The notes beneath the pieces were generated by a model. That model made no database searches. It was not told the DNA's origin and saw only the letters and a list, made by a program, of their open reading frames with translations. Made by a program: the position numbers and the translations under genes. Of a stretch of 64,000 nt of DNA, positions 1 through 64,000 are shown piece after piece (positions within the stretch are counted from its first letter, which is position 1; each line of letters starts with the position of its first letter). Origin of the DNA: Dimorphilus gyrociliatus (lineage: Eukaryota > Animalia > Annelida); the NCBI GenBank assembly GCA_904063045.1, contig CAJFCJ010000002.1, forward strand, positions 2,723,891 through 2,787,890, given 5' to 3'.

Positions 1-740
1 TTTGACAATAAACACAACTAAAGGTGAATTGTTATCAACTATGGAATATTGGAGTGCTTACCACGTTTTTAGTATTTCCTTATTTTTTTTTATAAAAAAA
101 AAACAAATAATAAATTAAAAACGAGAAAATTCAATTATAAAGTTTATTTTTGTCAATAATTGTTGTGATCAGGTTGTAAAAATACGTAAGTCTGTGATAA
201 CAAATGTTTGTACTCCTATAGATTGTTCTTTACATTAACATTCTACATTTGTTTTTAGATGACTTACTCCCATTCGTTTATTAATAATAAGATACATATA
301 AAACATTCACTTTCACAATAAAACTTTAACTGATCCTATTATGTAAAGAAACTTTGACGGTTTGTATTTTATATTGTTGATATGCAGGGTGCAAATATAA
401 AAATGATGGCCTTTTCTTCTTCTTTGTAACAATGACAAACAAGAGAAATAATAATAATAATAATAATTAAGACAGTACCCAATGCAGAGTTTTGTTTTTG
501 ATTATGACTATAAGTTTTGTAAAGTGAAAACATAAAAATGGCACACATAAGAGAAATGATCCTATTTTTATTTTGGTGTTAATACTAATAATAACAAGAA
601 TAAAAAAAAAGGTACTTAAGAAAAAATTCTTTCCTTACTCAGATAAGAAGTTTGGCTATAATAAAAATAAAGAACCACATCTACAGGGTATGAGGATTAT
701 TTTTTTTCTACAAATACTTATACAGCATAAGTATAATTGA

Positions 741-2463
741 TTAACTGCAAATTTTTTCTGTTTCGCATATAGAGTATGCCCTATCTGAACAATCTGCTGA
801 TTCCCAAAAACTAGTATCTGGTTTTGTAACAATTTTCATACATAATCTTGAAAATGATCTTGTAGATCTGAAATTTGGTGGTTCGTTCGGTCCCCAATTC
901 TCATGAACTATTTCATTTGGATTTGTTGTATCCTCGTCGTACCAAACCCAAAAGTTCCTTGGAATATTGAACATAGCAGACGTCCAATATTTTTGAGTTT
1001 GCGATGGATCTGTAAAAGCGTGAAATAACAGTTTTGCGCCATCTGTTGGTTAGGTATATAATACAACTTTACCTAAATCCTTAATTTTGTTTGCGATGAA
1101 AGAATCCTCTTTTGCAGTATTTAGCGCAATCAAACGGGCACCTAAACTTGCACAATTAAGTATAGCCGAGCCAAACGTTTTTGCTTGTCTAACGATATGA
1201 TAACAAGATGGAACTGTCCTCGAACCTGGGAAAAAACCAGCGGGACACACTCCTTGACCGTTTTCCTCTAATAGTAATAGTTAATAAAGATTTAATTAAA
1301 AATGTGTTAAGAATAATACAGATAGCGTGCAACTTACGATTAGCAATACTTCTAACTTGAGAATAAATATCATTTACAACTTGTGCTAATTTGACGTACA
1401 ATGAGTTTATTCTTTCAAATTCTCTCTTCAAATCACCGTTAACCTCACACTTAAAGCCTTTTTGGCAAACGTCGTTGTCTAGATTATTACCAGGCGGGCC
1501 AGGAGGACCGGGAGGTCCTGCAATAACCCTTACAGTTGGTGGTTCGTCAGCTCCCAAATTAGGGCAGTTATTATTAGAGCAAAACATTATTCCTGCACTA
1601 AATGTGATAGGAAAGTTTAAGTTATCAAACAAGTATGATCTGTTTGTTTTGTATCCAGCAACTGGGGCAGCAGCATTTCCTCTCCAAACCAAATGTGGTC
1701 CGTTCTCTTTCATTATGTACTTAACTGGTATCTTTTGACTACCGGGTGTATAAAGGCCCAAATAATGATTGGGGGTTATTGTTGGTTGCAACTGGGAAGG
1801 TATATCATGCTGCAATAGATTGAATAAAGTATATTTAAGTTTTCTTTAGATTTAACAAGACAGTAGGCAAAAAGACCTCAATAAAAAAGACTGAATGTGT
1901 TAAATAGAAAGGGAAGAAGCAGAAAAGTGAAAGAAAAACATAAAGGGAGAAATAGATAAAGAAAGGACGAAAGAAATAATGAGAGAAAGAGGAAAGGAGA
2001 GAGAGAGAGAGAGAGAGAAGAAAGAAAGAAAAAAGTTAAAACATACAAATAGCATATGAGAAAGAATTATTATTCATTATTAAACAAGTAAATATAGGAA
2101 TTAAGTTTGAATTAAACGCTGTGAAACTAAAATGCTTACTGTCTCGGCATAACCACTAGTATGATTATTTTGAAACTTTCTTTGCCAATCGAGAATATAA
2201 TATTCCTCTGTAGACGATGTATTCTTCCTCCATAATTGTACGTAAACTGGGCTTTGAGAGCACAATTGGATCTTAATTGATGTAACTATTAATGATTGAA
2301 CAGGAGCAACTACTAGAGGATAGCTTGTATCTAGTAATGCTCTATTTTCGCTCGATCTTAGAGTAGCAGCGCAACATGATGAAGCAAGACTTTGCTGACC
2401 ATCAACAGTTGAATATAGTATGCATATAAAAGCAGATAAGAACAAAAAGGGTGTTATCTTCAT
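741..2463 (-). CDS. Secreted collectin-like C-type lectin (signal peptide, unknown N-terminal domain, short GPP collagen motif, coiled-coil neck, CTLD); 4 coding exons, 419 aa
   Basis: Exons complement(2140..2463, 1338..1809, 1073..1267, 741..1009) join in frame through canonical GT/AG (1260 nt). N-terminus MKITPFLFLSAFICILYSTVDG is a signal peptide. GPPGPPGPPG is followed by helical DLKREFERINSLYVKLAQVVNDIYSQVRSIAN and a CTLD (CPAGF..CY..TF..A..C...GARL..YW..ENWGPNEPPN..C..WESADC..YSICE). Confidence 0.85.
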
Positions 2464-3649
2464 GCTCTGCCGTCTGACCTAGCTAACTATTTCCTTTTAC
2501 CAATGCCAATTTTACGTTTATGGAAAATGCTCAATATTTTTATGCTGCCACCTGCATGAGGAATAATTTGTGAATTAATATTATAAAGTACATACAGAAT
2601 AACTATATATATATATATATATTTATATATTTATATATATATATATATACACAGTATATCAATAAAAAATTATGTTAACAATTCTATTTATAAAACTTCT
2701 AAAAAATTCTTAAATTTGCCAAAAAGACATTTAAAAAGAAAGAAAGAAATCTATTGTTAAGGTGTTTTATTTACTAATCTAGTTCTCTTTTAACCTTTAA
2801 CTTGTCCTGCTAAACGTCTCACTTTAATATTTCCTTAGAGTTTTAAAGGGAAATAAGAATTGATATTTTCGTAAATAAGAGTATAAATGCTCTTTGTAAC
2901 GTAATTGAAATTTCAGCGTAAACATTCTTAAAAAATACCTACGTCACTAGCTGGTACTGAATATTTGAAGGTTGAACGTTCGATTTATTATATATATATA
3001 TTAATATATACACTTTCTTCAACTTGAACAGACTTTTTCCAAAGAGAAATTGAATAAGATTTCGTGTTATAGATATTATGACTAAATAGTCAGCCCTTAT
3101 CTATTATAACATTGAATATGAAGACAAAGTGAGAAAGGCTGAGTTTTCAAAGAAAAAAAAAAGCAAGAATAGCATATTGGTTTTTCATCGAAAGAGATTG
3201 AACGCGCCCTTTACTAATACACATTCCTATCGAAACTTGGCGAAACTTGTGTCAACCACCAACGCATAAGTCGATAGGATTGAAGAGCTAATATTATATA
3301 AATATTCAAAGATTGCGCAATATATATCCAGGCCTGATTCTCTTTCCCCCTTGCCTCTCTCTCTCTTCTCTCTCTCTCTCTTTGCCTCTCTCATTTCTTA
3401 AGCTTTCGTTCAAATTCGTAAAGAGGGACAATAAGGTAAAATATATATTTTTTAATGAATATATGCCCAATTTATTTTCTTTTACTTTTTAACTTAGATA
3501 CCCTTGGGTATATTTCTCTAATTAATCGTTTACCCAAAGCATAAATCGACGCCGCCAGCTAATGAACTTGTGAATTATTTGTTCAGCACAAAAAAATTTC
3601 TTTTAACTTATACGTAAATAGGAACGAGGCTAAACTAGTAAGGCCTAAG

Positions 3650-3655
<6 letters not shown>

Positions 3656-3690
<35 letters not shown>
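3656..3690. repeat. (GA)n microsatellite
   Basis: Direct inspection. Confidence 0.95.
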
Positions 3691-3697
<7 letters not shown>

Positions 3698-6236
3698 AGG
3701 GAGGGGGGGACAGTGACAGAAATGCTAGGCGATTACTGACTTTGCATTTTTTTACTCTTTCATTGGAAATTATTTCATATCATTCATATTTTCCACTTTA
3801 TTGTCAATATTAACACTCAATATGCGCACACAAACGATTCGAAATACAATACAACAAGGAATAATATTTACTTAACTTAATAAAAAGCGTTCACAAACGA
3901 TATGTAATTTTTATATAAATCAAATAATAAAAATTATAAGATTTCTCTTTTTTCCTAAGAATCTAGATAAACTTATGGCTTACTAAGAAAAATATGATAG
4001 AATATAGCTTGCAATAGGGGAAAATATATATAATTTAAAATAAAGAGCAAATTCAACAATAAACTCAAAGCCGCCCCCCTCTCCACTTGCTTTAGAAAAG
4101 AAATATCCTCTTTTTTACAATCTAATCCATCCTCAACAAGCAATAAGTGATAATAATAAAATGAAAATTTAACTTACCTATGCGGGAGTTGGTTGTAGAA
4201 TGATGACTATTTATTAAAGCTGGCTATAGAAAACTAGTAGAAAAAAATTCAACGTATTCAAAAGCATTCTATTTATTGCGTGATTTATTATAATACATAC
4301 AATATATCAAACTAAGAGTGAATTTTTGATAGGAAATTTAAATAATATATAATTATGCATAAATATATATATATATACTAATATATTTAACAAAAACTAA
4401 AATTATATTAAAAGCCTAAATTGTTTGTATAAAACTTATAAAGCTTATTCGCATAGATCATTAAATAATCCTATTAAATTTATATTTTTCAATCTATTTA
4501 CTAGTTAGACCTATTTTTTGTATAAAACTTTATATATTAGCTATGCATAAATATAATCAATTAACGGCTATTCTTTGTTGTTAGGGGCTTTCTTTTTTTA
4601 CTTTGTTATATCAAGGCTAGACGATTACTAGCTCTTTTGTTAGTAGCTTCAATTAAAAAAATAAAGACTTGGGCAATAAATGGTACATATGATTATTGCC
4701 TATGATTATTGCCTATCACGATTTTGCTATTAATTATCAATTAGATAGAATATTGATTATTTACCTTTAAAGGTATAGTTGAAAAAACAAAAAGAAAAAG
4801 GATGGCTAAATTACTTAGGCAAAGATTTTGGCCTAATATTGCAATTCTATTTCTACTAGTTGAAAAAATTTCTGTTTCTCTTCTCTTTTTTTTATTAAAT
4901 GGAAGAAATTGTCTTATTAACTAACCGGTTTTTTCTTCTGTTCAATTTTTAGACATTTTTATTGAAATTCTATTATTCTCCTATCATCTACCCTAAATCG
5001 TGTATATTGGTATATATATATATATATATATAATATACACATTATTGAATGGCCAGATTGTAAGTTCAAATAAATAACGTAACGAAAATATAATAAAGCC
5101 TTATTGAACAGGGAAAAGATCGAACTTTTGTCAAAATAGGCATAATAATCAATAATTTCTGCTTTTAATATATCTTACCAATTTCTTACTTTTTTTTCAA
5201 GAAAGGCCATATAAAGATATTTTTCATATAAGTCATAAGAAATATGGAATGTTATCTTGAAGATAAATCTAAAATTGAAAGAGGGCAGCACCTGATCATT
5301 TAGGATTGTTTCGTAATTGCTTTTTTTCTTGTTTTCCTCTATTTACAAAAATATCTGGCAATTAGATTATTAATATTACGTTATTAAATAATTTTACTAT
5401 TGTTCAGCTAATTCATAAGCCTTTGTTTATCATTTTTATACTTTTCCTCCTTTTTTTTACGTTTCCTATCCTTCTTTTCAATTTTTTTCCCTCTCCCACT
5501 CTTCCTTCTACACATTTTCCCTAGTATATTGGTTTTTTTTATATCAAAGCTTCCATTTTTGCTTTTTGTTTGGTGAACATGCTTCTATTTAGGTATAAAA
5601 GTTATAGACAAATGAGAAGGTAGAATTCTGAAACTGAGATAGAGAAAGGGAAAGAAAAGTGTAGATAGGTAGACAGACAGACAAAGTGGGAGAGAAAGAG
5701 ACAGGAAGAGAGACAAAGAGATTTAATTATTAAGAATATTGAAGAAATTAGAAAAAGGACGATTATAGGTAAATTAAAGCAAAGCTATTATTTTATACTA
5801 GCATATATATAAAGAGTATCGTTTAGAGTTTAGCTGCATGCTAATCTGTATCAAAACTCAACGACAAAGGATTTATGGCATATTCCAAATGAAATTGTTA
5901 AAAGAGTATTACTAAAACTGTTTATACAAAAAAAGAAAGAGAAAAAAGAATTTACCGCCTTCTTTTAATTATCTTAACCGTAAATTGAAAAGTTATACGA
6001 TACTTTCAATGAAACCTTTTCGTTGTTGTTTTCCATGTATATATAGAGTTTCGGTCAGAGTATAAGAGGCAAAATTTTGTCTGACTAAAGTAAAATTCTT
6101 AACTTTGATTTGCTAACTCTTCACCTAACTTTGGAGAAGGGTTTTCAGAAGGAAAAGTGACAAGTTTACAAGTGAAACGAGAAGAAGCAGAAGAGAACCT
6201 TTTAATTTGTAAGGAGATAAAGGAGATATAGAAAGA

Positions 6237-6521
6237 ATGAAGAATTGCAAGATTTTCTTATTAACTTTTCTTCTCGTCATATCGCAAATGTCGATAGCTC
6301 ATGATATATTTGAACCGTGGACCCCGAAATCTACAAAACAAATGTGTAAGTGGGCAAAGTTAATTGAGAAAAATTTCTGTTCCTCTTCTACTGTGGTGTA
6401 CAAGAAGAGTTTCCCATATTCTTGGTCTGCAGGAGGTATTCAAAAGTTGCCGGACGATCTTCAATCAACCCACGAGTCTAAAGTAACTAAGGCGAAGATG
6501 ATACCAATTTACGGGAAATAA
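6237..6521 (+). CDS. Small secreted protein, putative amidated neuropeptide precursor (NKY-like)
   Basis: 94-aa ORF with signal peptide MKNCKIFLLTFLLVISQMSIA, internal KK site and C-terminal IPIY-G-K-stop (amidation signal). Shares KSF, GIx[KR][LI]P and IPxYG motifs with the 9865-10290 gene. A GTAAGT at 6346 means an intron cannot be excluded. Confidence 0.55.
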   Translation: MKNCKIFLLTFLLVISQMSIAHDIFEPWTPKSTKQMCKWAKLIEKNFCSSSTVVYKKSFPYSWSAGGIQKLPDDLQSTHESKVTKAKMIPIYGK

Positions 6522-7005
6522 TAAAGAAAAAAGACGAATAACAATTTACTTCTTCGTGTTGTTCCTTTCTCTATTCTGCGTTTCAAATAGGAACCTTAAT
6601 TTTTATATATAGAAGAATGAAAACAGTTTAAAATTCTCATTTTACAAATACCTAATGGCAAACCACCATTAAAAGCCTTAGAAAATACAAAAGAAGAAGA
6701 TATTTAACATCAAATGTTCTAAAATAAGAAAGCGACAATAAAAATGATAAAAAAATGATAAACTATTTAAAATAAAAAAAAAAATGACGTCATGAGAGAA
6801 AGTAACCGCTGTTAAGCATTTTCTCTTCTATTTTAAAGAATATTTCTTTATTGATTTATTAATATCTCTAATATATAGAAGTTGCTTGTTTTTTTCCTGT
6901 TTAAGATTCATGTTTAGCGAAATTTTAAATATATTTCTTCTTTTATCTTCTTTCTTTTTTCTATCCATTTATTCATTCTTCATATGTATATTTATATCGT
7001 TTTCC

Positions 7006-7571
7006 TTATAATTCATGAATTGGACAGGAACCTTTACTGGCAACTGTCCTTCCGAAGCATGCCGCTTCGCAATCGTTAGAATAAGTTTTACCGTCGTCTC
7101 CGCAAACAGGTTCTAAGATTGTTGGACATACACAAGTTGGACATTCTCCAGATCGAAGTACACTAATACCTCTTTATAAGGAAAAAAAAATTAGAAAGAA
7201 AGATACAGAAAGTGTGAATGTATGTATGAAAGACAGACAAAGGAGAGAAAGAGATATTGATATAAAAGATGATAAAAAGAGAGAAAAATACGAAAATCTT
7301 TAATAAAAATATTATGTTTCGCTTACTCGCATTCAGCAAGACAATCGTTTCCATAAGTTTTACCATTGGATCCACAGACAGGACTGTAATCCCTTGGACA
7401 GTTGCAACTTTGAGCAAAAACTAAAAAAAAAAACAAAAGAACACATAGAATAGTGAATTTATTAATATATCCAAAATAAATTAAATCATATAAATAAGAA
7501 TATATAGCTAATTATTAATTATCAAATATACCAGCTAACGATGAAAGGAACAAGGCTGTTACGAACAACAT
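7006..7571 (-). CDS. Secreted two-domain short Kazal-type serine protease inhibitor (LDTI/bdellin-like), 99 aa
   Basis: Not in the ORF track. Exons complement(7532..7571, 7327..7420, 7006..7171) splice in frame (300 nt) to [99 protein letters not shown]. Two complete 6-Cys Kazal domains. Confidence 0.92.
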
Positions 7572-8519
7572 GTTGATATAACAAATAAGAATTTGATAAG
7601 TATTCTATGTGAAAGAACAGATGAATTTTCCATTTAAAAAAAATACAAATACCTAGAAAAGTAATTAGGTGGGCGTCGTGAAAGTAGCGTTTATTTTAGC
7701 ATTTCTTAATTATTCGGCCAATTAATCAGGCCCAATGAGATATCAGGTTTATTTTCTGATTTTGAAGTTGTAAGCATTTTCCTAAGCATTTATTTTGTTT
7801 TACTTTTAATTTTTTTCTCAGTTGTTTCTATTACGCCATCTATTGCTTAATGTATAAATCTATTCTTGAAAGGCTATATCGTCCTCCAGCCGATCATTCA
7901 GTGTTATATTTTAATTGTGCAAATGAAGCTAATACAAAAGCGTAAATTATCGATTTGTCTTTATTTCGAGATATTTTAACAAGTCATTGTAGTGTTAGAC
8001 TTGAAATTTTATACAATTGTCCATCTCTTTCTTTTTCCCTACTCCTCTATTTTCCTTCTTCTAAATACTTTTTCATGTACAACATATACAAAGCACACAC
8101 ATCTTTATATTTTTTTATTGTAGATTAAATAATAGGCTTAGTATTAAATAGTATTAGAAAAAGGAGTAGGAGAACTGTATATATAGATTCAATAGAATAC
8201 AGAAAGTGAGTGGGAGGAAGATTAATGGATGAGAAAGTTTGACAAAAAAAATAACAACAATTAATACCTCAAATCTGATTATTGCCATCCATTAACATAG
8301 ATATGGTACTATTACTTTACAAATTAATAAGTAATAAGCTTACAGAAATCTTTAAATATTTATGAAAAATAGTATTTTTTCTCCTATGAAGAAGATAAAT
8401 ATGAAATAGCATAAAGGGAAATTATGTATAGTAATTTCTTAGTTAATAAAAGTTCAAAATGTAAAACAAACAAGCTATTTTGATTTTTAAAGAAGATATA
8501 TTCTAAAATCTTTCTATCT

Positions 8520-9690
8520 ATGGAATATATAAATCTCTACGTGGTGGGTTTCCTAAAGATTTTATTGATATCGTTTACCGGAAGTACTTTCAAGGATAAC
8601 TCTTTTCCATAATTTGGAAGAGAAGTAAGACACTACTCTAATTGGTACGGTAATTAAATTCGCGAGTTAGGACTTGATTTTTCGAGGACTCTTCTTTAAC
8701 CATTTGTAAATAGTCTCTGGAACATCAGTTTCTTCCTCTAACAAAGATTGCATGCCCAAATGATATAATGCTATTAAACCATTTGAAGGAAAAAAATTTA
8801 GACCTGTGAAGTATCGAGCTTTTAAATTTTAATAGCTCTATGAGCTGAGTTTTATCGGAATTAGGAAACTGTTCTAGTCTTATGTCTAATTTGACTGGTA
8901 AATATCTTCTTTTCTTCGTTAAAAGTTATTTAATAGCAACAGCATTTCGAGCTTCACTTTTTGGATTACATTTTATCCAGTGAAAAAAAAATGTTCCACT
9001 AAAACATTTAAAGATCAGCCGCTTTCGAATGTTTCTAATTTGAATATATGCAAATTAATTATATCCTGTTATTGTTTATGTCAAAATGTGAAAAGGCTTT
9101 CATTATTAGAATATTTATGTAAAAGAAATTGGGCTTCTAGAACCATTTCATCTCTTTTTTACCTATCTAATCAGTCTATCAAAAAGTTTCTAACATTATT
9201 TTGTGTTTTGTATCCTCTAATATTATATATATATGTTTCATCAGTCATATTTATGAATGATTCCTCAATTGTTTTCACCCCAATTTATTTGCCTGGATTC
9301 GGTGGATGATTGGGCCCTTTGATGAGCTAAAGCGATTTGCTCCATTTATCACTATTGTTTTGGCAAACCTCCACATCCTTCTTGACTTTCTTCGTATTTT
9401 GGGTACTAAGTGCTTTTCTATCTTTTGTTTTTGATGTAGTAATAGCCATTTATAACAAGTTTGTGTTTCAAAAAATAGAAACCGCATCTTTCCGATATAC
9501 GCTATATATATATATATATGCTGTTTGTGAAATTTCTGTCAAAGGTATCACCTGATCTATTTCCTTCCTTGTCAAAAAAAAAATGAAGAAAACAACATAA
9601 TTCCATGTTTTTTTTACTGTAAGTATATTTTGTTGGAGAAAGATGAAGACAGGGCCTTACGGAAAGAGAGATAAAGAAGTTGGAGAAAAT
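8520..9690. pseudogene. Possible decayed coding region, unidentified
   Basis: Less AT-skewed than its flanks. Overlapping 65-110 aa ORFs on both strands are broken by stops, homopolymers and a TA microsatellite. Plus-strand pieces are hydrophobic. No family recognised. Confidence 0.2.
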
Positions 9691-9864
9691 AGTAAACAAC
9701 TACATTTTGTTCATCTTTTAAAACTAAATTCAACAATGTCATTATTCTTGTCTACTTTAAAAGAGATCTATTCGGTTACAAATTAATGCGGCTTATATCC
9801 CCTATCCTACAAAACGAGCCCTTCTACGCCATCGCCCACAGCCGCCCTCATATCAGAAGGAGAC

Positions 9865-10290
9865 ATGGCTAGCGTTCGGAGAACTATCTTCTTTTCTCTT
9901 TTCATAGTTCTTTTCCTTATATCTGGAATTCACAACGCTTCTTTTGATTTGGATGAAAAATTAACCAATAACGGTACGATTTATAAACAATACGTTGATA
10001 CTTTTATAAATATTTATATGTTAATATGTGTATAAAGAGTAATTTTAACCAGAAACTATATAAAATATTAATTAAATTCTTCATTAGATAGTAGATATTT
10101 TACTTTTGCTTGATTGCCTTCATTTAATTTATTTGTTATTCAATCGTAAAAAAAAGTCAAAAAGCGATTCGAGTTCCTTAAAAGCTTTTGGAATCCAACG
10201 CATGGAATTATAAGAATTCCTAATGGTATGAATGATGGAAGAAATGGGTTTCTAAAGTGGAAATATCATTATATACCAAGATATGGCTAA
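9865..10290 (+). CDS. Putative neuropeptide precursor (NKY-like, C-terminal RYamide), 2 exons, 80 aa
   Basis: Not in the ORF track. Exon 9865..9973 (donor G|GTACG) and exon 10157..10290 (acceptor AAG|) give MASVRRTIFFSLFIVLFLISGIHNASFDLDEKLTNNV-KKR-FEFLKSFWNPTHGIIRIPNGMNDGRNGFLKWKYHYIPRY-G-stop: signal peptide, acidic spacer, basic cleavage site, 39-mer, amidation Gly. The acceptor is purine-rich, so the junction is less certain. Confidence 0.7.
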
Positions 10291-12603
10291 CGATGAACAT
10301 GGAAAAACAAAGAAGAAGAAAAGTTTGCTATTATCTTCCGAATTCTTCATTTCTCTTCTTATTCTTCTACTTATTATGAACAATTCATTTTCTAGATTAA
10401 AGAATTTATTATTAAGATATTGATAATATTATTTAATTATAAAATTAAAAGAAAGCATTAACAAAATACCATAATACATAACATTCATACAATCTTGAAG
10501 ACAAGAAAGTTTCATTTATCACTTAAATAGCACGGAAAGATAAATAAATTACCCTTTATATAAAAATAATTAATGATAATTTTTTACGGTTGAAATAGCT
10601 AAGTTTACTTTGATTAAATCTTAATTCTAGACAATTTATAGCGGATTAAAAAAAAAGGTCATACTTTATATACAGTATTATTTCTTTGTTGTTGTATTTA
10701 TATACGTTAAACATCTATAGCATTATATATATATATATATACTTTATATATACACTATACAAGTATGTAAAAAAGATGTTTGTATATAGAATACTCATCA
10801 AACGGTAAAGGACTCTAAAAGAAATTAGTTAGAAACGGATAAGGAATTTTTGCCAATTTTTCTTTGTATTTTTTTCTAAGGTATATTGAAGATATTTTAA
10901 TATCCTTATTCTTCTTTGGCTTCTTCTTCTTTCTCTTTGACAGAATTCAGTTCTTAAAGGACAATGCTCAGAGAGAGAGAGAGAGTAATCTTGAAGGAAA
11001 CATTATAAAGGGATGAAAATATTAAAAAATATAATAGTTTAATGAATCTTTTCCAATTATCTCTTTAACATGTTCATCCTAATATCTATCCTATTCATAT
11101 ATGTATACAATACATAGTATAACTAAGTTTCGGTACTTTATCGGTATTGTAGGCTTAATTTTTCGTAAAATTAGTCATCTCCTAACGTAAAATATATTAG
11201 AAAGTTAGCTAAGAAATCATCACTTTCAGTTCACTTCTTTTTCCTTTCCTCTCGTCTATGTACTAAGAAATCTTTTGAATAGGGAATAAATCTTTGATGT
11301 CTAAAATGTCTACTCCTCTAACAACAAAGGCACAAAAGAAAATAGAATATTAGCAACAGGCTACTGATTAGAATAAATCTATTTATATTCATAATAAGTC
11401 AAATAATTCGTTTTGAATGTGTAATAAAAACTATAAAATATACTAATTAAATTTAATGGAAAAGAGCTCAATTTCCTTTAATAAACTTTGTATTTCATTC
11501 GTAATTACTAATATCTGTAGAAAGTCAATGAAAATGGCGGTGATTTTTAAATAATCCAATAGATAGCTTATTAAATATTTTACTAACTATATTGAAAACA
11601 ATATACATTCACAGAATATATATATATATATATAGGTCATAGAGTACTTTAACAAACGCCCTCTACCGTTTATTCAAAGTGTTTTAATGTTTAATAAACT
11701 AAGTCATTCAATTAGCGCATATAATGGACGGGTGCAATATTTTCATGAAATATTTAATAACAAGGAATGAAAACATTAGCCTTGAATAACTAATATTTAA
11801 ATGAAATAGTAATATATTTCGCTTTTTGTACTACTATGAAACAGAGAGATGAATAGAAAAAAAGAATAGGTTAATAGCTTTAAAAACATCAGAAAATGTA
11901 ACATAACACATAAAGAGATCGAACATATAACAAATATCAATTCGAAGTATTAATTTTGAATGAGATTTTAGTTAGAGAATAAAAGAGAGAGGAGAAAAGC
12001 AGCAATAGAGATGGGACTTTGAAAACCAAGTTTTTTTTTTATTAATATTTCTTTTCATATTAATTTATTACTCATATTTTGTTGTAGTTTGATGTTTCGA
12101 ATAGCGTTGAAACAACTTTATCTAAGTTTATTTGAAAGAATGAAACTATCTTTCAAGTATTGTTTGTTCATACCGAGAAGAATATAGGCTTGAATTTTAA
12201 TTATCTTCATTGAACATCTGTATTTACGAAACATTCACTTAAATGGTTGTGAATTCTGCTACAATTTTTTAAAAGTTTATATACATTTATTAGTATAGAT
12301 TGATTGATTTTAGTTATATTAGGCTTCCAGTTTAGTCCAAGTCGTAAAAATTTTTTAAATTAGGGATAATACTGCAACAGAGTATCAAAATACAGAGTAC
12401 TAATTTTCACAAAGTACTTTGCTCCGTCTAATGAAGGAAAACCAATATTATAACTTTTATACCTAATAACAAATATCTATTTAAGTTACATTTGCATAAA
12501 AACTACTGCATTATATATATTTACAAATATATATATGCATATGTATATATATATATATGTAAGTGAAAGTTGAATGAGTAAAGCTTAGTAATCTTCTCAC
12601 TTC

Positions 12604-15600
12604 ATGGCTGAGGTTCTCTACAGAAAAAATCCCATGTTTAAGCCTAAAGTAACTTTAAAATATACCATATATTATAAATTTCAATATTTTACATCTTATT
12701 ATTTTTTTTAGCAAGCCTGGAATGAGAAATCAAAGATATTTTCCTTTCCATTCCGACTGAACTCAAGGCTCCAGAAAGAGGATGATCATTATCAATATGA
12801 GACAAAATTTGGTCGATGTAAATCTGAAAGTAGTAAGTAAATTAATAAACAATTATAAATTGAAAATAGAAGTTTTTGATTTTCATTAAATTTTGCTTTC
12901 ATCTTTTAACTTTCTACTTTCAAAAATCAAATGAAAGAGAAGACAAGTTGGGATAAAACTTACGAATTTACCCAGGAAACGGCTTTTCACGGTGTGAAAT
13001 ATATAACAAGTGGACATAATATTTTCCGAAAGTATGTCTGATATTCTTATATCTCTGTTCAGAAGTGTTAATTCTAATCTATTCATATGTTTGTCTTGTT
13101 TGTCAACAAAAGGATATTTTGGGCGCTGTTCACATTTACTGCAGTTGCATTTTTCCTATATGTTCTTGGTCATAGGATAAAAACGTATAGAGCTTTTCCG
13201 AAAAGTGTAAACGTTGAAGTCGTTTACACAAATCGCCTCAGATTTCCAACTTTAACAATCTGCAATCAAAATTTCTTTAGGTATAAACATAGCAAACAAT
13301 TTAATAATACATAAAATAAACTTCTTCATCATTCATTCATTCTTTCTTTCAATCTTTCATAATGGAATTAAAGGACCACGAAGACTTTTGAAATGGGCTT
13401 ATTCGATAGAATTGAAGATGTTTTTGGAGGTTCTGAGGATTCAGGCATTTTATTAAAAGATTTTAATGAAGAAAGTTGCGAAGATAAGTTAATAAAAACA
13501 CCCAGAAAATACTTGAAAGGCTTCGAATCGTTATATAATAGTTTCAATGACGTCACTGAGAAAGTTTGTAAATCTTTGTGCCTTGATTTTGCGGATAAAA
13601 CTTGCAATTCTGTAACCTATAATTTAAAAACCAAAGTCTGTTATATAACACGAATAACGAAAGACACGGCTGGCTCCGTTTTAATCGACAGTAATGTGAC
13701 AAACTACTTTGAAAGAGAGAGATGCAATGGTAAGAACATTAGAATTTTGCTTTCATATTTTCAATAAAAAAGAAACGGTTGTTAAAGTATACTTTCGTTT
13801 TGAAAATAAGTCAGAAGGGGAGAAAGAGGTGTGCATAGAATGTTATATTCCATTACCAAAGGTTTACACAAGGTAGTATAAGAGATTCTGTGTTAATTTT
13901 TTATTATATATATATACAACTAATGATAAATAATAAATGAAAATATTCTGTGCATACATTTTTCAAACATTAAGTCTCGGGTTGATTAACAAAACTAAAA
14001 ACTACTATAATATATTAATTACAGGGGAAAAGAGTGCAGTATCTTGTAATTTTGATGATGATCAGGAGTTTTGTAAATTTTATCAAGATACCGATGACGA
14101 TTTTGACTGGGCAAGACATAAAGGGCAAACAGGAACTTTTAAAACGGGTCCAAGTGAAGATCATACAACGGGCAGAGGTTATTATATCTATGTTGAAGCA
14201 ACTAATAGAAAAGCTGGTCATTCAGCAAAGTTAATTTCTCCATTTCTACAAGCTCGAAAGAAAATTTGTATGGAATTTTATTACAAGTAAGATAAAGCTT
14301 TAGAATTTCTACTAACTAAATAGTTCGTTCTGTATTTCATTTAATTTTGCTTATGATCTTTCAAAAGCCTAATTTGATATGGTGAATAATTCACATCATG
14401 AATTACCTTTAGTTTTAAAAACATGAAATATAGTAAAATATTAAATACGGTCAGTTAAGCCATTAAGACAAAATGCATTCAATAGTTTAGAACAGCTAAC
14501 TTTTCCGCAAACACTTTATCCTTCTTTTCTTTATAAAATTTTTCGACTTTTAAGCGTCATCATCTGCTATTTATTCATATGTATTTCATTAATATTTTAG
14601 CATGTTTGGTGTTCAAGCTGGTCTATTAACGATTAAGCGGCGAGAAACCAATAAAGTGGAAAGTATTATTTGGTCTAGAACTGTTCCATCAGATACAACA
14701 GAATGGAGTAGAACTGTCGTTGAACTCCAACCTGGTCTTTTCCAAGTTGTTATTGAAGGCGTTATTGCGGATGGTCCTCTTGGTGATGTTGCTGTTGATG
14801 ACATTAGAATTGGAGATTGCAAAACAATACGTAAGCATATTTTTTATGCAATTGAGAAGATCTTATTTCAACATATCTTTAAATATTTAACTATGACGTT
14901 TTTCAGTTCCTGAATGTAAATACAACAAGTACGGTTCGGAGTTTCAGGGTTCTACATTTACATCAAGTAACACGAATAAATCATGCATCAAATGGACAGA
15001 AATGTTATCGGTTATAAATAAAACTGTGGTAAAAGAACGTTTCGAATTTCCAGGAACAAGTCTGGAAGAGGTTTTTATTCATCGTTCTTTTCATAAAAAC
15101 TTTCGATGTATATCTAAATCTTTCATTTTGAAGGCCGAAAACTATTGTCGAAATCCTAATCGAGATCCAAAAGGACCGTGGTGTTACGTTTCTACGGATG
15201 GTGAACGAGAGTATTGCGACATTCCCTTTTGCGGTACAAATTTATCATTAATCATTACTTTAACCAAATAGCATGATTCAAATTGAAACAATTCATCAAC
15301 AGCTTGTAAGAAAGATGATTTCTTATGCACAAACAATAATTGTATACCGAAGTACAAATTATGTAACGGCAAAGATGATTGTGGAGATAATTCCGATGAG
15401 GAAAAGACTTGCTGTACGAATATTTATTGCAAATTTAAACGACAATTTAAAATTCTTCTAATGTTTTGTAGCATCAAGCGCTAATTGCGATTTCGAGAAT
15501 ACTTTTGTATCTGGATATCGAAATAGAAACACTTCAACCAAAACCATTGAATGGAAAAGATTTAGAGGTTCTACGAAATCCAGTGGAAGTGGTTACAGCA

Positions 15601-18600
15601 ATTTAAGGTTTGATTACACTAAAAAATCCTCTCTGGGTCATTATATGTTGGTTGATTCGAGTGTGGCTGGACAACCAGTTGGCGAACTGGCACAGTTGCT
15701 TTCTCCAGTTATTAATGAAAATTCACAGCAAAATTGTTTAAGATTTTACTACTATATGTTCAATTTTCATGAAGATCCATCTAAAATGGGAAATCTAACA
15801 GTGAAGCTATACTTTAATGATTTAGACATTCGACCACTTTACCGTATTGTTGGCCGGCAACCAGATGGTTGGCAATCTGCTTGGGTTACAATTCCACAGA
15901 CAAATTTATCATACTCTCTTCTCTTCGAAGTAAAGATTGGAGAACAATTTACGTCCGATATTGCTATTGATGATATTAAATTAGATTTCGGGGAATCGTG
16001 TGAAGAATTGTTAAATATTCCTATTAAACCAGTGCCGCTCGATCCTGCAGAGTTTTTATGCAAATACGGAGATAAAATTAACAAAACGAAATTCTGTGAC
16101 GGAGTTGAGGATTGCCCAGACGGAAGTGATGAACTTCAAGACGAATGCATTCAGAGTGTGTAAACATAATTCTTGAATTATTTATATATATGTTTTGATA
16201 TTTTATAAAGGAAATAATGTATCCTGCATTTTTGACCATGATTATATGTGTGGATATAAAATTGAAGGTTTAAACCGAACTATGTGGCAAAAGAGCGAAT
16301 TAGTCATAGATGGCGGTAAGGTATCAGTTAGTGCCCATAGAGTTTAAAACATACAACCATTATCTGTTTTTAGTTAAGGAAAAGGTGATAGAGACTAGAC
16401 ATTTATTAAATTTTGGATTTGCGACTGAAGTAATTTCGCCAGTTTTTGAATTGAAGGAAAAAGGATGTTTGGAAATTAAAATTTATGTTAGATATTTGCG
16501 CAGTTTATTTTATAGATTTAGAGTTTACCAACAATATGAAAAATCGAGAAGACTATTATTAGAGTATGTTTGACAATAAGTTCAGCATTGAAACGTCTTA
16601 TGCATACCTATATGTAACTATGTTAATATATATTTTTTATATATTAGTTTGAATCCAGGAAACATGTTAGTAAAGAAATGGGATAAAGTATTAGTACCAG
16701 TACATCTGGGTAAAAGTAAAGTAGTGATTGTAAGACATTCACTTAATCCGTATCCATGGAAAGAATTTGGCGACTTTCTTGCTATAAAGGAAATACAACT
16801 CCATAATGAAAAATGTACAAGTGTTCGTAAGTATCTTATTGTTGACAAATGTTCAATATTTTATCATTTGTTAAGATATGGTCATTTTATAGATAAAAGT
16901 TGGGGAGGTTTCTCCAAAACATGTAAATTTAATTCTCCTGATCTTTGTGGATTTTCTCAAACTTATGATGATAATCATATTCGCTTCGCCTCAACCAAAT
17001 ATTATTTTGCGAGCGAAGGAATGGCTTCTCTAGCCCTAACAACCGATGTAACTGACATATTGAAACCTTATCGATTGATTTCACCCGAATTTAACATCAC
17101 AAAACCAAGTTGTTTTCAGTTCTGGTAAAAAAAAAAGTCAATTTTGTTTACTGTAAACTAAACCCCATTATAATTGAATCTTACAGGTTCCAATATAGTA
17201 CTATTCATTTAGATAAAAGCCAAGCCGCCAGGCAGTTTGCGGTTTATTGGGAGAGCAATGGAACAGAGGAAAAAATATGGAATATTAGTAAAAACGTACA
17301 ATTATACGGTACCAAATGGACAAAGGCAGAGTTGAAGGAAGGCTATGGTAGATTAATTTTTGAAGTTTTCGGAAAATTTCATTATAACTCAATAAATATT
17401 GTTAACTATACAATTACGGAAGGACACTGTCCACTGCCTGAAGGTACCTATATAATTACGTTAAAAATATCCTTTATCAATTTATTCATTAATTATATAG
17501 ACGTTTGCAAATCGACAAAGTACTGCTCGTCTGTTCCATATTGTATACAAAGCTATTTTTACTGTGATGGCATTCTAGACTGTCCAATGGAAGAAGATGA
17601 AAACAACTGTACTATTTGTGGGCATAGAAACACCAAATGGTGTCCAAAAAAAAAAGATGAGTTTTCAGGCTCAGGCTCATCGGGTGATAATGATCTCAAC
17701 TCTGGGTCAGGTTCAGGTTCAAACTCAGGTGGAAATGAAATACAGTCGGAATCAGGTTCAGGACTAGGATTAGGATTAGTATCAGGAGCAGGATCAGGAT
17801 CAGGATCAGGATCAGATTCAGGCTCAGGATCAGAACAGCGACTACAATTAAGATCAAAATCAGGATCAGAATCAGATTCTGAGCAGGATTCAAGCTCAAA
17901 TGAAAATGACTGGAAAAATCAAGACACATTTGACAATAATAATAAACTATCATTACCACAACTACCTGGTTTGTTCTTTACTGGAACTACAGGCTTAAAT
18001 GATAATCTTCAGGTAAATATATAAATTTTAAAAGTATCCATATAATCTAAGTAAATTATATTTAATGAAGTCCCAAAAACTCCTCTATTCTAATACATCC
18101 GATATTGAAATTGAAAGTTTAAAAATATGGGAAAAAATGAAAAATCAGACTATAGGAACAGTAGAATCAATAAGTATATTGCAATATTTTCAGTTCATTT
18201 ACAAACACACTTCCACTTAATTGTATCATTTGCATATTTAGCTGTAAACAATTTGAGAAGGTTTCATACAGATGCAGCACATGAAAAACAAAATCTCATA
18301 CATAAGTAAATCTATTTTCATTCTCTTAAATATCACTTATCAATAATTTCATCTACCATTTAAGATGTTCATGGGAAGGGGTTCCCTGCTCTCATTTAAA
18401 TTTTTCCTCTATTCTCACCGATTACGGTTATTGCCATACTTTCAACTGGAATGAAGACAACATACTAACAACAACAAAAACTGGTGAATTATCCAATACT
18501 TACACAAGCATTCTCCTTATCAAAAATAAATATTCATTAATTATTCAATATTTTTCATAGGTTCAAGTTCAGGATTGACTTTGATCTTAAATGTAGAAGA

Positions 18601-21038
18601 ATATGAATATATGAAAGGTCCGCAAAACGATGCTGGAGTTAAAATGTTTCTTCACAACGCAAATGAAGTTCCTTTCGTAAGAGATTTAGGTTTTGCAGCT
18701 GCTCCCGGTCTCCATTCACTCGTCTCTGTTCAGTATAGCGAGGTATTATCAAATATATGAAATCATATTTGTCTTGATTGAATACAAAACTCTATTCGCT
18801 ACAAATGTTTATAGAATGTTGGTTTACCGGATCCATGGGGCGTTTGTGGAACGAAACCATTAAAATATTTCCCAAAATATACTTATTCAGCTTGTGAGAG
18901 AGAATGTGAAACAGATGCAGTTGTGAAGCAATGCGGTTGCAGGAACTCTTTTATGCCACCGGAAGCTGATAGAAATCAAACGGTATATTGTACAACAGAC
19001 CAATATTTCAATTGCTTAGTTCATACAAGAGGTACTTTGGGATCGAATAAGAAAAACTGCAAATGCGTGGAGCCTTGTACAATAACGGGATATCAGTCTT
19101 CATTGTCTTATTCAGCAATATCATCTCTAAGTGTTGAAAAATTGTTGAGTATCAATACACAAACTCTGAAGAATAATTTTTATAAAGTAGAACATCTGAA
19201 ACAAAGAATTGCTGGTTCAAATTTTGTAAATGACTTGAAAATTTTAGAAAATGTTTTACATAGTTTTAATGCTCTGTACAAATATGCAAAAGTAAATACC
19301 TTATCGTATGAGAAGTCAATCTTCTATAAACTGAGAAGATGTATGGATAGGATGCTCTCAATCTATCGATCTGATATGGAACTGATATATCCTATTCTTA
19401 ATCAATATTACGATGCTTATGAAGAAGCTTATGGTACAAGTAGATTAGCCATGAAATCATCGTTTGAATCTATCCAAATTAAATCAGCTGCTGTTTTACA
19501 AAAAGCTCTAAACAGTTCAAAATACACTGATGTTAAGAATGATGAAATGATATCTTTAGTTGCCGAATATAATACCACAATTGATCTAATTGACCGCTTT
19601 CAGATTTATGTTGAAGAAAGAAAGTCTCCCTTTATTTTAAACGTAACGACAACTGATAAATTACCTCCAAAACAATATATCACTGAAAGTAGAGCTGAAC
19701 AGTGCGATGAATACAAAAAGAAAAATATTTTTCTAATAAATAGCATAATTCGTACCTTATCCCTTCTAGACGCAAAACAATTGAAATGGGAATTTAAAAG
19801 GGACTACTCCAGCCTTTCCAAAAACGGTAAAGAGTATATGGGCTGTTTAGAAGAATATTATTCAATTGTTAAACACTTTGGAGAATGGCAAGAAGAAAAA
19901 GAAAAAAGTATTAAAGCTTTACTGAGAGATGAAGGATTATTCCCGGAAATTCAAAATTTTGACTTTGAAGCAGAATGGGAAGAAATTGATTACGTGAAAG
20001 AAAAAGTACTTGATTTCATGGAAGAATATATGAAACATTCAACGAATAAACTCGATAACAAACACAATCTAGATTCTTCGATAATAAATCAAGCAATCAG
20101 CAATATTAATTCATTTATTCGTAAAATTCAAACTCGTCTTGTTGATACAATGAGAAACAAAGTTTCTGTGACTTCCCGTTCTATAAAAAGTGGCTATTCG
20201 GATGCTATCGAAAGAATCGAACGAATTTTTCCATATCAGAGTGAAAAGGGACGTGAAATTTTATCATCAATTTCGCAAAATCTGTCGATATGGTGGAGAC
20301 CGCGAGCAAACGTAGAAGAGCCATCGACGCCGTATCGAGGAGATCTCTATTTAAGTGTACATTACACTTTTGCATAGATAAGACAAGAATGAACATTCAT
20401 TTTTTGCAGATTCCAAGCAACTTGACGACGTTTCGCGAGAAATTGCTTGAAATTAATTTACAGGAAATCCTAGATGAATACTTTGCTCCTGTAAGAAGTT
20501 CTTTGGCTCATTTTGAAAACTTTATGTCTGATTTGGAAGCGAATTTAATTAAGCCATTACAACAATTATCAACTAGTATTAATGATTATATCATAAAAAC
20601 GAAGATAAATGAAAAGTTTGTTCTGTAAGTTGTTTAATGAATTGTATTCTCTTTTCTTTTTTATAGACGATTTTTCGATTTTACTGTCATATTAATAGAA
20701 CTAATTAAGAACTTTGTATGATTAAATTAGGGACAACTTTATTACTGTCGACGTCTTTTTTGCACAACTGAAATATCAAAAGATTGAACAACAAGTTGCG
20801 TATGATATAAGTAACTTCTTTAGTAAGTAGTTTTTATTAGGCTTTTATTATTTGCATAACATTTAATTTAACCTTTTATCAATGAATTATAGGCGAAGTG
20901 GGTGGTTTTCTTGGTCTTTTTCTTGGTGGGAGCGTTTTGAGTCTATTGGAATTATTTGATTTTATGCTTAACCTTCTAACCAGAAGATTGCATTTGAAAT
21001 CGTCGAAAGTTTCAGATTCTACTATCACGCTAAAATAA
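12604..21038 (+). CDS. Giant DEG/ENaC (amiloride-sensitive channel family) subunit, copy A, with PAN, 4 MAM, kringle and 3 LDLa modules; 25 coding exons, ~2,090 aa
   Basis: Exons 12604-12648, 12712-12832, 12938-13031, 13113-13280, 13374-13729, 14025-14286, 14601-14830, 14907-15070, 15134-15233, 15303-15413, 15472-16155, 16211-16315, 16374-16563, 16648-16826, 16893-17124, 17187-17443, 17501-18012, 18071-18173, 18242-18305, 18365-18483, 18561-18742, 18815-20356, 20410-20624, 20731-20822, 20893-21038 join in frame (6273 nt). Family motifs: pre-TM1 [13 protein letters not shown]; TM1 [18 protein letters not shown]; [13 protein letters not shown]; AAH; [20 protein letters not shown]; [13 protein letters not shown]; thumb Cys cluster; [24 protein letters not shown]; TM2 [20 protein letters not shown]. 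The acceptor at 12938 is weak; ATG 12931 is an alternative start. Confidence 0.9.
13374..18012 (+). other. Extracellular module array in copy A finger region: PAN/Apple, MAM, kringle, LDLa, MAM, LDLa, MAM (degenerate), MAM (degenerate), LDLa, Ser-Gly/acidic spacer (~1,130 aa)
   Basis: PAN: C..VCKSLC...[15 protein letters not shown]: [47 protein letters not shown]. Kringle with 6 Cys and NYCRNP..PWCY..YCDIPFC. LDLa: [33 protein letters not shown]. Confidence 0.88.
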
Positions 21039-22108
21039 CTATTGTCTATATATATATATTGTCTACATATACTTATTAATGTATTGTATGTATTAGTCAT
21101 TGTCAATAATAAATACAGGTTATTGAACTATTAACACGAAGACACCCAGATGCAAAGCAACATATTTGATATTGAGTGTGAATTTAAAGTATTGGAGCTT
21201 CCTATCAATTAGACTTGTAAATAATAGGGAAACGAACTAGTATTGTTAATTTTTGAAATAATGGACCTATTAATACTTTTAGAATTAAGTATAGTTATGC
21301 TACTGTACCGTATTTTAAATTATTCAAAAGATTATAATTCGATCCACTAAAAGGTTTCTATAAACAATATAACAACAGAAAAAGAAAAATTGTTATTATA
21401 AGTTTTGTCACGTTGTTCATGGTTTTCGTTGACCTTCCATAGCTATATAAAAAGATCATCCCTTCTTAATAAAAAAATGACGTAGTACTATTGATAAATA
21501 TAAAAGAGTTAAATAGAAAAAGAAAAGAATAGTGTAACAGGTAACAGCTCAAAAATTTATAATATCTATCAAACATTTATGAATAAAACTTTACTAATAC
21601 TCTTTAAAAATTATATTTTGTCATATGACTTTAATGAAATGGAACAACTTTATTCAATATAGAATGTTTTGTTTGTCAGTTTATTCTTAGCTCTCTGGAG
21701 ACAAACTTTTCTTTTATATCGAAGTTCACGGTAGGTAATTACGTTTTCGATGATTCACATATGGTGCATAGTTAGTGTTCAAGGGTTGATCATTCAGATC
21801 ATATCTATAGTAGACGCTTCATGTTTCTACGATACTGATTGCTGTTTACTAAACAGGTATTTAACCAATATTTTTCTCAATAAGTTTTTATAGAGTTAAT
21901 AGATGCATAATTTTTATTATTAACATATTCTGTTAGTTACAATTACAAATATATTTTATTTTACAAACGTTTACAGAGCAGAGAAGGGTTAGAGAGAACG
22001 TACATTCAGGAAAAGACACTTTATCAAAGAAAGAATAATCAACTTACTAATATTATGTATTAATTTCACTAAAAGCGAGATTCTAAGAAAATATACATAC
22101 ATATATAC

Positions 22109-22111
<3 letters not shown>

Positions 22112-22152
<41 letters not shown>
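22112..22152. repeat. (AT)n microsatellite just upstream of channel copy B
   Basis: Direct inspection. Confidence 0.95.
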
Positions 22153-22156
<4 letters not shown>

Positions 22157-22241
22157 TCTATAAATATAGGACACAGCATATATACCGAGTATTAATACTA
22201 AGAGAAGTTGAACAAGATAGATTTTCACATTTCTCATTTTG

Positions 22242-25200
22242 ATGGCCGATAGCAGTTTCAACAACGATTCCTTCTTTAAGCCAAAAGTAACATGGATTAA
22301 CTTGTTTTATATTACATATTGAAACTTTTTAATAAATAGTTTTATATTCGATTCTTATTCTTTCTTTCTTTATTTTCTACATTAATTCTACGTTTTGACT
22401 CTTTCTTTTAGAAGGCTTGAAAGGAAAAGACAAATATATTTTCTGCCCTTTTTCGACAGAGTACAATGGAACGTAAGAGGAGGCATACACAATGCTATGA
22501 AAGTAATAATACAGATTTTGATGGATGTAAATCTGAAAGTAGTAAGTAAATTAATAAACAATTATAAATTGAAAATAGAAGTTTTTGATTTTCATTAAAT
22601 TTTGCTTTCATCTTTTAACTTTCTACTTTCAAAAATCAAATGAAAGAGAAGACAAGTTGGGATAAAACTTACGAATTTACCCAGGAAACGGCTTTTCACG
22701 GTGTGAAATATATAACAAGTGGACATAATATTTTCCGAAAGTATGTCTGATATTCTTATATCTCTGTTCAGAAGTGTTAATTCTAATCTATTCATATGTT
22801 TGTCTTGTTTGTCAACAAAAGGATATTTTGGGCGCTGTTCACATTTACTGCAGTTGCATTTTTCCTATATGTTCTTGGTCATAGGATAAAAACGTATAGA
22901 GCTTTTCCGAAAAGTGTAAACGTTGAAGTCGTTTACACAAATCGCCTCAGATTTCCAACTTTAACAATCTGCAATCAAAATTTCTTTAGGTATAAACATA
23001 GCAAACAATTTAATAATACATAAAATAAACTTCTTCATCATTCATTCATTCTTTCTTTCAATCTTTCATAATGGAATTAAAGGACCACGAAGACTTTTGA
23101 AATGGGCTTATACGATAGGGTTGAGGATGTTTTTGGAGGTGTTGATAATACTGAATCTTCGAATGAAGAAGAAGGTAAGTAATAAAAATGATATATTCAC
23201 TTAAATAAAACATTTTACATATTTCTTATATTCAAAAAGAATGTCGGGATAATCTAATAAGACGGCCCCAAAAGTATCTAAAAGGCTTTGAATCCTTGTA
23301 TTTCTCTTTCAATGACGTCACTGAAAAAGTTTGCAAATCCTTGTGCTTGATATTTGCTGACAAGACTTGTAATGCGGTCACTTACAACTTAAAAACCAAG
23401 TCCTGTTACATAACGCCAATAACGAAAGATACAACTGGAGCACAATTAATTCATAGCAACGTGACAAATTATTATGAAAGAGAGAGATGTAATGGTAAGA
23501 CACATATTTCTATTTATCTCTTAGTCGACCTGTTTCTAAAAAATTAACTCATTGTTTGAGGAATAATTGTTTTAAAATAGACGCATGCAGAGACTATTAG
23601 ACTCTTAGAAGGAATCGTATAAATAAGTCAGAATATCTGAATGAATAATTAGTAGTCTACTGTTTCATTAGAAAACTTCTTAACAGTGATACTATCAGCT
23701 ATTCTATAATTTCTTAATTTCACCAACTTTAGGAGACAAACAACTAGTACAATGTGATTTTGATGAAGAGAGCAACAGCTTCTGTGAATTTTATCAAGAT
23801 GACAAAGATAATTTTGATTGGGCTAGACAAAAAGGAGAAACTGGTACATTTCACACTGGTCCTACTAAAGATCATACAACGGGCAGAGGTTATTATATCT
23901 ATGTTGAAGCAACTAATAGAAAAGCTGGTCAATCGGCAAAGTTAATTTCTCCATTTCTACAAGCTCGAAAGAAAATTTGTATGGAATTTTATTACAAGTA
24001 AGATTCAGTTATAACTTTTCTAAAAGAATATTACGAAATTGAAACTTTGTGTAGTATATATATTGTTACCATAAGTACATTCATATATAAATGAATAACT
24101 GATGACGATAAATATATTTATAGTCATTTCAAAAACACATTTTAACTAAATCTCTCTGAAATGAATATATAATATAAAATATTAAACATATTCCCTTATT
24201 GGTAATAAATATTGTTTAAAACCTTTTTCTCTATCTTAAATATTAATAAAAACTTTTGCAGTTTATTTTAATTTTCCTTTGCATGCTTCTGCTATTTATT
24301 CATATGTATTTCATTAATATTTTAGCATGTTTGGTGTTCAAGCTGGTCTATTAACGATTAAGCGGCGAGAAACCAATGAAATGGAAAGTATTATTTGGTC
24401 TAGAACTGTTCCATCAGATACAACAGAATGGAGTAGAACTGTCGTTGAACTCCAACCTGGTCTTTTCCAAGTTGTTATTGAAGGCGTTATTGCGGATGGT
24501 CCTCTTGGTGATGTTGCTGTTGATGACATTAGAATTGGAGATTGCAAAACAATACGTAAGCATATTTTTTATGCAATTGAGAAGATCTTATTTCAACATA
24601 TCTTTAAATATTTAACTATGACGTTTTTCAGTTCCTGAATGTAAATACAACAAGTATGGTTCGGAGTTTCAGGGTTCTACATTTACGTCAAGTAACACGA
24701 ATAAATCATGCACCAAATGGACAGAAATGTTATCGGTTATAAATAAAACTGTGGTAAAAGAACGTTTCGAATTTCCAGGAACAAGTCTGGAAGAGGTTTT
24801 TATTCATCGTTCTTTTCATAAAAACTTTCGATGTATATCTAAATCTTTCATTTTGAAGGCCGAAAACTATTGTCGAAATCCTAATCGAGATCCAAAAGGA
24901 CCGTGGTGTTACGTTTCTACGGATGGTGAACGAGAGTATTGCGACATTCCCTTTTGCGGTACAAATTTATCATTAATCATTACTTTAACCAAATAGCATG
25001 ATTCAAATTGAAACAATTCATCAACAGCTTGTAAGAAAGATGATTTCTTATGCACAAACAATAATTGTATACCGAAGTACAAATTATGTAACGGCAAAGA
25101 TGATTGTGGAGATAATTCCGATGAGGAAAAGACTTGCTGTACGAATATTTATTGCAAATTTAAACGACAATTTAAAATTCTTCTAATGTTTTGTAGCATC

Positions 25201-28200
25201 AAGCGCTAATTGCGATTTCGAGAATACTTTTGTATCTGGATATCGAAATAGAAACACTTCAACCAAAACCATTGAATGGAAAAGATTTAGAGGTTCTACG
25301 AAATCCAGTGGAAGTGGTTACAGCAATTTAAGGTTTGATTACACTAAAAAATCCTCTCTGGGTCATTATATGTTGGTTGATTCGAGTGTGGCTGGACAAC
25401 CAGTTGGCGAACTGGCACAGTTGCTTTCTCCAGTTATTAATGAAAATTCACAGCAAAATTGTTTAAGATTTTACTACTATATGTTCAATTTTCATGAAGA
25501 TCCATCTAAAATGGGAAATCTAACAGTGAAGCTATACTTTAATGATTTAGACATTCGACCACTTTACCGTATTGTTGGCCGGCAACCAGATGGTTGGCAA
25601 TCTGCTTGGGTTACAATTCCACAGACAAATTTATCATACTCTCTTCTCTTCGAAGTAAAGATTGGAGAACAATTTACGTCCGATATTGCTATTGATGATA
25701 TTAAATTAGATTTCGGGGAATCGTGTGAAGAATTGTTAGATATTCCTATTAAACCAGTGCCGCTCGATCCTACAGAGTTTTTATGCAAATACGGAGATAA
25801 AATTAACAAAACGAAATTCTGTGACGGAGTTGAGGATTGCCCAGACGGAAGTGATGAACTTCAAGACGAATGCATTCAAAGTGTGTAAACATAATTCTTG
25901 AATTATTTATATATATGTTTTGATATTTTAAAAAGGAAATAATGTATCCTGCATTTTTGACCATGATTATATGTGTGGATATAAAATTGAAGGTTTGAAA
26001 TATTCTAAATGGCATAAAACTTCCGTAATCGTTGACAAGAGTGAGTTTAAAAGTACTGAGTTTCATTTACACTTTTCTAAAAGTATTTTAATCCTCTCTC
26101 AGCTAAATATACTGCATTAAAAGGGGATAAGTTACTAAACGCTGGTTTCAACTCTGAAATTATTTCTCCAGTAGTTAATTTTTTCGAAAAAGGATGCATT
26201 GAAGTTGTACTGTATGTATTAAATTATTATGACGTTGGCAATCGATTTCAAGTTATTCAAAAATTTGAAACTTCTGAAAAGTTACTTTATGAGTAGGATA
26301 TTCTTAAAACTAATTATTTAATAATGTTTATTAAGTTATTCTGAAATATAGCGCCAAACCAGTGCTTTTATTATCGCAAACTTGGCGAAATTTATTAGTT
26401 CAAGTTTATCCTGGTAAGAGTCAGATCATTGTCAGAAGATTGTCAAAACTTAGTAATAGGTGGGGATGGCAATACAATTATTTGGCTATAAAGGAAATAA
26501 AATATCATAACAATTTGTGCAATGTTGTCAGTAAGTATCATATCTTTCGAATTTATTTTGTCGATTGACAGAAACAAACTTCAAAACAATTATTTATTAG
26601 AAAAAAGTTGGGGAGGTTTTTCTAAGTCATGTGAATTTGATTCTTCCGCTCTTTGTGGATTTGATCAAGATTATACTACTATTCACAGTCGTTTTTCCTA
26701 TTTAAAACCTACCTTTGTAACTGAATCAAAAGCCACTCTTCTTCTTCAGTCCGATATATACCGACTAAAGGATCCTTTTCGATTGACATCACCAGAGTTT
26801 AATGTGACAACAGCGAGCTGTTTACAATTCTGGTAAACTTAAATATGATGATATACAAATTGGAAATGAGGAAAATTTAATTTTTATAGGTTTAATTTTA
26901 ATTCAATCAACACTTATAAGTATGAGTCTGCAACATATCTTAATGTCTATTGGAAAGCTAATGGAACAGAGCAAAGACTTTGGCAAATTACTGGTAAAAT
27001 AGCCACACAGAGTTCTCAATGGACTGAAACAGAAATACCAATTGGTTTTGGCAGTATAATTTTTGAAGCACATGGTGTTTTTAACTCATATGCTCTATCT
27101 ATAAATCGATATAATATATCAGAAGGAAACTGTCCCAATCCCGAAGGTTAATCACATTTCTTTATAAAGAATAGTAACTAAAATATAATTCTTTTACAGA
27201 TGTCTGTAAAACAAAAACGTATTGCGTATCTGTACCGTACTGTGTACCCAATTATTTAGTTTGTGATGGTAAACAAGATTGCCCGGGTGGAGAAGAAGAA
27301 AAAAATTGTACACTTTGTTCTACAAACAATGATAAAAATTGCATTGAGAATAGTGGAGACAAAAAAGACGAAGACAACAATGAGGATGACAAAAATTCCG
27401 GTTCAGGAGAATCTGGTTTTGAAGAGTCAGGTTCAGGAGATGAAGAGTCAGGAGATGAAGACTGGAAAAACAAACAAAACGAAGACACTGCCGAAGAAAA
27501 GATTCTTGGAAAAAAAGTACATTATGGATTGTTCTTTACTGGAACTACAGGCTTAAATGATAGTATTCAGGTTAATAATTATTTTTTTAAATTATCCTTA
27601 TATTCTAAAAAAATTCTTTTAATCAAGTTCGCACTGAATATCCCTTATAATACATCCGATATTGAAATTGAAAGTTTAAAAATATGGGAAAAAATGAAAA
27701 ATCAGACTATAGGAACAGTAGAATCAATAAGTATATTGCAATATTTTCAGTTCATTTACAAACACACTTCCACTTAATTGTATCATTTGTCTATTTAGCT
27801 GTAAACAATTTGAGAAGGTTTCATACAGATGCAGCACATGAAAAACAAAATCTCATACATAAGTAAATCTATTTTCATTCTCTTAAACATCACTTATCAA
27901 TAATTTCATCTACCATTTAAGATGTTCATGGGAAGGGGTTCCCTGCTCTCATTTAAATTTTTCCTCTATTCTCACCGATTACGGTTATTGCCATACTTTC
28001 AACTGGAATGAAGACAACATACTAACAACAACAAAAACTGGTGAATTATCCAATACTTACAAAAACATTCACCTTATCAAAAATAAATATTCATTAATTA
28101 TTCAATATTTTTCATAGGTTCAAGTTCAGGATTGACTTTGATCTTAAATGTAGAAGAATATGAATATATGAAAGGTCCGCAAAACGATGCTGGAGTTAAA

Positions 28201-30595
28201 ATGTTTCTTCACAACGCAAATGAAGTTCCTTTCGTAAGAGATTTAGGTTTTGCAGCTGCTCCCGGTCTCCATTCACTCGTCTCTGTTCAGTATAGCGAGG
28301 TATTATCAAATATATGAAATCATATTTGTCTTGATTGAATACAAAACTCTATTCGCTACAAATGTTTATAGAATGTTGGTTTACCGGATCCATGGGGCGT
28401 TTGTGGAACGAAACCATTAAAATATTTCCCAAAATATACTTATTCAGCTTGTGAGAGAGAATGTGAAACAGATGCAGTTGTGAAGCAATGCGGTTGCAGG
28501 AACTCTTTTATGCCACCGGAAGCTGATAGAAATCAAACGGTATATTGTACAACAGACCAATATTTCAATTGCTTAGTTCATATGAGAGGTACTTTGGGAT
28601 CGAATAAGAAAAGTTGCAAATGCGTGGAGCCTTGTACAATAACGGGATATCAGTCTTCATTGTCTTATTCAGCAATATCATCTCTAAGTGTTGAAAAATT
28701 GTTGAGTATCAATACACAAACTCTGAAGAATAATTTTTATAAAGTAGAACATCTGAAACAAAGAATTGCTGGTTCAAATTTTGTAAATGACTTGAAAATT
28801 TTAGAAAATGTTTTACATAGTTTTAATGCTCTGTACAAATATGCAAAAGTAAATACCTTATCGTATGAGAAGTCAATCTTCTATAAACTGAGAAGATGTA
28901 TGGATAGGATGCTCTCAATCTATCAATCTGATATGGAACTGATATATCCTATTCTTAATCAATATTACGATGCTTATGAAGAAGCTTATGGTACAAGTAG
29001 ATTAGCCATGAAATCATCGTTTGAATCTATCCAAATTAAATCAGCTGCTGTTTTACAAAAAGCTCTAGACAGTACAGAAAGCACTGATGTTAAGAATGAT
29101 GAAATGATCTCTTTAGTTGCCGAATATAATGCCACAATTGATCTAATTGACCGCTTTCAGAATTATGTTGAAGAAAGAAAGTCTCCCTTTATTTTAAACG
29201 TAACGACAACTGATAAATTACCTCCAAAACAATATATCACTGAAAGTAGAGCTGAACAGTGCGATGAATACAAAAAGAAAAATATTTTACTATTAAATAG
29301 CATAATTCGTACCTTATCCCTTCTAGATACAAAACAATTGAAATGGGAATTTAAAAGAGACTACTCCACCCTTTCCAAAAACGGTAGAAAGTATATGGGC
29401 TGTTTAGAAGAATATTATTCAATTGTTAAACACTTTGGAGAATGGCAAGAAGAAAAAGAAAAAAGTATTAAAGCTTTACTGAGAGATGAAGGATTATTCC
29501 CGGAAATTCAAAATTTTGACTTTGAAGCAGAATGGGAAGAAATTGATTACGTGAAAGAAAAAGTACTTGATTTCATGGAAGAATATATGAAACATTCAAC
29601 GAATAAACTCGATAACAAACACAATCTAGATTCTTCGATAATAAATCAAGCAATCAGCAATATTAATTCATTTATTCGTAAAATTCAAACTCGTCTTGTT
29701 GATACAATGAGAAACAAAGTTTCTGTGACTTCCCGTTCTATAAAAACTGGCTATTCGGATGCTATCGAAAGAATCGAACGAATTTTTCCATATCAGAGTG
29801 GAAAGGGACGTGAAATTTTATCATCAATTTCGCAAAATCTGTCGATATGGTGGAGACCGCGAGCAAACGTAGAAGAGCCATCAACGCCGTATCGAGGAGA
29901 TCTCTATTTAAGAGTAAATTACACTTTTGCATAGATAAGACAAGAATGAACATTCATTTTTTGCAGATTCCAAGCAACTTGACGACGTTTCGCGAGAAAT
30001 TGCTTGAAATTAATTTACAGGAAATCCTAGATGAATACTTTGCTCCTGTAAGAAGTTCTTTGGCTCATTTTGAAAACTTTATGTCTGATTTGGAAGCGAA
30101 TTTAATTAAGCCATTACAACAATTATCAACTAGTATTAATGATTATATCATAAAAACGAAGATAAATGAAAAGTTTGTTCTGTAAGTTGTTTAATGAATT
30201 GTATTCTCTTTTCTTTTTTATAGACGATTTTTCGATTTTACTGTCATATTAATAGAACTAATTAAGAACTTTGTATGATTAAATTAGGGACAACTTTATT
30301 ACTGTCGACGTCTTTTTTGCACAACTGAAATATCAAAAGATTGAACAACAAGTTGCGTATGATATAAGTAACTTCTTTAGTAAGTAGTTTTTATTAGGCT
30401 TTTATTATTTGCATAACATTTAATTTAACCTTTTATCAATGAATTATAGGCGAAGTGGGTGGTTTTCTTGGTCTTTTTCTTGGTGGAAGCGTTTTGAGTC
30501 TATTGGAATTATTTGATTTTATGCTTAACCTTTTAACTAGAAAATTTGATATGAAATCATCTAAAGTGTCAGATTCTGTTATTTCTTTGAAATAG
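22242..30595 (+). CDS. Giant DEG/ENaC subunit, copy B (tandem paralog, same module architecture)
   Basis: Same exon series as copy A, with offsets 9709, 9725 and 9557 in shared tracts. First exon [15 protein letters not shown] (22242-22286) matches A's [15 protein letters not shown]. Extra intron 23175-23239. Diverged exons stay open with conserved Cys and splice phases. Ends [17 protein letters not shown]-stop. In-frame TGA at 22418-22420 if the first acceptor is used; downstream ATG at 22466. Confidence 0.85.
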
Positions 30596-33500
30596 AAAGT
30601 GAGTAATATTTTGAAGATTGTGAATGGGAAGGAAAAAGTTTGGTTTTTTCAGCTGCCTCTGACGTAATTGTTGTGAAGTTATTGACTTTTAAAGTTTGCA
30701 CTACTGCGTCAATATTCATCTTCTCTTTTTAAATTAGTTTAATTAAGTGGGAGCGAAATGCAATATACAGAGAAATAACGAGAAAGAAAGTGTATTCGTT
30801 TGTTTAAAGCTTTTTTTTATGAATACAACACGTTTGAATATCTCTATTTTTAGTTTTGTGTATAGTTTTAATTAGTTTTAAATAAAGTAGGCTGTTAATG
30901 CAAGACTATGCAAAATCTAATTAGTTTGATTGACTCTTTCTATCTTTGAGTGAAATTGTTTTAAATCCTTTACTTTAGAGATCTCTTAGGAGCAATCCAC
31001 TAGATGGAGTATTACTGAGCTTACTCGTATTTCCTATTTTCATTTGATAATGGAAGGAAGAATAGTTTTATCTTTCAAACGAAGTCGTTAAGTTATTTCT
31101 ATTTATATAAATATACTATGTTGCTTACTATCAAATATATTTACTAATATATATATATATATATCTATATATAATATATACATGTATATACATATATACT
31201 ATGTATGTATGCTTATATAGAGATGATATTTATTCTTCTAATTGACCTTTTACTTACTCTTCTCTTCTTTTTCTTACTATTTTTCCTCTTTGTTAGGGAT
31301 AAATCATCCGTATAAAACGCCATCTGTATTGAAAATATACTATATTTTATTATACTATGATTCAATACTTTCATAAAATAGTTCATTTGAAACTGTTTTT
31401 ACCCCAACTAATCCTTATTATTTCTAAAAGAAAGGGAGAGAAAAAAAGAATGAATTATTAATATAAATTTGATTTTTTATTCAATCGTTAACGGTTTTCT
31501 CGAGTAATAAAAAAACATTTCTCGGATAATTTTCTGCAAATAAAGACCCTACTTTTTTTCCCTTTCCCTTTTAAAGACTGTTATCCTTTTTAAAAGGAGA
31601 GAGACGAGCACAGTTTAATTTTTGACAAAGTTGACAATCATAGCCCTAATTCCAATGAACTTTGGATGACTAATCCTCAATGGGAACTCTTTATCGTACT
31701 CTCCTGAACGAATTTTAAGGAGTAATGGTCAATGATACCGACTTGATTAAATCTCTCTAGTGACCGTACGCTTTTTTTTTGACAAACCTTTCTTTGACAA
31801 CTTTATTGTAAAAGGAAAACAAAGACAAATCAATATTTGCCAAGTTTACTAGGAATATCTAAATTTAAAAAATCTTTTGTTGCCAATAGGCTTATATTTA
31901 AGTTATTATTATCATTATTTTAATAATTTTAAGTTATTCCTTAGTGCATATTTCACTTCCTGGGGGTTTTTTCCCTGCATTTAATCAAGACACTTTATCT
32001 AGTTTTTCCCCTCATATCTATTGTTTTATCGATAGGGTTTACCTTCGTACAGATTAGCTAATCAATGTATTTGTTGTAGTGCCAATATATGTGTTTACAC
32101 TAAAGCTTTAAGGGCTTAGAAGATCATGAAAAAAAAATTGAAAAAAGCTTTTCCACTAATATTTTAGGTATTAAAAGAAAGGTTTTATAAATTAATATTA
32201 AATTGAATATAGTGAATAAAGGAAAATAAGCATATTTTTAATTATCTTTTTACTACGAATGATAAATCTATTTATACTTAGTTAATTTATTTAGAAAACA
32301 ATATGGCAGGTGATTTAAAACAGCACTTTTCATCAATTTGATTTTATCTCTCCAGTATACATACCCATGTTATTAGTTAGCGGCTATATTTACCTAAACA
32401 AAATCGCTTTAGTTTATATGCAAAGAACTACAAGAAAGAAAGATATCTAAGGTAATTTTTTAATTCTTTTTTTTACCTTTCTCACTCCCCCTCCCATTCC
32501 CGCCCCCTTCTAAACATTTATCAATCTATTTACTATCTGTTTTCTCTCTTATTTTTTCACTTTTCAACGCGTTTATCTTGTTATCATATTAAATCAATAT
32601 ATTTGATCAATATAAGTATCGATATACCTTATAAAATTTTTATATTACTCGTAAAAACACCCGTGCAAACGTTGTACATTTGTTATTCATTCTCCTATAA
32701 CTTTTGCCTGGAAGGTTTCATAATCAAGATTACAATTTTTTTTTGCTAGCTGCATAAATAGTACTCTGAGATGCTGGTTGGAAAAAAAAAAGAAGAGAGT
32801 AGGCCTATATGTTTTAAACACCATTCCTCTTTAGCCAAGTAATCCAATATCTTTATGTACTAGGGGTAGAGTATATTTTTTAGGGAATGTTTGATTAATT
32901 TAATCCTCTTTAATTGTTGAACGGTGTTGGAGTACCTTGATCTATATACAGTTTATTTCTTAATATACCATTATTTCTGCCTTTGTTAACGTCAAAAACG
33001 TTTTAAAGTAAATCGAAGACAAGCTTTTCTTTTTTGTCGAAGGTTTACGGACACTGCGTTTATACGACCTTGCTGAAATTTGAAACGTTTTCGATTGATT
33101 AGGTTCTAGGCGGGATTTCCACAGATGTATAAAGTATGAGATTTTGTCGATATTTATTACAACGAAAATGACTTGGTTAACCCGATTAGCTGTACTATAA
33201 ATACCGAAGATTATTTTAAGATACTTTTTCAGTTATATTAACCGAATGGGTGTGAGTATAAGAGAGAAATTGTTTATCTAAATAATAAAGGAATTTTACG
33301 AGCGATAATTTAAGCATGCAACTGCTGGCTAATCTTTTGCTGGACTATTGACTAACAATAAAAGTCAGTGAGGTATTCTTACGAACAATTTAATTGCTCT
33401 ATTAATTCCGGTTTCTAAAACATATTGTATTCTATAAAAGCAATCTAATAACATCAATATAGTTAATAGGAGAGAGAAAATAATTTTAGATAGAATTTCA

Positions 33501-35459
33501 TCAATTGACCTTGATAAAATATTTAAATGACAAAATATTATTTAAGAAAGAAAAGTGAACATTTCATAAAGAATAATCTAAATAAGAAAACTCCACTATT
33601 TATTAATCATAAATGTAATATTTATTTAGTAAAAACTATGCAAGCAAATACTTTATATAGAGTTAATAGGAAGTTAAGGAAAGAGAAAGGAATTGCTTTA
33701 CTCAACCATTTCTATAAAAGCAGAAAAGAAGTATCAATTAGGTATTCTCTTCGTTATATATCTAGCGTAAATTGATACTAAGAATTTATGATTAAATCCA
33801 CTAACGTGTATGGCTTCTAACGTCGAGAGATAGTAAAAAAATCTGTAATGAAACAAGTTATAGTTGGAAATTAAATACATTTTTAGATGAAATAATATCT
33901 GTTGTAGGGAAAGAAATTAGGTTAGGAAATATATATATATATATATATATATAGCATGAGGAAAGCGAGAGAAAAAGCGAGTGCCAACTGTACAGTATAT
34001 ATATATATATAGATAAATGTTCAAAATTCTCATCTGGAATATTTATTGAATTTCTTTCTGCTCTGTCTTTCACCTCTTCTGTTTCTCTCTTAATCTCTCT
34101 CAAAATTTTTAAGCGAATCTTCTCAACAGTTGTTTTTTTCTGACAAATAAACATCTAAAAATAATGCAATCAACGCGATTGACTTCAACAAGATAAAAAA
34201 TACGATCGTCTGCCTAAAATGAAGAAACAATATAATAAAAAAAGACCTCTAATAAATAACTAGTTTTCTTTACTGTCCTCATTTGAGGTAAAATAGTCGA
34301 ATACATATGAAACGTAATAAGATTATTGTACAGATATATTTCACACTTACTTAATTATTTTCACACTTCTTTAAGCTTCTTTTCAGTTAAAATCTGTCCC
34401 TTGTCTCACTCACTCCCTTCTATATTATAACCCCTCCTTTCTTACATATTAACTGTTAACTAACCTTTACCTCTGATAAAAAGATATGATTATTGATAAA
34501 ATTGAAATAAAATTTCAGACTTGTATAAATATGATATATACCTTTTTTACATTCAGCTCTATTGTTTTAAATTAATATCAACAATACAAAGAAGTCGTTA
34601 CAATTATTGAAAATCCCATTAATAACGTTGAATAAGGCTATGGTAGTAATACACTAATGCCATTGATATATTCAAATCTAAAATTGGGCACCCAATTAAT
34701 CTATTATCAATATTCATGAAGAGTAACAAACCTAGTGAAAAGCTGTTTCCTGTCTACGATCGATATTTATAAGTTTCCGATATATTATTATTATCACTAC
34801 AACTATTATTATTACTATTTTGTTCTGTTTTTAAAAAAAAGAAACTATTTTAAACCTACAAGTTGAAAGATAGGGGAGAGAAATGGAATTGTTTGCTAAA
34901 TTACAATTTGCTCTATTCTCTGTTATATTTAAAAAGAACTATAAAAAAATAGAATTTTCTCCTTAACATCATTACATTTATTAAATATATTTTATTTCGT
35001 CTATTTGGTCAAATATTCTTCTGTTGAGGCAAAGTTGAAAAAAATTCCTATATTCCCTACTTAGGAAGGCTTTCTCCCTAAAGTTTCTGATAACGACGCT
35101 TGACAAATCACTGAACTCTAAGATATACATTTGCGAATTGCATTTACTATTCGTAGAAAAGGACAATGGATAAAGTATTGTTGTAAAAATACAAATGTAT
35201 TAGGTAACAGGCAAGAAAGAACAATGAGAAGGTCCTCGCGCTGTCTATATAGCAGTTAAATGAAAGGCGCGAAGGATTCCCGGGCCAGCCAGAACCTATC
35301 TATTTGCGCGAACAGCTAGCGGCCTGAGGGAGACAATAGCGAACATTAAGCATGCAAATATTTGTACTAGCCCTTTTTCGTTTCAGCAGTCGCCAAGCAC
35401 TAGCACGCGCTGCGGATCGACCATTATCTACGCAGCCTTTTTTTTCTTCCTCACACCAC

Positions 35460-35461
<2 letters not shown>

Positions 35462-35515
<54 letters not shown>
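35462..35515. repeat. (CT)n microsatellite next to mir-31
   Basis: Direct inspection. Confidence 0.95.
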
Positions 35516-35518
<3 letters not shown>

Positions 35519-35571
35519 TTCTCTTCCTTTTCTACCTAATTCACATTCCCTGGAAATTCGACGCTGCTCCG

Positions 35572-35660
35572 AACAGTATGAGGGCAATATGCAACACAGC
35601 TGAGGCAAAGAATTTTTCGTATACGAACTCAGCTATGCCAACATCTTGCCTTGTTCTGTT
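35572..35660 (-). ncRNA. mir-31: microRNA mir-31 precursor hairpin
   Basis: Reverse complement of 35631..35651 is AGGCAAGATGTTGGCATAGCT, the invertebrate miR-31-5p sequence. The 3' arm TCAGCTGTGTTGCATATTGCCCT (35603..35581) pairs with it, and flanks AACAG/CTGTT extend the stem. Confidence 0.93.
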
Positions 35661-38600
35661 CGGAAATAAAAACAATTGCTTGTTCGTTATTCACCCTTAC
35701 TTCACTGAGGGATTCGTCTTATCTGTTAAGATTAAAAGAACTTGTATAATATTTAAAGGTTGATGAGTATATATATATCATAGAAATTTTTATAACAAGT
35801 AGAAAACTACTCTATAAATTCAGAAAATATAATAATCAAAGATTATTACTCAAAATAGCCTTGTATCCGAAAGAATTTTATATAAATATCTGCCACTATA
35901 GAGAGTTTTTTTTATAGAAATGTGTAGATATTTTTATATATGTATTAATTTTCCTCCAAACATCCGATAACACGATTGGTAGCTATATAACCGCTATATC
36001 TGTGTATTCATCTCCAGCAGCTTAACGTTTAGAGACATAAGAATAAATAAGCATATGCGAAAGATTGCATTTTTTTTCTATATTTTTTTAACTAAAAGTC
36101 TCTATAAAAACTAAATCTATAGTTTTCTTCTTTTTTTCAACTCCTCATTTAAAGGTTTAGGGGAAAAAATGGAATATAAAAAACAACCACACAAGCTCAT
36201 ACTTTATAAACGAGATAATTGATGATTCTTTTTAATAAAGTAAAGACCTTAAATATCTAAGCAGACATATATTTATATATTTAATATCAACAAGTAGTTA
36301 CTGCGCACTTGATATGTTTAAGTATTTAAATATAATTAGCAACAGAGGAATGAAAAGGTACGTTTAAAATAGTAAAATAAGGGAAAAAGAAAATAATCCA
36401 GATTTTATTTGTAGTTGAAGGATAGAAGGTTATCGAGTACTCTGACAAATTCTTTGCGAATCTGTTTAATATATAGTAAACCGGGCGTAGAAGGCGTGAT
36501 ATTTTTACAAGTCATGAACACCGCTAAGGTGGCCGTTGTATAAACAATACAAGCTGCGCGTAGCCCGCCTTTGATCATCATATGTTGCCCATATTCATAT
36601 TCACCGTATACACATTTACCGTGTATATATATTTATTATCTTTCTTACTCTTCTCCCACCTTTTAGTCCACCCCAATATACAGTCTTTTAGTTCTCTCCT
36701 TTCTATAAAACTTTTCCTTTCACCTAACCCCTGTAAACTCTGCACTGCAACTCTCTTCGCATATCATTTTTATTCGCCTATTTATATATATATTTATATC
36801 TAAAATAGCAATTTATGAAAAGATGACACGTCAATAGCTAGTATTTAAAATTTTAATAGAATCCTGTAATAACATTGTATACATTTCATACGTTTAACAA
36901 TTCGGATATATAACCTGAACTATTATATTAATAATAGTTTTCGTTCCCTCCCATACTTTCGTTCTCTGTTCTTAGATAACTCTAAATATTAGTTATTCAT
37001 TTCAAGAGTATTTGATCTAAAAATAGTAATAGAAAGGAACGCCCCCTCCCTCTATATTATGAAAATACCCAGTGATACACAGACCCATATATCCCTTTCT
37101 ATATACTTTTTTCTGTTAGGGAATCTGACACGTGACCTGATCTTGGTTGGGGATATCTATATACCATATATTTCGTTTTCATGTTTATAGCGTAATCTCG
37201 TTTTTCTTTTCTCACTTTATGCTGTCCCATTTTACCTTTTAATAGGTGAAAGCACCCGAAAACCTTACCGTAAAAGTACTCTATGAAAAGAAAAGGCGAC
37301 ATAATAAGCCAATTAGAGTCTGTCACTCGACCTCAGTCTCTACTCTTCGCAGCCTAATTGTTTCCAGTTGCGCAACGTTTGTAAAACAACTGTAAACTAT
37401 GGCATGAAACTGGAAAATAAACACAATCTATTAAGGAAACGTCAAATCCAATTTATTTAAATAGATATTTAAACATGGGAAGGTGGGAGGAAAAAATTAC
37501 GAGAATATTTTCCAAAATAACCCTACGGTTAGCCCAATCTTCCTCTTTTCCTTCCCACATATCAAGGAAAGGGAGTACGTAACTAGCCTCCAGGGTTTTT
37601 CCCTTTTAAAAATTTACCAAGCAAGAGTTTCGTTAAAACGGCATTGTTAATCGACCGTATTATGTTCGCACACGTAATATCAATAGCTATCTATTTGTTT
37701 TGAATTGCAAATTTTTTTCTCGTTATTAAGACGGGCGTTCGCATCGATTCCTCACCGGAATGCAGCGGAAAGAAAACACACATAAAAATCGGCTCAATAT
37801 TATAGATTAACTCGACATACTCACTTTACACATAACAAATCCATAAATTCCCGACATCCGATATGTCCGATTGATTAATAAGGAGTTTGGACCGACATTT
37901 TTAAGATGAGAGGCACACATAGCGATAAGGAGGGGAGAAAAGAAAGGAAAGAGATATATCTAGGTTAGAATATTCGACTAAGGAACAATATGAATCAATG
38001 AATTCTCTCTCTCTCTCCATCCATCCTTATAAAACCTTCTTATTCTTCCTTTTCTCTATCCTACATCCTGTCAGCCTTCTCTCTCGCACAATTTTCACCC
38101 TTCCTCACAGTCTTTTTATAAAACGTGTAAACTTTTACTCTTAACTTAGGTAAGAAGAGCTGAGGGAAGAGTGAAATTTCTCTTTCATTCACTCTCTCAC
38201 TCTTTTTTGAGCGCTTGTTTAAACAAACGCGCCGCCCCAACCCTGCCTTGAACAAACTCTGTCGTTGAACAAACATATGCGCACAGAAAAGCGTGTTTGC
38301 TCTCGTTGAATATGAATAGAAGCTGTCGATTTGCTAGTTCGTTTTATGTTTTTAACGTAAGACCTTCTGTTCAGTTACTTAATCCTAGTACCTCAACAGG
38401 GAAGAAAGGGGAAAAATAGAAATATAAATTCAAAATGTGAATAAAGAGAGAGAGAGAGAGAGAACAAGTGATAAAGAGAACATACCAATAAAGAGAGAGG
38501 TCTACAACACATGGATAAGAGAAAAGGAGCCAATATTTTCATTACCTTCCTCCTTATCTCTTTTTCATTAAAAGGCCTTCGAATACTTTACTTATTTCAA

Positions 38601-39141
38601 TTCTAGATGGTTGTTTCTCGTATGTTTTTTATCTCTTAAAGTTTATTGGAAGTTTAAAACTAATTGTGAATAATCTAGAGCTGAATTCAACAGCAGCTGC
38701 TATGTGCATATACGAACTAATACAAACATAGCAATACATAATGAATAAAAATACGTGTATACATTAAATCTTTTGACTCTCTGACACACAAGACATAACC
38801 TATGCACCATATACCTATATATATATATATATATCCATATATAAAGATATATACATATATATATATATATAGTAGGCGAGGATGATCGATTTAGTTCTCT
38901 GCACTGATAATAAATAGGATTGGGGTACAGTAGGCATAGTATATCTGATATAGCAGTCTAAGAAACGCTTATAAAACGTCTTTTTCCCACAAATATAGTG
39001 AGAAATATGGAAAAATGAAAAAAAAAAACTATGAGAATATAATAAAAACATGAAAGTTAGACGTATCATCGAAGAAATTATAGATACTATAGCTATTTCC
39101 TCTCCCCACCCGTTCTCATCCTAGTTTTTTCTTTCTTTCTT

Positions 39142-39145
<4 letters not shown>

Positions 39146-39191
<46 letters not shown>

Positions 39192-39195
39192 TCTC
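39146..39195. repeat. (CT)n microsatellite
   Basis: Direct inspection. Confidence 0.95.
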
Positions 39196-40408
39196 CCTTT
39201 AAAAATTCTATAACCTCTAACCAAATGGCATTTAGTTTAACGTTTAGATAATCTTCAAACATTATATATTACAGCATTATTAAAAAGATTTGTATTTGTT
39301 TAAACATCAGTTAACTATAATTATTCACTATTGTTCAACTTATGGAATAAAATTGCTAATTCATTTATATCAACTTTGCTTGAATACATAAGAAGTAAAG
39401 AGTATTTCGAATATTTCTTATTCCATTCAATCATCATTACTTTCAAAAGCCTTAGTATATATAAATATATATATATATATTTAAGTTGTTATATACTTGT
39501 TTATGTTTCATACTCTCTCTCTTTCTCTCTGTATATTATTAATAATCTGCTAAAGATTTAATATACTTTACTTTTTTAAGAAAGAAGGGGAAGATAATAA
39601 AAAAAAACAATTTTTTTAGACATGTGACTGTTTTGAAAAGCATGTTGAAACGTGGCGAATGAAAAATGGTGGGTGATATTTGATTAACTGACTACAGCGC
39701 CCTCATTCTTGAAAAATTATATACACTTGTATATAGTATGTATATCAAACAGCCCAGTCCTTAACGATTTCCCTTACATATCGAATTTTTATAGAGTAAA
39801 TATAAAAGAAACTTGATGTAAATTTTTTTGCTTAAAATATCTGCAGACAGTTTAAGTAGAGCAGACAAGAATTCATTTTAAAGCTTATATATATACTATA
39901 TATATATATATTGAAGTATATATTTAATATACAATATATATAGCTTATATTTATAAACCCATATACTTTAAAAGATAAAAATATACAGATATATACATAG
40001 TCTTAAAGCTGTATAAACAATTAAGATTCTCCTACCTCACCTAAACTTAGTAAAACCCAGAATTTAGGATTCGATGAAAATCTAGTCACGTATTGAACTT
40101 TTTCTAGTACCTTTATAGAATGTATTATTGAACAGCGTATGGTTGTGTACACACTGTCTAGCGTTCAACATATCGACTGACTTCTAAACCGTTCTTTTAA
40201 CGCTTCCCTTTTCTCGTTTACTCACTATCCCACCTAGCGACTAAACTCCCTTCGTCCTTCTTACTATCCATTTCTATTTTACCTTTTTAGTTAGTTTAGT
40301 AAACTCGTATAATTAAATTGGAAGAGAGAACAGACGGGGTCGAATTTCTCAAAATCTTTTAGATGTTGTTAATATATATGCTGAGGGTATATATAGCATA
40401 TATAAATT

Positions 40409-40439
<31 letters not shown>

Positions 40440-40669
40440 ATATTTATATATATACTATACATACACAGCCGGCCATTCCTTTTTTATTTATTCGATCGAA
40501 AAATGAATGTCAGGCAGAAATTTAAAAGATTTCATTATACCCCAAATGTTTTCTCTTCTTTCTCCCGCCTTTCTTTCTTTCTCTCAGACTCATTTTTTGT
40601 TTGCTCTTCTATATGTGAATTCTACCAGATGCTAAAGACTCATAACCTTAAAACATGATATGAAATATT

Positions 40670-40830
40670 TTGGCGCGCATCACGTGACATAGTTACCTTA
40701 GAGATAACCAATCAGGCGACGATTATCGTTATTCGATTGAATAGACATTAGACAAAAAAGAGCATCAACGTGTTCGAAAAAGTGTATACAAATGACGTCA
40801 CATTGCACTTTACAAAATCAATGTACGTCT
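40670..40830. promoter_or_regulatory. Promoter/enhancer-like motif cluster (E-box TCACGTGA, CCAAT box, CRE TGACGTCA)
   Basis: TCACGTGAC at ~40680, ACCAATCA at ~40707 and TGACGTCA at ~40794 lie within 130 nt of CpG-richer sequence in an AT-rich background. The target transcript is not identified. Confidence 0.4.
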
Positions 40831-41738
40831 ATATAGCGCAATGCCAGGCACGATCCTTTAATCGTTTCTATGGTAATGATTCGAATTTATTTGCTCTTTA
40901 TTAATATTTCATAGACATATCGGAAAAAGCTTTAAATCTTACCTATATAGAAGACTCGTGACGAAGAGCAGGAAAGTTGAGAATAAGCGAGGTGTTAAAA
41001 AGAGAGGAGATCGAAGGTAATACGTCAAATAAAGAAAGAGACAATACGGTAAAGCAAAACGCTCGAATGAAGAATCTCTCTTTATATCTGTATTCACTTT
41101 CTCTTAATCTCCTTTTCTTTCTCTTTAGTTTAACTTTTCAGCTTATTTGAAATTTCTTCAATTTTATCTCTTTGCCTTTCTTTGCAAGCTCATCAACTCT
41201 TCAGACCCTATTCAGATACCTAAAACTTCCCTTCTGTCGGGGCTACGTTGGCGAATCGGCTCTGACGTCAGAGTTAGACAAACATTTACTTTCCAAACTG
41301 TATCTGCGCCATCTACCGATTTTTTTACCCCTTTTACCTACCTAACTACTTATCAATCTACCTACTTTGCTCCAATACATCATATACATTCTCATTCTGT
41401 CAAATATCTAAGGGTTAACATCTTTATTTACAATATTTTATAAAGCTTTTGCTCCTTCTCATCCCCTCTATTCTCCTAAATTTTTGGGTGCCGTTTAGAA
41501 AAACATTTTCGTGATCCCTTTTCTCCCCCACCCTTCTCAATGACTTAGAATTTTTTCTTTCTTTATAAAACACTCACCTTTTCTTCCTTTGAAGTGTAAT
41601 TCAACGGCCGACTAAAAACGTGCCAAGACTTAGGCCTAATAAATTTGAAAGAAAAAAAAAATATTAAAAAGTTCTTTTACTAAAGATAATAAGTTTTTAG
41701 AACTAAGTTTAATCGTTGTAAATTAAAAAACAACTTAC

Positions 41739-41803
41739 CACTTCCGGAATGGGTAATTAGACGGCTTAGTCAAAGATCGGCTGAGCGTGAAGCAGTACCG
41801 TAA
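41739..41803 (-). ncRNA. Candidate non-coding exon of a mir-31 host transcript
   Basis: 65-nt GC-richer segment bounded on the minus strand by TTGCAG| and |GTAAGT. No convincing ORF. Lies upstream of mir-31 on the same strand. Confidence 0.3.
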
Positions 41804-42125
41804 CTGCAATAATGTTGTAGTAATAATTTTCTTTTATAGATTATTTTCCGCCAGATGGCGCTGAAAAATTGTTATATCTTAATAAATTAATTATATCATT
41901 AATTTAAAGTTTTAATATTTACAACTCGCACGTTTAAATAATCTAATTGTGACAATGAACGTTTTGGTATTTGGATTCATTACGAGACGAAGTAATAAGA
42001 ACAGGGTACATTAGATATCATATATATCCTTTCTGACGCGTAGACTGTCTGCTATTCTCTTCTCTCTTTCTCTTGCTCTCTTTCTCCCCCTAAACATACA
42101 CACTTGCTCACACATGCACACACAG

Positions 42126-42168
<43 letters not shown>

Positions 42169-43765
42169 GGCTATCATAAGTAGTATATAAATATACTGTA
42201 TATAGTTTTATATATATATATATATATATATACGATAAGAGCATCTTTGTAGAATAAATGTATTAGATTTATATATTTAAAAGTTTATGTTTATAAATAC
42301 CAGCGAAGAAATAAGAAATACAGACATATACATGCATCCACTTGTACGGTAAACTGTATGTTTTGATCTTATGTATTAGGCATACATTAGGTATGATATC
42401 TACATATTTATTATATTAAGCAAATAAAATAGATAAATACTCTTTTCGTTTAATTTACATAAGGACATTTCATATATATTCGCGATCTAAAAGACAATAT
42501 ATTAGAACAGAGGTCATCTTTTTGTTGAGAAAATCCTTTAATAAATATTTCAATATACCTTTCTTTTATGATCATTTAAAAATTTTTAATTAGAATCATT
42601 TGAAAAAATGAAAAGAGAAGAACGTTTGTAAACTTAATTATTCTGAATAAATAAAGAAGAAATTAGGTCTATACATAAATACAGTTTATATATATATAAC
42701 TATATACTAATATAAATGAAATGAAAGAGTGAACATTTATTATATCTTTATTTATTTATATGATTTTTATAATGAAATACTTAAGTTACTTTAAAAAAAA
42801 ATTTTTTTCTTGCTTATTGTCCATTAACATGGACATAATGTTTGCATAGTAATTAATGCTCTTTGTTCATTATCGAAATCGGTTAATGGTTTTAGTTATT
42901 GTTGAATCGGTATTTTTACAATATATTCAGATAAACAAGCTTCTGATTAATATGTAATACTGTATAAAATATACATTTGAAAGGTTTTTATGGTAGAGAA
43001 AACATAGCAAGAATATTTCATTGTAGAATTTATTTGGTGAGCTCAATATAAACTGCTTCCAATTGAACATATAGTTTGAGCTAATTATACATAAATTTCT
43101 TCTTTATCCCCGCTAATTTCACGTACGTTAATGAAATATTTATAAGATATTCAAAGATTTTTCTACTGAATACATATTATTTATTTACATATATATAAAT
43201 TTATACAGTATATATATACTGTATTATTGTTCCTAACCCTATATAGTTAACTGAATAACCGTCTTTTTTCGTATCTAAGTGAGCAAAAGGAAAAAGGTGA
43301 TAATATAGCTGAAGAAAATGGTATTGTGAGTGTAAAGAAAAATTAAATTCCAAAATATTCTTAAACTTGTATTGAATTTCTTTTCATTATTTTACTAAAA
43401 CGATAACATTTTAATTATTCTAAACAAAAAAGATGATTTTCTTGTTATAACTACAGGAGTTCTTGTAAGTAAAAAAGAAACATTTTCAATACATATACTG
43501 CATATATATATATATATATGAAGTATATTTAAATCAATATTAAAAAATTATAGATCATAACCATAATTATTCAATTTTGACTAATTTATATAGAAATTAT
43601 TAAAAGATAAAGTGAATATTGTAAGAGAGAATTATAAAAAAAAGCTGATCAAATATAATTAGTTCTTTTTTATTAAATTGATTTTAATAAATTCAAACAT
43701 TTTTTTCATAAAGATTTTTTTTTCTTTTAGAGATATTTTTTAGGAATTTAATATTTTTTTAGCAT

Positions 43766-43800
<35 letters not shown>

Positions 43801-46199
43801 CTCTCGTTTACCTTCTCTCTCCTATTCTGTCACTCCTTCCCTCTCTCTCTCTTTCTCTCTCTCTCTTTCTTTCTCTGTCTCTCTCTCGTTCTCTGTTTGT
43901 CTATCTGATTCTCTCGGTTTCTCTCTCTCTCCCTCTCAGTCTATCCCAAACAGATCGTTCAAACTCAGCATTCACCTAAATGAATCACGTTTTTTTAACG
44001 TTTTTATGAAATGTTTATTTTTAGAATGACGTCATATTTAAATTGTCTGAACACGTGATCAACTAAATAAATTTGGGTTATAGATGATTTACTAAGGGTT
44101 AAAAGGTAATATATTTCTGAAGAAGAGTATATTACTTTTAAACTATGAGAATGTTGTAGATGATTATTCTGTGCCACTTGTTATATATAATGTCCTATAT
44201 AAACTTTTCTGTATAATACAGTATAGAGTTGGTTTATGGAATATGCCACGTAAAAGGTTTTTATCTGAATTAAACCATATTTCTATAAGAAATCGACATA
44301 TAATCGATTGAACCCTGTAATAATTTACATAGAATTTTTATCACATTGAGGGAGAGAGAGAAAGAGAGCTTGAAAGAAAGAGGAAAAATTATTAGTTATT
44401 TATTAATCAACACCCACACTACACATACACTTTTCTCTTGTACACGTCACTTCTCTTGTATATGAATAAGTCATATTTTTGTAAGAAATATATCGAATAA
44501 AAAGCGTCATTTGTAATAAAAGTACAAGGCTTCTTGAACAAATAGTATAATATTATCAGCAATTCTTGCCCTTATTTACTTTTGCATGTCAGTAGAGAAA
44601 GCATTAAAAAAGGGGAAAAAAAGACAGAGAGAAAGAATAAAAGAGTGAATGAATGCATAAATGAATAAATAAATAGAGGAAAAAGAAAACCTAAATTAAA
44701 GTCTAAAACTTGTCTCTATTCTTAATTCATTTATTATAAGTTTATATTCCATTATTACGGATTGTTTTAATAATAAGATATTATGTAGAGTACATAATCT
44801 ATATTTTACAAACTTTATTACTATTGAATATTCATTTATTATTGTTTAAATTTTAAAATTATTCAAATGAGTAAGAAAGAGTTCTTTCCGTTTTTTATAA
44901 CACATTTATTCGGTACAGCAGTATTAAATATCGTAAGCAATTTTTGACTAAATGTTCGTGTCTGGGCGTCCCTCGCGACGTTTATGTTGTTTATCCGGAG
45001 CCGTTAGATTATTTACGGCATCGTTTCTCATGAGTCTGCTCCGTTTCATTCGGTCAATCCCTCACCTTTTTCTTTCGCTCTATACAACTATACCTCCTAT
45101 TCGTATACTCTCGTAAATATTTTCAACCTTCAAGACCTCACCTCCTTTTATTTTTAAATCTCATCTCGCTTCAACTACATCTTACCATGCTACTGTGCTA
45201 TATCTAAATTCATTTAAGGGTTATAATAAAGTACTCCCTCTAGTTTTCTTGTTTACCGACTTAGTCGCTGTCTAAACCTGCATAAATAAATATTAGTTGG
45301 ATATTATTATTTTTCCTGATCGCCGTTAATATAAAAAGAACAGAACTGCTTTCTCTCTAATTGTATAGCTAGTATTTCAGTAGGCATTGAGTAAAAGTGA
45401 ATGATTTGTACGATTACACAATAAAAACTTATATTCTACTCTGAACGATATTAAAGTTTTTGGCAATATCTACTTTTTTTTTCCAAGTAGGCTAGCCCAT
45501 CACTATAGTTGTATATTTACAACTATCCTTACCCACCAGATGTCGTACTAGTACTGACTATAGATATATTAAGCCTTTTCTATAGATTATGCTTCAGTAG
45601 GCTCTTTTCCCAAAGAATGCTATTACTCGCTTCTACTTATACAAAAAAGAAAGATGTTTTCTTCTAATAAGAAAGAAAACGTATACCTGAACATTTTACG
45701 CTATATTAATTTCGATTAAGAAGAGACGATTTCATCTTATTCTGTTCTTGCATTTTATATTTCAGCCACCCTGCCTCCCCCTCCGTCTTCCCCGTCCCCC
45801 GCGTATATTATCATTTTAGCCATTTTGTTGCTCCACCTCAACCGTTTTTTTTTCTTTACTTTGACGATTTCCCAATCTTTTTTTTGTATTCAATTAAATT
45901 ATCTCTCTTCTTTAATTTCTGAGCCTCTTTGTTTCTTAGTAAATAGTAATTTTCCTTATATCTAATGAATTTATTACCTATGTAAATAGCTCTTTATAAT
46001 TCTATTTAATATAACAACTATTTAAAATGTGTGGACAAGTAAAAGCAAAATTAATTTAAAATAGACCTACTTTAGATAATATATTCTATTATTTTATATA
46101 AAATTTAGACGGGTTAAAAAATGAAGCGGTATTTTCTTTTATCGTCATACATCTTCTAAAAATTCTCAATCATCAATTTAATTTCCGTTTTTTAAAATG

Positions 46200-46484
46200 A
46201 GTTCATAGAGATGGCGCCAAAAGGTCACGTGATCGAAGTGGCATTTATACGTTGAATTTTCAAAGTCATAGCAAATCGATCTTCCAGTGCTCATTCAATC
46301 GAACTGTTCAAGCGGTGTAGTGAGCTGCTTTTTTTTTTTAACGCTTTACTTTGACCGAAAATAATCGTTTTTTATTGGAATTGGACTACTTCTTGCGTTA
46401 ACTTATAATCTGGCAAGTTAACCGGATACATAACTGATTAACTCGTAATTTTACAAACAGAAAATTTATACCCTAATAAAAACG
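46200..46484 (+). promoter_or_regulatory. Likely promoter and non-coding first exon of hillarin
   Basis: AGATGGCGC and GTCACGTGAT motifs at 46208-46235; donor G|GTAAGG at 46484/46485; matching acceptor TTCTGCAG| at 48195, just upstream of the hillarin ATG. Confidence 0.45.
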
Positions 46485-48238
46485 GTAAGGAAAAATTTGC
46501 TTATTAATAAGAAGGCAGGATATTACAAAATAGTTTCTTTTACATATAAAATATTGTAATATATAGTATATATTTAATGGTCACGTGATACTACTTGGCA
46601 AGTTGTTATTTTTGATTTTTTAAACAAAAATCATTAGTATGATGTTGTTTACTATACGAAAGAAATACGTATGGGAATCTTCCGGTTCATATTGAAAAAT
46701 AGTCTAGATGCCCTTTGAATGATTCATTTACAACAAGAAAAGAAATAAGAGGGTAAAAGTTAAAAGTATTGAATCATACTTGGTTTTACCTTTTATTACT
46801 AATTTCCATATTTAGTCCGAAGTAATCGAAACTACAAACGAAGGGAGTGGGAGAATATTCAATAATTCTTACTAATATATTAATAGTCATTTCAAGAGGA
46901 ACGACTTATCATCTTTATAAAATAGATATAATATTACCTTACAACAACAATACAAACTATTTATTTCAATAGTATATTAAATATTTAGATTTTTACCTAC
47001 AAACCTTAACGAAAGGAAAAGAGCCGAGAAGAAAGAGAACTTCTTATACAACATATACGAGTTCTTTAGTTCTTTTTCTCCTATTCGAATATATATTCTT
47101 AATCACAAGGTAGACATTGGCTACGCCCCAACGCCTATTTAATGGCGCCAGAAGCATTATTTTGATATTTGTACATGTACCCTTAACTCTTGAGAGTCCT
47201 ATTAGCATTTTTGACTTTTAACAATATTGTATTTAAAAAAAAATAATGTACTCTTTTTTTTTTTCATTCAAGCCATTAAAAAAACCAAAAATATATCGAT
47301 TCATTCAAAATAGCACCAGATTTATTCAATTCATAAATGAGAACATGTGTTCCTTTATATATATTTCAGACTTTGAGGTAGATAGAAACATAGATAGATG
47401 TATAGATAAACAGATAGAGCGTTGAAGATATATATATATATATATATATATACTGTATATAAATAGTTCTCCATATCCTAAAATAATCAATTCTTTTTTA
47501 ATTTAAACAATTAATAACTCTTAATCTTGTATGTATTATATATATTTCATTGATTATAATTAAGATAATGACACAAACACCAAAAGTATAAGCTATGTAA
47601 AGATGCATATATACAGTATATTAATATATATATTCTTATATATAATATTATATCATACTGAATAGAATGACGAATATCTTTTTTAAGGTTATACAATACG
47701 GTTTAATACTATATATGTATGTTATTATTATTATTATTATTAATATATACGATATATTGTAATTTTCAAGTTGATCTAGCCTATAAATTATGCAGATTTA
47801 TAAATCTTTTAAAAATATGCTAAAACTTTTCAAACTGTTCATAGTTTTATTAAAAAAAATATAAAAGATACTAAAGTTTATAGATGTTAGCATAACTCCC
47901 TTTTGTACTGAAATAATTTTATCATTGTTTTTTTTAAAAAAAAAATGAATCAAAAGAAAAGAAAAAAACAATATTTGAAAATTTAGACCTTTTAAGAATT
48001 GAATATTTTTGTTGGATATGATTTCGTTGTAATGACCTACTTGAATTTCCACTATGGAAAGAAGAGAAAAGTTCTTTTCTATATTCGAAAGCACATTACA
48101 AATTCTGTTTTTGTTAAAAATATTTCTTTTTCTGTTCGAAAGTGTTTTTTTTTTAAGAAAACTTATATTGACACTTTTTTTTTATTATTCTGCAGTGTTT
48201 TGAAGACTCTGAAGGAAGTAAAAAGATAAAAATTAAAA

Positions 48239-51200
48239 ATGGCTTCAGTCACTAGTATGTCTAGTGCTCCGAGAAGTTTGCAAAATCTATTTGCACCAAA
48301 AACTACTGAAATGTGCCTTCGATGTAATGCGAGAGTGTATCAAGTGGAAAAAGTTGGACCAGTTAATGGGGTTGTCTTTCATAAGCAATGCTTCAGGTGT
48401 AAGCAATGTGGACTACCTTTGAGTATGAGGACTTACTTTACCGCTCCTTCTTTCTCAAAGGATATTAATAAAGAAATTTACTGCTCTAAACATAAACCGG
48501 AAGGGGAAGCGGTACGCTTAGATATTCACTCTTTGGGTCTAAAGCATGCCCTTTCCGCACCAAAGGCGGTTGATCCATACAATCTGAGACATCATTATGT
48601 ACCAGGGCAATTGGGGCCGAAAATTGATGGTGCTGCAATGTTTATTCGGTCAGCCATAGCTGGCCAAAATGCCCGAAAGGAGTATAAAGCCCCCACTAAT
48701 ATGGACAAACATCATTTCCCAGCTTTTGTGGTAAGAAAACAATCTTTCTATACATTTTTCTTCCTATTTTTTAATTGATAAAGTATTGCCTATATCCGAA
48801 AGTCTTTTTTTTAAAAAAGAAAAACCCGACTATTCTTCGCAAAAAGAAGATTTTTTTTATGTATCTCCGTTTTTTTTCACTTTCTTCTGTTTAAAATTCT
48901 TTTCAAACCTCTATTGTTTAGATGATATCAAAAATTGGCCGAGTCAATGGGAAACGTAAATAGCCTTACTTTTTTCACAAAGATATTGTGTTTGGTTGAA
49001 TTAAACACTGTCATATTCTTTTTTCTTCCAATACTAGTGGACGGTAATAAGTGTATAACGTTTTCCATTCGACTGGCAAATAAATAAACAAAATTTAAAA
49101 AAAAACACTTGAATTCTTCAAGACCACTTAATTTTTCTATCCTCTTTAATTATTGATAGAGTATCGTCAGTTGGAAGATTATTGACCGGAAGTTAATCAA
49201 TAAAAATAAGTTCATCGAAAGAATCACTTTTAAATGATTCCTTTTTGGTTTTTTTTTAAAATAGATGCATGCAGCTAAAGCTGAGGCTTTACGAAAAGCT
49301 CAGGAGCGTTTGGAGGAGGAATTTACTCTTGAAGAGGATGAACTGCATAAACAATTTATCGAAGAGAAAGTTGAACAAGATAAACAAATTGAAAATGAGG
49401 TTAAAGTTGAATGGGAGGAAAAATTAAAGACTCTTCAGGCGAAATTTGATTTGGATATAAGGGAGAGAAAAGATTCTGGCGACAAGGAAGTCATGACACA
49501 AAAATTCTATAAAGAAAAGGAAAGATTAGAAGAGCATATGACGCTAAAGAGACAAAAGAAGAAAGCAACAATGACCCTCAGATTACAAGAAAAATCACAA
49601 GCAGAAACTTCAAAGATGATTGCCGTTCAAAGTGAGAAATTATTACAGTTACACAAAGAACAAATGCAACAAACGAAAGAGGAAATTGTTGTTGAGTTGG
49701 TTAGTATACATTTTCTAATATTTTTATTACTTTGTTATTTTATTGGCTTCAGTAGAAATTTGATAATAGATTATGTATTATAATAGACTACGAACAAAGA
49801 ACATATTATGTAGGTGTATAGAAAAGAGGGGTGGAAGACCAAGCAGTGGTTCATGCGTGCCCGAATGCACCTCGAAAAAGCATTCAATCCTTTGTAAATA
49901 TTCGATACGTTTTCGCTATTTATCTAGGCCTATAAAAACGAATAGCTGAATTATCGTTAGAACGTGATTCGGTTGGCTTTTACTTATTTAACCCTTTCTT
50001 TCGATCGTTCCCCTCCCCTTCCTCTGAGTAACATATCTCCATTTGCACAATGTCTACAACCTCCTGTGGTATTTAAGATTTTGAGCCCATTCAAGTTCTA
50101 CACACCTTAACATATTTTTATGACCCTTAGACAATATCTTCACCTAATAAAAGAGACTAGAATAAATTGTTGAATATTCTTGTCTTGTCGTAAAGGCGCA
50201 ATACGAGTTATATGATGACTTTTCCCATTCCAAATCTTTCAATACGTATCCTATATCAGTAGTCGTGTAGTGCAGTAAAAAGGGAAAAATTGTCAAAATA
50301 TAAATGGATTTGTCTTATCTTTATACGAAGGCCATTCCTCTTATCCTATATCAATGTATACTTGCATATCTCTCACACACTCAGTAATCCCGTTAATACC
50401 CATGCTCACGTAAAAGGATAAGGGATAGGAGATGTACGGGGTAAAAATAATGGTGAGACTATTGCAGCCTGTTTAAACATAGGCCTACTAATCCCAAAGG
50501 TCTATTGATTATAATTTAGCTAGCAAATTGTTCATTTTTTTCCATTTTACGGTCCGTTATTTTCTTTTTAGAGGGAAAAAAAAAAGCTAATTTTTTTTAA
50601 AAAAAAATCAATGCTAAAAACTGAAAAAAAGAAAAAAAACATGAAAAAAAACACGGAAAAGTTGAGAAAATAAACAAATAGAAATAAAAAATCTTCATAC
50701 CTATTTAATTGCATAAAAGACGAGTTATTGCTTATATATTTTGTATGTTTGTTAATAGTTAGAAAAGTGAAAAAGGTTTTACTATTTTAATTGCCGCTCT
50801 TTAAATTCTTTAGCTTTTTTTTTTTTAGCTTGTCAAGTAGGCAAATATTCAGTTCATCCGTTATTTATTGCCGCAAGGTCACACTCAGCCAAAGAAGCGT
50901 TACAGTTTTTGCACAATTATTAATAATAGATGAATCAATTAAATAATATTTTTGAGTTTGTTGACAAAATTATTTTATTTTTCGAGAATGATAAACAATG
51001 GTAAACGCCATCTACAGGTTGAAGCCAAAGAACGTATGGAAGCTGATGGCGAGGAGGCGAATGTGGAAGCGGTTAAAGAGGCTATTGATGCCGTAAAAGC
51101 TATGGCAGTTGATTTACCTGGACCTCATCCGCCCTCTTGCCGAAAGCGTGATTTGTACTTAGATGCATCCGAATTTGAACAATTGGATCAGCACGTTTTC

Positions 51201-53036
51201 GATATTGCGGAAAAAGAGCATGAAAAGTTTACCGACCTTGTTGAGGAATTAACTGGACCCTGCGTATCAGACCTACAAAAAGCCAGAGCCATATTTAGAT
51301 GGATCACAGTGAAAGATCTTAATCAGTTGAAATTTGACGATCAAGAAAGCCACAATTCCGATTCTCCTATGGGTATTCTGAGGGGTATTAAGTTCGGTAC
51401 AGAAACGTACCATACCCTCTTTATGAGAATATGTTCTTACGCCGGTCTAGCCTGTGTGGAAATAAAGGGCCATTCAAAATCAGTTGGCTACGAACCAGGC
51501 ATGAAAATAAAAGAAAATTTCCAAAATACTTGGAATGCAGTCTTACTTCAGAACGATTGGTGGCCGGTTCAGTGCAATTGGGGTGCGAGACATTTGGTGT
51601 TAAACAAGGATGCAGAACCCAAAGAGGAAGCTCCTGTTAAGCGAGGTAGGGATAAAATCAGATATCAATACGATGAGCACTACTTCTTAACCGACCCTGA
51701 CGAAATGATCCAAGAATTTTGGGCTAAAGATCCAGAATGGCAATTGTTGGAGAAACCAATAACTATTGAAGAGTTTGAAGATATGCCTTTTGTTAGATCT
51801 GTTTTCTTTCTATTTGGCTTAGAACACAGTCCAAGAAATACCAAAGCTATTATAGATTGTGATTCGAAAGGTGAGGCTCAAGTAAAAATAAAAGTACCAA
51901 ATGATTTTGCTCCCGATTTAATTTTCCACTATCAACTGAGAAGAGCTGAGAAGGATAGAAAGAACGAAACGGATTACAAAGGAGCTAAACTTGATAGATT
52001 TGTCTTTCAAACAATCTCCGAAGGTTTTGCCACATTTAATGTCTATTTACCAAGTCCAGGTCAGTTCTTCCTTGAGATATTTGCCAACAAAATCGACAAT
52101 TCCCATCGTTTGGGAGAAGACTCAAATTCAATTCAACCATTTCGATTAAAATGTGCTTGCAAATTTCGTATTCGTTGCTCAGAAATTGCCGGGAAAATGC
52201 ATCCTTTGCCAGCTTGCTCTCCAGGTGAATGGGGTCCATCTAAGGCAGAAAGACACTTTGGAATGAAACCAAAGACACATAAAACGGGTCTGATAAATAT
52301 TGATGATCCAACTGGAGAATGCTTTTTAGAATTTCATGTACCAAGACCTTTGTACTTTTTAATCAAGCTGAGAAAGAACGACGTAACAGAATCGCTATTG
52401 CAAAAGTATGTTACTCACTCTATGGTCACTGATACTACTTGGAATATACGAATTCAAGCACCTGATAGGGGCCAATACGGTCTTGATATTTACGCAAGAC
52501 CAGAAGATTCAAGGGAATCACAATCTTTATCTCATGCCTGCAAATATCTTATAAATGTTTCCAAGCTTCATCAACCAGACAATCATTACATGCGTCAATT
52601 ATCAAAGGAGAAGAAAGAGAAAAATGGCTCAAAATCCCCTGACCATTCTTCTCTTAAATTGGGTAGGACGGAGGGTTTTAATCAACTCGGTATGAGCCTT
52701 CTGTCACATCCTAGCCCTGAAATAGAGGTACAACAAGGGAATAGCCTATTAATCGAGATTGGAGCTGGAAGTAGCTCTCTAAAACTCTCCTGTCATCTGA
52801 CGAGAGAGAATGAAAACTACGAAGATAGAGTTTCAATTAAAGATGGTAATAAAAAGCATAAAATTAATATTGGGTCGCTAGAGATGGGTACCTATATACT
52901 AACAATATTTGGGAGAAGGAAGAAGGACGAGGGAAATAGTATGAGTCAATTATTTACTTACTGCATACATTGTACCCGTCCATCTGCTTCTTTTCAAAAT
53001 ACTGGCAGTAAAAAGAAGAAAAGCCTCTTCAAGTGA
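48239..53036 (+). CDS. Hil: Hillarin (LIM-type zinc finger, coiled coil, transglutaminase-like/KY domain), 3 coding exons, 981 aa
   Basis: Exons 48239-48730, 49265-49699 and 51018-53036, all phase 0. LIM-like CLRCNARVYQVEK..FHKQCFRCKQC..YCSKH; E/K-rich coiled coil; TGL domain KARAIFRWI..LFMRICSYAGL..GHSKSVGYEPG..WNAV..WG..YFLTDP. Confidence 0.88.
49814..49897 (+). CDS. Candidate alternative terminal exon of hillarin (VYRKEGWKTKQWFMRARMHLEKAFNPL-stop)
   Basis: Acceptor TATGTAG| at 49813, in phase 0 with the 49699 donor. GC-richer than the surrounding intron. 27 codons then TAA. Confidence 0.45.
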   Translation: MYRKEGWKTKQWFMRARMHLEKAFNPL

Positions 53037-55638
53037 GTCGTACCCCAAGTGATGTAGCCTAGAGATCGAATGGCCTTCATCTTTCCAATTATCTAAAGTA
53101 AACTAGTAAATTTACCAAAAAATAATAAAATGGAATTGGAAAAGAAGGTTAATTTGTTTTGGGTAAGAAGTAGAACTTCCGGTAAAGTTCTTCATGTATT
53201 TTTCTCATATCTTTCTTTTTCAACTTTTACTCTTTTTTTATATATAAAATTTTTTTCTTAAAGGAAAGATATTTATATATGTAAAACAAAGAAAAGATTA
53301 TAATCGTCATATCTAAATATTAAGTTTTTAATATTATTAATATTACCATATTCATCAAATTTTTTTTTTTGCTTTGTTATTTGTGTGAAAAATTTTATTA
53401 TATTTTTATTAGTTTTTTTTATAAAAAAAAAAAGAAAGGCAACTTTTGCAAATAAAAAGGAAAAAAATGTTCAATAAAATAGTTACAGAAGAAGTAAAAG
53501 ATAAGGAGAAATAGTAAAGGGATAATTCATTGAAAAGAATATCTTAACAAAACTAAATGTTCTTGTTCCATGTTTTTTAAATCTATATTACAATATCTCC
53601 TTTTCTTTTTATTTTTCTTATCTCATTCGTTAGTTAGTTCATATCACGCACTATTTTTTCACTTATTTAATTATTTACATCATCTTCAATCAATCAGCTT
53701 AATGAGCTGCGTAAACATCTCAACTCAAAGCCAATTGTTTGTCGGGGTTTACGTTAGAGAAAAGATCATTGATTACATAAAAGAGTAAAAAAGGTTGGAT
53801 AGATAAAGAGAAAGAGAGGAAAATAAAATCTTGATTAGATTAACTTAAATTGATAAAAAAAAAGAGAAAATTTTACCTTAAATATATTCTTGCTGAGTCT
53901 AATTGTTCCTTTCTATATGATGTTTTAGACAATCTTTTCTCCTAGCCAAAAGTTATGTGCAATAAAGGACGCTACTTAGAGCGTACTGATGGAAAATATT
54001 TTCCCAGAGGCTTTTTATCATTGGCTATTTGCTTGGCTTCTCACTTTAAAGGTGCTTATACTGTTTACATCAGTAAATATGCCTGAATAATATAAATTTA
54101 TATATATGTACATATGTTTTTTCATATATAAAAGAAAATGAATATAGTAATAAGTTTGGTAATACTCACTTTATGCATATAGGCCCAGCACAGTATGAGA
54201 TTTGAGGAATCTAGTCATAGCCAGTCCTCTTTTTTTTTCCTATTTATAATTGGCAATAATTTACCGCAAATAACAAGTGAGAAAAGGAATTCAATTGAAT
54301 ATTTTACTTAGCAAAGAGGTTATTTCTCTTTTTTCTTCTTATTTAGCTAAACACATTCCATATTAAAAATATTTGAAATAAAAACACATTTTAATTGTTA
54401 CAAAGGTGTATGTATTAAGTAAAATGTGACCCAAAAATAAACTTGAAAGATATAGTCATAAACAATATATATAAACACGTTTTTTCATAAACTTAGTTAT
54501 TTATAATATTATTGATAGTAAATCAAGCTCAAGAGTAACGTGATGTTATTGTCTGTTTTAAGTCTGTCTATACACACATTTATATATATATATATATATC
54601 GATAGTAATACTTCATTTGTTTATTTTATTTGTTTATTTACCTATCTCTATCTTAACTATATCTTGACACAAACTATTCTTGTTTTTTGTTAGCTATGGC
54701 TACTTTGTATTTGTTATTGTATTTTATACTTCGTCTCTTATTTAGATAGATATTTTTTATAAAAATTCTTTTTTAAAATAACTTTTCTCTCTTCTTCTTT
54801 CTTTTATATTTTACCTTCAATAATAAAAAATACAATTTTCTGCATAATAAATAAATTTCATATATTAAAAGAGTTAATTTAAATATTCATGAATATTAAT
54901 ATCTAAATATTTATTTAAATTGATATTCAAAAATGATATGTGTATGTATATATATATATATAAATGAAAAATTTGAATAATTATAATTATTTATATATAT
55001 TATATATAATTTATTTATAATGTAAATACAGTATATATAAATTTTTATAATTGGAGAATACAGTTGGAAAAAGTAATATTAGAGAAAATATGTCTATTGT
55101 TATATGAATATTTTTATAATTACAACTGATTTGTGGACAGTCACAGCTTTTGAACCAGTGTTATGGATATCTTGAAAAGAAAACTTTATTAATCTTTTAA
55201 ACCATATTGTATTTAATTGATAATATATAATATATAATTTTATATTCTGTTTTAGAAACTTTGAACAATTATTATTAATAAATATTATATATTTTTCCTA
55301 TTCTAATAGCCTGTATGATTAATCTTAGCCTCAAATATTTTCATTGTTGGCCAGGTTATCTTTAGAATATTGATATATTTTCTATCATTTTACAACACCA
55401 GATGGCACTACCATAAAGATTAGAATGTCATATATTCTTTATCAAATTTATCTGTCTGTATTGAACAGTTTTAATTTAAAGTAAGTATAATCTATTAGAT
55501 AAATGCTACTCTTTAACTTTATTTATATTAGAATAACAGAACCCATTTGGTAAACTTAGGAAACATTCGTAGACTTTTCAATTACCCATTTTTAAGTAGA
55601 CCTTATATTCCGTACGTTTACAGGGCAAATCTGATGCA

Positions 55639-56555
55639 ATGGTTATGAATAAAATACGGATACTTCTAATTCGATCGTATAATACCATGTTTAATAAATA
55701 TTTACTGGTAACGAATATTGCCACATGTTCGGTCATGTTAGGTCTAGGTGAAGTTGCTGTACAACAAATAGAAATGTATAGAAATCATAGAGAGAAGCGA
55801 GATTGGTCAACAGTTGGTAAGTGTTTCTGAGGAGTCCCTATCATTGTGAAGAAATAATATCCCTAACATAGGTAGAATGATGATTCTGGGAGGGATAAAT
55901 GGTCCATTGAATCATTATTGGTATACAAATTTAGATAAATTTTTTCCGGGAAGAAATCTTGGACCAATCGTTAAAAAGATTATCATGGATGAAACAATTG
56001 GATCTGTTATGTTTACAAGTATATTTTTCATTGGTAAGTAAAGTTTTACTATTAAAAATGTAAAAAAACCAGTTAAACTATATATCAAGAGATTTTATTG
56101 TCATATTTGATTTATTGAGTGATATTTATAATTGAATCTTTTCTTTATATGTCGTTTTAGGAGCTGGACTTTTAGCTGGTCATACTCTAAATGATGCTGT
56201 AGACGAATTGAAATCAAAATTTATAACTGTATATAAAGTAAATGTTTTGCTATTTATATATAACAAGTTCATTAAAAGGAAATTAATTGATATTTTCAGG
56301 CTGACTTGACTATATGGCCTGTAGCACAACTAATAAATTTTTATTTAATTCCTATTAAATTCAGGGTAATATTTGTAGCATTTCTTAGTTTTGGATGGTG
56401 TTCTTTTCTATGTTACATGAGTGTAAGTATTGTTAATTATATGCAAATTTATACTACACATACAACATATAAATTGTAATTTTCAGAGTGTAGAAGTTGA
56501 TAAAGATGAGGGAGAAATTTCAAAAGTCTCACTTAAAGCTATAAAAGAACCTTAG
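55639..56555 (+). CDS. MPV17L2: Mpv17/PMP22 family membrane protein, MPV17L2-like; 5 exons, 202 aa
   Basis: Exons 55639-55816, 55872-56033, 56161-56237, 56300-56422 and 56487-56555 join in frame. Motifs YLLVTN..GE..QQIE, GPLNHYWYTNLDKFFPG, VKKIIMDE, ADLTIWPVAQLINFYLIP.KFRV. The subfamily assignment is from recalled motif similarity. Confidence 0.85.
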
Positions 56556-57761
56556 TGCAAAAAACCATTGTGCCTATGAATCCACTAAAGAGATAAACTA
56601 AAGACAATATCTTGTCATAAATGGAACCTTCATTGTCTATTTCTGTTATAAAAGTTAGTTGTCTAATCTGATTAGGAAGACGGTTGTTCTAATATAATAT
56701 ATTGTAGTTCTCCACAAACCGGTAGAATTGTTTTCTGTAAATTTCAATAGTAAGACTGTCTCATAAGTCCTAAAGTCTTTGGTTATGTATTAGGTCAATT
56801 TTTATTTATCAGGCATATTGTCTGAATTACGAGATAGTCGAATGTATTTAGAATGCAATTATCAGTTGTGAAATCCCATATAAAACAAAAATACATCAAT
56901 TTTGTTTGGATTATCTGAGTAATCTATGCTTAATCTGACAGAATAAAAGTCGTTCGAATACTGTGAAACTGATTCATACATATATCTTCCCGCCACAGGA
57001 TAAATCACGTTTTAATAGAATGGATATTCACCAAATGTCAATTTGTTCATTTCGAGAAACGTTAAGGATCTTAATAAAACCGCTGATCCCAGAAATGAGA
57101 GAAAGTATTTCATTCCGTTTCCGTTTATTCCTCTCGCTCTCTCTTTAACCCTATCTTAATATCTCTCTTATATTAAAATTATACAGAATAAACAATACAT
57201 TACAGAGAGACTTTGTGTATTTTATATAAGACTTGAATATTTTTTATGTGTACATTATCTGTTTTATCGTTCTTTCTTTTGAAGCCAATATCTTTTGAAT
57301 ATCAATTTACCGTAAGATTTTTCAGAGCAAGAAGTTTAAGCAAAAAAGAAAATATTCAATCTGTTTATATATGTATATATATTAATATTTTTTCAGCTCA
57401 GAGTCTAAAGCTCAATTGACATTCCGTGATAATATTAAATTATGCAAAATAGAAGGAATGTTTAATAAATGGGGAGGGAAAAATATGAAAATAGGGGTGG
57501 AGGGAATATTTAAAATTTAAAAAAAACCCTTTTCGTTTATTTCAAAAACTATTCAATAGTTTATTTTATATTATTGTTATTTGCAAATAGATAAATGTAG
57601 AGGTCATTGACTGTTCAATACTTCTTCCACTTTAATAAATAAGAATTTATTTTATCAATAACTTTCAGCAACTAGTTATTTGCCTAAAGAAATACATTCT
57701 TATTTATAACAAATGTTTAACCATCAACTCTTCCATTCCACTAGATATGCAGTATATGCTA

Positions 57762-57764
<3 letters not shown>

Positions 57765-57807
<43 letters not shown>
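57765..57807. repeat. (TA)n microsatellite
   Basis: Direct inspection. Confidence 0.95.
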
Positions 57808-57810
<3 letters not shown>

Positions 57811-60156
57811 TTTAAATCGCACACTATGCTCGCTCTCTCTTTGTCTCCCTTTATTCTTTATAGAGACTCTCATCCTTTATATATATATATTTTTTTCAAT
57901 TGGTAATAAGAGATTCCTAAAAATAAAAAGACTGAAACAACTCCATTTTTAGATTTTTAACATGAAACTACCAAAGAAAGTAGGTCTATTTTCATAAAAA
58001 AAATAAAAGATGTATATAAAGATATGATATTCTGTTTAAATGTGAAATATTTTACAGCATGCACATTTGTTCACCAAAGTAAAATAACAAAAAATGTCTA
58101 GATTTAATTGATATTCCCAATATGGTAATGATTGGATAGTGTGTTCTATATAAAATAAAGTGACTTGAAGAAATTACTCATCAAAAGACTTAGCCATTTT
58201 TCATTTTATTACCTTTCTCTTATTTTATGTTTTTCTTTTATTCCTTAAATTAATTTCTATACCTTTGTATAGACTTAAATAATTCTTTTACAAGTGACCA
58301 GCCTGATACTATCATATAAAATCAATCTAATTGTAATCAGAAGACAGATATGTCTATATTTAGTGCCAAAAAAAAGAGCATTTCTTCAGCGTTATATATA
58401 TATTTATGTGCATTTGGAAAGATCTATCTTCTAAGTATTAATTTATACGAAGATACTTTAAAGGTCGTAATACGTGGCTTAATGGGGGGAAGATAAGATT
58501 TACAGAACTAATTTATTCAATGTTAAATACTGCAAAGACACGTATATGTGTATATATATTCCTCCGCTTTTCTGTCTCTCTCTCTATACAGTGTATATAA
58601 GTATGTGTATATACAGTATATATATATATCTATAATGTATATACTGGATATAAATTTGCACCTAAAATTACCCCTTGAATTACTTTACTTTTATCAAAAG
58701 TTAAACGATAAATGAGAGTATAACAAGAAAATTTAGATGCTTCTTCTTTAAAGAGAAAAAGTATCCTTATATTTTAATTTAAGCATTTTCTTTCTCTGAT
58801 ATAGGGAGAAAGTAATGGTAAAATTAGGAGATTGAAACTAATCAAGACGGATTTGTTTTTCAAAGAAAACAGCTAATTATTTTAATTTTATCCAATCCTA
58901 TTTAAGATTTTCATCCAATACTATCCAATAGCAGTTTACAGTCAAGCTGACATTGCTAGGAAAAGCGGAAAGAATAGTTGAGCGCTGAAGTCTGGAAAAA
59001 AGCCCTAGATTATAAGGAATCCAGGGCAGCTATACAATGAACGATGATGACGTAAAGCATGAATCATTTCTCCACAAAATTCACCAAATTAACAAAGAAA
59101 ATATATGCAAACAGCATAAATGTGATGTTAAAGGATATTTTGAAATATATGGTCTCAGCCGTACTCTATAATTGGATTTGGTTTTTATCACCAGCATACA
59201 GTCCGTAAAAATGTAGTCCTACAGTATCTGGACATATAACAAAGCGCTATTTTGTTGAAGAAGAGATAATAAATGTTGTTACATTTCATTGCCATAAAAT
59301 ATTTATGAAATCTTGTCGAGAAAGAACTACATATTCTTCTCTTATGCAACGATTTATGGTTGGTTTAATAAGAGAATACATTTATCTGCTAATCGGGCTA
59401 TTCCCCTTTCCCTCTCCCTCTCTCTCCCTTTATAAAGTACGTCAAAACAATTACTTCGCTTTGCAACAAATCGATTCCAATTCAGTCGTCCCACGACTGT
59501 TCACCTGATTGTTAAGTTCAAATTCGATGGAGGGTTAAATGAAGGACACTTTTCTTCACCTTAAAATTAGACGCCTTTCTAAATCTTGCCTGAATAGGTC
59601 TAACTTAAAATAATTGATAACCTTATACCCTACGCTATAATATCAACAAAAGATAAATCCCTTTTATGGTTTATACTTCAATTTCAGGCATAGAGTCTAC
59701 ATTGAATAAAATTCAACATATTTTATAGCGTTTTTCTCTTCAAATGTTTCATTTTAATTAACTTTTATCGAATTTTGTATTCTCTCGAATATTTTACTGA
59801 TTAAAATTGTTATCTTCTAAATAATTTTAAAACGTTCTATATTCACATTGACACTCAAACACACTTAACTAACGAGTAAAATTAATCACAGTCTATAATA
59901 ACGCTACGAGTTAAAAATTTTACATTTTTGTCGTGCTCGATTTTGACGTTATTCTACAGGCCTACATGACTAGGTTTGTCGTTTTTTTTTTATTAACAAA
60001 AAAAAACGTCTTTTTTAATTTTTCTTTTTGGAATGCGTCTTTTTTTTTCCATATTTATGATAGAAGCGCTAGATAAAACGCACGAAAAAAAAATAAGTTA
60101 ATAGGTATAACAGAAGAAATGAACATAAAATTATTCTTTTTTTTTTTTTGCTTGAA

Positions 60157-60209
60157 TAGTAGTAGTAGTAGTAGTAGTAGTAATAGTAGTAATATAGTAG
60201 TTATAGTAG
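60157..60209. repeat. (TAG)n trinucleotide repeat, degenerate at one end, downstream of the Rab3 stop
   Basis: Direct inspection. Confidence 0.9.
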
Positions 60210-60320
60210 CATTAGAGTGGGAATAATTTTTGGTTGATTCTTTTTTTTTTTTGTTTGATGATTTTAGATTAGTTTTCATCTACATATTCTTTTTATACTT
60301 TTTTGCTTTGCTTTTTTATT

Positions 60321-62983
60321 CTAACATTGACAACTTGACTGAGCGCCCTGACCGGATTGATTATCCGTTAGTCGTCGAGTTTGCTGATTATTCATTATGC
60401 TCGGATCCGAATCGAGACTTTCGCTCATTTTATCGCATATAATATCAACGAGCCGCTCAAAAACAGCCTTCACATTTATGTTATCCTTTGCTGATGTTTC
60501 GAAGAATTCCAGACCTGTTGATTATCGAAAATACTTAATTAGCAACTAATTAGCTCTAACAGTATTGAATTTTCTTATAAACCCTCCTACATTAACTATC
60601 ATTACACTCGATTAACTCAATCCTTTAGTCATACTAGCTGGATTCTATCGACCTTACGTAATGAAGCGTTCTTTGCTCGCAGATTATATAATATCGACTT
60701 TTCATACGCTTTTCTTTTATCTTACTTGTCTGACTAGATTGTCTGATAATTCCCACAAGAGAATGAAAAGCCAGAAACGAACCTAATTGATCGGCCAATT
60801 GTTTGCCGCGTTCAGTTGAAACAACTCTTTCATCTTCCAGATCGCATTTATTACCGACCAGCACCACTTGCGCGTTGTCCCACGAATAGGTCTTGATCTG
60901 AGTGCACCTGATAAAAGGGGGAAAAAATTCATGATTTTGGAGAAATTTTGATATACAGTTATATTATAATCATATTCCTATCTTTTAAACATCTTTATAT
61001 ATATATATCAGTATTTGTAGCCTTAAAAGAGATCTATTAAAGTTACATCAAAGTCATTTTGAACTCGCAAAAGAAAAGATTACATAGCTTCATAGATAAA
61101 CTTTTTTTTAACAAAATTAATTTTATGATTATATATTTTATACCAATTTTAGTATGTTTCTAGGGGCAATGTCCCAAATAGTATCTGAACCACTAACTAA
61201 CTACAAAGTTACTAAGCAGACTTATTATTGTATGTAGATATGTATCAAGATATTTTTATGATAAATAATAACGCAAACCGCTTCGTTAATTATAGGGGTC
61301 GGTCGCTTAATTTATTATGATAAATTAACGAATTTAATGTATATTGGAAAATATGACTAAAACAAAAAAATCAGTACATTGAATATAATAAACTAAATAA
61401 ATTTATATAAAATACAAAAAAAAAAACAGTGAAATGATAGAGGAAAATTTCGATCGATAGTAAACTAATACATTGAGAAAATTTTATGGGTTTTTACATT
61501 AAATTCTATATATAAATAACTTGTTCTCAACATTTAATGTTGTAAATGCTGTTCCTCACTCTTAGGGTAAATTTTAGCTCAGATTAGCTCTGAAGCTAAG
61601 ATTTTAGTCAAAATTATGGATTATTCGAAGACCACTGATAAAAATGAAAAAATTGTTTTTCACATTAGCAGAGTTGCCTCTCTTTTTTTTTTTTTACAAT
61701 ATTCGTATCACGTTTGGCACTCGAACGAAAGAAAATTTATCTGTACATCTCTATATTGAAGTCAAATTTCCGTAACGGTCAAGGTCGGTCAGAGACTGAG
61801 GGGAAGAACGATTTGTTTTCGAGATATTTTTAATTATTTAGGATTGTACTAACAGATGTTTGAACTTCTAAAAACGTGGTTCATTTGTGACGTAAATCGG
61901 TTTGAATTGCCTTTTTATTAAGTTAAAATTCACACATGTTTAAGCGTAATAATTGAAATTATTGTATACTTCCGGTTATTTACAAACTGGAAGTTTTTCC
62001 ATATAATCAATAAATGCGCCCGTAAGTGTGAGGAGGTGGCTAAGGGAGAGGGAGAATGGGGGAGGGGAAAAATGCCCCTAGTATAGATTATTAATGACCA
62101 GTTGTTTATTCGACTTTCTAAGCGTCCTTGCATAATTTACACTATTCTCTTTTTACATCGGAAAGGTTATTGATTTTTCGAGTACCTGCTAGCATTCGTC
62201 AATTAACTTACCAATCGTGAACAGCGTTAAACGACTCCTCATTCGTGATATCATACATAAGAATAAATCCCATAGCCCCCCGATAATAGGCTGTCGTTAT
62301 TGTTCTGTATCTGCAAAGATTAATTTCAAATTGTACTCGTTATTGATTACTGAACTAATAAAATATTCAAAATCAAGGTATTCTTCTCAAAACCAATAAA
62401 TAAAGCCATAAAATTGTCTTTCCTGTTTTCATGGAAAATAACATACAACTATAAAATTATAAAAAACAAAAGTACTCAATCAAACTCTGAATCAATAATA
62501 CGTTTGCTTTTTGAATAGATCATACTCGAGTAAAGAGTTTATAGTATTAGATTAATATATCTAATTATTAAGATGTATAAAATCTTGTTATATAAAACAA
62601 GGAAAATTTAATAAACGTATCAAGATGGCGGAATACGAAAAATTAATTAATCACCTGATGATTTCAAAATATACTGTAATATACCTTGATTATTCAGAAT
62701 GAGTTGGAAAAGAGCATAAACACTAATAAAAAGCTCACCGTTCTTGTCCAGCTGTATCCCATATTTGCAGCTTTACCCTTTTATCTTGCCTGAAGACGGT
62801 CTTCACCTTAAAATCAATCCCTACCGTCGAAACAAATGCCGATGTGAAGGAATCATCCGCATATCGGAATAAGAATGAGGTTTTGCCAACGCTTGAATTG
62901 CCGATTATGAGCAATTTAAACATATAATCGAAATTCTGGTCGGCTGCATCTTTGGTCCACTGACTACTGTTCGATGAAGCCAT
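60321..62983 (-). CDS. Rab3: Ras-related protein Rab3, 4 coding exons, 220 aa
   Basis: Exons complement(62739..62983, 62212..62310, 60783..60907, 60321..60514). [86 protein letters not shown]-terminal CQC prenylation motif. Confidence 0.97.
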
Positions 62984-63229
62984 CTGCAAAAAAATGCAGT
63001 TGATGCAGTAACTGTTGACACTCCTGACATATGGGAGAGTCTATCATATGTATTTACTAAAATTGATACATTTTCAGTCTTTAAATTTATTTTTATAAAA
63101 TTGTATTTATAACAAGCTTCCAGCCTTCAATAATTTAAATAATTATCTGATTTAGGTTTAATTCGTTGGAAATAGCCCTTAATAAAGATTAACAGATGTT
63201 AGTTTTTAAAGAATAGGTTAATATACCTT

Positions 63230-63482
63230 TTACTTCGTTTGGAATGTTTCGAAAATTATGAGAGAAAGTGTAATCAAAGAGAAAAAACGTCTAATCCTTC
63301 GTAAAATCCTATAGTTAATCAACTATGCCGCCATATTTACTAGACAGTGGACTCGTCCTCATTAACAAAAACCTTTTCTGACCAATCACCGTCGACTACG
63401 CTTTGGTGGATGTATTCTAGACAAATCGGCAATACTACGGGTTTCATTTAGAACGCAAATACACCGCTCATTACTATTCAAC
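63230..63482. promoter_or_regulatory. Probable bidirectional promoter between Rab3 (-) and an unidentified gene (+)
   Basis: CpG-richer segment with a CCAAT box (GACCAATCA at ~63381). Minus-strand donor near 63226 fits a Rab3 5' UTR exon. Plus-strand ATG at 63483. Confidence 0.45.
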
Positions 63483-63525
63483 ATGGCGGAGCCATCAAAT
63501 ATGGCGAATGAAAATCATCAACTTG
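63483..63525 (+). CDS. First coding exon of an unidentified gene (MAEPSNMANENHQL...), continuing beyond the window
   Basis: Good start context AACATGGCG, 14 codons, then donor G|GTAAGA. No downstream exon recognised before the window end. Confidence 0.5.
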
Positions 63526-64000
63526 GTAAGATTTATTCCATATTCATAATTACGAGTTAGCATAATGAGTTACCTGTAATGTCGTTTTTTAAAGTTATTA
63601 CTAACAAATCGCTAGTTTTTCTTATTTATAAAATTTAAAAATGATTATTCCTTTTTAAACGCTATTCTTTTCTATTTCCGCATTACAATCCTTACCGAAC
63701 TTTGTGAAGTTGTAAACAATGCATAAATATTATCTTTTTTAAATATTTTACAACTTGTAAGTTGATATTTTAATTTATAAAACCGATCTAGCGTGTGATA
63801 TTTCGTGTTTAGTTGCTAGACAACATGTACACACACATGACTTACATATTCATACACGCAAAAACATGCAAATGCGTTTCATTATGTAGTCTATACATAA
63901 TTATATTCTTGGCGCTTTCTCATCATTTCTCAACAAATCTTTTTAGTTATTTATCATAATTTAAATATTAGAACAAAGTTTGTTCTGATTGCATCTAAAA

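What the first reader, a model, noticed from the sequence alone, without database searches (positions are those of the whole stretch)
12604..21038. Giant receptor-like DEG/ENaC channel with a built-in PAN-MAM-kringle-LDLa array
Seen: every junction splices in frame into one ~2,090-aa protein. All DEG/ENaC hallmarks are present, but ~1,130 aa of extracellular modules (PAN, MAM, kringle, LDLa, MAM, LDLa, MAM, MAM, LDLa, SG spacer) sit between [13 protein letters not shown] and the AAH..CSW motif, i.e. in the finger domain. Known: typical DEG/ENaC subunits are about 500-700 aa. The finger is the variable gating region (protease-released inhibitory tracts in ENaC, peptide site in FaNaC). MEC-4/MEC-10 depend on separate extracellular matrix proteins, and LDLa-containing auxiliary subunits of other channels are separate proteins. 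Inference: a channel fused to its own sensor or tether, gated by protein ligand, protease or matrix tension. I know no characterised channel with this architecture, but I cannot search to confirm novelty.
Basis: partly seen in the sequence, partly recalled or inferred. Interest (0 to 1): 0.93.

Follow-up and report, generated by a model that had tools for sequence, protein, structure and literature searches.

The report
Giant sodium channel with built-in adhesion array
A small marine worm makes a sodium-channel protein four times the usual size. A long chain of protein-binding modules sits inside the part of the channel that normally controls opening, so the channel may carry its own tether or ligand sensor, but no function has been tested.

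Summary
Window 12931-21038 (+) encodes one 23-exon gene with 22 GT-AG introns (median 70 nt) and a 2,022-aa DEG/ENaC subunit with only two membrane helices. About 1,145 aa lie between finger helix alpha1 and alpha2: PAN, MAM, kringle, LDLa, MAM, LDLa, two weak MAM-like domains, LDLa and a Ser-Gly spacer. The closest plain relatives have 27-42 aa there. One exon (13374-13729) codes both conserved channel residues and PAN, so the array is not a nested gene. Spliced RNA contigs confirm 14 junctions, including the link from the array to the channel exons.

- **Paralog:** a tandem copy lies at 22640-30592.
- **Conservation:** the same ordered architecture occurs in two other unnamed animals (L001, L007) and in Intoshia linei OAF70867.1 (2,120 aa, uncharacterised).
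- **Second insert:** about 440 aa of long helices sit in the knuckle and are shared with 800-1,050-aa mollusc, nemertean and annelid channels.
- **Literature:** I found no paper on this. The nearest precedent is the C. elegans EGAS (EGF plus ASC) channels.
- **Mechanism:** gating by a tether or ligand is inference. ENaC-style furin cleavage finds no support.
- **Corrections:** the start is 12931, not 12604, and the length is 2,022 aa, not about 2,090.
- **Earlier notes:** the scan flagged similar giant channels at three other places in this genome. I did not check them.

The parts
12931..13031 (+). Coding exon 1: start Met and cytoplasmic N-terminus with the His-Gly motif (..AFHGVKYI..)
   Evidence: Translation. 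It aligns to the N-termini of plain relatives and to L001 and L007. The same start is present in the paralog at 22640.
13113..13280 (+). Exon 2: TM1 and the first palm strand ([13 protein letters not shown])
   Evidence: Pfam ASC E 6.5e-11, profile positions 23-77. Hydrophobic helix. GT-AG borders checked.
13374..13729 (+). Exon 3: channel finger alpha1-equivalent ([17 protein letters not shown]) followed in the same exon by the PAN/apple domain
   Evidence: Pfam PAN_1 E 6.9e-8. The first 20 aa align to plain relatives P0115 and P0029 and are conserved in L001 upstream of the alternative acceptor. RNA contig X1 record 1 covers 13373-13728.
14025..14830 (+). MAM1 in two exons (14025-14286, 14601-14830)
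   Evidence: Pfam MAM E 7e-22 (profile 1-80) and E 3e-10 (profile 78-158). RNA contigs cover both exons.
14907..15233 (+). Kringle in two exons (14907-15070, 15134-15233)
   Evidence: Pfam Kringle E 1.1e-11. Junctions 14830>14907 and about 15070>15134 appear in X1, X3 and X4.
15303..15413 (+). LDLa1, a single phase 1-1 exon
   Evidence: Pfam Ldl_recept_a E 1.2e-11. Junctions on both sides are seen in RNA.
15472..16155 (+). MAM2 plus LDLa2 in one exon
   Evidence: Pfam MAM E 6.1e-26 and Ldl_recept_a E 3.3e-6. RNA pieces cover 15472-16153.
16211..16826 (+). MAM3-like domain in three exons (16211-16315, 16374-16563, 16648-16826)
   Evidence: hhalign against MAM1/2 gives E 1.5e-3 over 137 columns. 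The L007 counterpart passes Pfam MAM at 31.9 bits. Exon lengths fit the first 443 letters of X1 record 3, and the X4 loose end matches 16808-16826. The paralog is 46% identical with no indels and dN/dS 0.36.
16893..17443 (+). MAM4-like domain in two exons (16893-17124, 17187-17443)
   Evidence: Pfam MAM E 0.049 on the first exon. hhalign against MAM1/2 gives E 1.5e-4. X1 record 3 covers both exons with no mismatches. dN/dS against the paralog is 0.31.
17501..18012 (+). LDLa3, then a Ser-Gly-rich acidic spacer (16 SG dipeptides in about 95 aa), then the return to the channel (..[15 protein letters not shown])
   Evidence: Pfam Ldl_recept_a E 1.8e-4, 22.1 bits. SG count. RNA piece covers 17499-18000.
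18071..18742 (+). Four channel exons (18071-18173, 18242-18305, 18365-18483, 18561-18742): finger alpha2-alpha3 equivalents (..[20 protein letters not shown]..), beta-ball and palm
   Evidence: Junctions 18173>18242, 18305>18365, 18483>18561 and 18742>18815 are seen in X1, X3 and X4. The exons align to plain relatives from about aa 1256 on and to ASIC1 through P0029.
18815..20311 (+). Long exon: Cys-rich thumb, then the start of a helical insert of about 440 aa in the knuckle
   Evidence: Pfam ASC E 1.3e-19. ASIC2 alignment covers 284-389. AlphaFold2 model has pLDDT 80.6 and helices up to 65 residues. Only the thumb finds a fold match. Donor 20311 is in phase 0.
20410..20624 (+). End of the helical insert
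   Evidence: The in-frame acceptor at 20410 matches where L001 coding resumes. RNA over this junction was not examined.
20731..21038 (+). Last two exons (20731-20822, 20893-21038): final palm strand, TM2 with G-G-S at the filter position, short C-tail and stop
   Evidence: Translation. These exons align to TM2 regions of relatives. Hydrophobic helix.
22640..30592 (+). Tandem paralog with the same exon plan
   Evidence: tblastn hits. The blocks at 98-99% identity include introns, and the other blocks are old and diverged. Its spacer-to-channel junction is seen in RNA.

Best explanation
This is a real, transcribed, evolutionarily conserved subunit of a DEG/ENaC (ASIC-like) cation channel. Its short loop between finger helices alpha1 and alpha2 has been replaced by about 1,145 aa of extracellular binding modules: PAN, MAM, kringle, LDLa, MAM, LDLa, two MAM-like domains, LDLa, and in this species a Ser-Gly acidic spacer. 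Its knuckle also carries a long-helix domain of about 440 aa. A trimer would display three such arms on top of the channel.

Shown: one gene, one reading frame, expression, topology, insertion point and conservation.

Inferred: the arms bind an extracellular macromolecule (matrix, a neighbouring cell surface or a soluble protein). Because they hang from the finger, the region that tunes gating in ASIC, ENaC and FaNaC, binding or pulling there changes opening. On this reading the protein is a channel with a built-in tether or ligand sensor. The two tandem paralogs share a near-identical core but have old, diverged PAN/MAM1 and MAM3-MAM4-LDLa3 modules, which fits two channels with different partners. 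The confidence of 0.7 covers the architecture (about 0.95) together with a binding role for the arms. For the step that binding or tension gates the channel, I put about 0.35-0.4.
For: - One gene: all 22 introns are GT-AG, the frame stays open for 2,022 codons, and the median intron is 70 nt. The published median for the presumed species is 66 (PMC7854359).
- Physical fusion: exon 13374-13729 codes both channel-core residues that align to plain relatives and the PAN domain.
- RNA: spliced contigs in three runs chain the module exons to each other. For the paralog they also chain the spacer exon to the channel exons.
- Topology: the protein has only two TM helices and no signal peptide for the array, so TM1 is needed to put the disulfide-rich modules outside the cell.
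- Insertion point: plain relatives have 27-42 aa where this protein has about 1,145. Mapped through P0029 onto chicken ASIC1, that gap lies between alpha1 and alpha2 of the finger.
- Conservation: the same module order sits upstream of the channel exons in L001 (44-70% identity), in L007 and in Intoshia linei P0004, which has ASC, MAM, kringle and LDLa.
- Single clade: in a tree of the thumb and helical region, all array-bearing sequences fall on one side of a branch (88/87 support), apart from the plain mollusc and nemertean channels.
- Constraint: the diverged MAM3 and MAM4 modules have dS about 1.4 and dN/dS 0.31-0.36, with no indels or stops.
- Channel hallmarks are intact: the HG motif, FPxxTxCN, the Cys-rich thumb, GGS in TM2 and the final palm strand.
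Against: - No functional data exist, and no expression site is known.
- The junction 13280>13374 and gene 1's own junction 18012>18071 were not seen among the RNA rows shown. Contigs break where the two paralogs are identical.
- MAM3 and MAM4 do not reach Pfam's threshold in this gene.
- MAM, LDLa, PAN and kringle are generic binding modules, so they do not name a ligand.
- The array could serve localisation or assembly rather than gating.
- C. elegans EGAS channels, the only named precedent with extra modules, gave no currents in oocytes (PMC10424705), so they give no functional guide.
Confidence: 0.7

Rival explanations
1. The array is an anchoring, sorting or clustering device. It fixes the channel at a particular matrix, cuticle or cilium site, or mediates assembly. 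Gating would be by an ordinary DEG/ENaC stimulus such as protons, a neuropeptide or membrane stretch, acting on the core.
For: - The core keeps all ASIC-like hallmarks and aligns best to ASIC1 and ASIC2 among solved structures.
- The nearest look-alikes of the array are MAM/LDLa repeat proteins of the MALRD1 type, which are binding or scaffold proteins (low scores, a lead only).
- The Ser-Gly acidic spacer resembles glycosaminoglycan attachment sites (compared with general knowledge).
Against: - The array is inserted exactly in the finger rather than at a terminus or a neutral loop. That position is conserved in Intoshia linei and in two unnamed animals known only from assembly contigs, which suggests that position matters.
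- Anchoring alone would be equally served by a separate subunit, as with MEC-4 and its matrix partners (general knowledge).
Confidence: 0.3
2. ENaC-type proteolytic control: the array is an autoinhibitory plug in the finger that proteases excise to activate the channel.
For: - The insertion lies in the finger alpha1-alpha2 loop. By my recollection of the ENaC structures, this is about where ENaC carries its protease-sensitive inhibitory tracts. I did not test that placement here.
- Kringle and PAN modules are typical of protease-system proteins (general knowledge).
Against: - The whole protein has no R-x-[KR]-R site.
- The linkers before PAN and after LDLa3 show no dibasic site shared by gene 1, gene 2, L001 and Intoshia, by my reading of the sequences printed.
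- An excised plug would not need nine well-kept binding modules under purifying selection.
Confidence: 0.1
3. Gene-model artefact: a secreted MAM/LDLa protein gene nested in an intron of an ordinary channel gene, or module exons that are normally skipped.
For: - The 13280>13374 junction was not among the RNA rows shown.
- Skipping from exon 2 to exon 18365 would stay in frame, judging by the exon phases.
Against: - Exon 13374-13729 holds both channel-core and PAN sequence.
- The array has no start codon with a signal peptide.
- The spacer exon is spliced to channel exons in RNA.
- The arrangement recurs in four taxa, and Intoshia's annotated protein has it as one product.
Confidence: 0.04

Closest known systems
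Acid-sensing ion channels (ASIC1/ASIC2; solved structures such as 2qts, 6l6p)
   Same: - They are the best sequence matches among solved structures for the thumb (E 1e-13).
- The plain relative P0029 gives E 1e-48 over TM1 to thumb.
- They share the two-TM topology, the HG motif, the Cys-rich thumb, the G-x-S filter and the final palm strand.
   Different: - ASICs are about 500-530 aa.
- Here about 1,145 aa of modules sit between finger alpha1 and alpha2, and about 440 aa of helices sit in the knuckle.
- Proton gating has not been tested.
Uncharacterised lophotrochozoan DEG/ENaCs of 800-1,050 aa (Haliotis XP_046543042.1, Octopus XP_052822091.1, Lineus XP_064643335.1, Ostrea XP_048752187.2, Owenia CAH1793886.1)
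   Same: - They are the closest relatives of the core and share the long helical knuckle insert.
- The oyster K1PHY3 model matches the thumb plus helices.
   Different: - They have only 27-42 aa at the finger site and no PAN, MAM, kringle or LDLa by Pfam.
- They fall on the other side of the tree from the array-bearing clade.
Intoshia linei hypothetical protein A3Q56_01374 (OAF70867.1, 2,120 aa)
   Same: It has the same composite: TM1, PAN-like, MAM, kringle, LDLa, MAM, further MAM-like domains and LDLa, then the channel with the helical insert.
   Different: - Identity is only about 25-28%.
- It has no Ser-Gly spacer.
- It comes from a highly reduced parasite and is uncharacterised.
[quoted passage not shown]
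   Same: They are DEG/ENaC subunits that carry extra extracellular modules in the same polypeptide.
   Different: - Their modules are EGF, not PAN, MAM, kringle or LDLa.
- I did not examine where their modules sit.
- They gave no currents in oocytes, so their function is equally unknown.
MEC-4/MEC-10 touch channel with separate matrix partners, and the ENaC finger inhibitory tracts
   Same: Functional analogies, from general knowledge: an extracellular tether or matrix for a DEG/ENaC, and a regulatory insert in the finger.
   Different: - In the MEC system the matrix proteins are separate genes.
- In ENaC the insert is short and cut by furin, and no furin-type site exists here.
MAM and LDL-receptor class A repeat proteins (MALRD1-like)
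   Same: MAM and LDLa modules alternate. These are the nearest clusters by language-model features (scores about 0.7, a lead only).
   Different: They are not channels. They have no ASC domain and no kringle or PAN in this order.

Membership tests
DEG/ENaC (Pfam ASC, PF00858) | Two transmembrane helices flanking one large extracellular domain, with short cytoplasmic ends | tested here: met
   Only two hydrophobic helices exist, at aa 34-56 and about 1969-1992. Pfam ASC hits the TM1 exon and the thumb exon.
DEG/ENaC (Pfam ASC, PF00858) | N-terminal His-Gly motif and post-TM1 FPxxTxCN strand | tested here: met
   ..AFHGVKYI.. and [13 protein letters not shown] appear in the translation and align to relatives.
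DEG/ENaC (Pfam ASC, PF00858) | Cysteine-rich thumb | tested here: met
   phmmer aligns it to ASIC2 residues 284-389 with the cysteines matched, E 1.3e-13. Foldseek matches the thumb of ASIC structures.
DEG/ENaC (Pfam ASC, PF00858) | G/S-x-S selectivity filter and conserved Glu in TM2, preceded by the last palm strand | tested here: met
   ..[21 protein letters not shown].. follows ..[24 protein letters not shown]... These align to relatives' TM2 regions.
DEG/ENaC (Pfam ASC, PF00858) | Trimeric assembly and amiloride-sensitive cation conduction | not testable with these tools
   This needs expression and recording, or a structure.
ENaC-type protease-gated channels | Furin-type sites flanking an inhibitory tract in the finger | tested here: not met
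   A regex scan finds no R-x-[KR]-R anywhere in the protein. By my reading of the sequences printed, the flanking linkers of the orthologs share no dibasic site.
MAM domain (PF00629) | Match to the profile above the curated cut-off | tested here: met
   MAM1 scores 78.4 and 40.5 bits on its two halves, and MAM2 scores 91.6 bits.
MAM domain (PF00629), third and fourth copies | Match to the profile above the curated cut-off | tested here: inconclusive
   The best result is Pfam E 0.049 at 13.9 bits for one MAM4 exon. hhalign against MAM1/2 gives E 1.5e-3 and 1.5e-4. The L007 counterpart of MAM3 passes at 31.9 bits. The spliced domains could not be submitted as references.
Kringle (PF00051), PAN (PF00024), LDLa (PF00057) | Match to each profile above the curated cut-off | tested here: met
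   Kringle 45.3 bits, PAN 32.7 bits, LDLa1 45.1 bits and LDLa2 27.6 bits. LDLa3 scores 22.1 bits, just below the 24.1 cut-off.
EGAS-type channels (EGF plus ASC) | EGF modules in the same polypeptide as ASC | tested here: not met
   Pfam finds no EGF on any piece. The only similarity is that modules are fused to the channel.
Part-time proteoglycan (glycosaminoglycan attachment at Ser-Gly with acidic neighbours) | Clustered SG dipeptides flanked by acidic residues, and actual glycan attachment | tested here: inconclusive
   There are 16 SG dipeptides in about 95 aa, 12 with an acidic residue nearby. Gene 2 has a shorter acidic SG stretch. L001 and Intoshia lack it. Attachment itself cannot be tested here.

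The most novel reading that the evidence does not exclude
A single-polypeptide tethered channel. Each trimer carries three multi-module arms of about 1,150 aa attached to the gating finger, plus a helical crown on the knuckle. Pulling or binding by matrix, cuticle or a partner cell would open the pore directly. Paralog-specific PAN/MAM1 and MAM3-MAM4 modules would act as different 'addresses'. The design would be old, shared by Intoshia linei and at least two unnamed animals, and expanded into a small gene family.
Probability: 0.3. Interest if true: 0.85.

Novelty: new variant of a known kind. Interest (0 to 1): 0.74.

Why it matters
How DEG/ENaC channels are coupled to extracellular structures is a long-standing question. 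The tether idea for touch channels rests on separate matrix proteins that are hard to reconstitute. Here the presumed tether or ligand-binding array and the channel are one polypeptide, joined at the finger. The coupling could therefore be tested directly by deleting, swapping or pulling on defined modules in a single cDNA.

The two tandem paralogs offer a natural swap experiment, because they have the same core and different MAM modules. The family also shows that exon shuffling can insert a whole mosaic-protein array into the gating region of an ion channel and keep it for a long evolutionary time.

Tried and rejected
- My first gene model had two wrong junctions. The acceptor at 13410 was replaced by 13374 after the peptide upstream proved conserved in L001 and in plain relatives. 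The junction 20291>20378 lacked a GT donor and was replaced by 20311>20410.
It has no AG acceptor to join at 12931, and it lies outside the duplicated block.
- The word-based protein search with Intoshia P0004 returned only itself.
- The look-up of Owenia P0003 found no contig.
- Rfam found nothing in the window.
- Fold searches of the helical insert found no specific fold, only generic long-helix bundles at TM below 0.3.
- Read laying could not show the TM1-to-PAN junction or gene 1's own 18012>18071 junction. Contigs break where the paralogs are identical, and part of the output was not listed. Several odd 'joints' with 30-34-letter sides are best read as contig-graph overlaps or paralog chimeras.
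- Trans-splicing as a cause of the contig start at 13373 is rejected. The contig begins with genomic sequence, and the genome paper reports no spliced leader.
- The spliced full-length protein could not be sent to the database, structure or Pfam tools because it has no reference. Whole-protein searches and a trimer model were left out for that reason.

Full report
WHAT IS THERE

The region is AT-rich animal DNA with 25-39% GC. Translating the stop-free segments on the + strand between 12.6 and 21.0 kb gives a collinear series of pieces:
- an ASIC-like N-terminus and TM1;
- PAN, MAM, kringle, LDLa, MAM plus LDLa, two further Cys-containing domains, LDLa and a Ser-Gly stretch;
- the rest of an ASIC-like ectodomain, with a 520-codon open exon and TM2.

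Pfam confirms PAN, MAM (twice), kringle, LDLa (two clear, one borderline) and ASC on these pieces.

GENE MODEL

I built the exon model from splice signals, RNA and homologs. The final model has 23 coding exons from 12931 to 21038. All 22 introns are GT-AG, with a median of 70 nt, and the product is 2,022 aa with a single terminal stop.

Two junctions of my first model were wrong and were corrected.

No AG acceptor lets it join at 12931, and it lies outside the block that is duplicated in the paralog, which starts with the same Met.

The protein has only two hydrophobic helices, TM1 and TM2. Everything between them is extracellular, including 45 cysteines and 16 N-glycosylation sequons in the array.

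RNA EVIDENCE

Four public runs hold this sequence. Laid on 13001-19000, runs X1, X3 and X4 give spliced contigs and X2 gives unspliced ones. GT..AG joints were seen at these sites:
- 14830>14907
- about 15070>15134
- about 15233>15303
- 15413>15472
- 16155>16211
- 17124>17187
- 17443>17501
- 18173>18242
- 18305>18365
- 18483>18561
- 18742>18815

The first 443 letters of X1 record 3 equal exactly the summed exons 16242-16315, 16374-16563 and 16648-16826. A loose end of X4 matches 16808-16826.

The contig that runs from the spacer exon into the channel exons carries 20 letters that differ from gene 1. These letters are the paralog's sequence, coding FALNIPY. The array-to-channel junction is therefore shown directly for gene 2. 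For gene 1, RNA covers the array up to 18000.

The junction 13280>13374 was not among the rows shown.

WHY THE ARRAY AND THE CHANNEL ARE ONE PROTEIN

- Exon 13374-13729 begins with about 20 residues ([17 protein letters not shown]..) that align to the finger start of plain relatives without any array (P0115, P0029). These residues are conserved in another species upstream of the PAN domain. The same exon then runs straight into PAN.
- The array has no start codon with a signal peptide, so only TM1 can place it outside the cell.
- The module exons are bounded by phase-1 introns, the usual mark of shuffled extracellular modules.

WHERE THE ARRAY SITS

In the closest plain relatives, residues up to ..CNQN.FR..(Y/F)D.. 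and residues from about ..H....CxW.. onward align to gene 1, with only 27-42 aa between them. Gene 1 has about 1,145 aa there.

I mapped this through P0029 onto chicken ASIC1. The pre-array residues correspond to finger helix alpha1. The post-array residues (..[15 protein letters not shown].. to ..[13 protein letters not shown]..) correspond to alpha2-alpha3.

A second insert of about 440 aa follows the thumb at the knuckle. AlphaFold2 predicts long helices for it with pLDDT 80.6, and no specific fold match was found.

RELATIVES

An exhaustive HMMER search with the thumb-plus-helix exon found 365 proteins.

The only giant among the 150 listed that matches this architecture is Intoshia linei OAF70867.1 (2,120 aa), which has ASC, two MAM, kringle and LDLa in the same order. 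The only other long hit, a 1,460-aa Polypedilum protein, has ASC alone.

Two assembly contigs from other, unnamed animals carry the complete collinear gene:
- L001 (29% GC, 44-70% identity), running from the N-terminus and TM1 through PAN, MAM, kringle, LDLa, MAM plus LDLa, MAM3 and MAM4 to the channel. Its LDLa3 appears in the translated ORF.
- L006/L007 (43.5% GC), with the same order over about 20 kb.

A second paralog in that assembly (L008) also has a MAM-like end upstream of its channel exons.

Channels of 800-1,050 aa from Haliotis, Octopus, Ostrea, Lineus and Owenia share the helical knuckle insert but lack the finger array.

In a maximum-likelihood tree of this region, the plain mollusc and nemertean channels form one side (100/99 support). 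All array-bearing sequences fall together on the other side (88/87), along with 13 single-exon fragments whose upstream content I did not check. The root is at the midpoint only. This is compatible with a single origin of the array.

THE TANDEM PARALOG

Gene 2 (22640-30592) has the same exon plan, with identical exon lengths in the diverged part.

Three blocks are 98-99% identical to gene 1, introns included. PAN/MAM1 is 77-86% identical, and MAM3-MAM4-LDLa3-spacer is below 70%.

In MAM3 and MAM4, dS is about 1.4 and dN/dS is 0.31-0.36. In the homogenised blocks dS is about 0.01. So these particular modules are old, constrained and different between two otherwise near-identical channels.

MECHANISM

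Shown: an intact, expressed, conserved DEG/ENaC subunit with a binding-module array in the finger.

Inferred:
- MAM, LDLa, PAN and kringle are adhesion and ligand-binding modules, by general knowledge of these families.
- Three arms per trimer, hung from the finger, are well placed to transmit binding or tension to the gate.
- Paralog-specific modules suggest different partners.
- The Ser-Gly acidic spacer (16 SG in about 95 aa) resembles glycosaminoglycan attachment sites. It is absent in L001 and Intoshia, so it is a lineage-specific addition.

ENaC-like furin release finds no support, because no R-x-[KR]-R site exists. A purely anchoring role cannot be excluded.

KNOWN OR NEW

Full-text searches found no paper that describes a DEG/ENaC with these modules. 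I combined degenerin or ENaC with MAM domain, kringle and LDL receptor class A, and with Intoshia and gyrociliatus.

The genome paper of the presumed species only says that its ENaC repertoire is canonical.

The architecture does exist unremarked in public databases (Intoshia). I therefore rate it a new variant of a known kind. It is a real and unusually large departure, but not a new category.

ORGANISM

An earlier follow-up note of this scan names the genome as Dimorphilus gyrociliatus. The base composition and the 70-nt median intron fit the published 66 nt. I did not prove the identity independently.

Earlier notes also list similar giant channels at three other places in this genome, and the mosaic paralogs and the second insert in this window. 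I checked the last two here but not the other loci.

Noticed in passing
window 12802-21020 against 22511-30577: The two tandem genes are a mosaic. Blocks at 12802-13431, 14563-16274 and 17967-21020 are 98-99% identical with introns included (dS about 0.01). PAN/MAM1 is 77-86% identical. MAM3-MAM4-LDLa3-spacer is below 70% identical, with dS about 1.4 and dN/dS about 0.3. This fits gene conversion that spares the modules presumed to set binding specificity.
   Followed up: yes
window 19130-20624 (and 28690-30182 in the paralog): A second insert of about 440 aa lies in the knuckle. It is predicted as long helices (up to 65 residues, pLDDT 80.6) and has no specific fold match. It is shared with 800-1,050-aa uncharacterised channels of molluscs, a nemertean and Owenia, so it is older than the finger array.
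   Followed up: partly
window 13729-18012, exon borders: The modules are bounded by phase-1 introns: MAM1, kringle, LDLa1, MAM2 plus LDLa2, MAM3 and MAM4 each start and end in phase 1. This is the classical exon-shuffling signature.
   Followed up: partly
Protein P0003 / P0151 (Owenia fusiformis CAH1775107.1 / CAH1775106.1): These annotated models lack TM1. They begin with a weak Laminin_G_3-like piece (E 7e-6, below cut-off), followed by the channel from the finger onward. They branch next to the array-bearing clade. They may be truncated models of a channel with a different finger insert.
   Followed up: no
window 17590-17880: The Ser-Gly-rich acidic spacer has 16 SG dipeptides and resembles glycosaminoglycan attachment sites. 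The paralog has a shorter acidic SG stretch. L001 and Intoshia have none.
   Followed up: partly
window 15201-15400 and 18201-18400 in run X1: Very deep contigs (depth about 300 and about 3,000) touch only short stretches here and then run on as unlike sequence (loose ends at 15324 and 18219). They probably come from other highly expressed transcripts or repeats that share a short segment. I did not identify them.
   Followed up: no
runs X3 and X4: These runs are labelled 'DNA?' in the run list but give spliced contigs with GT..AG joints. They behave as RNA.
   Followed up: partly
window 48239-48775 and 50952-53033 (+): There are long open exons with a LIM domain (E 1e-9) and three KY-like Ig-like domains (E 5e-62). 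They belong to neighbouring genes unrelated to the channel.
   Followed up: no
L008 (same ENA assembly as L006/L007, another contig): This is a second paralog of the giant channel in that unnamed animal, with a MAM-like end upstream of its channel exons. The family is multi-copy there too.
   Followed up: partly

Follow-up and report, generated by a model that had tools for sequence, protein, structure and literature searches.

Two giant channel genes in tandem

The window analysed here, a 64-kb stretch of the genome of the small marine worm Dimorphilus gyrociliatus, carries two giant sodium-channel genes of the DEG/ENaC family (Pfam ASC), both on the plus strand and 9.7 kb apart. Copy A spans positions 12931–21038 and copy B, of the same architecture, positions 22640–30595; the region 12931–30595 is continuous, with no N and no gaps. 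The spacer between them (21039–22523, 26% GC) shares only (TA)n runs with the sequence on the upstream side of A and with that downstream of B. The gene models are our own sequence-based ones, built from three-frame views and from comparison of A, B and a paralog on another contig, C186. The predicted model of copy A has 22 exons encoding 2058 amino acids without an internal stop, and its introns, mostly of 53–106 nt, are all GT-AG. That of copy B has 23 exons encoding 2005 amino acids, likewise with an open frame and GT-AG introns.

Pfam and homology searches took the exons one at a time, while joined coding sequences were used only in local scripts. The modules of copy A follow in the order HG motif, TM1, PAN, MAM1, kringle, LDLa1, MAM2, LDLa2, MAM-like 3, MAM-like 4, LDLa3, a Ser/Gly linker and the ASC finger/palm/thumb, after which come a ∼490-aa insert matching no Pfam family and then TM2; Pfam matches and our model give the same architecture for copy B. 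Matches to ASC (PF00858) span TM1, the ectodomain core and TM2, with exon scores of 51.5, 37.0, 41.5 and 71.1 bits against a cut-off of 23.6, below which the TM2 exon falls on its own (20.6 bits). An FHG motif in exon 1 and a GGS pore motif in the TM2 exon are identical in the two copies. Among the modules that differ most between the copies, the B exons still score 34.0 bits (PAN), 77.7 bits (MAM N-half) and 26.8 bits (LDLa3). The MAM4 half-domain exons score 13.9–15.3 bits each in both copies, where the gathering score of MAM (PF00629) is 26.4, and MAM3 gave no Pfam match exon by exon, showing only weak similarity to MAM1 and MAM2 of its own gene.

Near-identical tracts

The mosaic was mapped by self-BLASTN and by scoring a global A/B alignment in windows of 100 columns. 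Four plus-strand tracts are 98.5–100% identical, introns included. T1 (A 12815–13402, B 22524–23111) has no mismatch in 588 bp (dS 0) and takes in 116 bp upstream of the ATG, exons 1–2, introns 1–2 and exon 3 as far as its codon 10, the identity decaying across A 13403–13431. The short T1b (A 14157–14293, B 23868–24004; 2 mismatches in 137 bp, dS 0.04) holds the last 44 codons of exon 4 and 7 nt of intron 4. T2 (A 14563–16274, B 24288–25999; 10 mismatches in 1712 bp, dS 0.014) starts 38 nt before the end of intron 4, covers the C-half of MAM1, kringle, LDLa1, MAM2 and LDLa2 and stops 21 codons into exon 9; introns 5–8 within it are 98–100% identical. T3 (A 18091–20975, B 27648–30532; 33 mismatches and no indel in 2885 bp, dS 0.014) begins at codon 8 of exon 15 and takes in the ASC core, the ∼490-aa insert and TM2. 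The original prediction, read from the sequence alone, had placed near-identity and divergence at coordinates that these two methods reproduced almost exactly; its list of identical parts stands for three tracts and needed completing with T1b and with the unrelated interior of intron 4 described below.

The contrast along the genes is extreme. Synonymous differences number ∼10.5 over 838 sites in the tracts and ∼235 over 384 in the diverged blocks (Fisher P ∼5e-132), and the longest identical run is 1025 bp, where 2000 permutations of the differences gave 76 bp at most. The tracts have their edges not at exon borders but within exons 3, 4, 9, 15 and 22 and within intron 4, so exon shuffling is not the cause. 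Divergence is uneven, at 0/588, 10/1712 and 33/2885 bp in T1, T2 and T3, and the mismatches of T3 fall partly into two clusters, 19511–19605 and 19732–19832 (scan P = 0.002); this unevenness among and within tracts fits several events of different ages. We found no signal of GC-biased conversion, GC3 being 0.28 in the tracts and 0.25–0.275 in the diverged blocks.

Near-identity of this kind could in principle be exaggerated, or even made, at two real loci by read correction or short-read polishing. The published assembly was built from PacBio RS II reads self-corrected with PBcR, was polished with Quiver and with Pilon using 101-bp reads, and was processed with HaploMerger2 (PMC7854359), and the perfectly identical runs of 500–1025 bp are what such steps might leave behind. 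Against this, 45 fixed differences over the four tracts show that the assembler did not confuse the copies. The tracts, of 0.14–2.9 kb, are each anchored in unique diverged sequence in a library size-selected at ≥5 kb, the window is free of gaps and N, and correction merges only sequences a few percent apart, so that it cannot make 99% identity out of 50–60%. We consider an artefact of this sort improbable. Since the same steps can erase small differences between paralogs, the true divergence of the tracts may nevertheless be somewhat above the 0–1.1% seen in this assembly.

Diverged blocks

Block D1 (A 13403–14156, B 23112–23867, plus strand) comprises the PAN exon and intron 3 and reaches through the 5′ half of the exon for the MAM1 N-half, with dS 0.90 (0.9–1.6) and dN/dS 0.20 (0.11–0.3). 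Within it B has a 65-nt phase 1 intron (23175–23239, plus strand) that divides the PAN exon and is without counterpart in A; the C186 paralog has an intron at the same codon, so this one was lost in A. Between T1b and T2 lies the interior of intron 4 (A 14294–14562, B 24005–24287, plus strand), an island for which no A/B homology was found on either strand; no inverted, shifted or repeated copy of it turned up, and neither the rest of the window nor the paralog loci contain one. D2 (A 16275–18090, B 26000–27647, plus strand) comprises the rest of MAM-like 3, MAM-like 4, LDLa3 and the linker and extends to codon 7 of exon 15, at 36–45% amino acid identity, dS of ∼1.5 or more and dN/dS 0.33. Divergence returns in the last 20 codons of the C-terminal tail (A 20976–21038, B 30533–30595, plus strand; dS 1.36), beyond which the 3′ flanks are unalignable. 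Introns 3, 4 and 9–13 are 0.58–0.68 identical, against 0.55–0.62 for shuffled sequence.

The diverged B exons had been described as keeping open frames, cysteines and splice phases, and this holds throughout: frames are open, introns are GT-AG in the same phases, cysteines align 9/9 in D1 and 14/14 in D2 (23/23 together), and PAN, MAM and LDLa are still matched by Pfam.

Relatives and segment trees

Further family members lie in the assembly on contigs C186, C64, C12 and C45; comparing each of these loci with itself turned up family fragments and no second clear conversion mosaic. Relatives from other organisms are isolated ORFs: P0001 and P0002 came from a word search with exon 19, and P0003 (71 aa) is the one true relative from a HMMER search with exons 11–12. 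The second HMMER match in that search was a bacterial-type protein, rejected as spurious. Word searches with D2 exons 13–14 and with exons 11–12 found no relatives.

Trees from different segments disagree, A and B being near-identical in exon 19 and deeply split in D2. In exon 19 they are 96% identical (distance ∼0.035 substitutions per site) and only 56% identical to P0001, with P0001 and C186 falling outside the pair. In exon 12 they are 53% identical, and identity to P0003 is 47% for A and 41% for B. Their D2 proteins are 1.47 substitutions per site apart, about two thirds as far as they are from the next paralog, the one on C186, and both lie outside a well-supported C186 + C64 clade, their placement relative to C12 being unresolved. 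An attempt to polarise the exon 19 differences against P0001, P0002 and C186 gave no information, since these sites vary too much. It is possible, though rather doubtful, that the duplication is older than the split from the organism of P0001 and P0002; in that case P0002 would be orthologous to the copy that had its exon 19 overwritten.

The same alternation of identical and diverged tracts would arise if the whole gene had been duplicated recently (dS ∼0.01) and the diverged blocks then imported from a third paralog, since lost or left unassembled, and the family does have other members. Whole-genome DNA searches of the 77.9-Mb assembly with A and with B found no third copy above ∼80% identity, and therefore no closer donor for the diverged blocks of either copy. 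D2 of A and D2 of B both fall outside the C186 + C64 clade, and a separate import would be required for every one of the five diverged blocks, among them the upstream flank, the intron 4 interior and the 3′ flank. Conversion also has homology requirements, which make a donor 50–75% identical mechanistically unlikely. We regard such importation as very unlikely.

The original prediction took A and B for tandem loci and had itself raised the possibility that they are alleles, here very divergent ones of a single locus falsely laid in tandem. HaploMerger2 was indeed required for this assembly (PMC7854359), but alleles share flanks, whereas A and B have unrelated ones, and the sequence through both copies is unbroken; silent-site saturation and the presence or absence of an intron, moreover, far exceed allelic variation. 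We hold false duplication to be highly improbable, and, judged from the sequence, A and B are true tandem paralogs at two distinct loci.

Strong purifying selection on conserved parts, with no conversion at all, has next to no chance of being the explanation: no part is better conserved in the family than the channel core (66–78% identity to C186), but synonymous sites and eleven whole introns inside the tracts are 96–100% identical, which protein-level selection therefore cannot explain, and the tracts also take in outer modules and the insert, at 35–38% identity to C186 among the fastest-evolving parts across the paralogs. The unconverted PAN + MAM1 N-half block, at ∼70% identity to C186, is among the best conserved.

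Origin of the mosaic

The best explanation, to which we give a probability of roughly 80%, is an old tandem duplication followed by repeated gene conversion between the two loci, from which some blocks escaped. Both halves of this reading were part of the original prediction. The age of the duplication is attested by dS of 0.9 to more than 1.5, by introns at the identity of shuffled sequence and by the D2 distance; for recent homogenisation speak several tracts that include introns and end in mid-exon, the signature of interlocus conversion.

An old duplication of the whole gene would have given A and B in tandem. Non-allelic (interlocus) gene conversion, in which one copy is repaired with the other as template, would then have acted repeatedly, and continuously rather than as a late re-homogenisation, to hold four stretches of 0.14 to 2.9 kb near-identical; the near-identity of the tracts is thus probably the product of copy-and-paste repair. 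Their lengths of 588, 137, 1712 and 2885 bp are in the usual range for conversion (0.1 to a few kb). No fewer than three or four separate events would be needed, because the sequence between the tracts is too diverged to pair. The PAN + MAM1 N-half block, the intron 4 interior, the MAM3-MAM4-LDLa3-linker block, the C-terminal tail and the flanks would have escaped conversion long ago and thereafter have diverged, under purifying selection, as fast as is usual for the family. Heterology in these blocks would now halt conversion tracts, which would account for the knife-sharp edges in mid-exon.

Two parts of the original prediction fare less well. It had assigned homogenisation to the pore and assembly parts and divergence to the outer modules, a division that the tracts do not follow: out of ∼1365 homogenised codons only ∼400 encode the canonical channel core, ∼470 (∼35%) encode outer modules and ∼490 (∼36%) the Pfam-less insert. 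The homogenised outer modules (half of MAM1, kringle, LDLa1, MAM2 and LDLa2) do not differ in kind from the diverged ones. It had also seen the outer modules as diversifying. With dN/dS at 0.20 in D1 and 0.33 in D2 and divergence at the background rate of the family, nothing points to adaptive diversification, and the divergence of these modules is of an ordinary, constrained kind. A role for selection in maintaining the partition, with conversion tolerated or favoured where the two subunits have to stay interchangeable (pore, trimer interface, shared modules) and purged in PAN/MAM1-N and MAM3-MAM4-LDLa3, is a speculative idea that we think rather doubtful; were it correct, one locus would yield heterotrimeric giant channels with two different ligand or tether arrays.

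That A and B might co-assemble and sense different cues, as had also been suggested, is plausible because their channel cores differ at only ∼3 residues (∼99% identity); the assembly would be a trimeric cation channel.

Significance

The pair offers a teaching-grade case of partial concerted evolution, with a contrast in silent divergence of about a hundred-fold inside one gene pair and edges sharp to the base pair. It is also a warning for phylogenies and dN/dS scans, since whole-gene trees of this channel family would misdate the duplication. In practice, the diverged blocks are the sole places where probes, primers or reads separate A from B. If both copies are expressed, the same pore carries different PAN/MAM1-N and MAM3-MAM4-LDLa3 arrays, a natural swap experiment that could probe the role of the module array in undescribed giant DEG/ENaC channels.

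Comparison with known systems

A and B share with the ASICs, FaNaCs and degenerins the FHG motif ahead of TM1, a pore motif of GxS type, an ectodomain rich in cysteines and ASC matches that cover TM1, palm, thumb and TM2; unlike those channels, they carry in the ectodomain a ∼1150-aa PAN/MAM/kringle/LDLa array and a second insert of ∼490 aa. In a full-text literature search combining ENaC, MAM domain and annelid, the MAM-domain term occurred in no paper.

In the theory of Innan and of Teshima and Innan, conversion reportedly stops once a segment has passed a homology threshold, whereupon its divergence becomes self-sustaining while its neighbours stay homogenised. The diverged segments of A and B beside their homogenised neighbours resemble such an escape from concerted evolution. 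The model is said often to invoke selection for divergence, for which A and B, with dN/dS of 0.2–0.33 and background-like divergence, give no positive evidence.

Classic cases of interlocus conversion are the human gamma-globin genes HBG1/HBG2, RHD/RHCE and the red/green opsins. Mosaic divergence by this process in tandem paralogs has been described for the three tandem HMA4 copies of Arabidopsis halleri (bioRxiv 10.1101/2025.10.29.685298). As in HMA4-type cases, A and B are tandem direct repeats in which near-identical tracts, introns included, alternate with diverged stretches, effective conversion appears to vary along the gene, and the diverged regions would escape further conversion. They differ in that the tracts, known here from one assembly, cut across a 2000-aa multi-module channel subunit, and in the extremity of the contrast, from dS ∼0.01 to saturation within one gene pair. 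The A/B pair is thus a clean example of a well-known process rather than of a new one.

Gene models and domains

A (12931-21038, plus strand) and B (22640-30595, plus strand) are tandem giant DEG/ENaC (ASC) channel genes in AT-rich eukaryotic DNA (∼30% GC, no N) at G000:C2:2723891-2787890, G000 being the assembly (77.9 Mb in 349 contigs) and C2 the contig. Predicted models, built from the sequence by an automatic exon chain and then repaired manually, have 22 exons and 2058 aa for A and 23 exons and 2005 aa for B; neither contains an internal stop, all introns are GT-AG and splice phases are alike throughout. Predicted introns are mostly 53-106 nt, which fits the median intron of 66 bp in the published D. 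gyrociliatus assembly (PMC7854359).

Pfam was run exon by exon. The domain order begins with ASC (TM1), PAN, a MAM over two exons, kringle, LDLa and MAM + LDLa; continues with a 158-aa MAM-sized region without Pfam match (the putative ‘MAM3’), two half-MAM exons (13.9-15.3 bits each, below the Pfam threshold) and LDLa; and ends with ASC in three exons, a ∼490-aa insert without Pfam match and ASC (TM2). In literature full text on ENaC, MAM domain and annelid, no paper with the MAM-domain term was found.

An extra 65-nt phase-1 intron in B (23175-23239) splits the PAN exon, where A (13374-13729) reads straight through. In the next paralog, found on contig C186, an intron occupies the matching codon position (∼14790-14890, minus strand), so that A has lost this intron, within a diverged block. 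Further downstream, a 57-nt intron of B (27571-27627) keeps the reading frame, contains no stop and begins with a weak GTTAAT donor; it would add 19 residues if retained, and its counterpart in A (18013-18070, 58 nt) has a GTAAAT donor. The linker past LDLa3 is long and Ser/Gly-rich in A (17640-17960), shorter and Glu/Asp-rich in B (27340-27520), with a length gap of 141 nt inside one exon.

Mosaic structure

Self-BLASTN and global alignment (A 12600-21300 against B 22300-30900) resolve the pair into alternating near-identical and diverged blocks, at coordinates within a few bases of those originally predicted. Tract T1 (A 12815-13402, B 22524-23111) has no mismatch in 588 bp; T1b (A 14157-14293, B 23868-24004) has two in 137 bp; T2 (A 14563-16274, B 24288-25999) has 10 in 1712 bp; and T3 (A 18091-20975, B 27648-30532) has 33 in 2885 bp, with no indels. 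Diverged are block D1 (A 13403-14156, B 23112-23867), block D2 (A 16275-18090, B 26000-27647) and the C-terminal tail with the 3′ flank (from A 20976 and B 30533). Identical runs reach 1025 bp, against at most 76 bp when differences were permuted (n = 2000).

The tract edges ignore exon borders, which indicates recombination as the source of the tracts rather than exon shuffling. T1 covers the first 10-19 codons of exon 3; T1b extends from the middle of exon 4 through the first 7 nt of intron 4; T2 reaches from 38 nt ahead of exon 5 through the first 21 codons of exon 9; T3 begins with codon 8 of exon 15, the preceding seven codons having one residue in common before identity becomes 100%, and ends within the last exon, past TM2.

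Intron 4 measures 314 nt in A and 328 nt in B, most other introns being 53-106 nt. Its interior (∼270 nt, 14294-14562 and 24005-24287) is adjoined by near-identical tracts on both sides; homology between A and B was not detectable there, and neither the rest of the window nor the paralog loci contained a copy. Upstream of an identical 116-bp leader there is weak residual similarity (∼60-75%, 12700-12800 against 22400-22500), from which the old duplication unit reached at least ∼230 bp upstream of the ATG. Beyond -116 the promoters are unlike.

Divergence and age

By the Nei-Gojobori method, dS is 0 in T1, 0.04 in T1b and 0.014 in both T2 and T3. It is 0.90 in D1 (PAN exon 1.6, 5′ half of exon 4 0.94; dN/dS 0.20), ∼1.5 in D2 (several exons saturated; dN 0.49, dN/dS 0.33) and 1.36 in the last 20 codons. 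Introns within tracts are 96-100% identical, whereas introns 3, 4 and 9-13 (0.58-0.68) do no better than shuffled sequence (0.55-0.62); selection on the protein therefore cannot explain the identity. Differences in T3 are mainly nonsynonymous and located in the insert (dN/dS 0.76-0.9). Two clusters within this tract (A 19511-19605 and 19732-19832, B at +9557; scan P = 0.002), each with eight differences per ∼100 bp that are mostly nonsynonymous and fall in the insert, may be older conversion patches or reflect relaxed or positive selection.

In D2, protein identity is 36-45% for A-B, 38-39% for A-C186 and 32-44% for B-C186. In the D2 tree, C186 groups with the paralog on C64 (support 100/100), and A and B each sit on a long branch of their own (0.91 and 0.56); they are 1.47 substitutions per site apart, compared with ∼2.2 for A and C186. 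A rough yardstick comes from ORFs P0001-P0003, from Logan assemblies of one or more other organisms, which a search of G000 did not find encoded there; they probably represent orthologs or co-orthologs from related worms. For exon 19, A-B identity is 96%, with 56% to P0001 and 43% to P0002; for exon 12 it is 53%, P0003 having 47% to A and 41% to B. Were these ORFs all from a single related lineage, the unconverted parts of A and B would be about as diverged as between-species orthologs.

Elsewhere in the family, C186 carries a 1.5-kb inverted repeat (21182-22671 against 18218-16697, 96.7% identity), and exon fragments on C45 (∼133866-134750), 84-90% identical to the C64 paralog, are possibly a partial or decayed member.

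Probable gene conversion and its alternatives

There is good support for gene conversion acting on an old tandem duplicate, with a probability we put at about 80%. The originally predicted combination of old duplication and recent conversion agrees with dS of 0.9 to ∼1.5 in diverged blocks against 0-0.04 in tracts, introns included. Uneven divergence among tracts and the T3 clusters fit several events of differing ages. Sequences just 35-60% identical cannot initiate conversion, so continuous homogenisation since duplication is most likely, rather than late re-homogenisation. Pre-existing heterology, such as the intron lost in A, the unrelated intron 4 interior and the length-variable Ser/Gly linker, would halt conversion tracts and leave sharp edges; this fits the edges seen and is simpler than a function-driven partition. 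Selection against conversion within the diverged blocks may also act.

As to an artefact, the published pipeline (PBcR, Quiver, Pilon, HaploMerger2; PMC7854359) could delete a few true paralog differences inside tracts, but could not turn 50-60% identity into identical stretches of 0.14-2.9 kb, and 45 fixed differences over the four tracts indicate that A and B were resolved as separate copies. A third paralog might have given one copy its diverged blocks, yet whole-genome DNA searches with A and B found nothing else above ∼80% identity and no closer donor within the assembly, C186 being 68-76% identical in its best exons. Nor are A and B alleles laid in tandem, since the spacer (21039-22523) resembles neither A upstream nor B downstream sequence, save (TA)n runs.

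Relation to function

The diverged blocks, though old, still encode intact modules. As predicted, the diverged B exons keep open frames and splice phases in the models, and cysteines align at 9/9 and 14/14 positions; scores in B and A are 34.0 and 32.8 bits for PAN, 77.7 and 78.8 for the MAM N-half, and 26.8 and 24.4 for LDLa3.

The proposed split between a homogenised pore core and diverged sensors holds only in part: among ∼1365 homogenised codons, the canonical channel core (T1, TM2 and the ASC part of T3) accounts for ∼400, outer modules (MAM1-C, kringle, LDLa1, MAM2, LDLa2) for ∼470 and the Pfam-less insert for ∼490. These outer modules and insert, at 38% and 35% to C186, are among the least conserved parts, while the unconverted PAN + MAM1-N block (∼70%) is among the most conserved, so conversion does not simply track constraint. 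D2 has diverged as far as modules of this kind usually do in the family, and its dN/dS is well below 1. About 3 residues separate the two channel cores, and co-assembly of A and B is plausible; a functional partition and the sensing of different cues are partly supported at best.

Comparison with known systems

Mosaic divergence from interlocus gene conversion is known in globin, Rh and opsin genes. It is also described for tandem paralogs such as HMA4 of Arabidopsis halleri (bioRxiv 10.1101/2025.10.29.685298), with which the A/B pair shares this pattern. Proof of hetero-assembly, or of selection acting on the partition, would make the pair matter more; it is a new, unusually clean instance of a known process, in an unusual gene.
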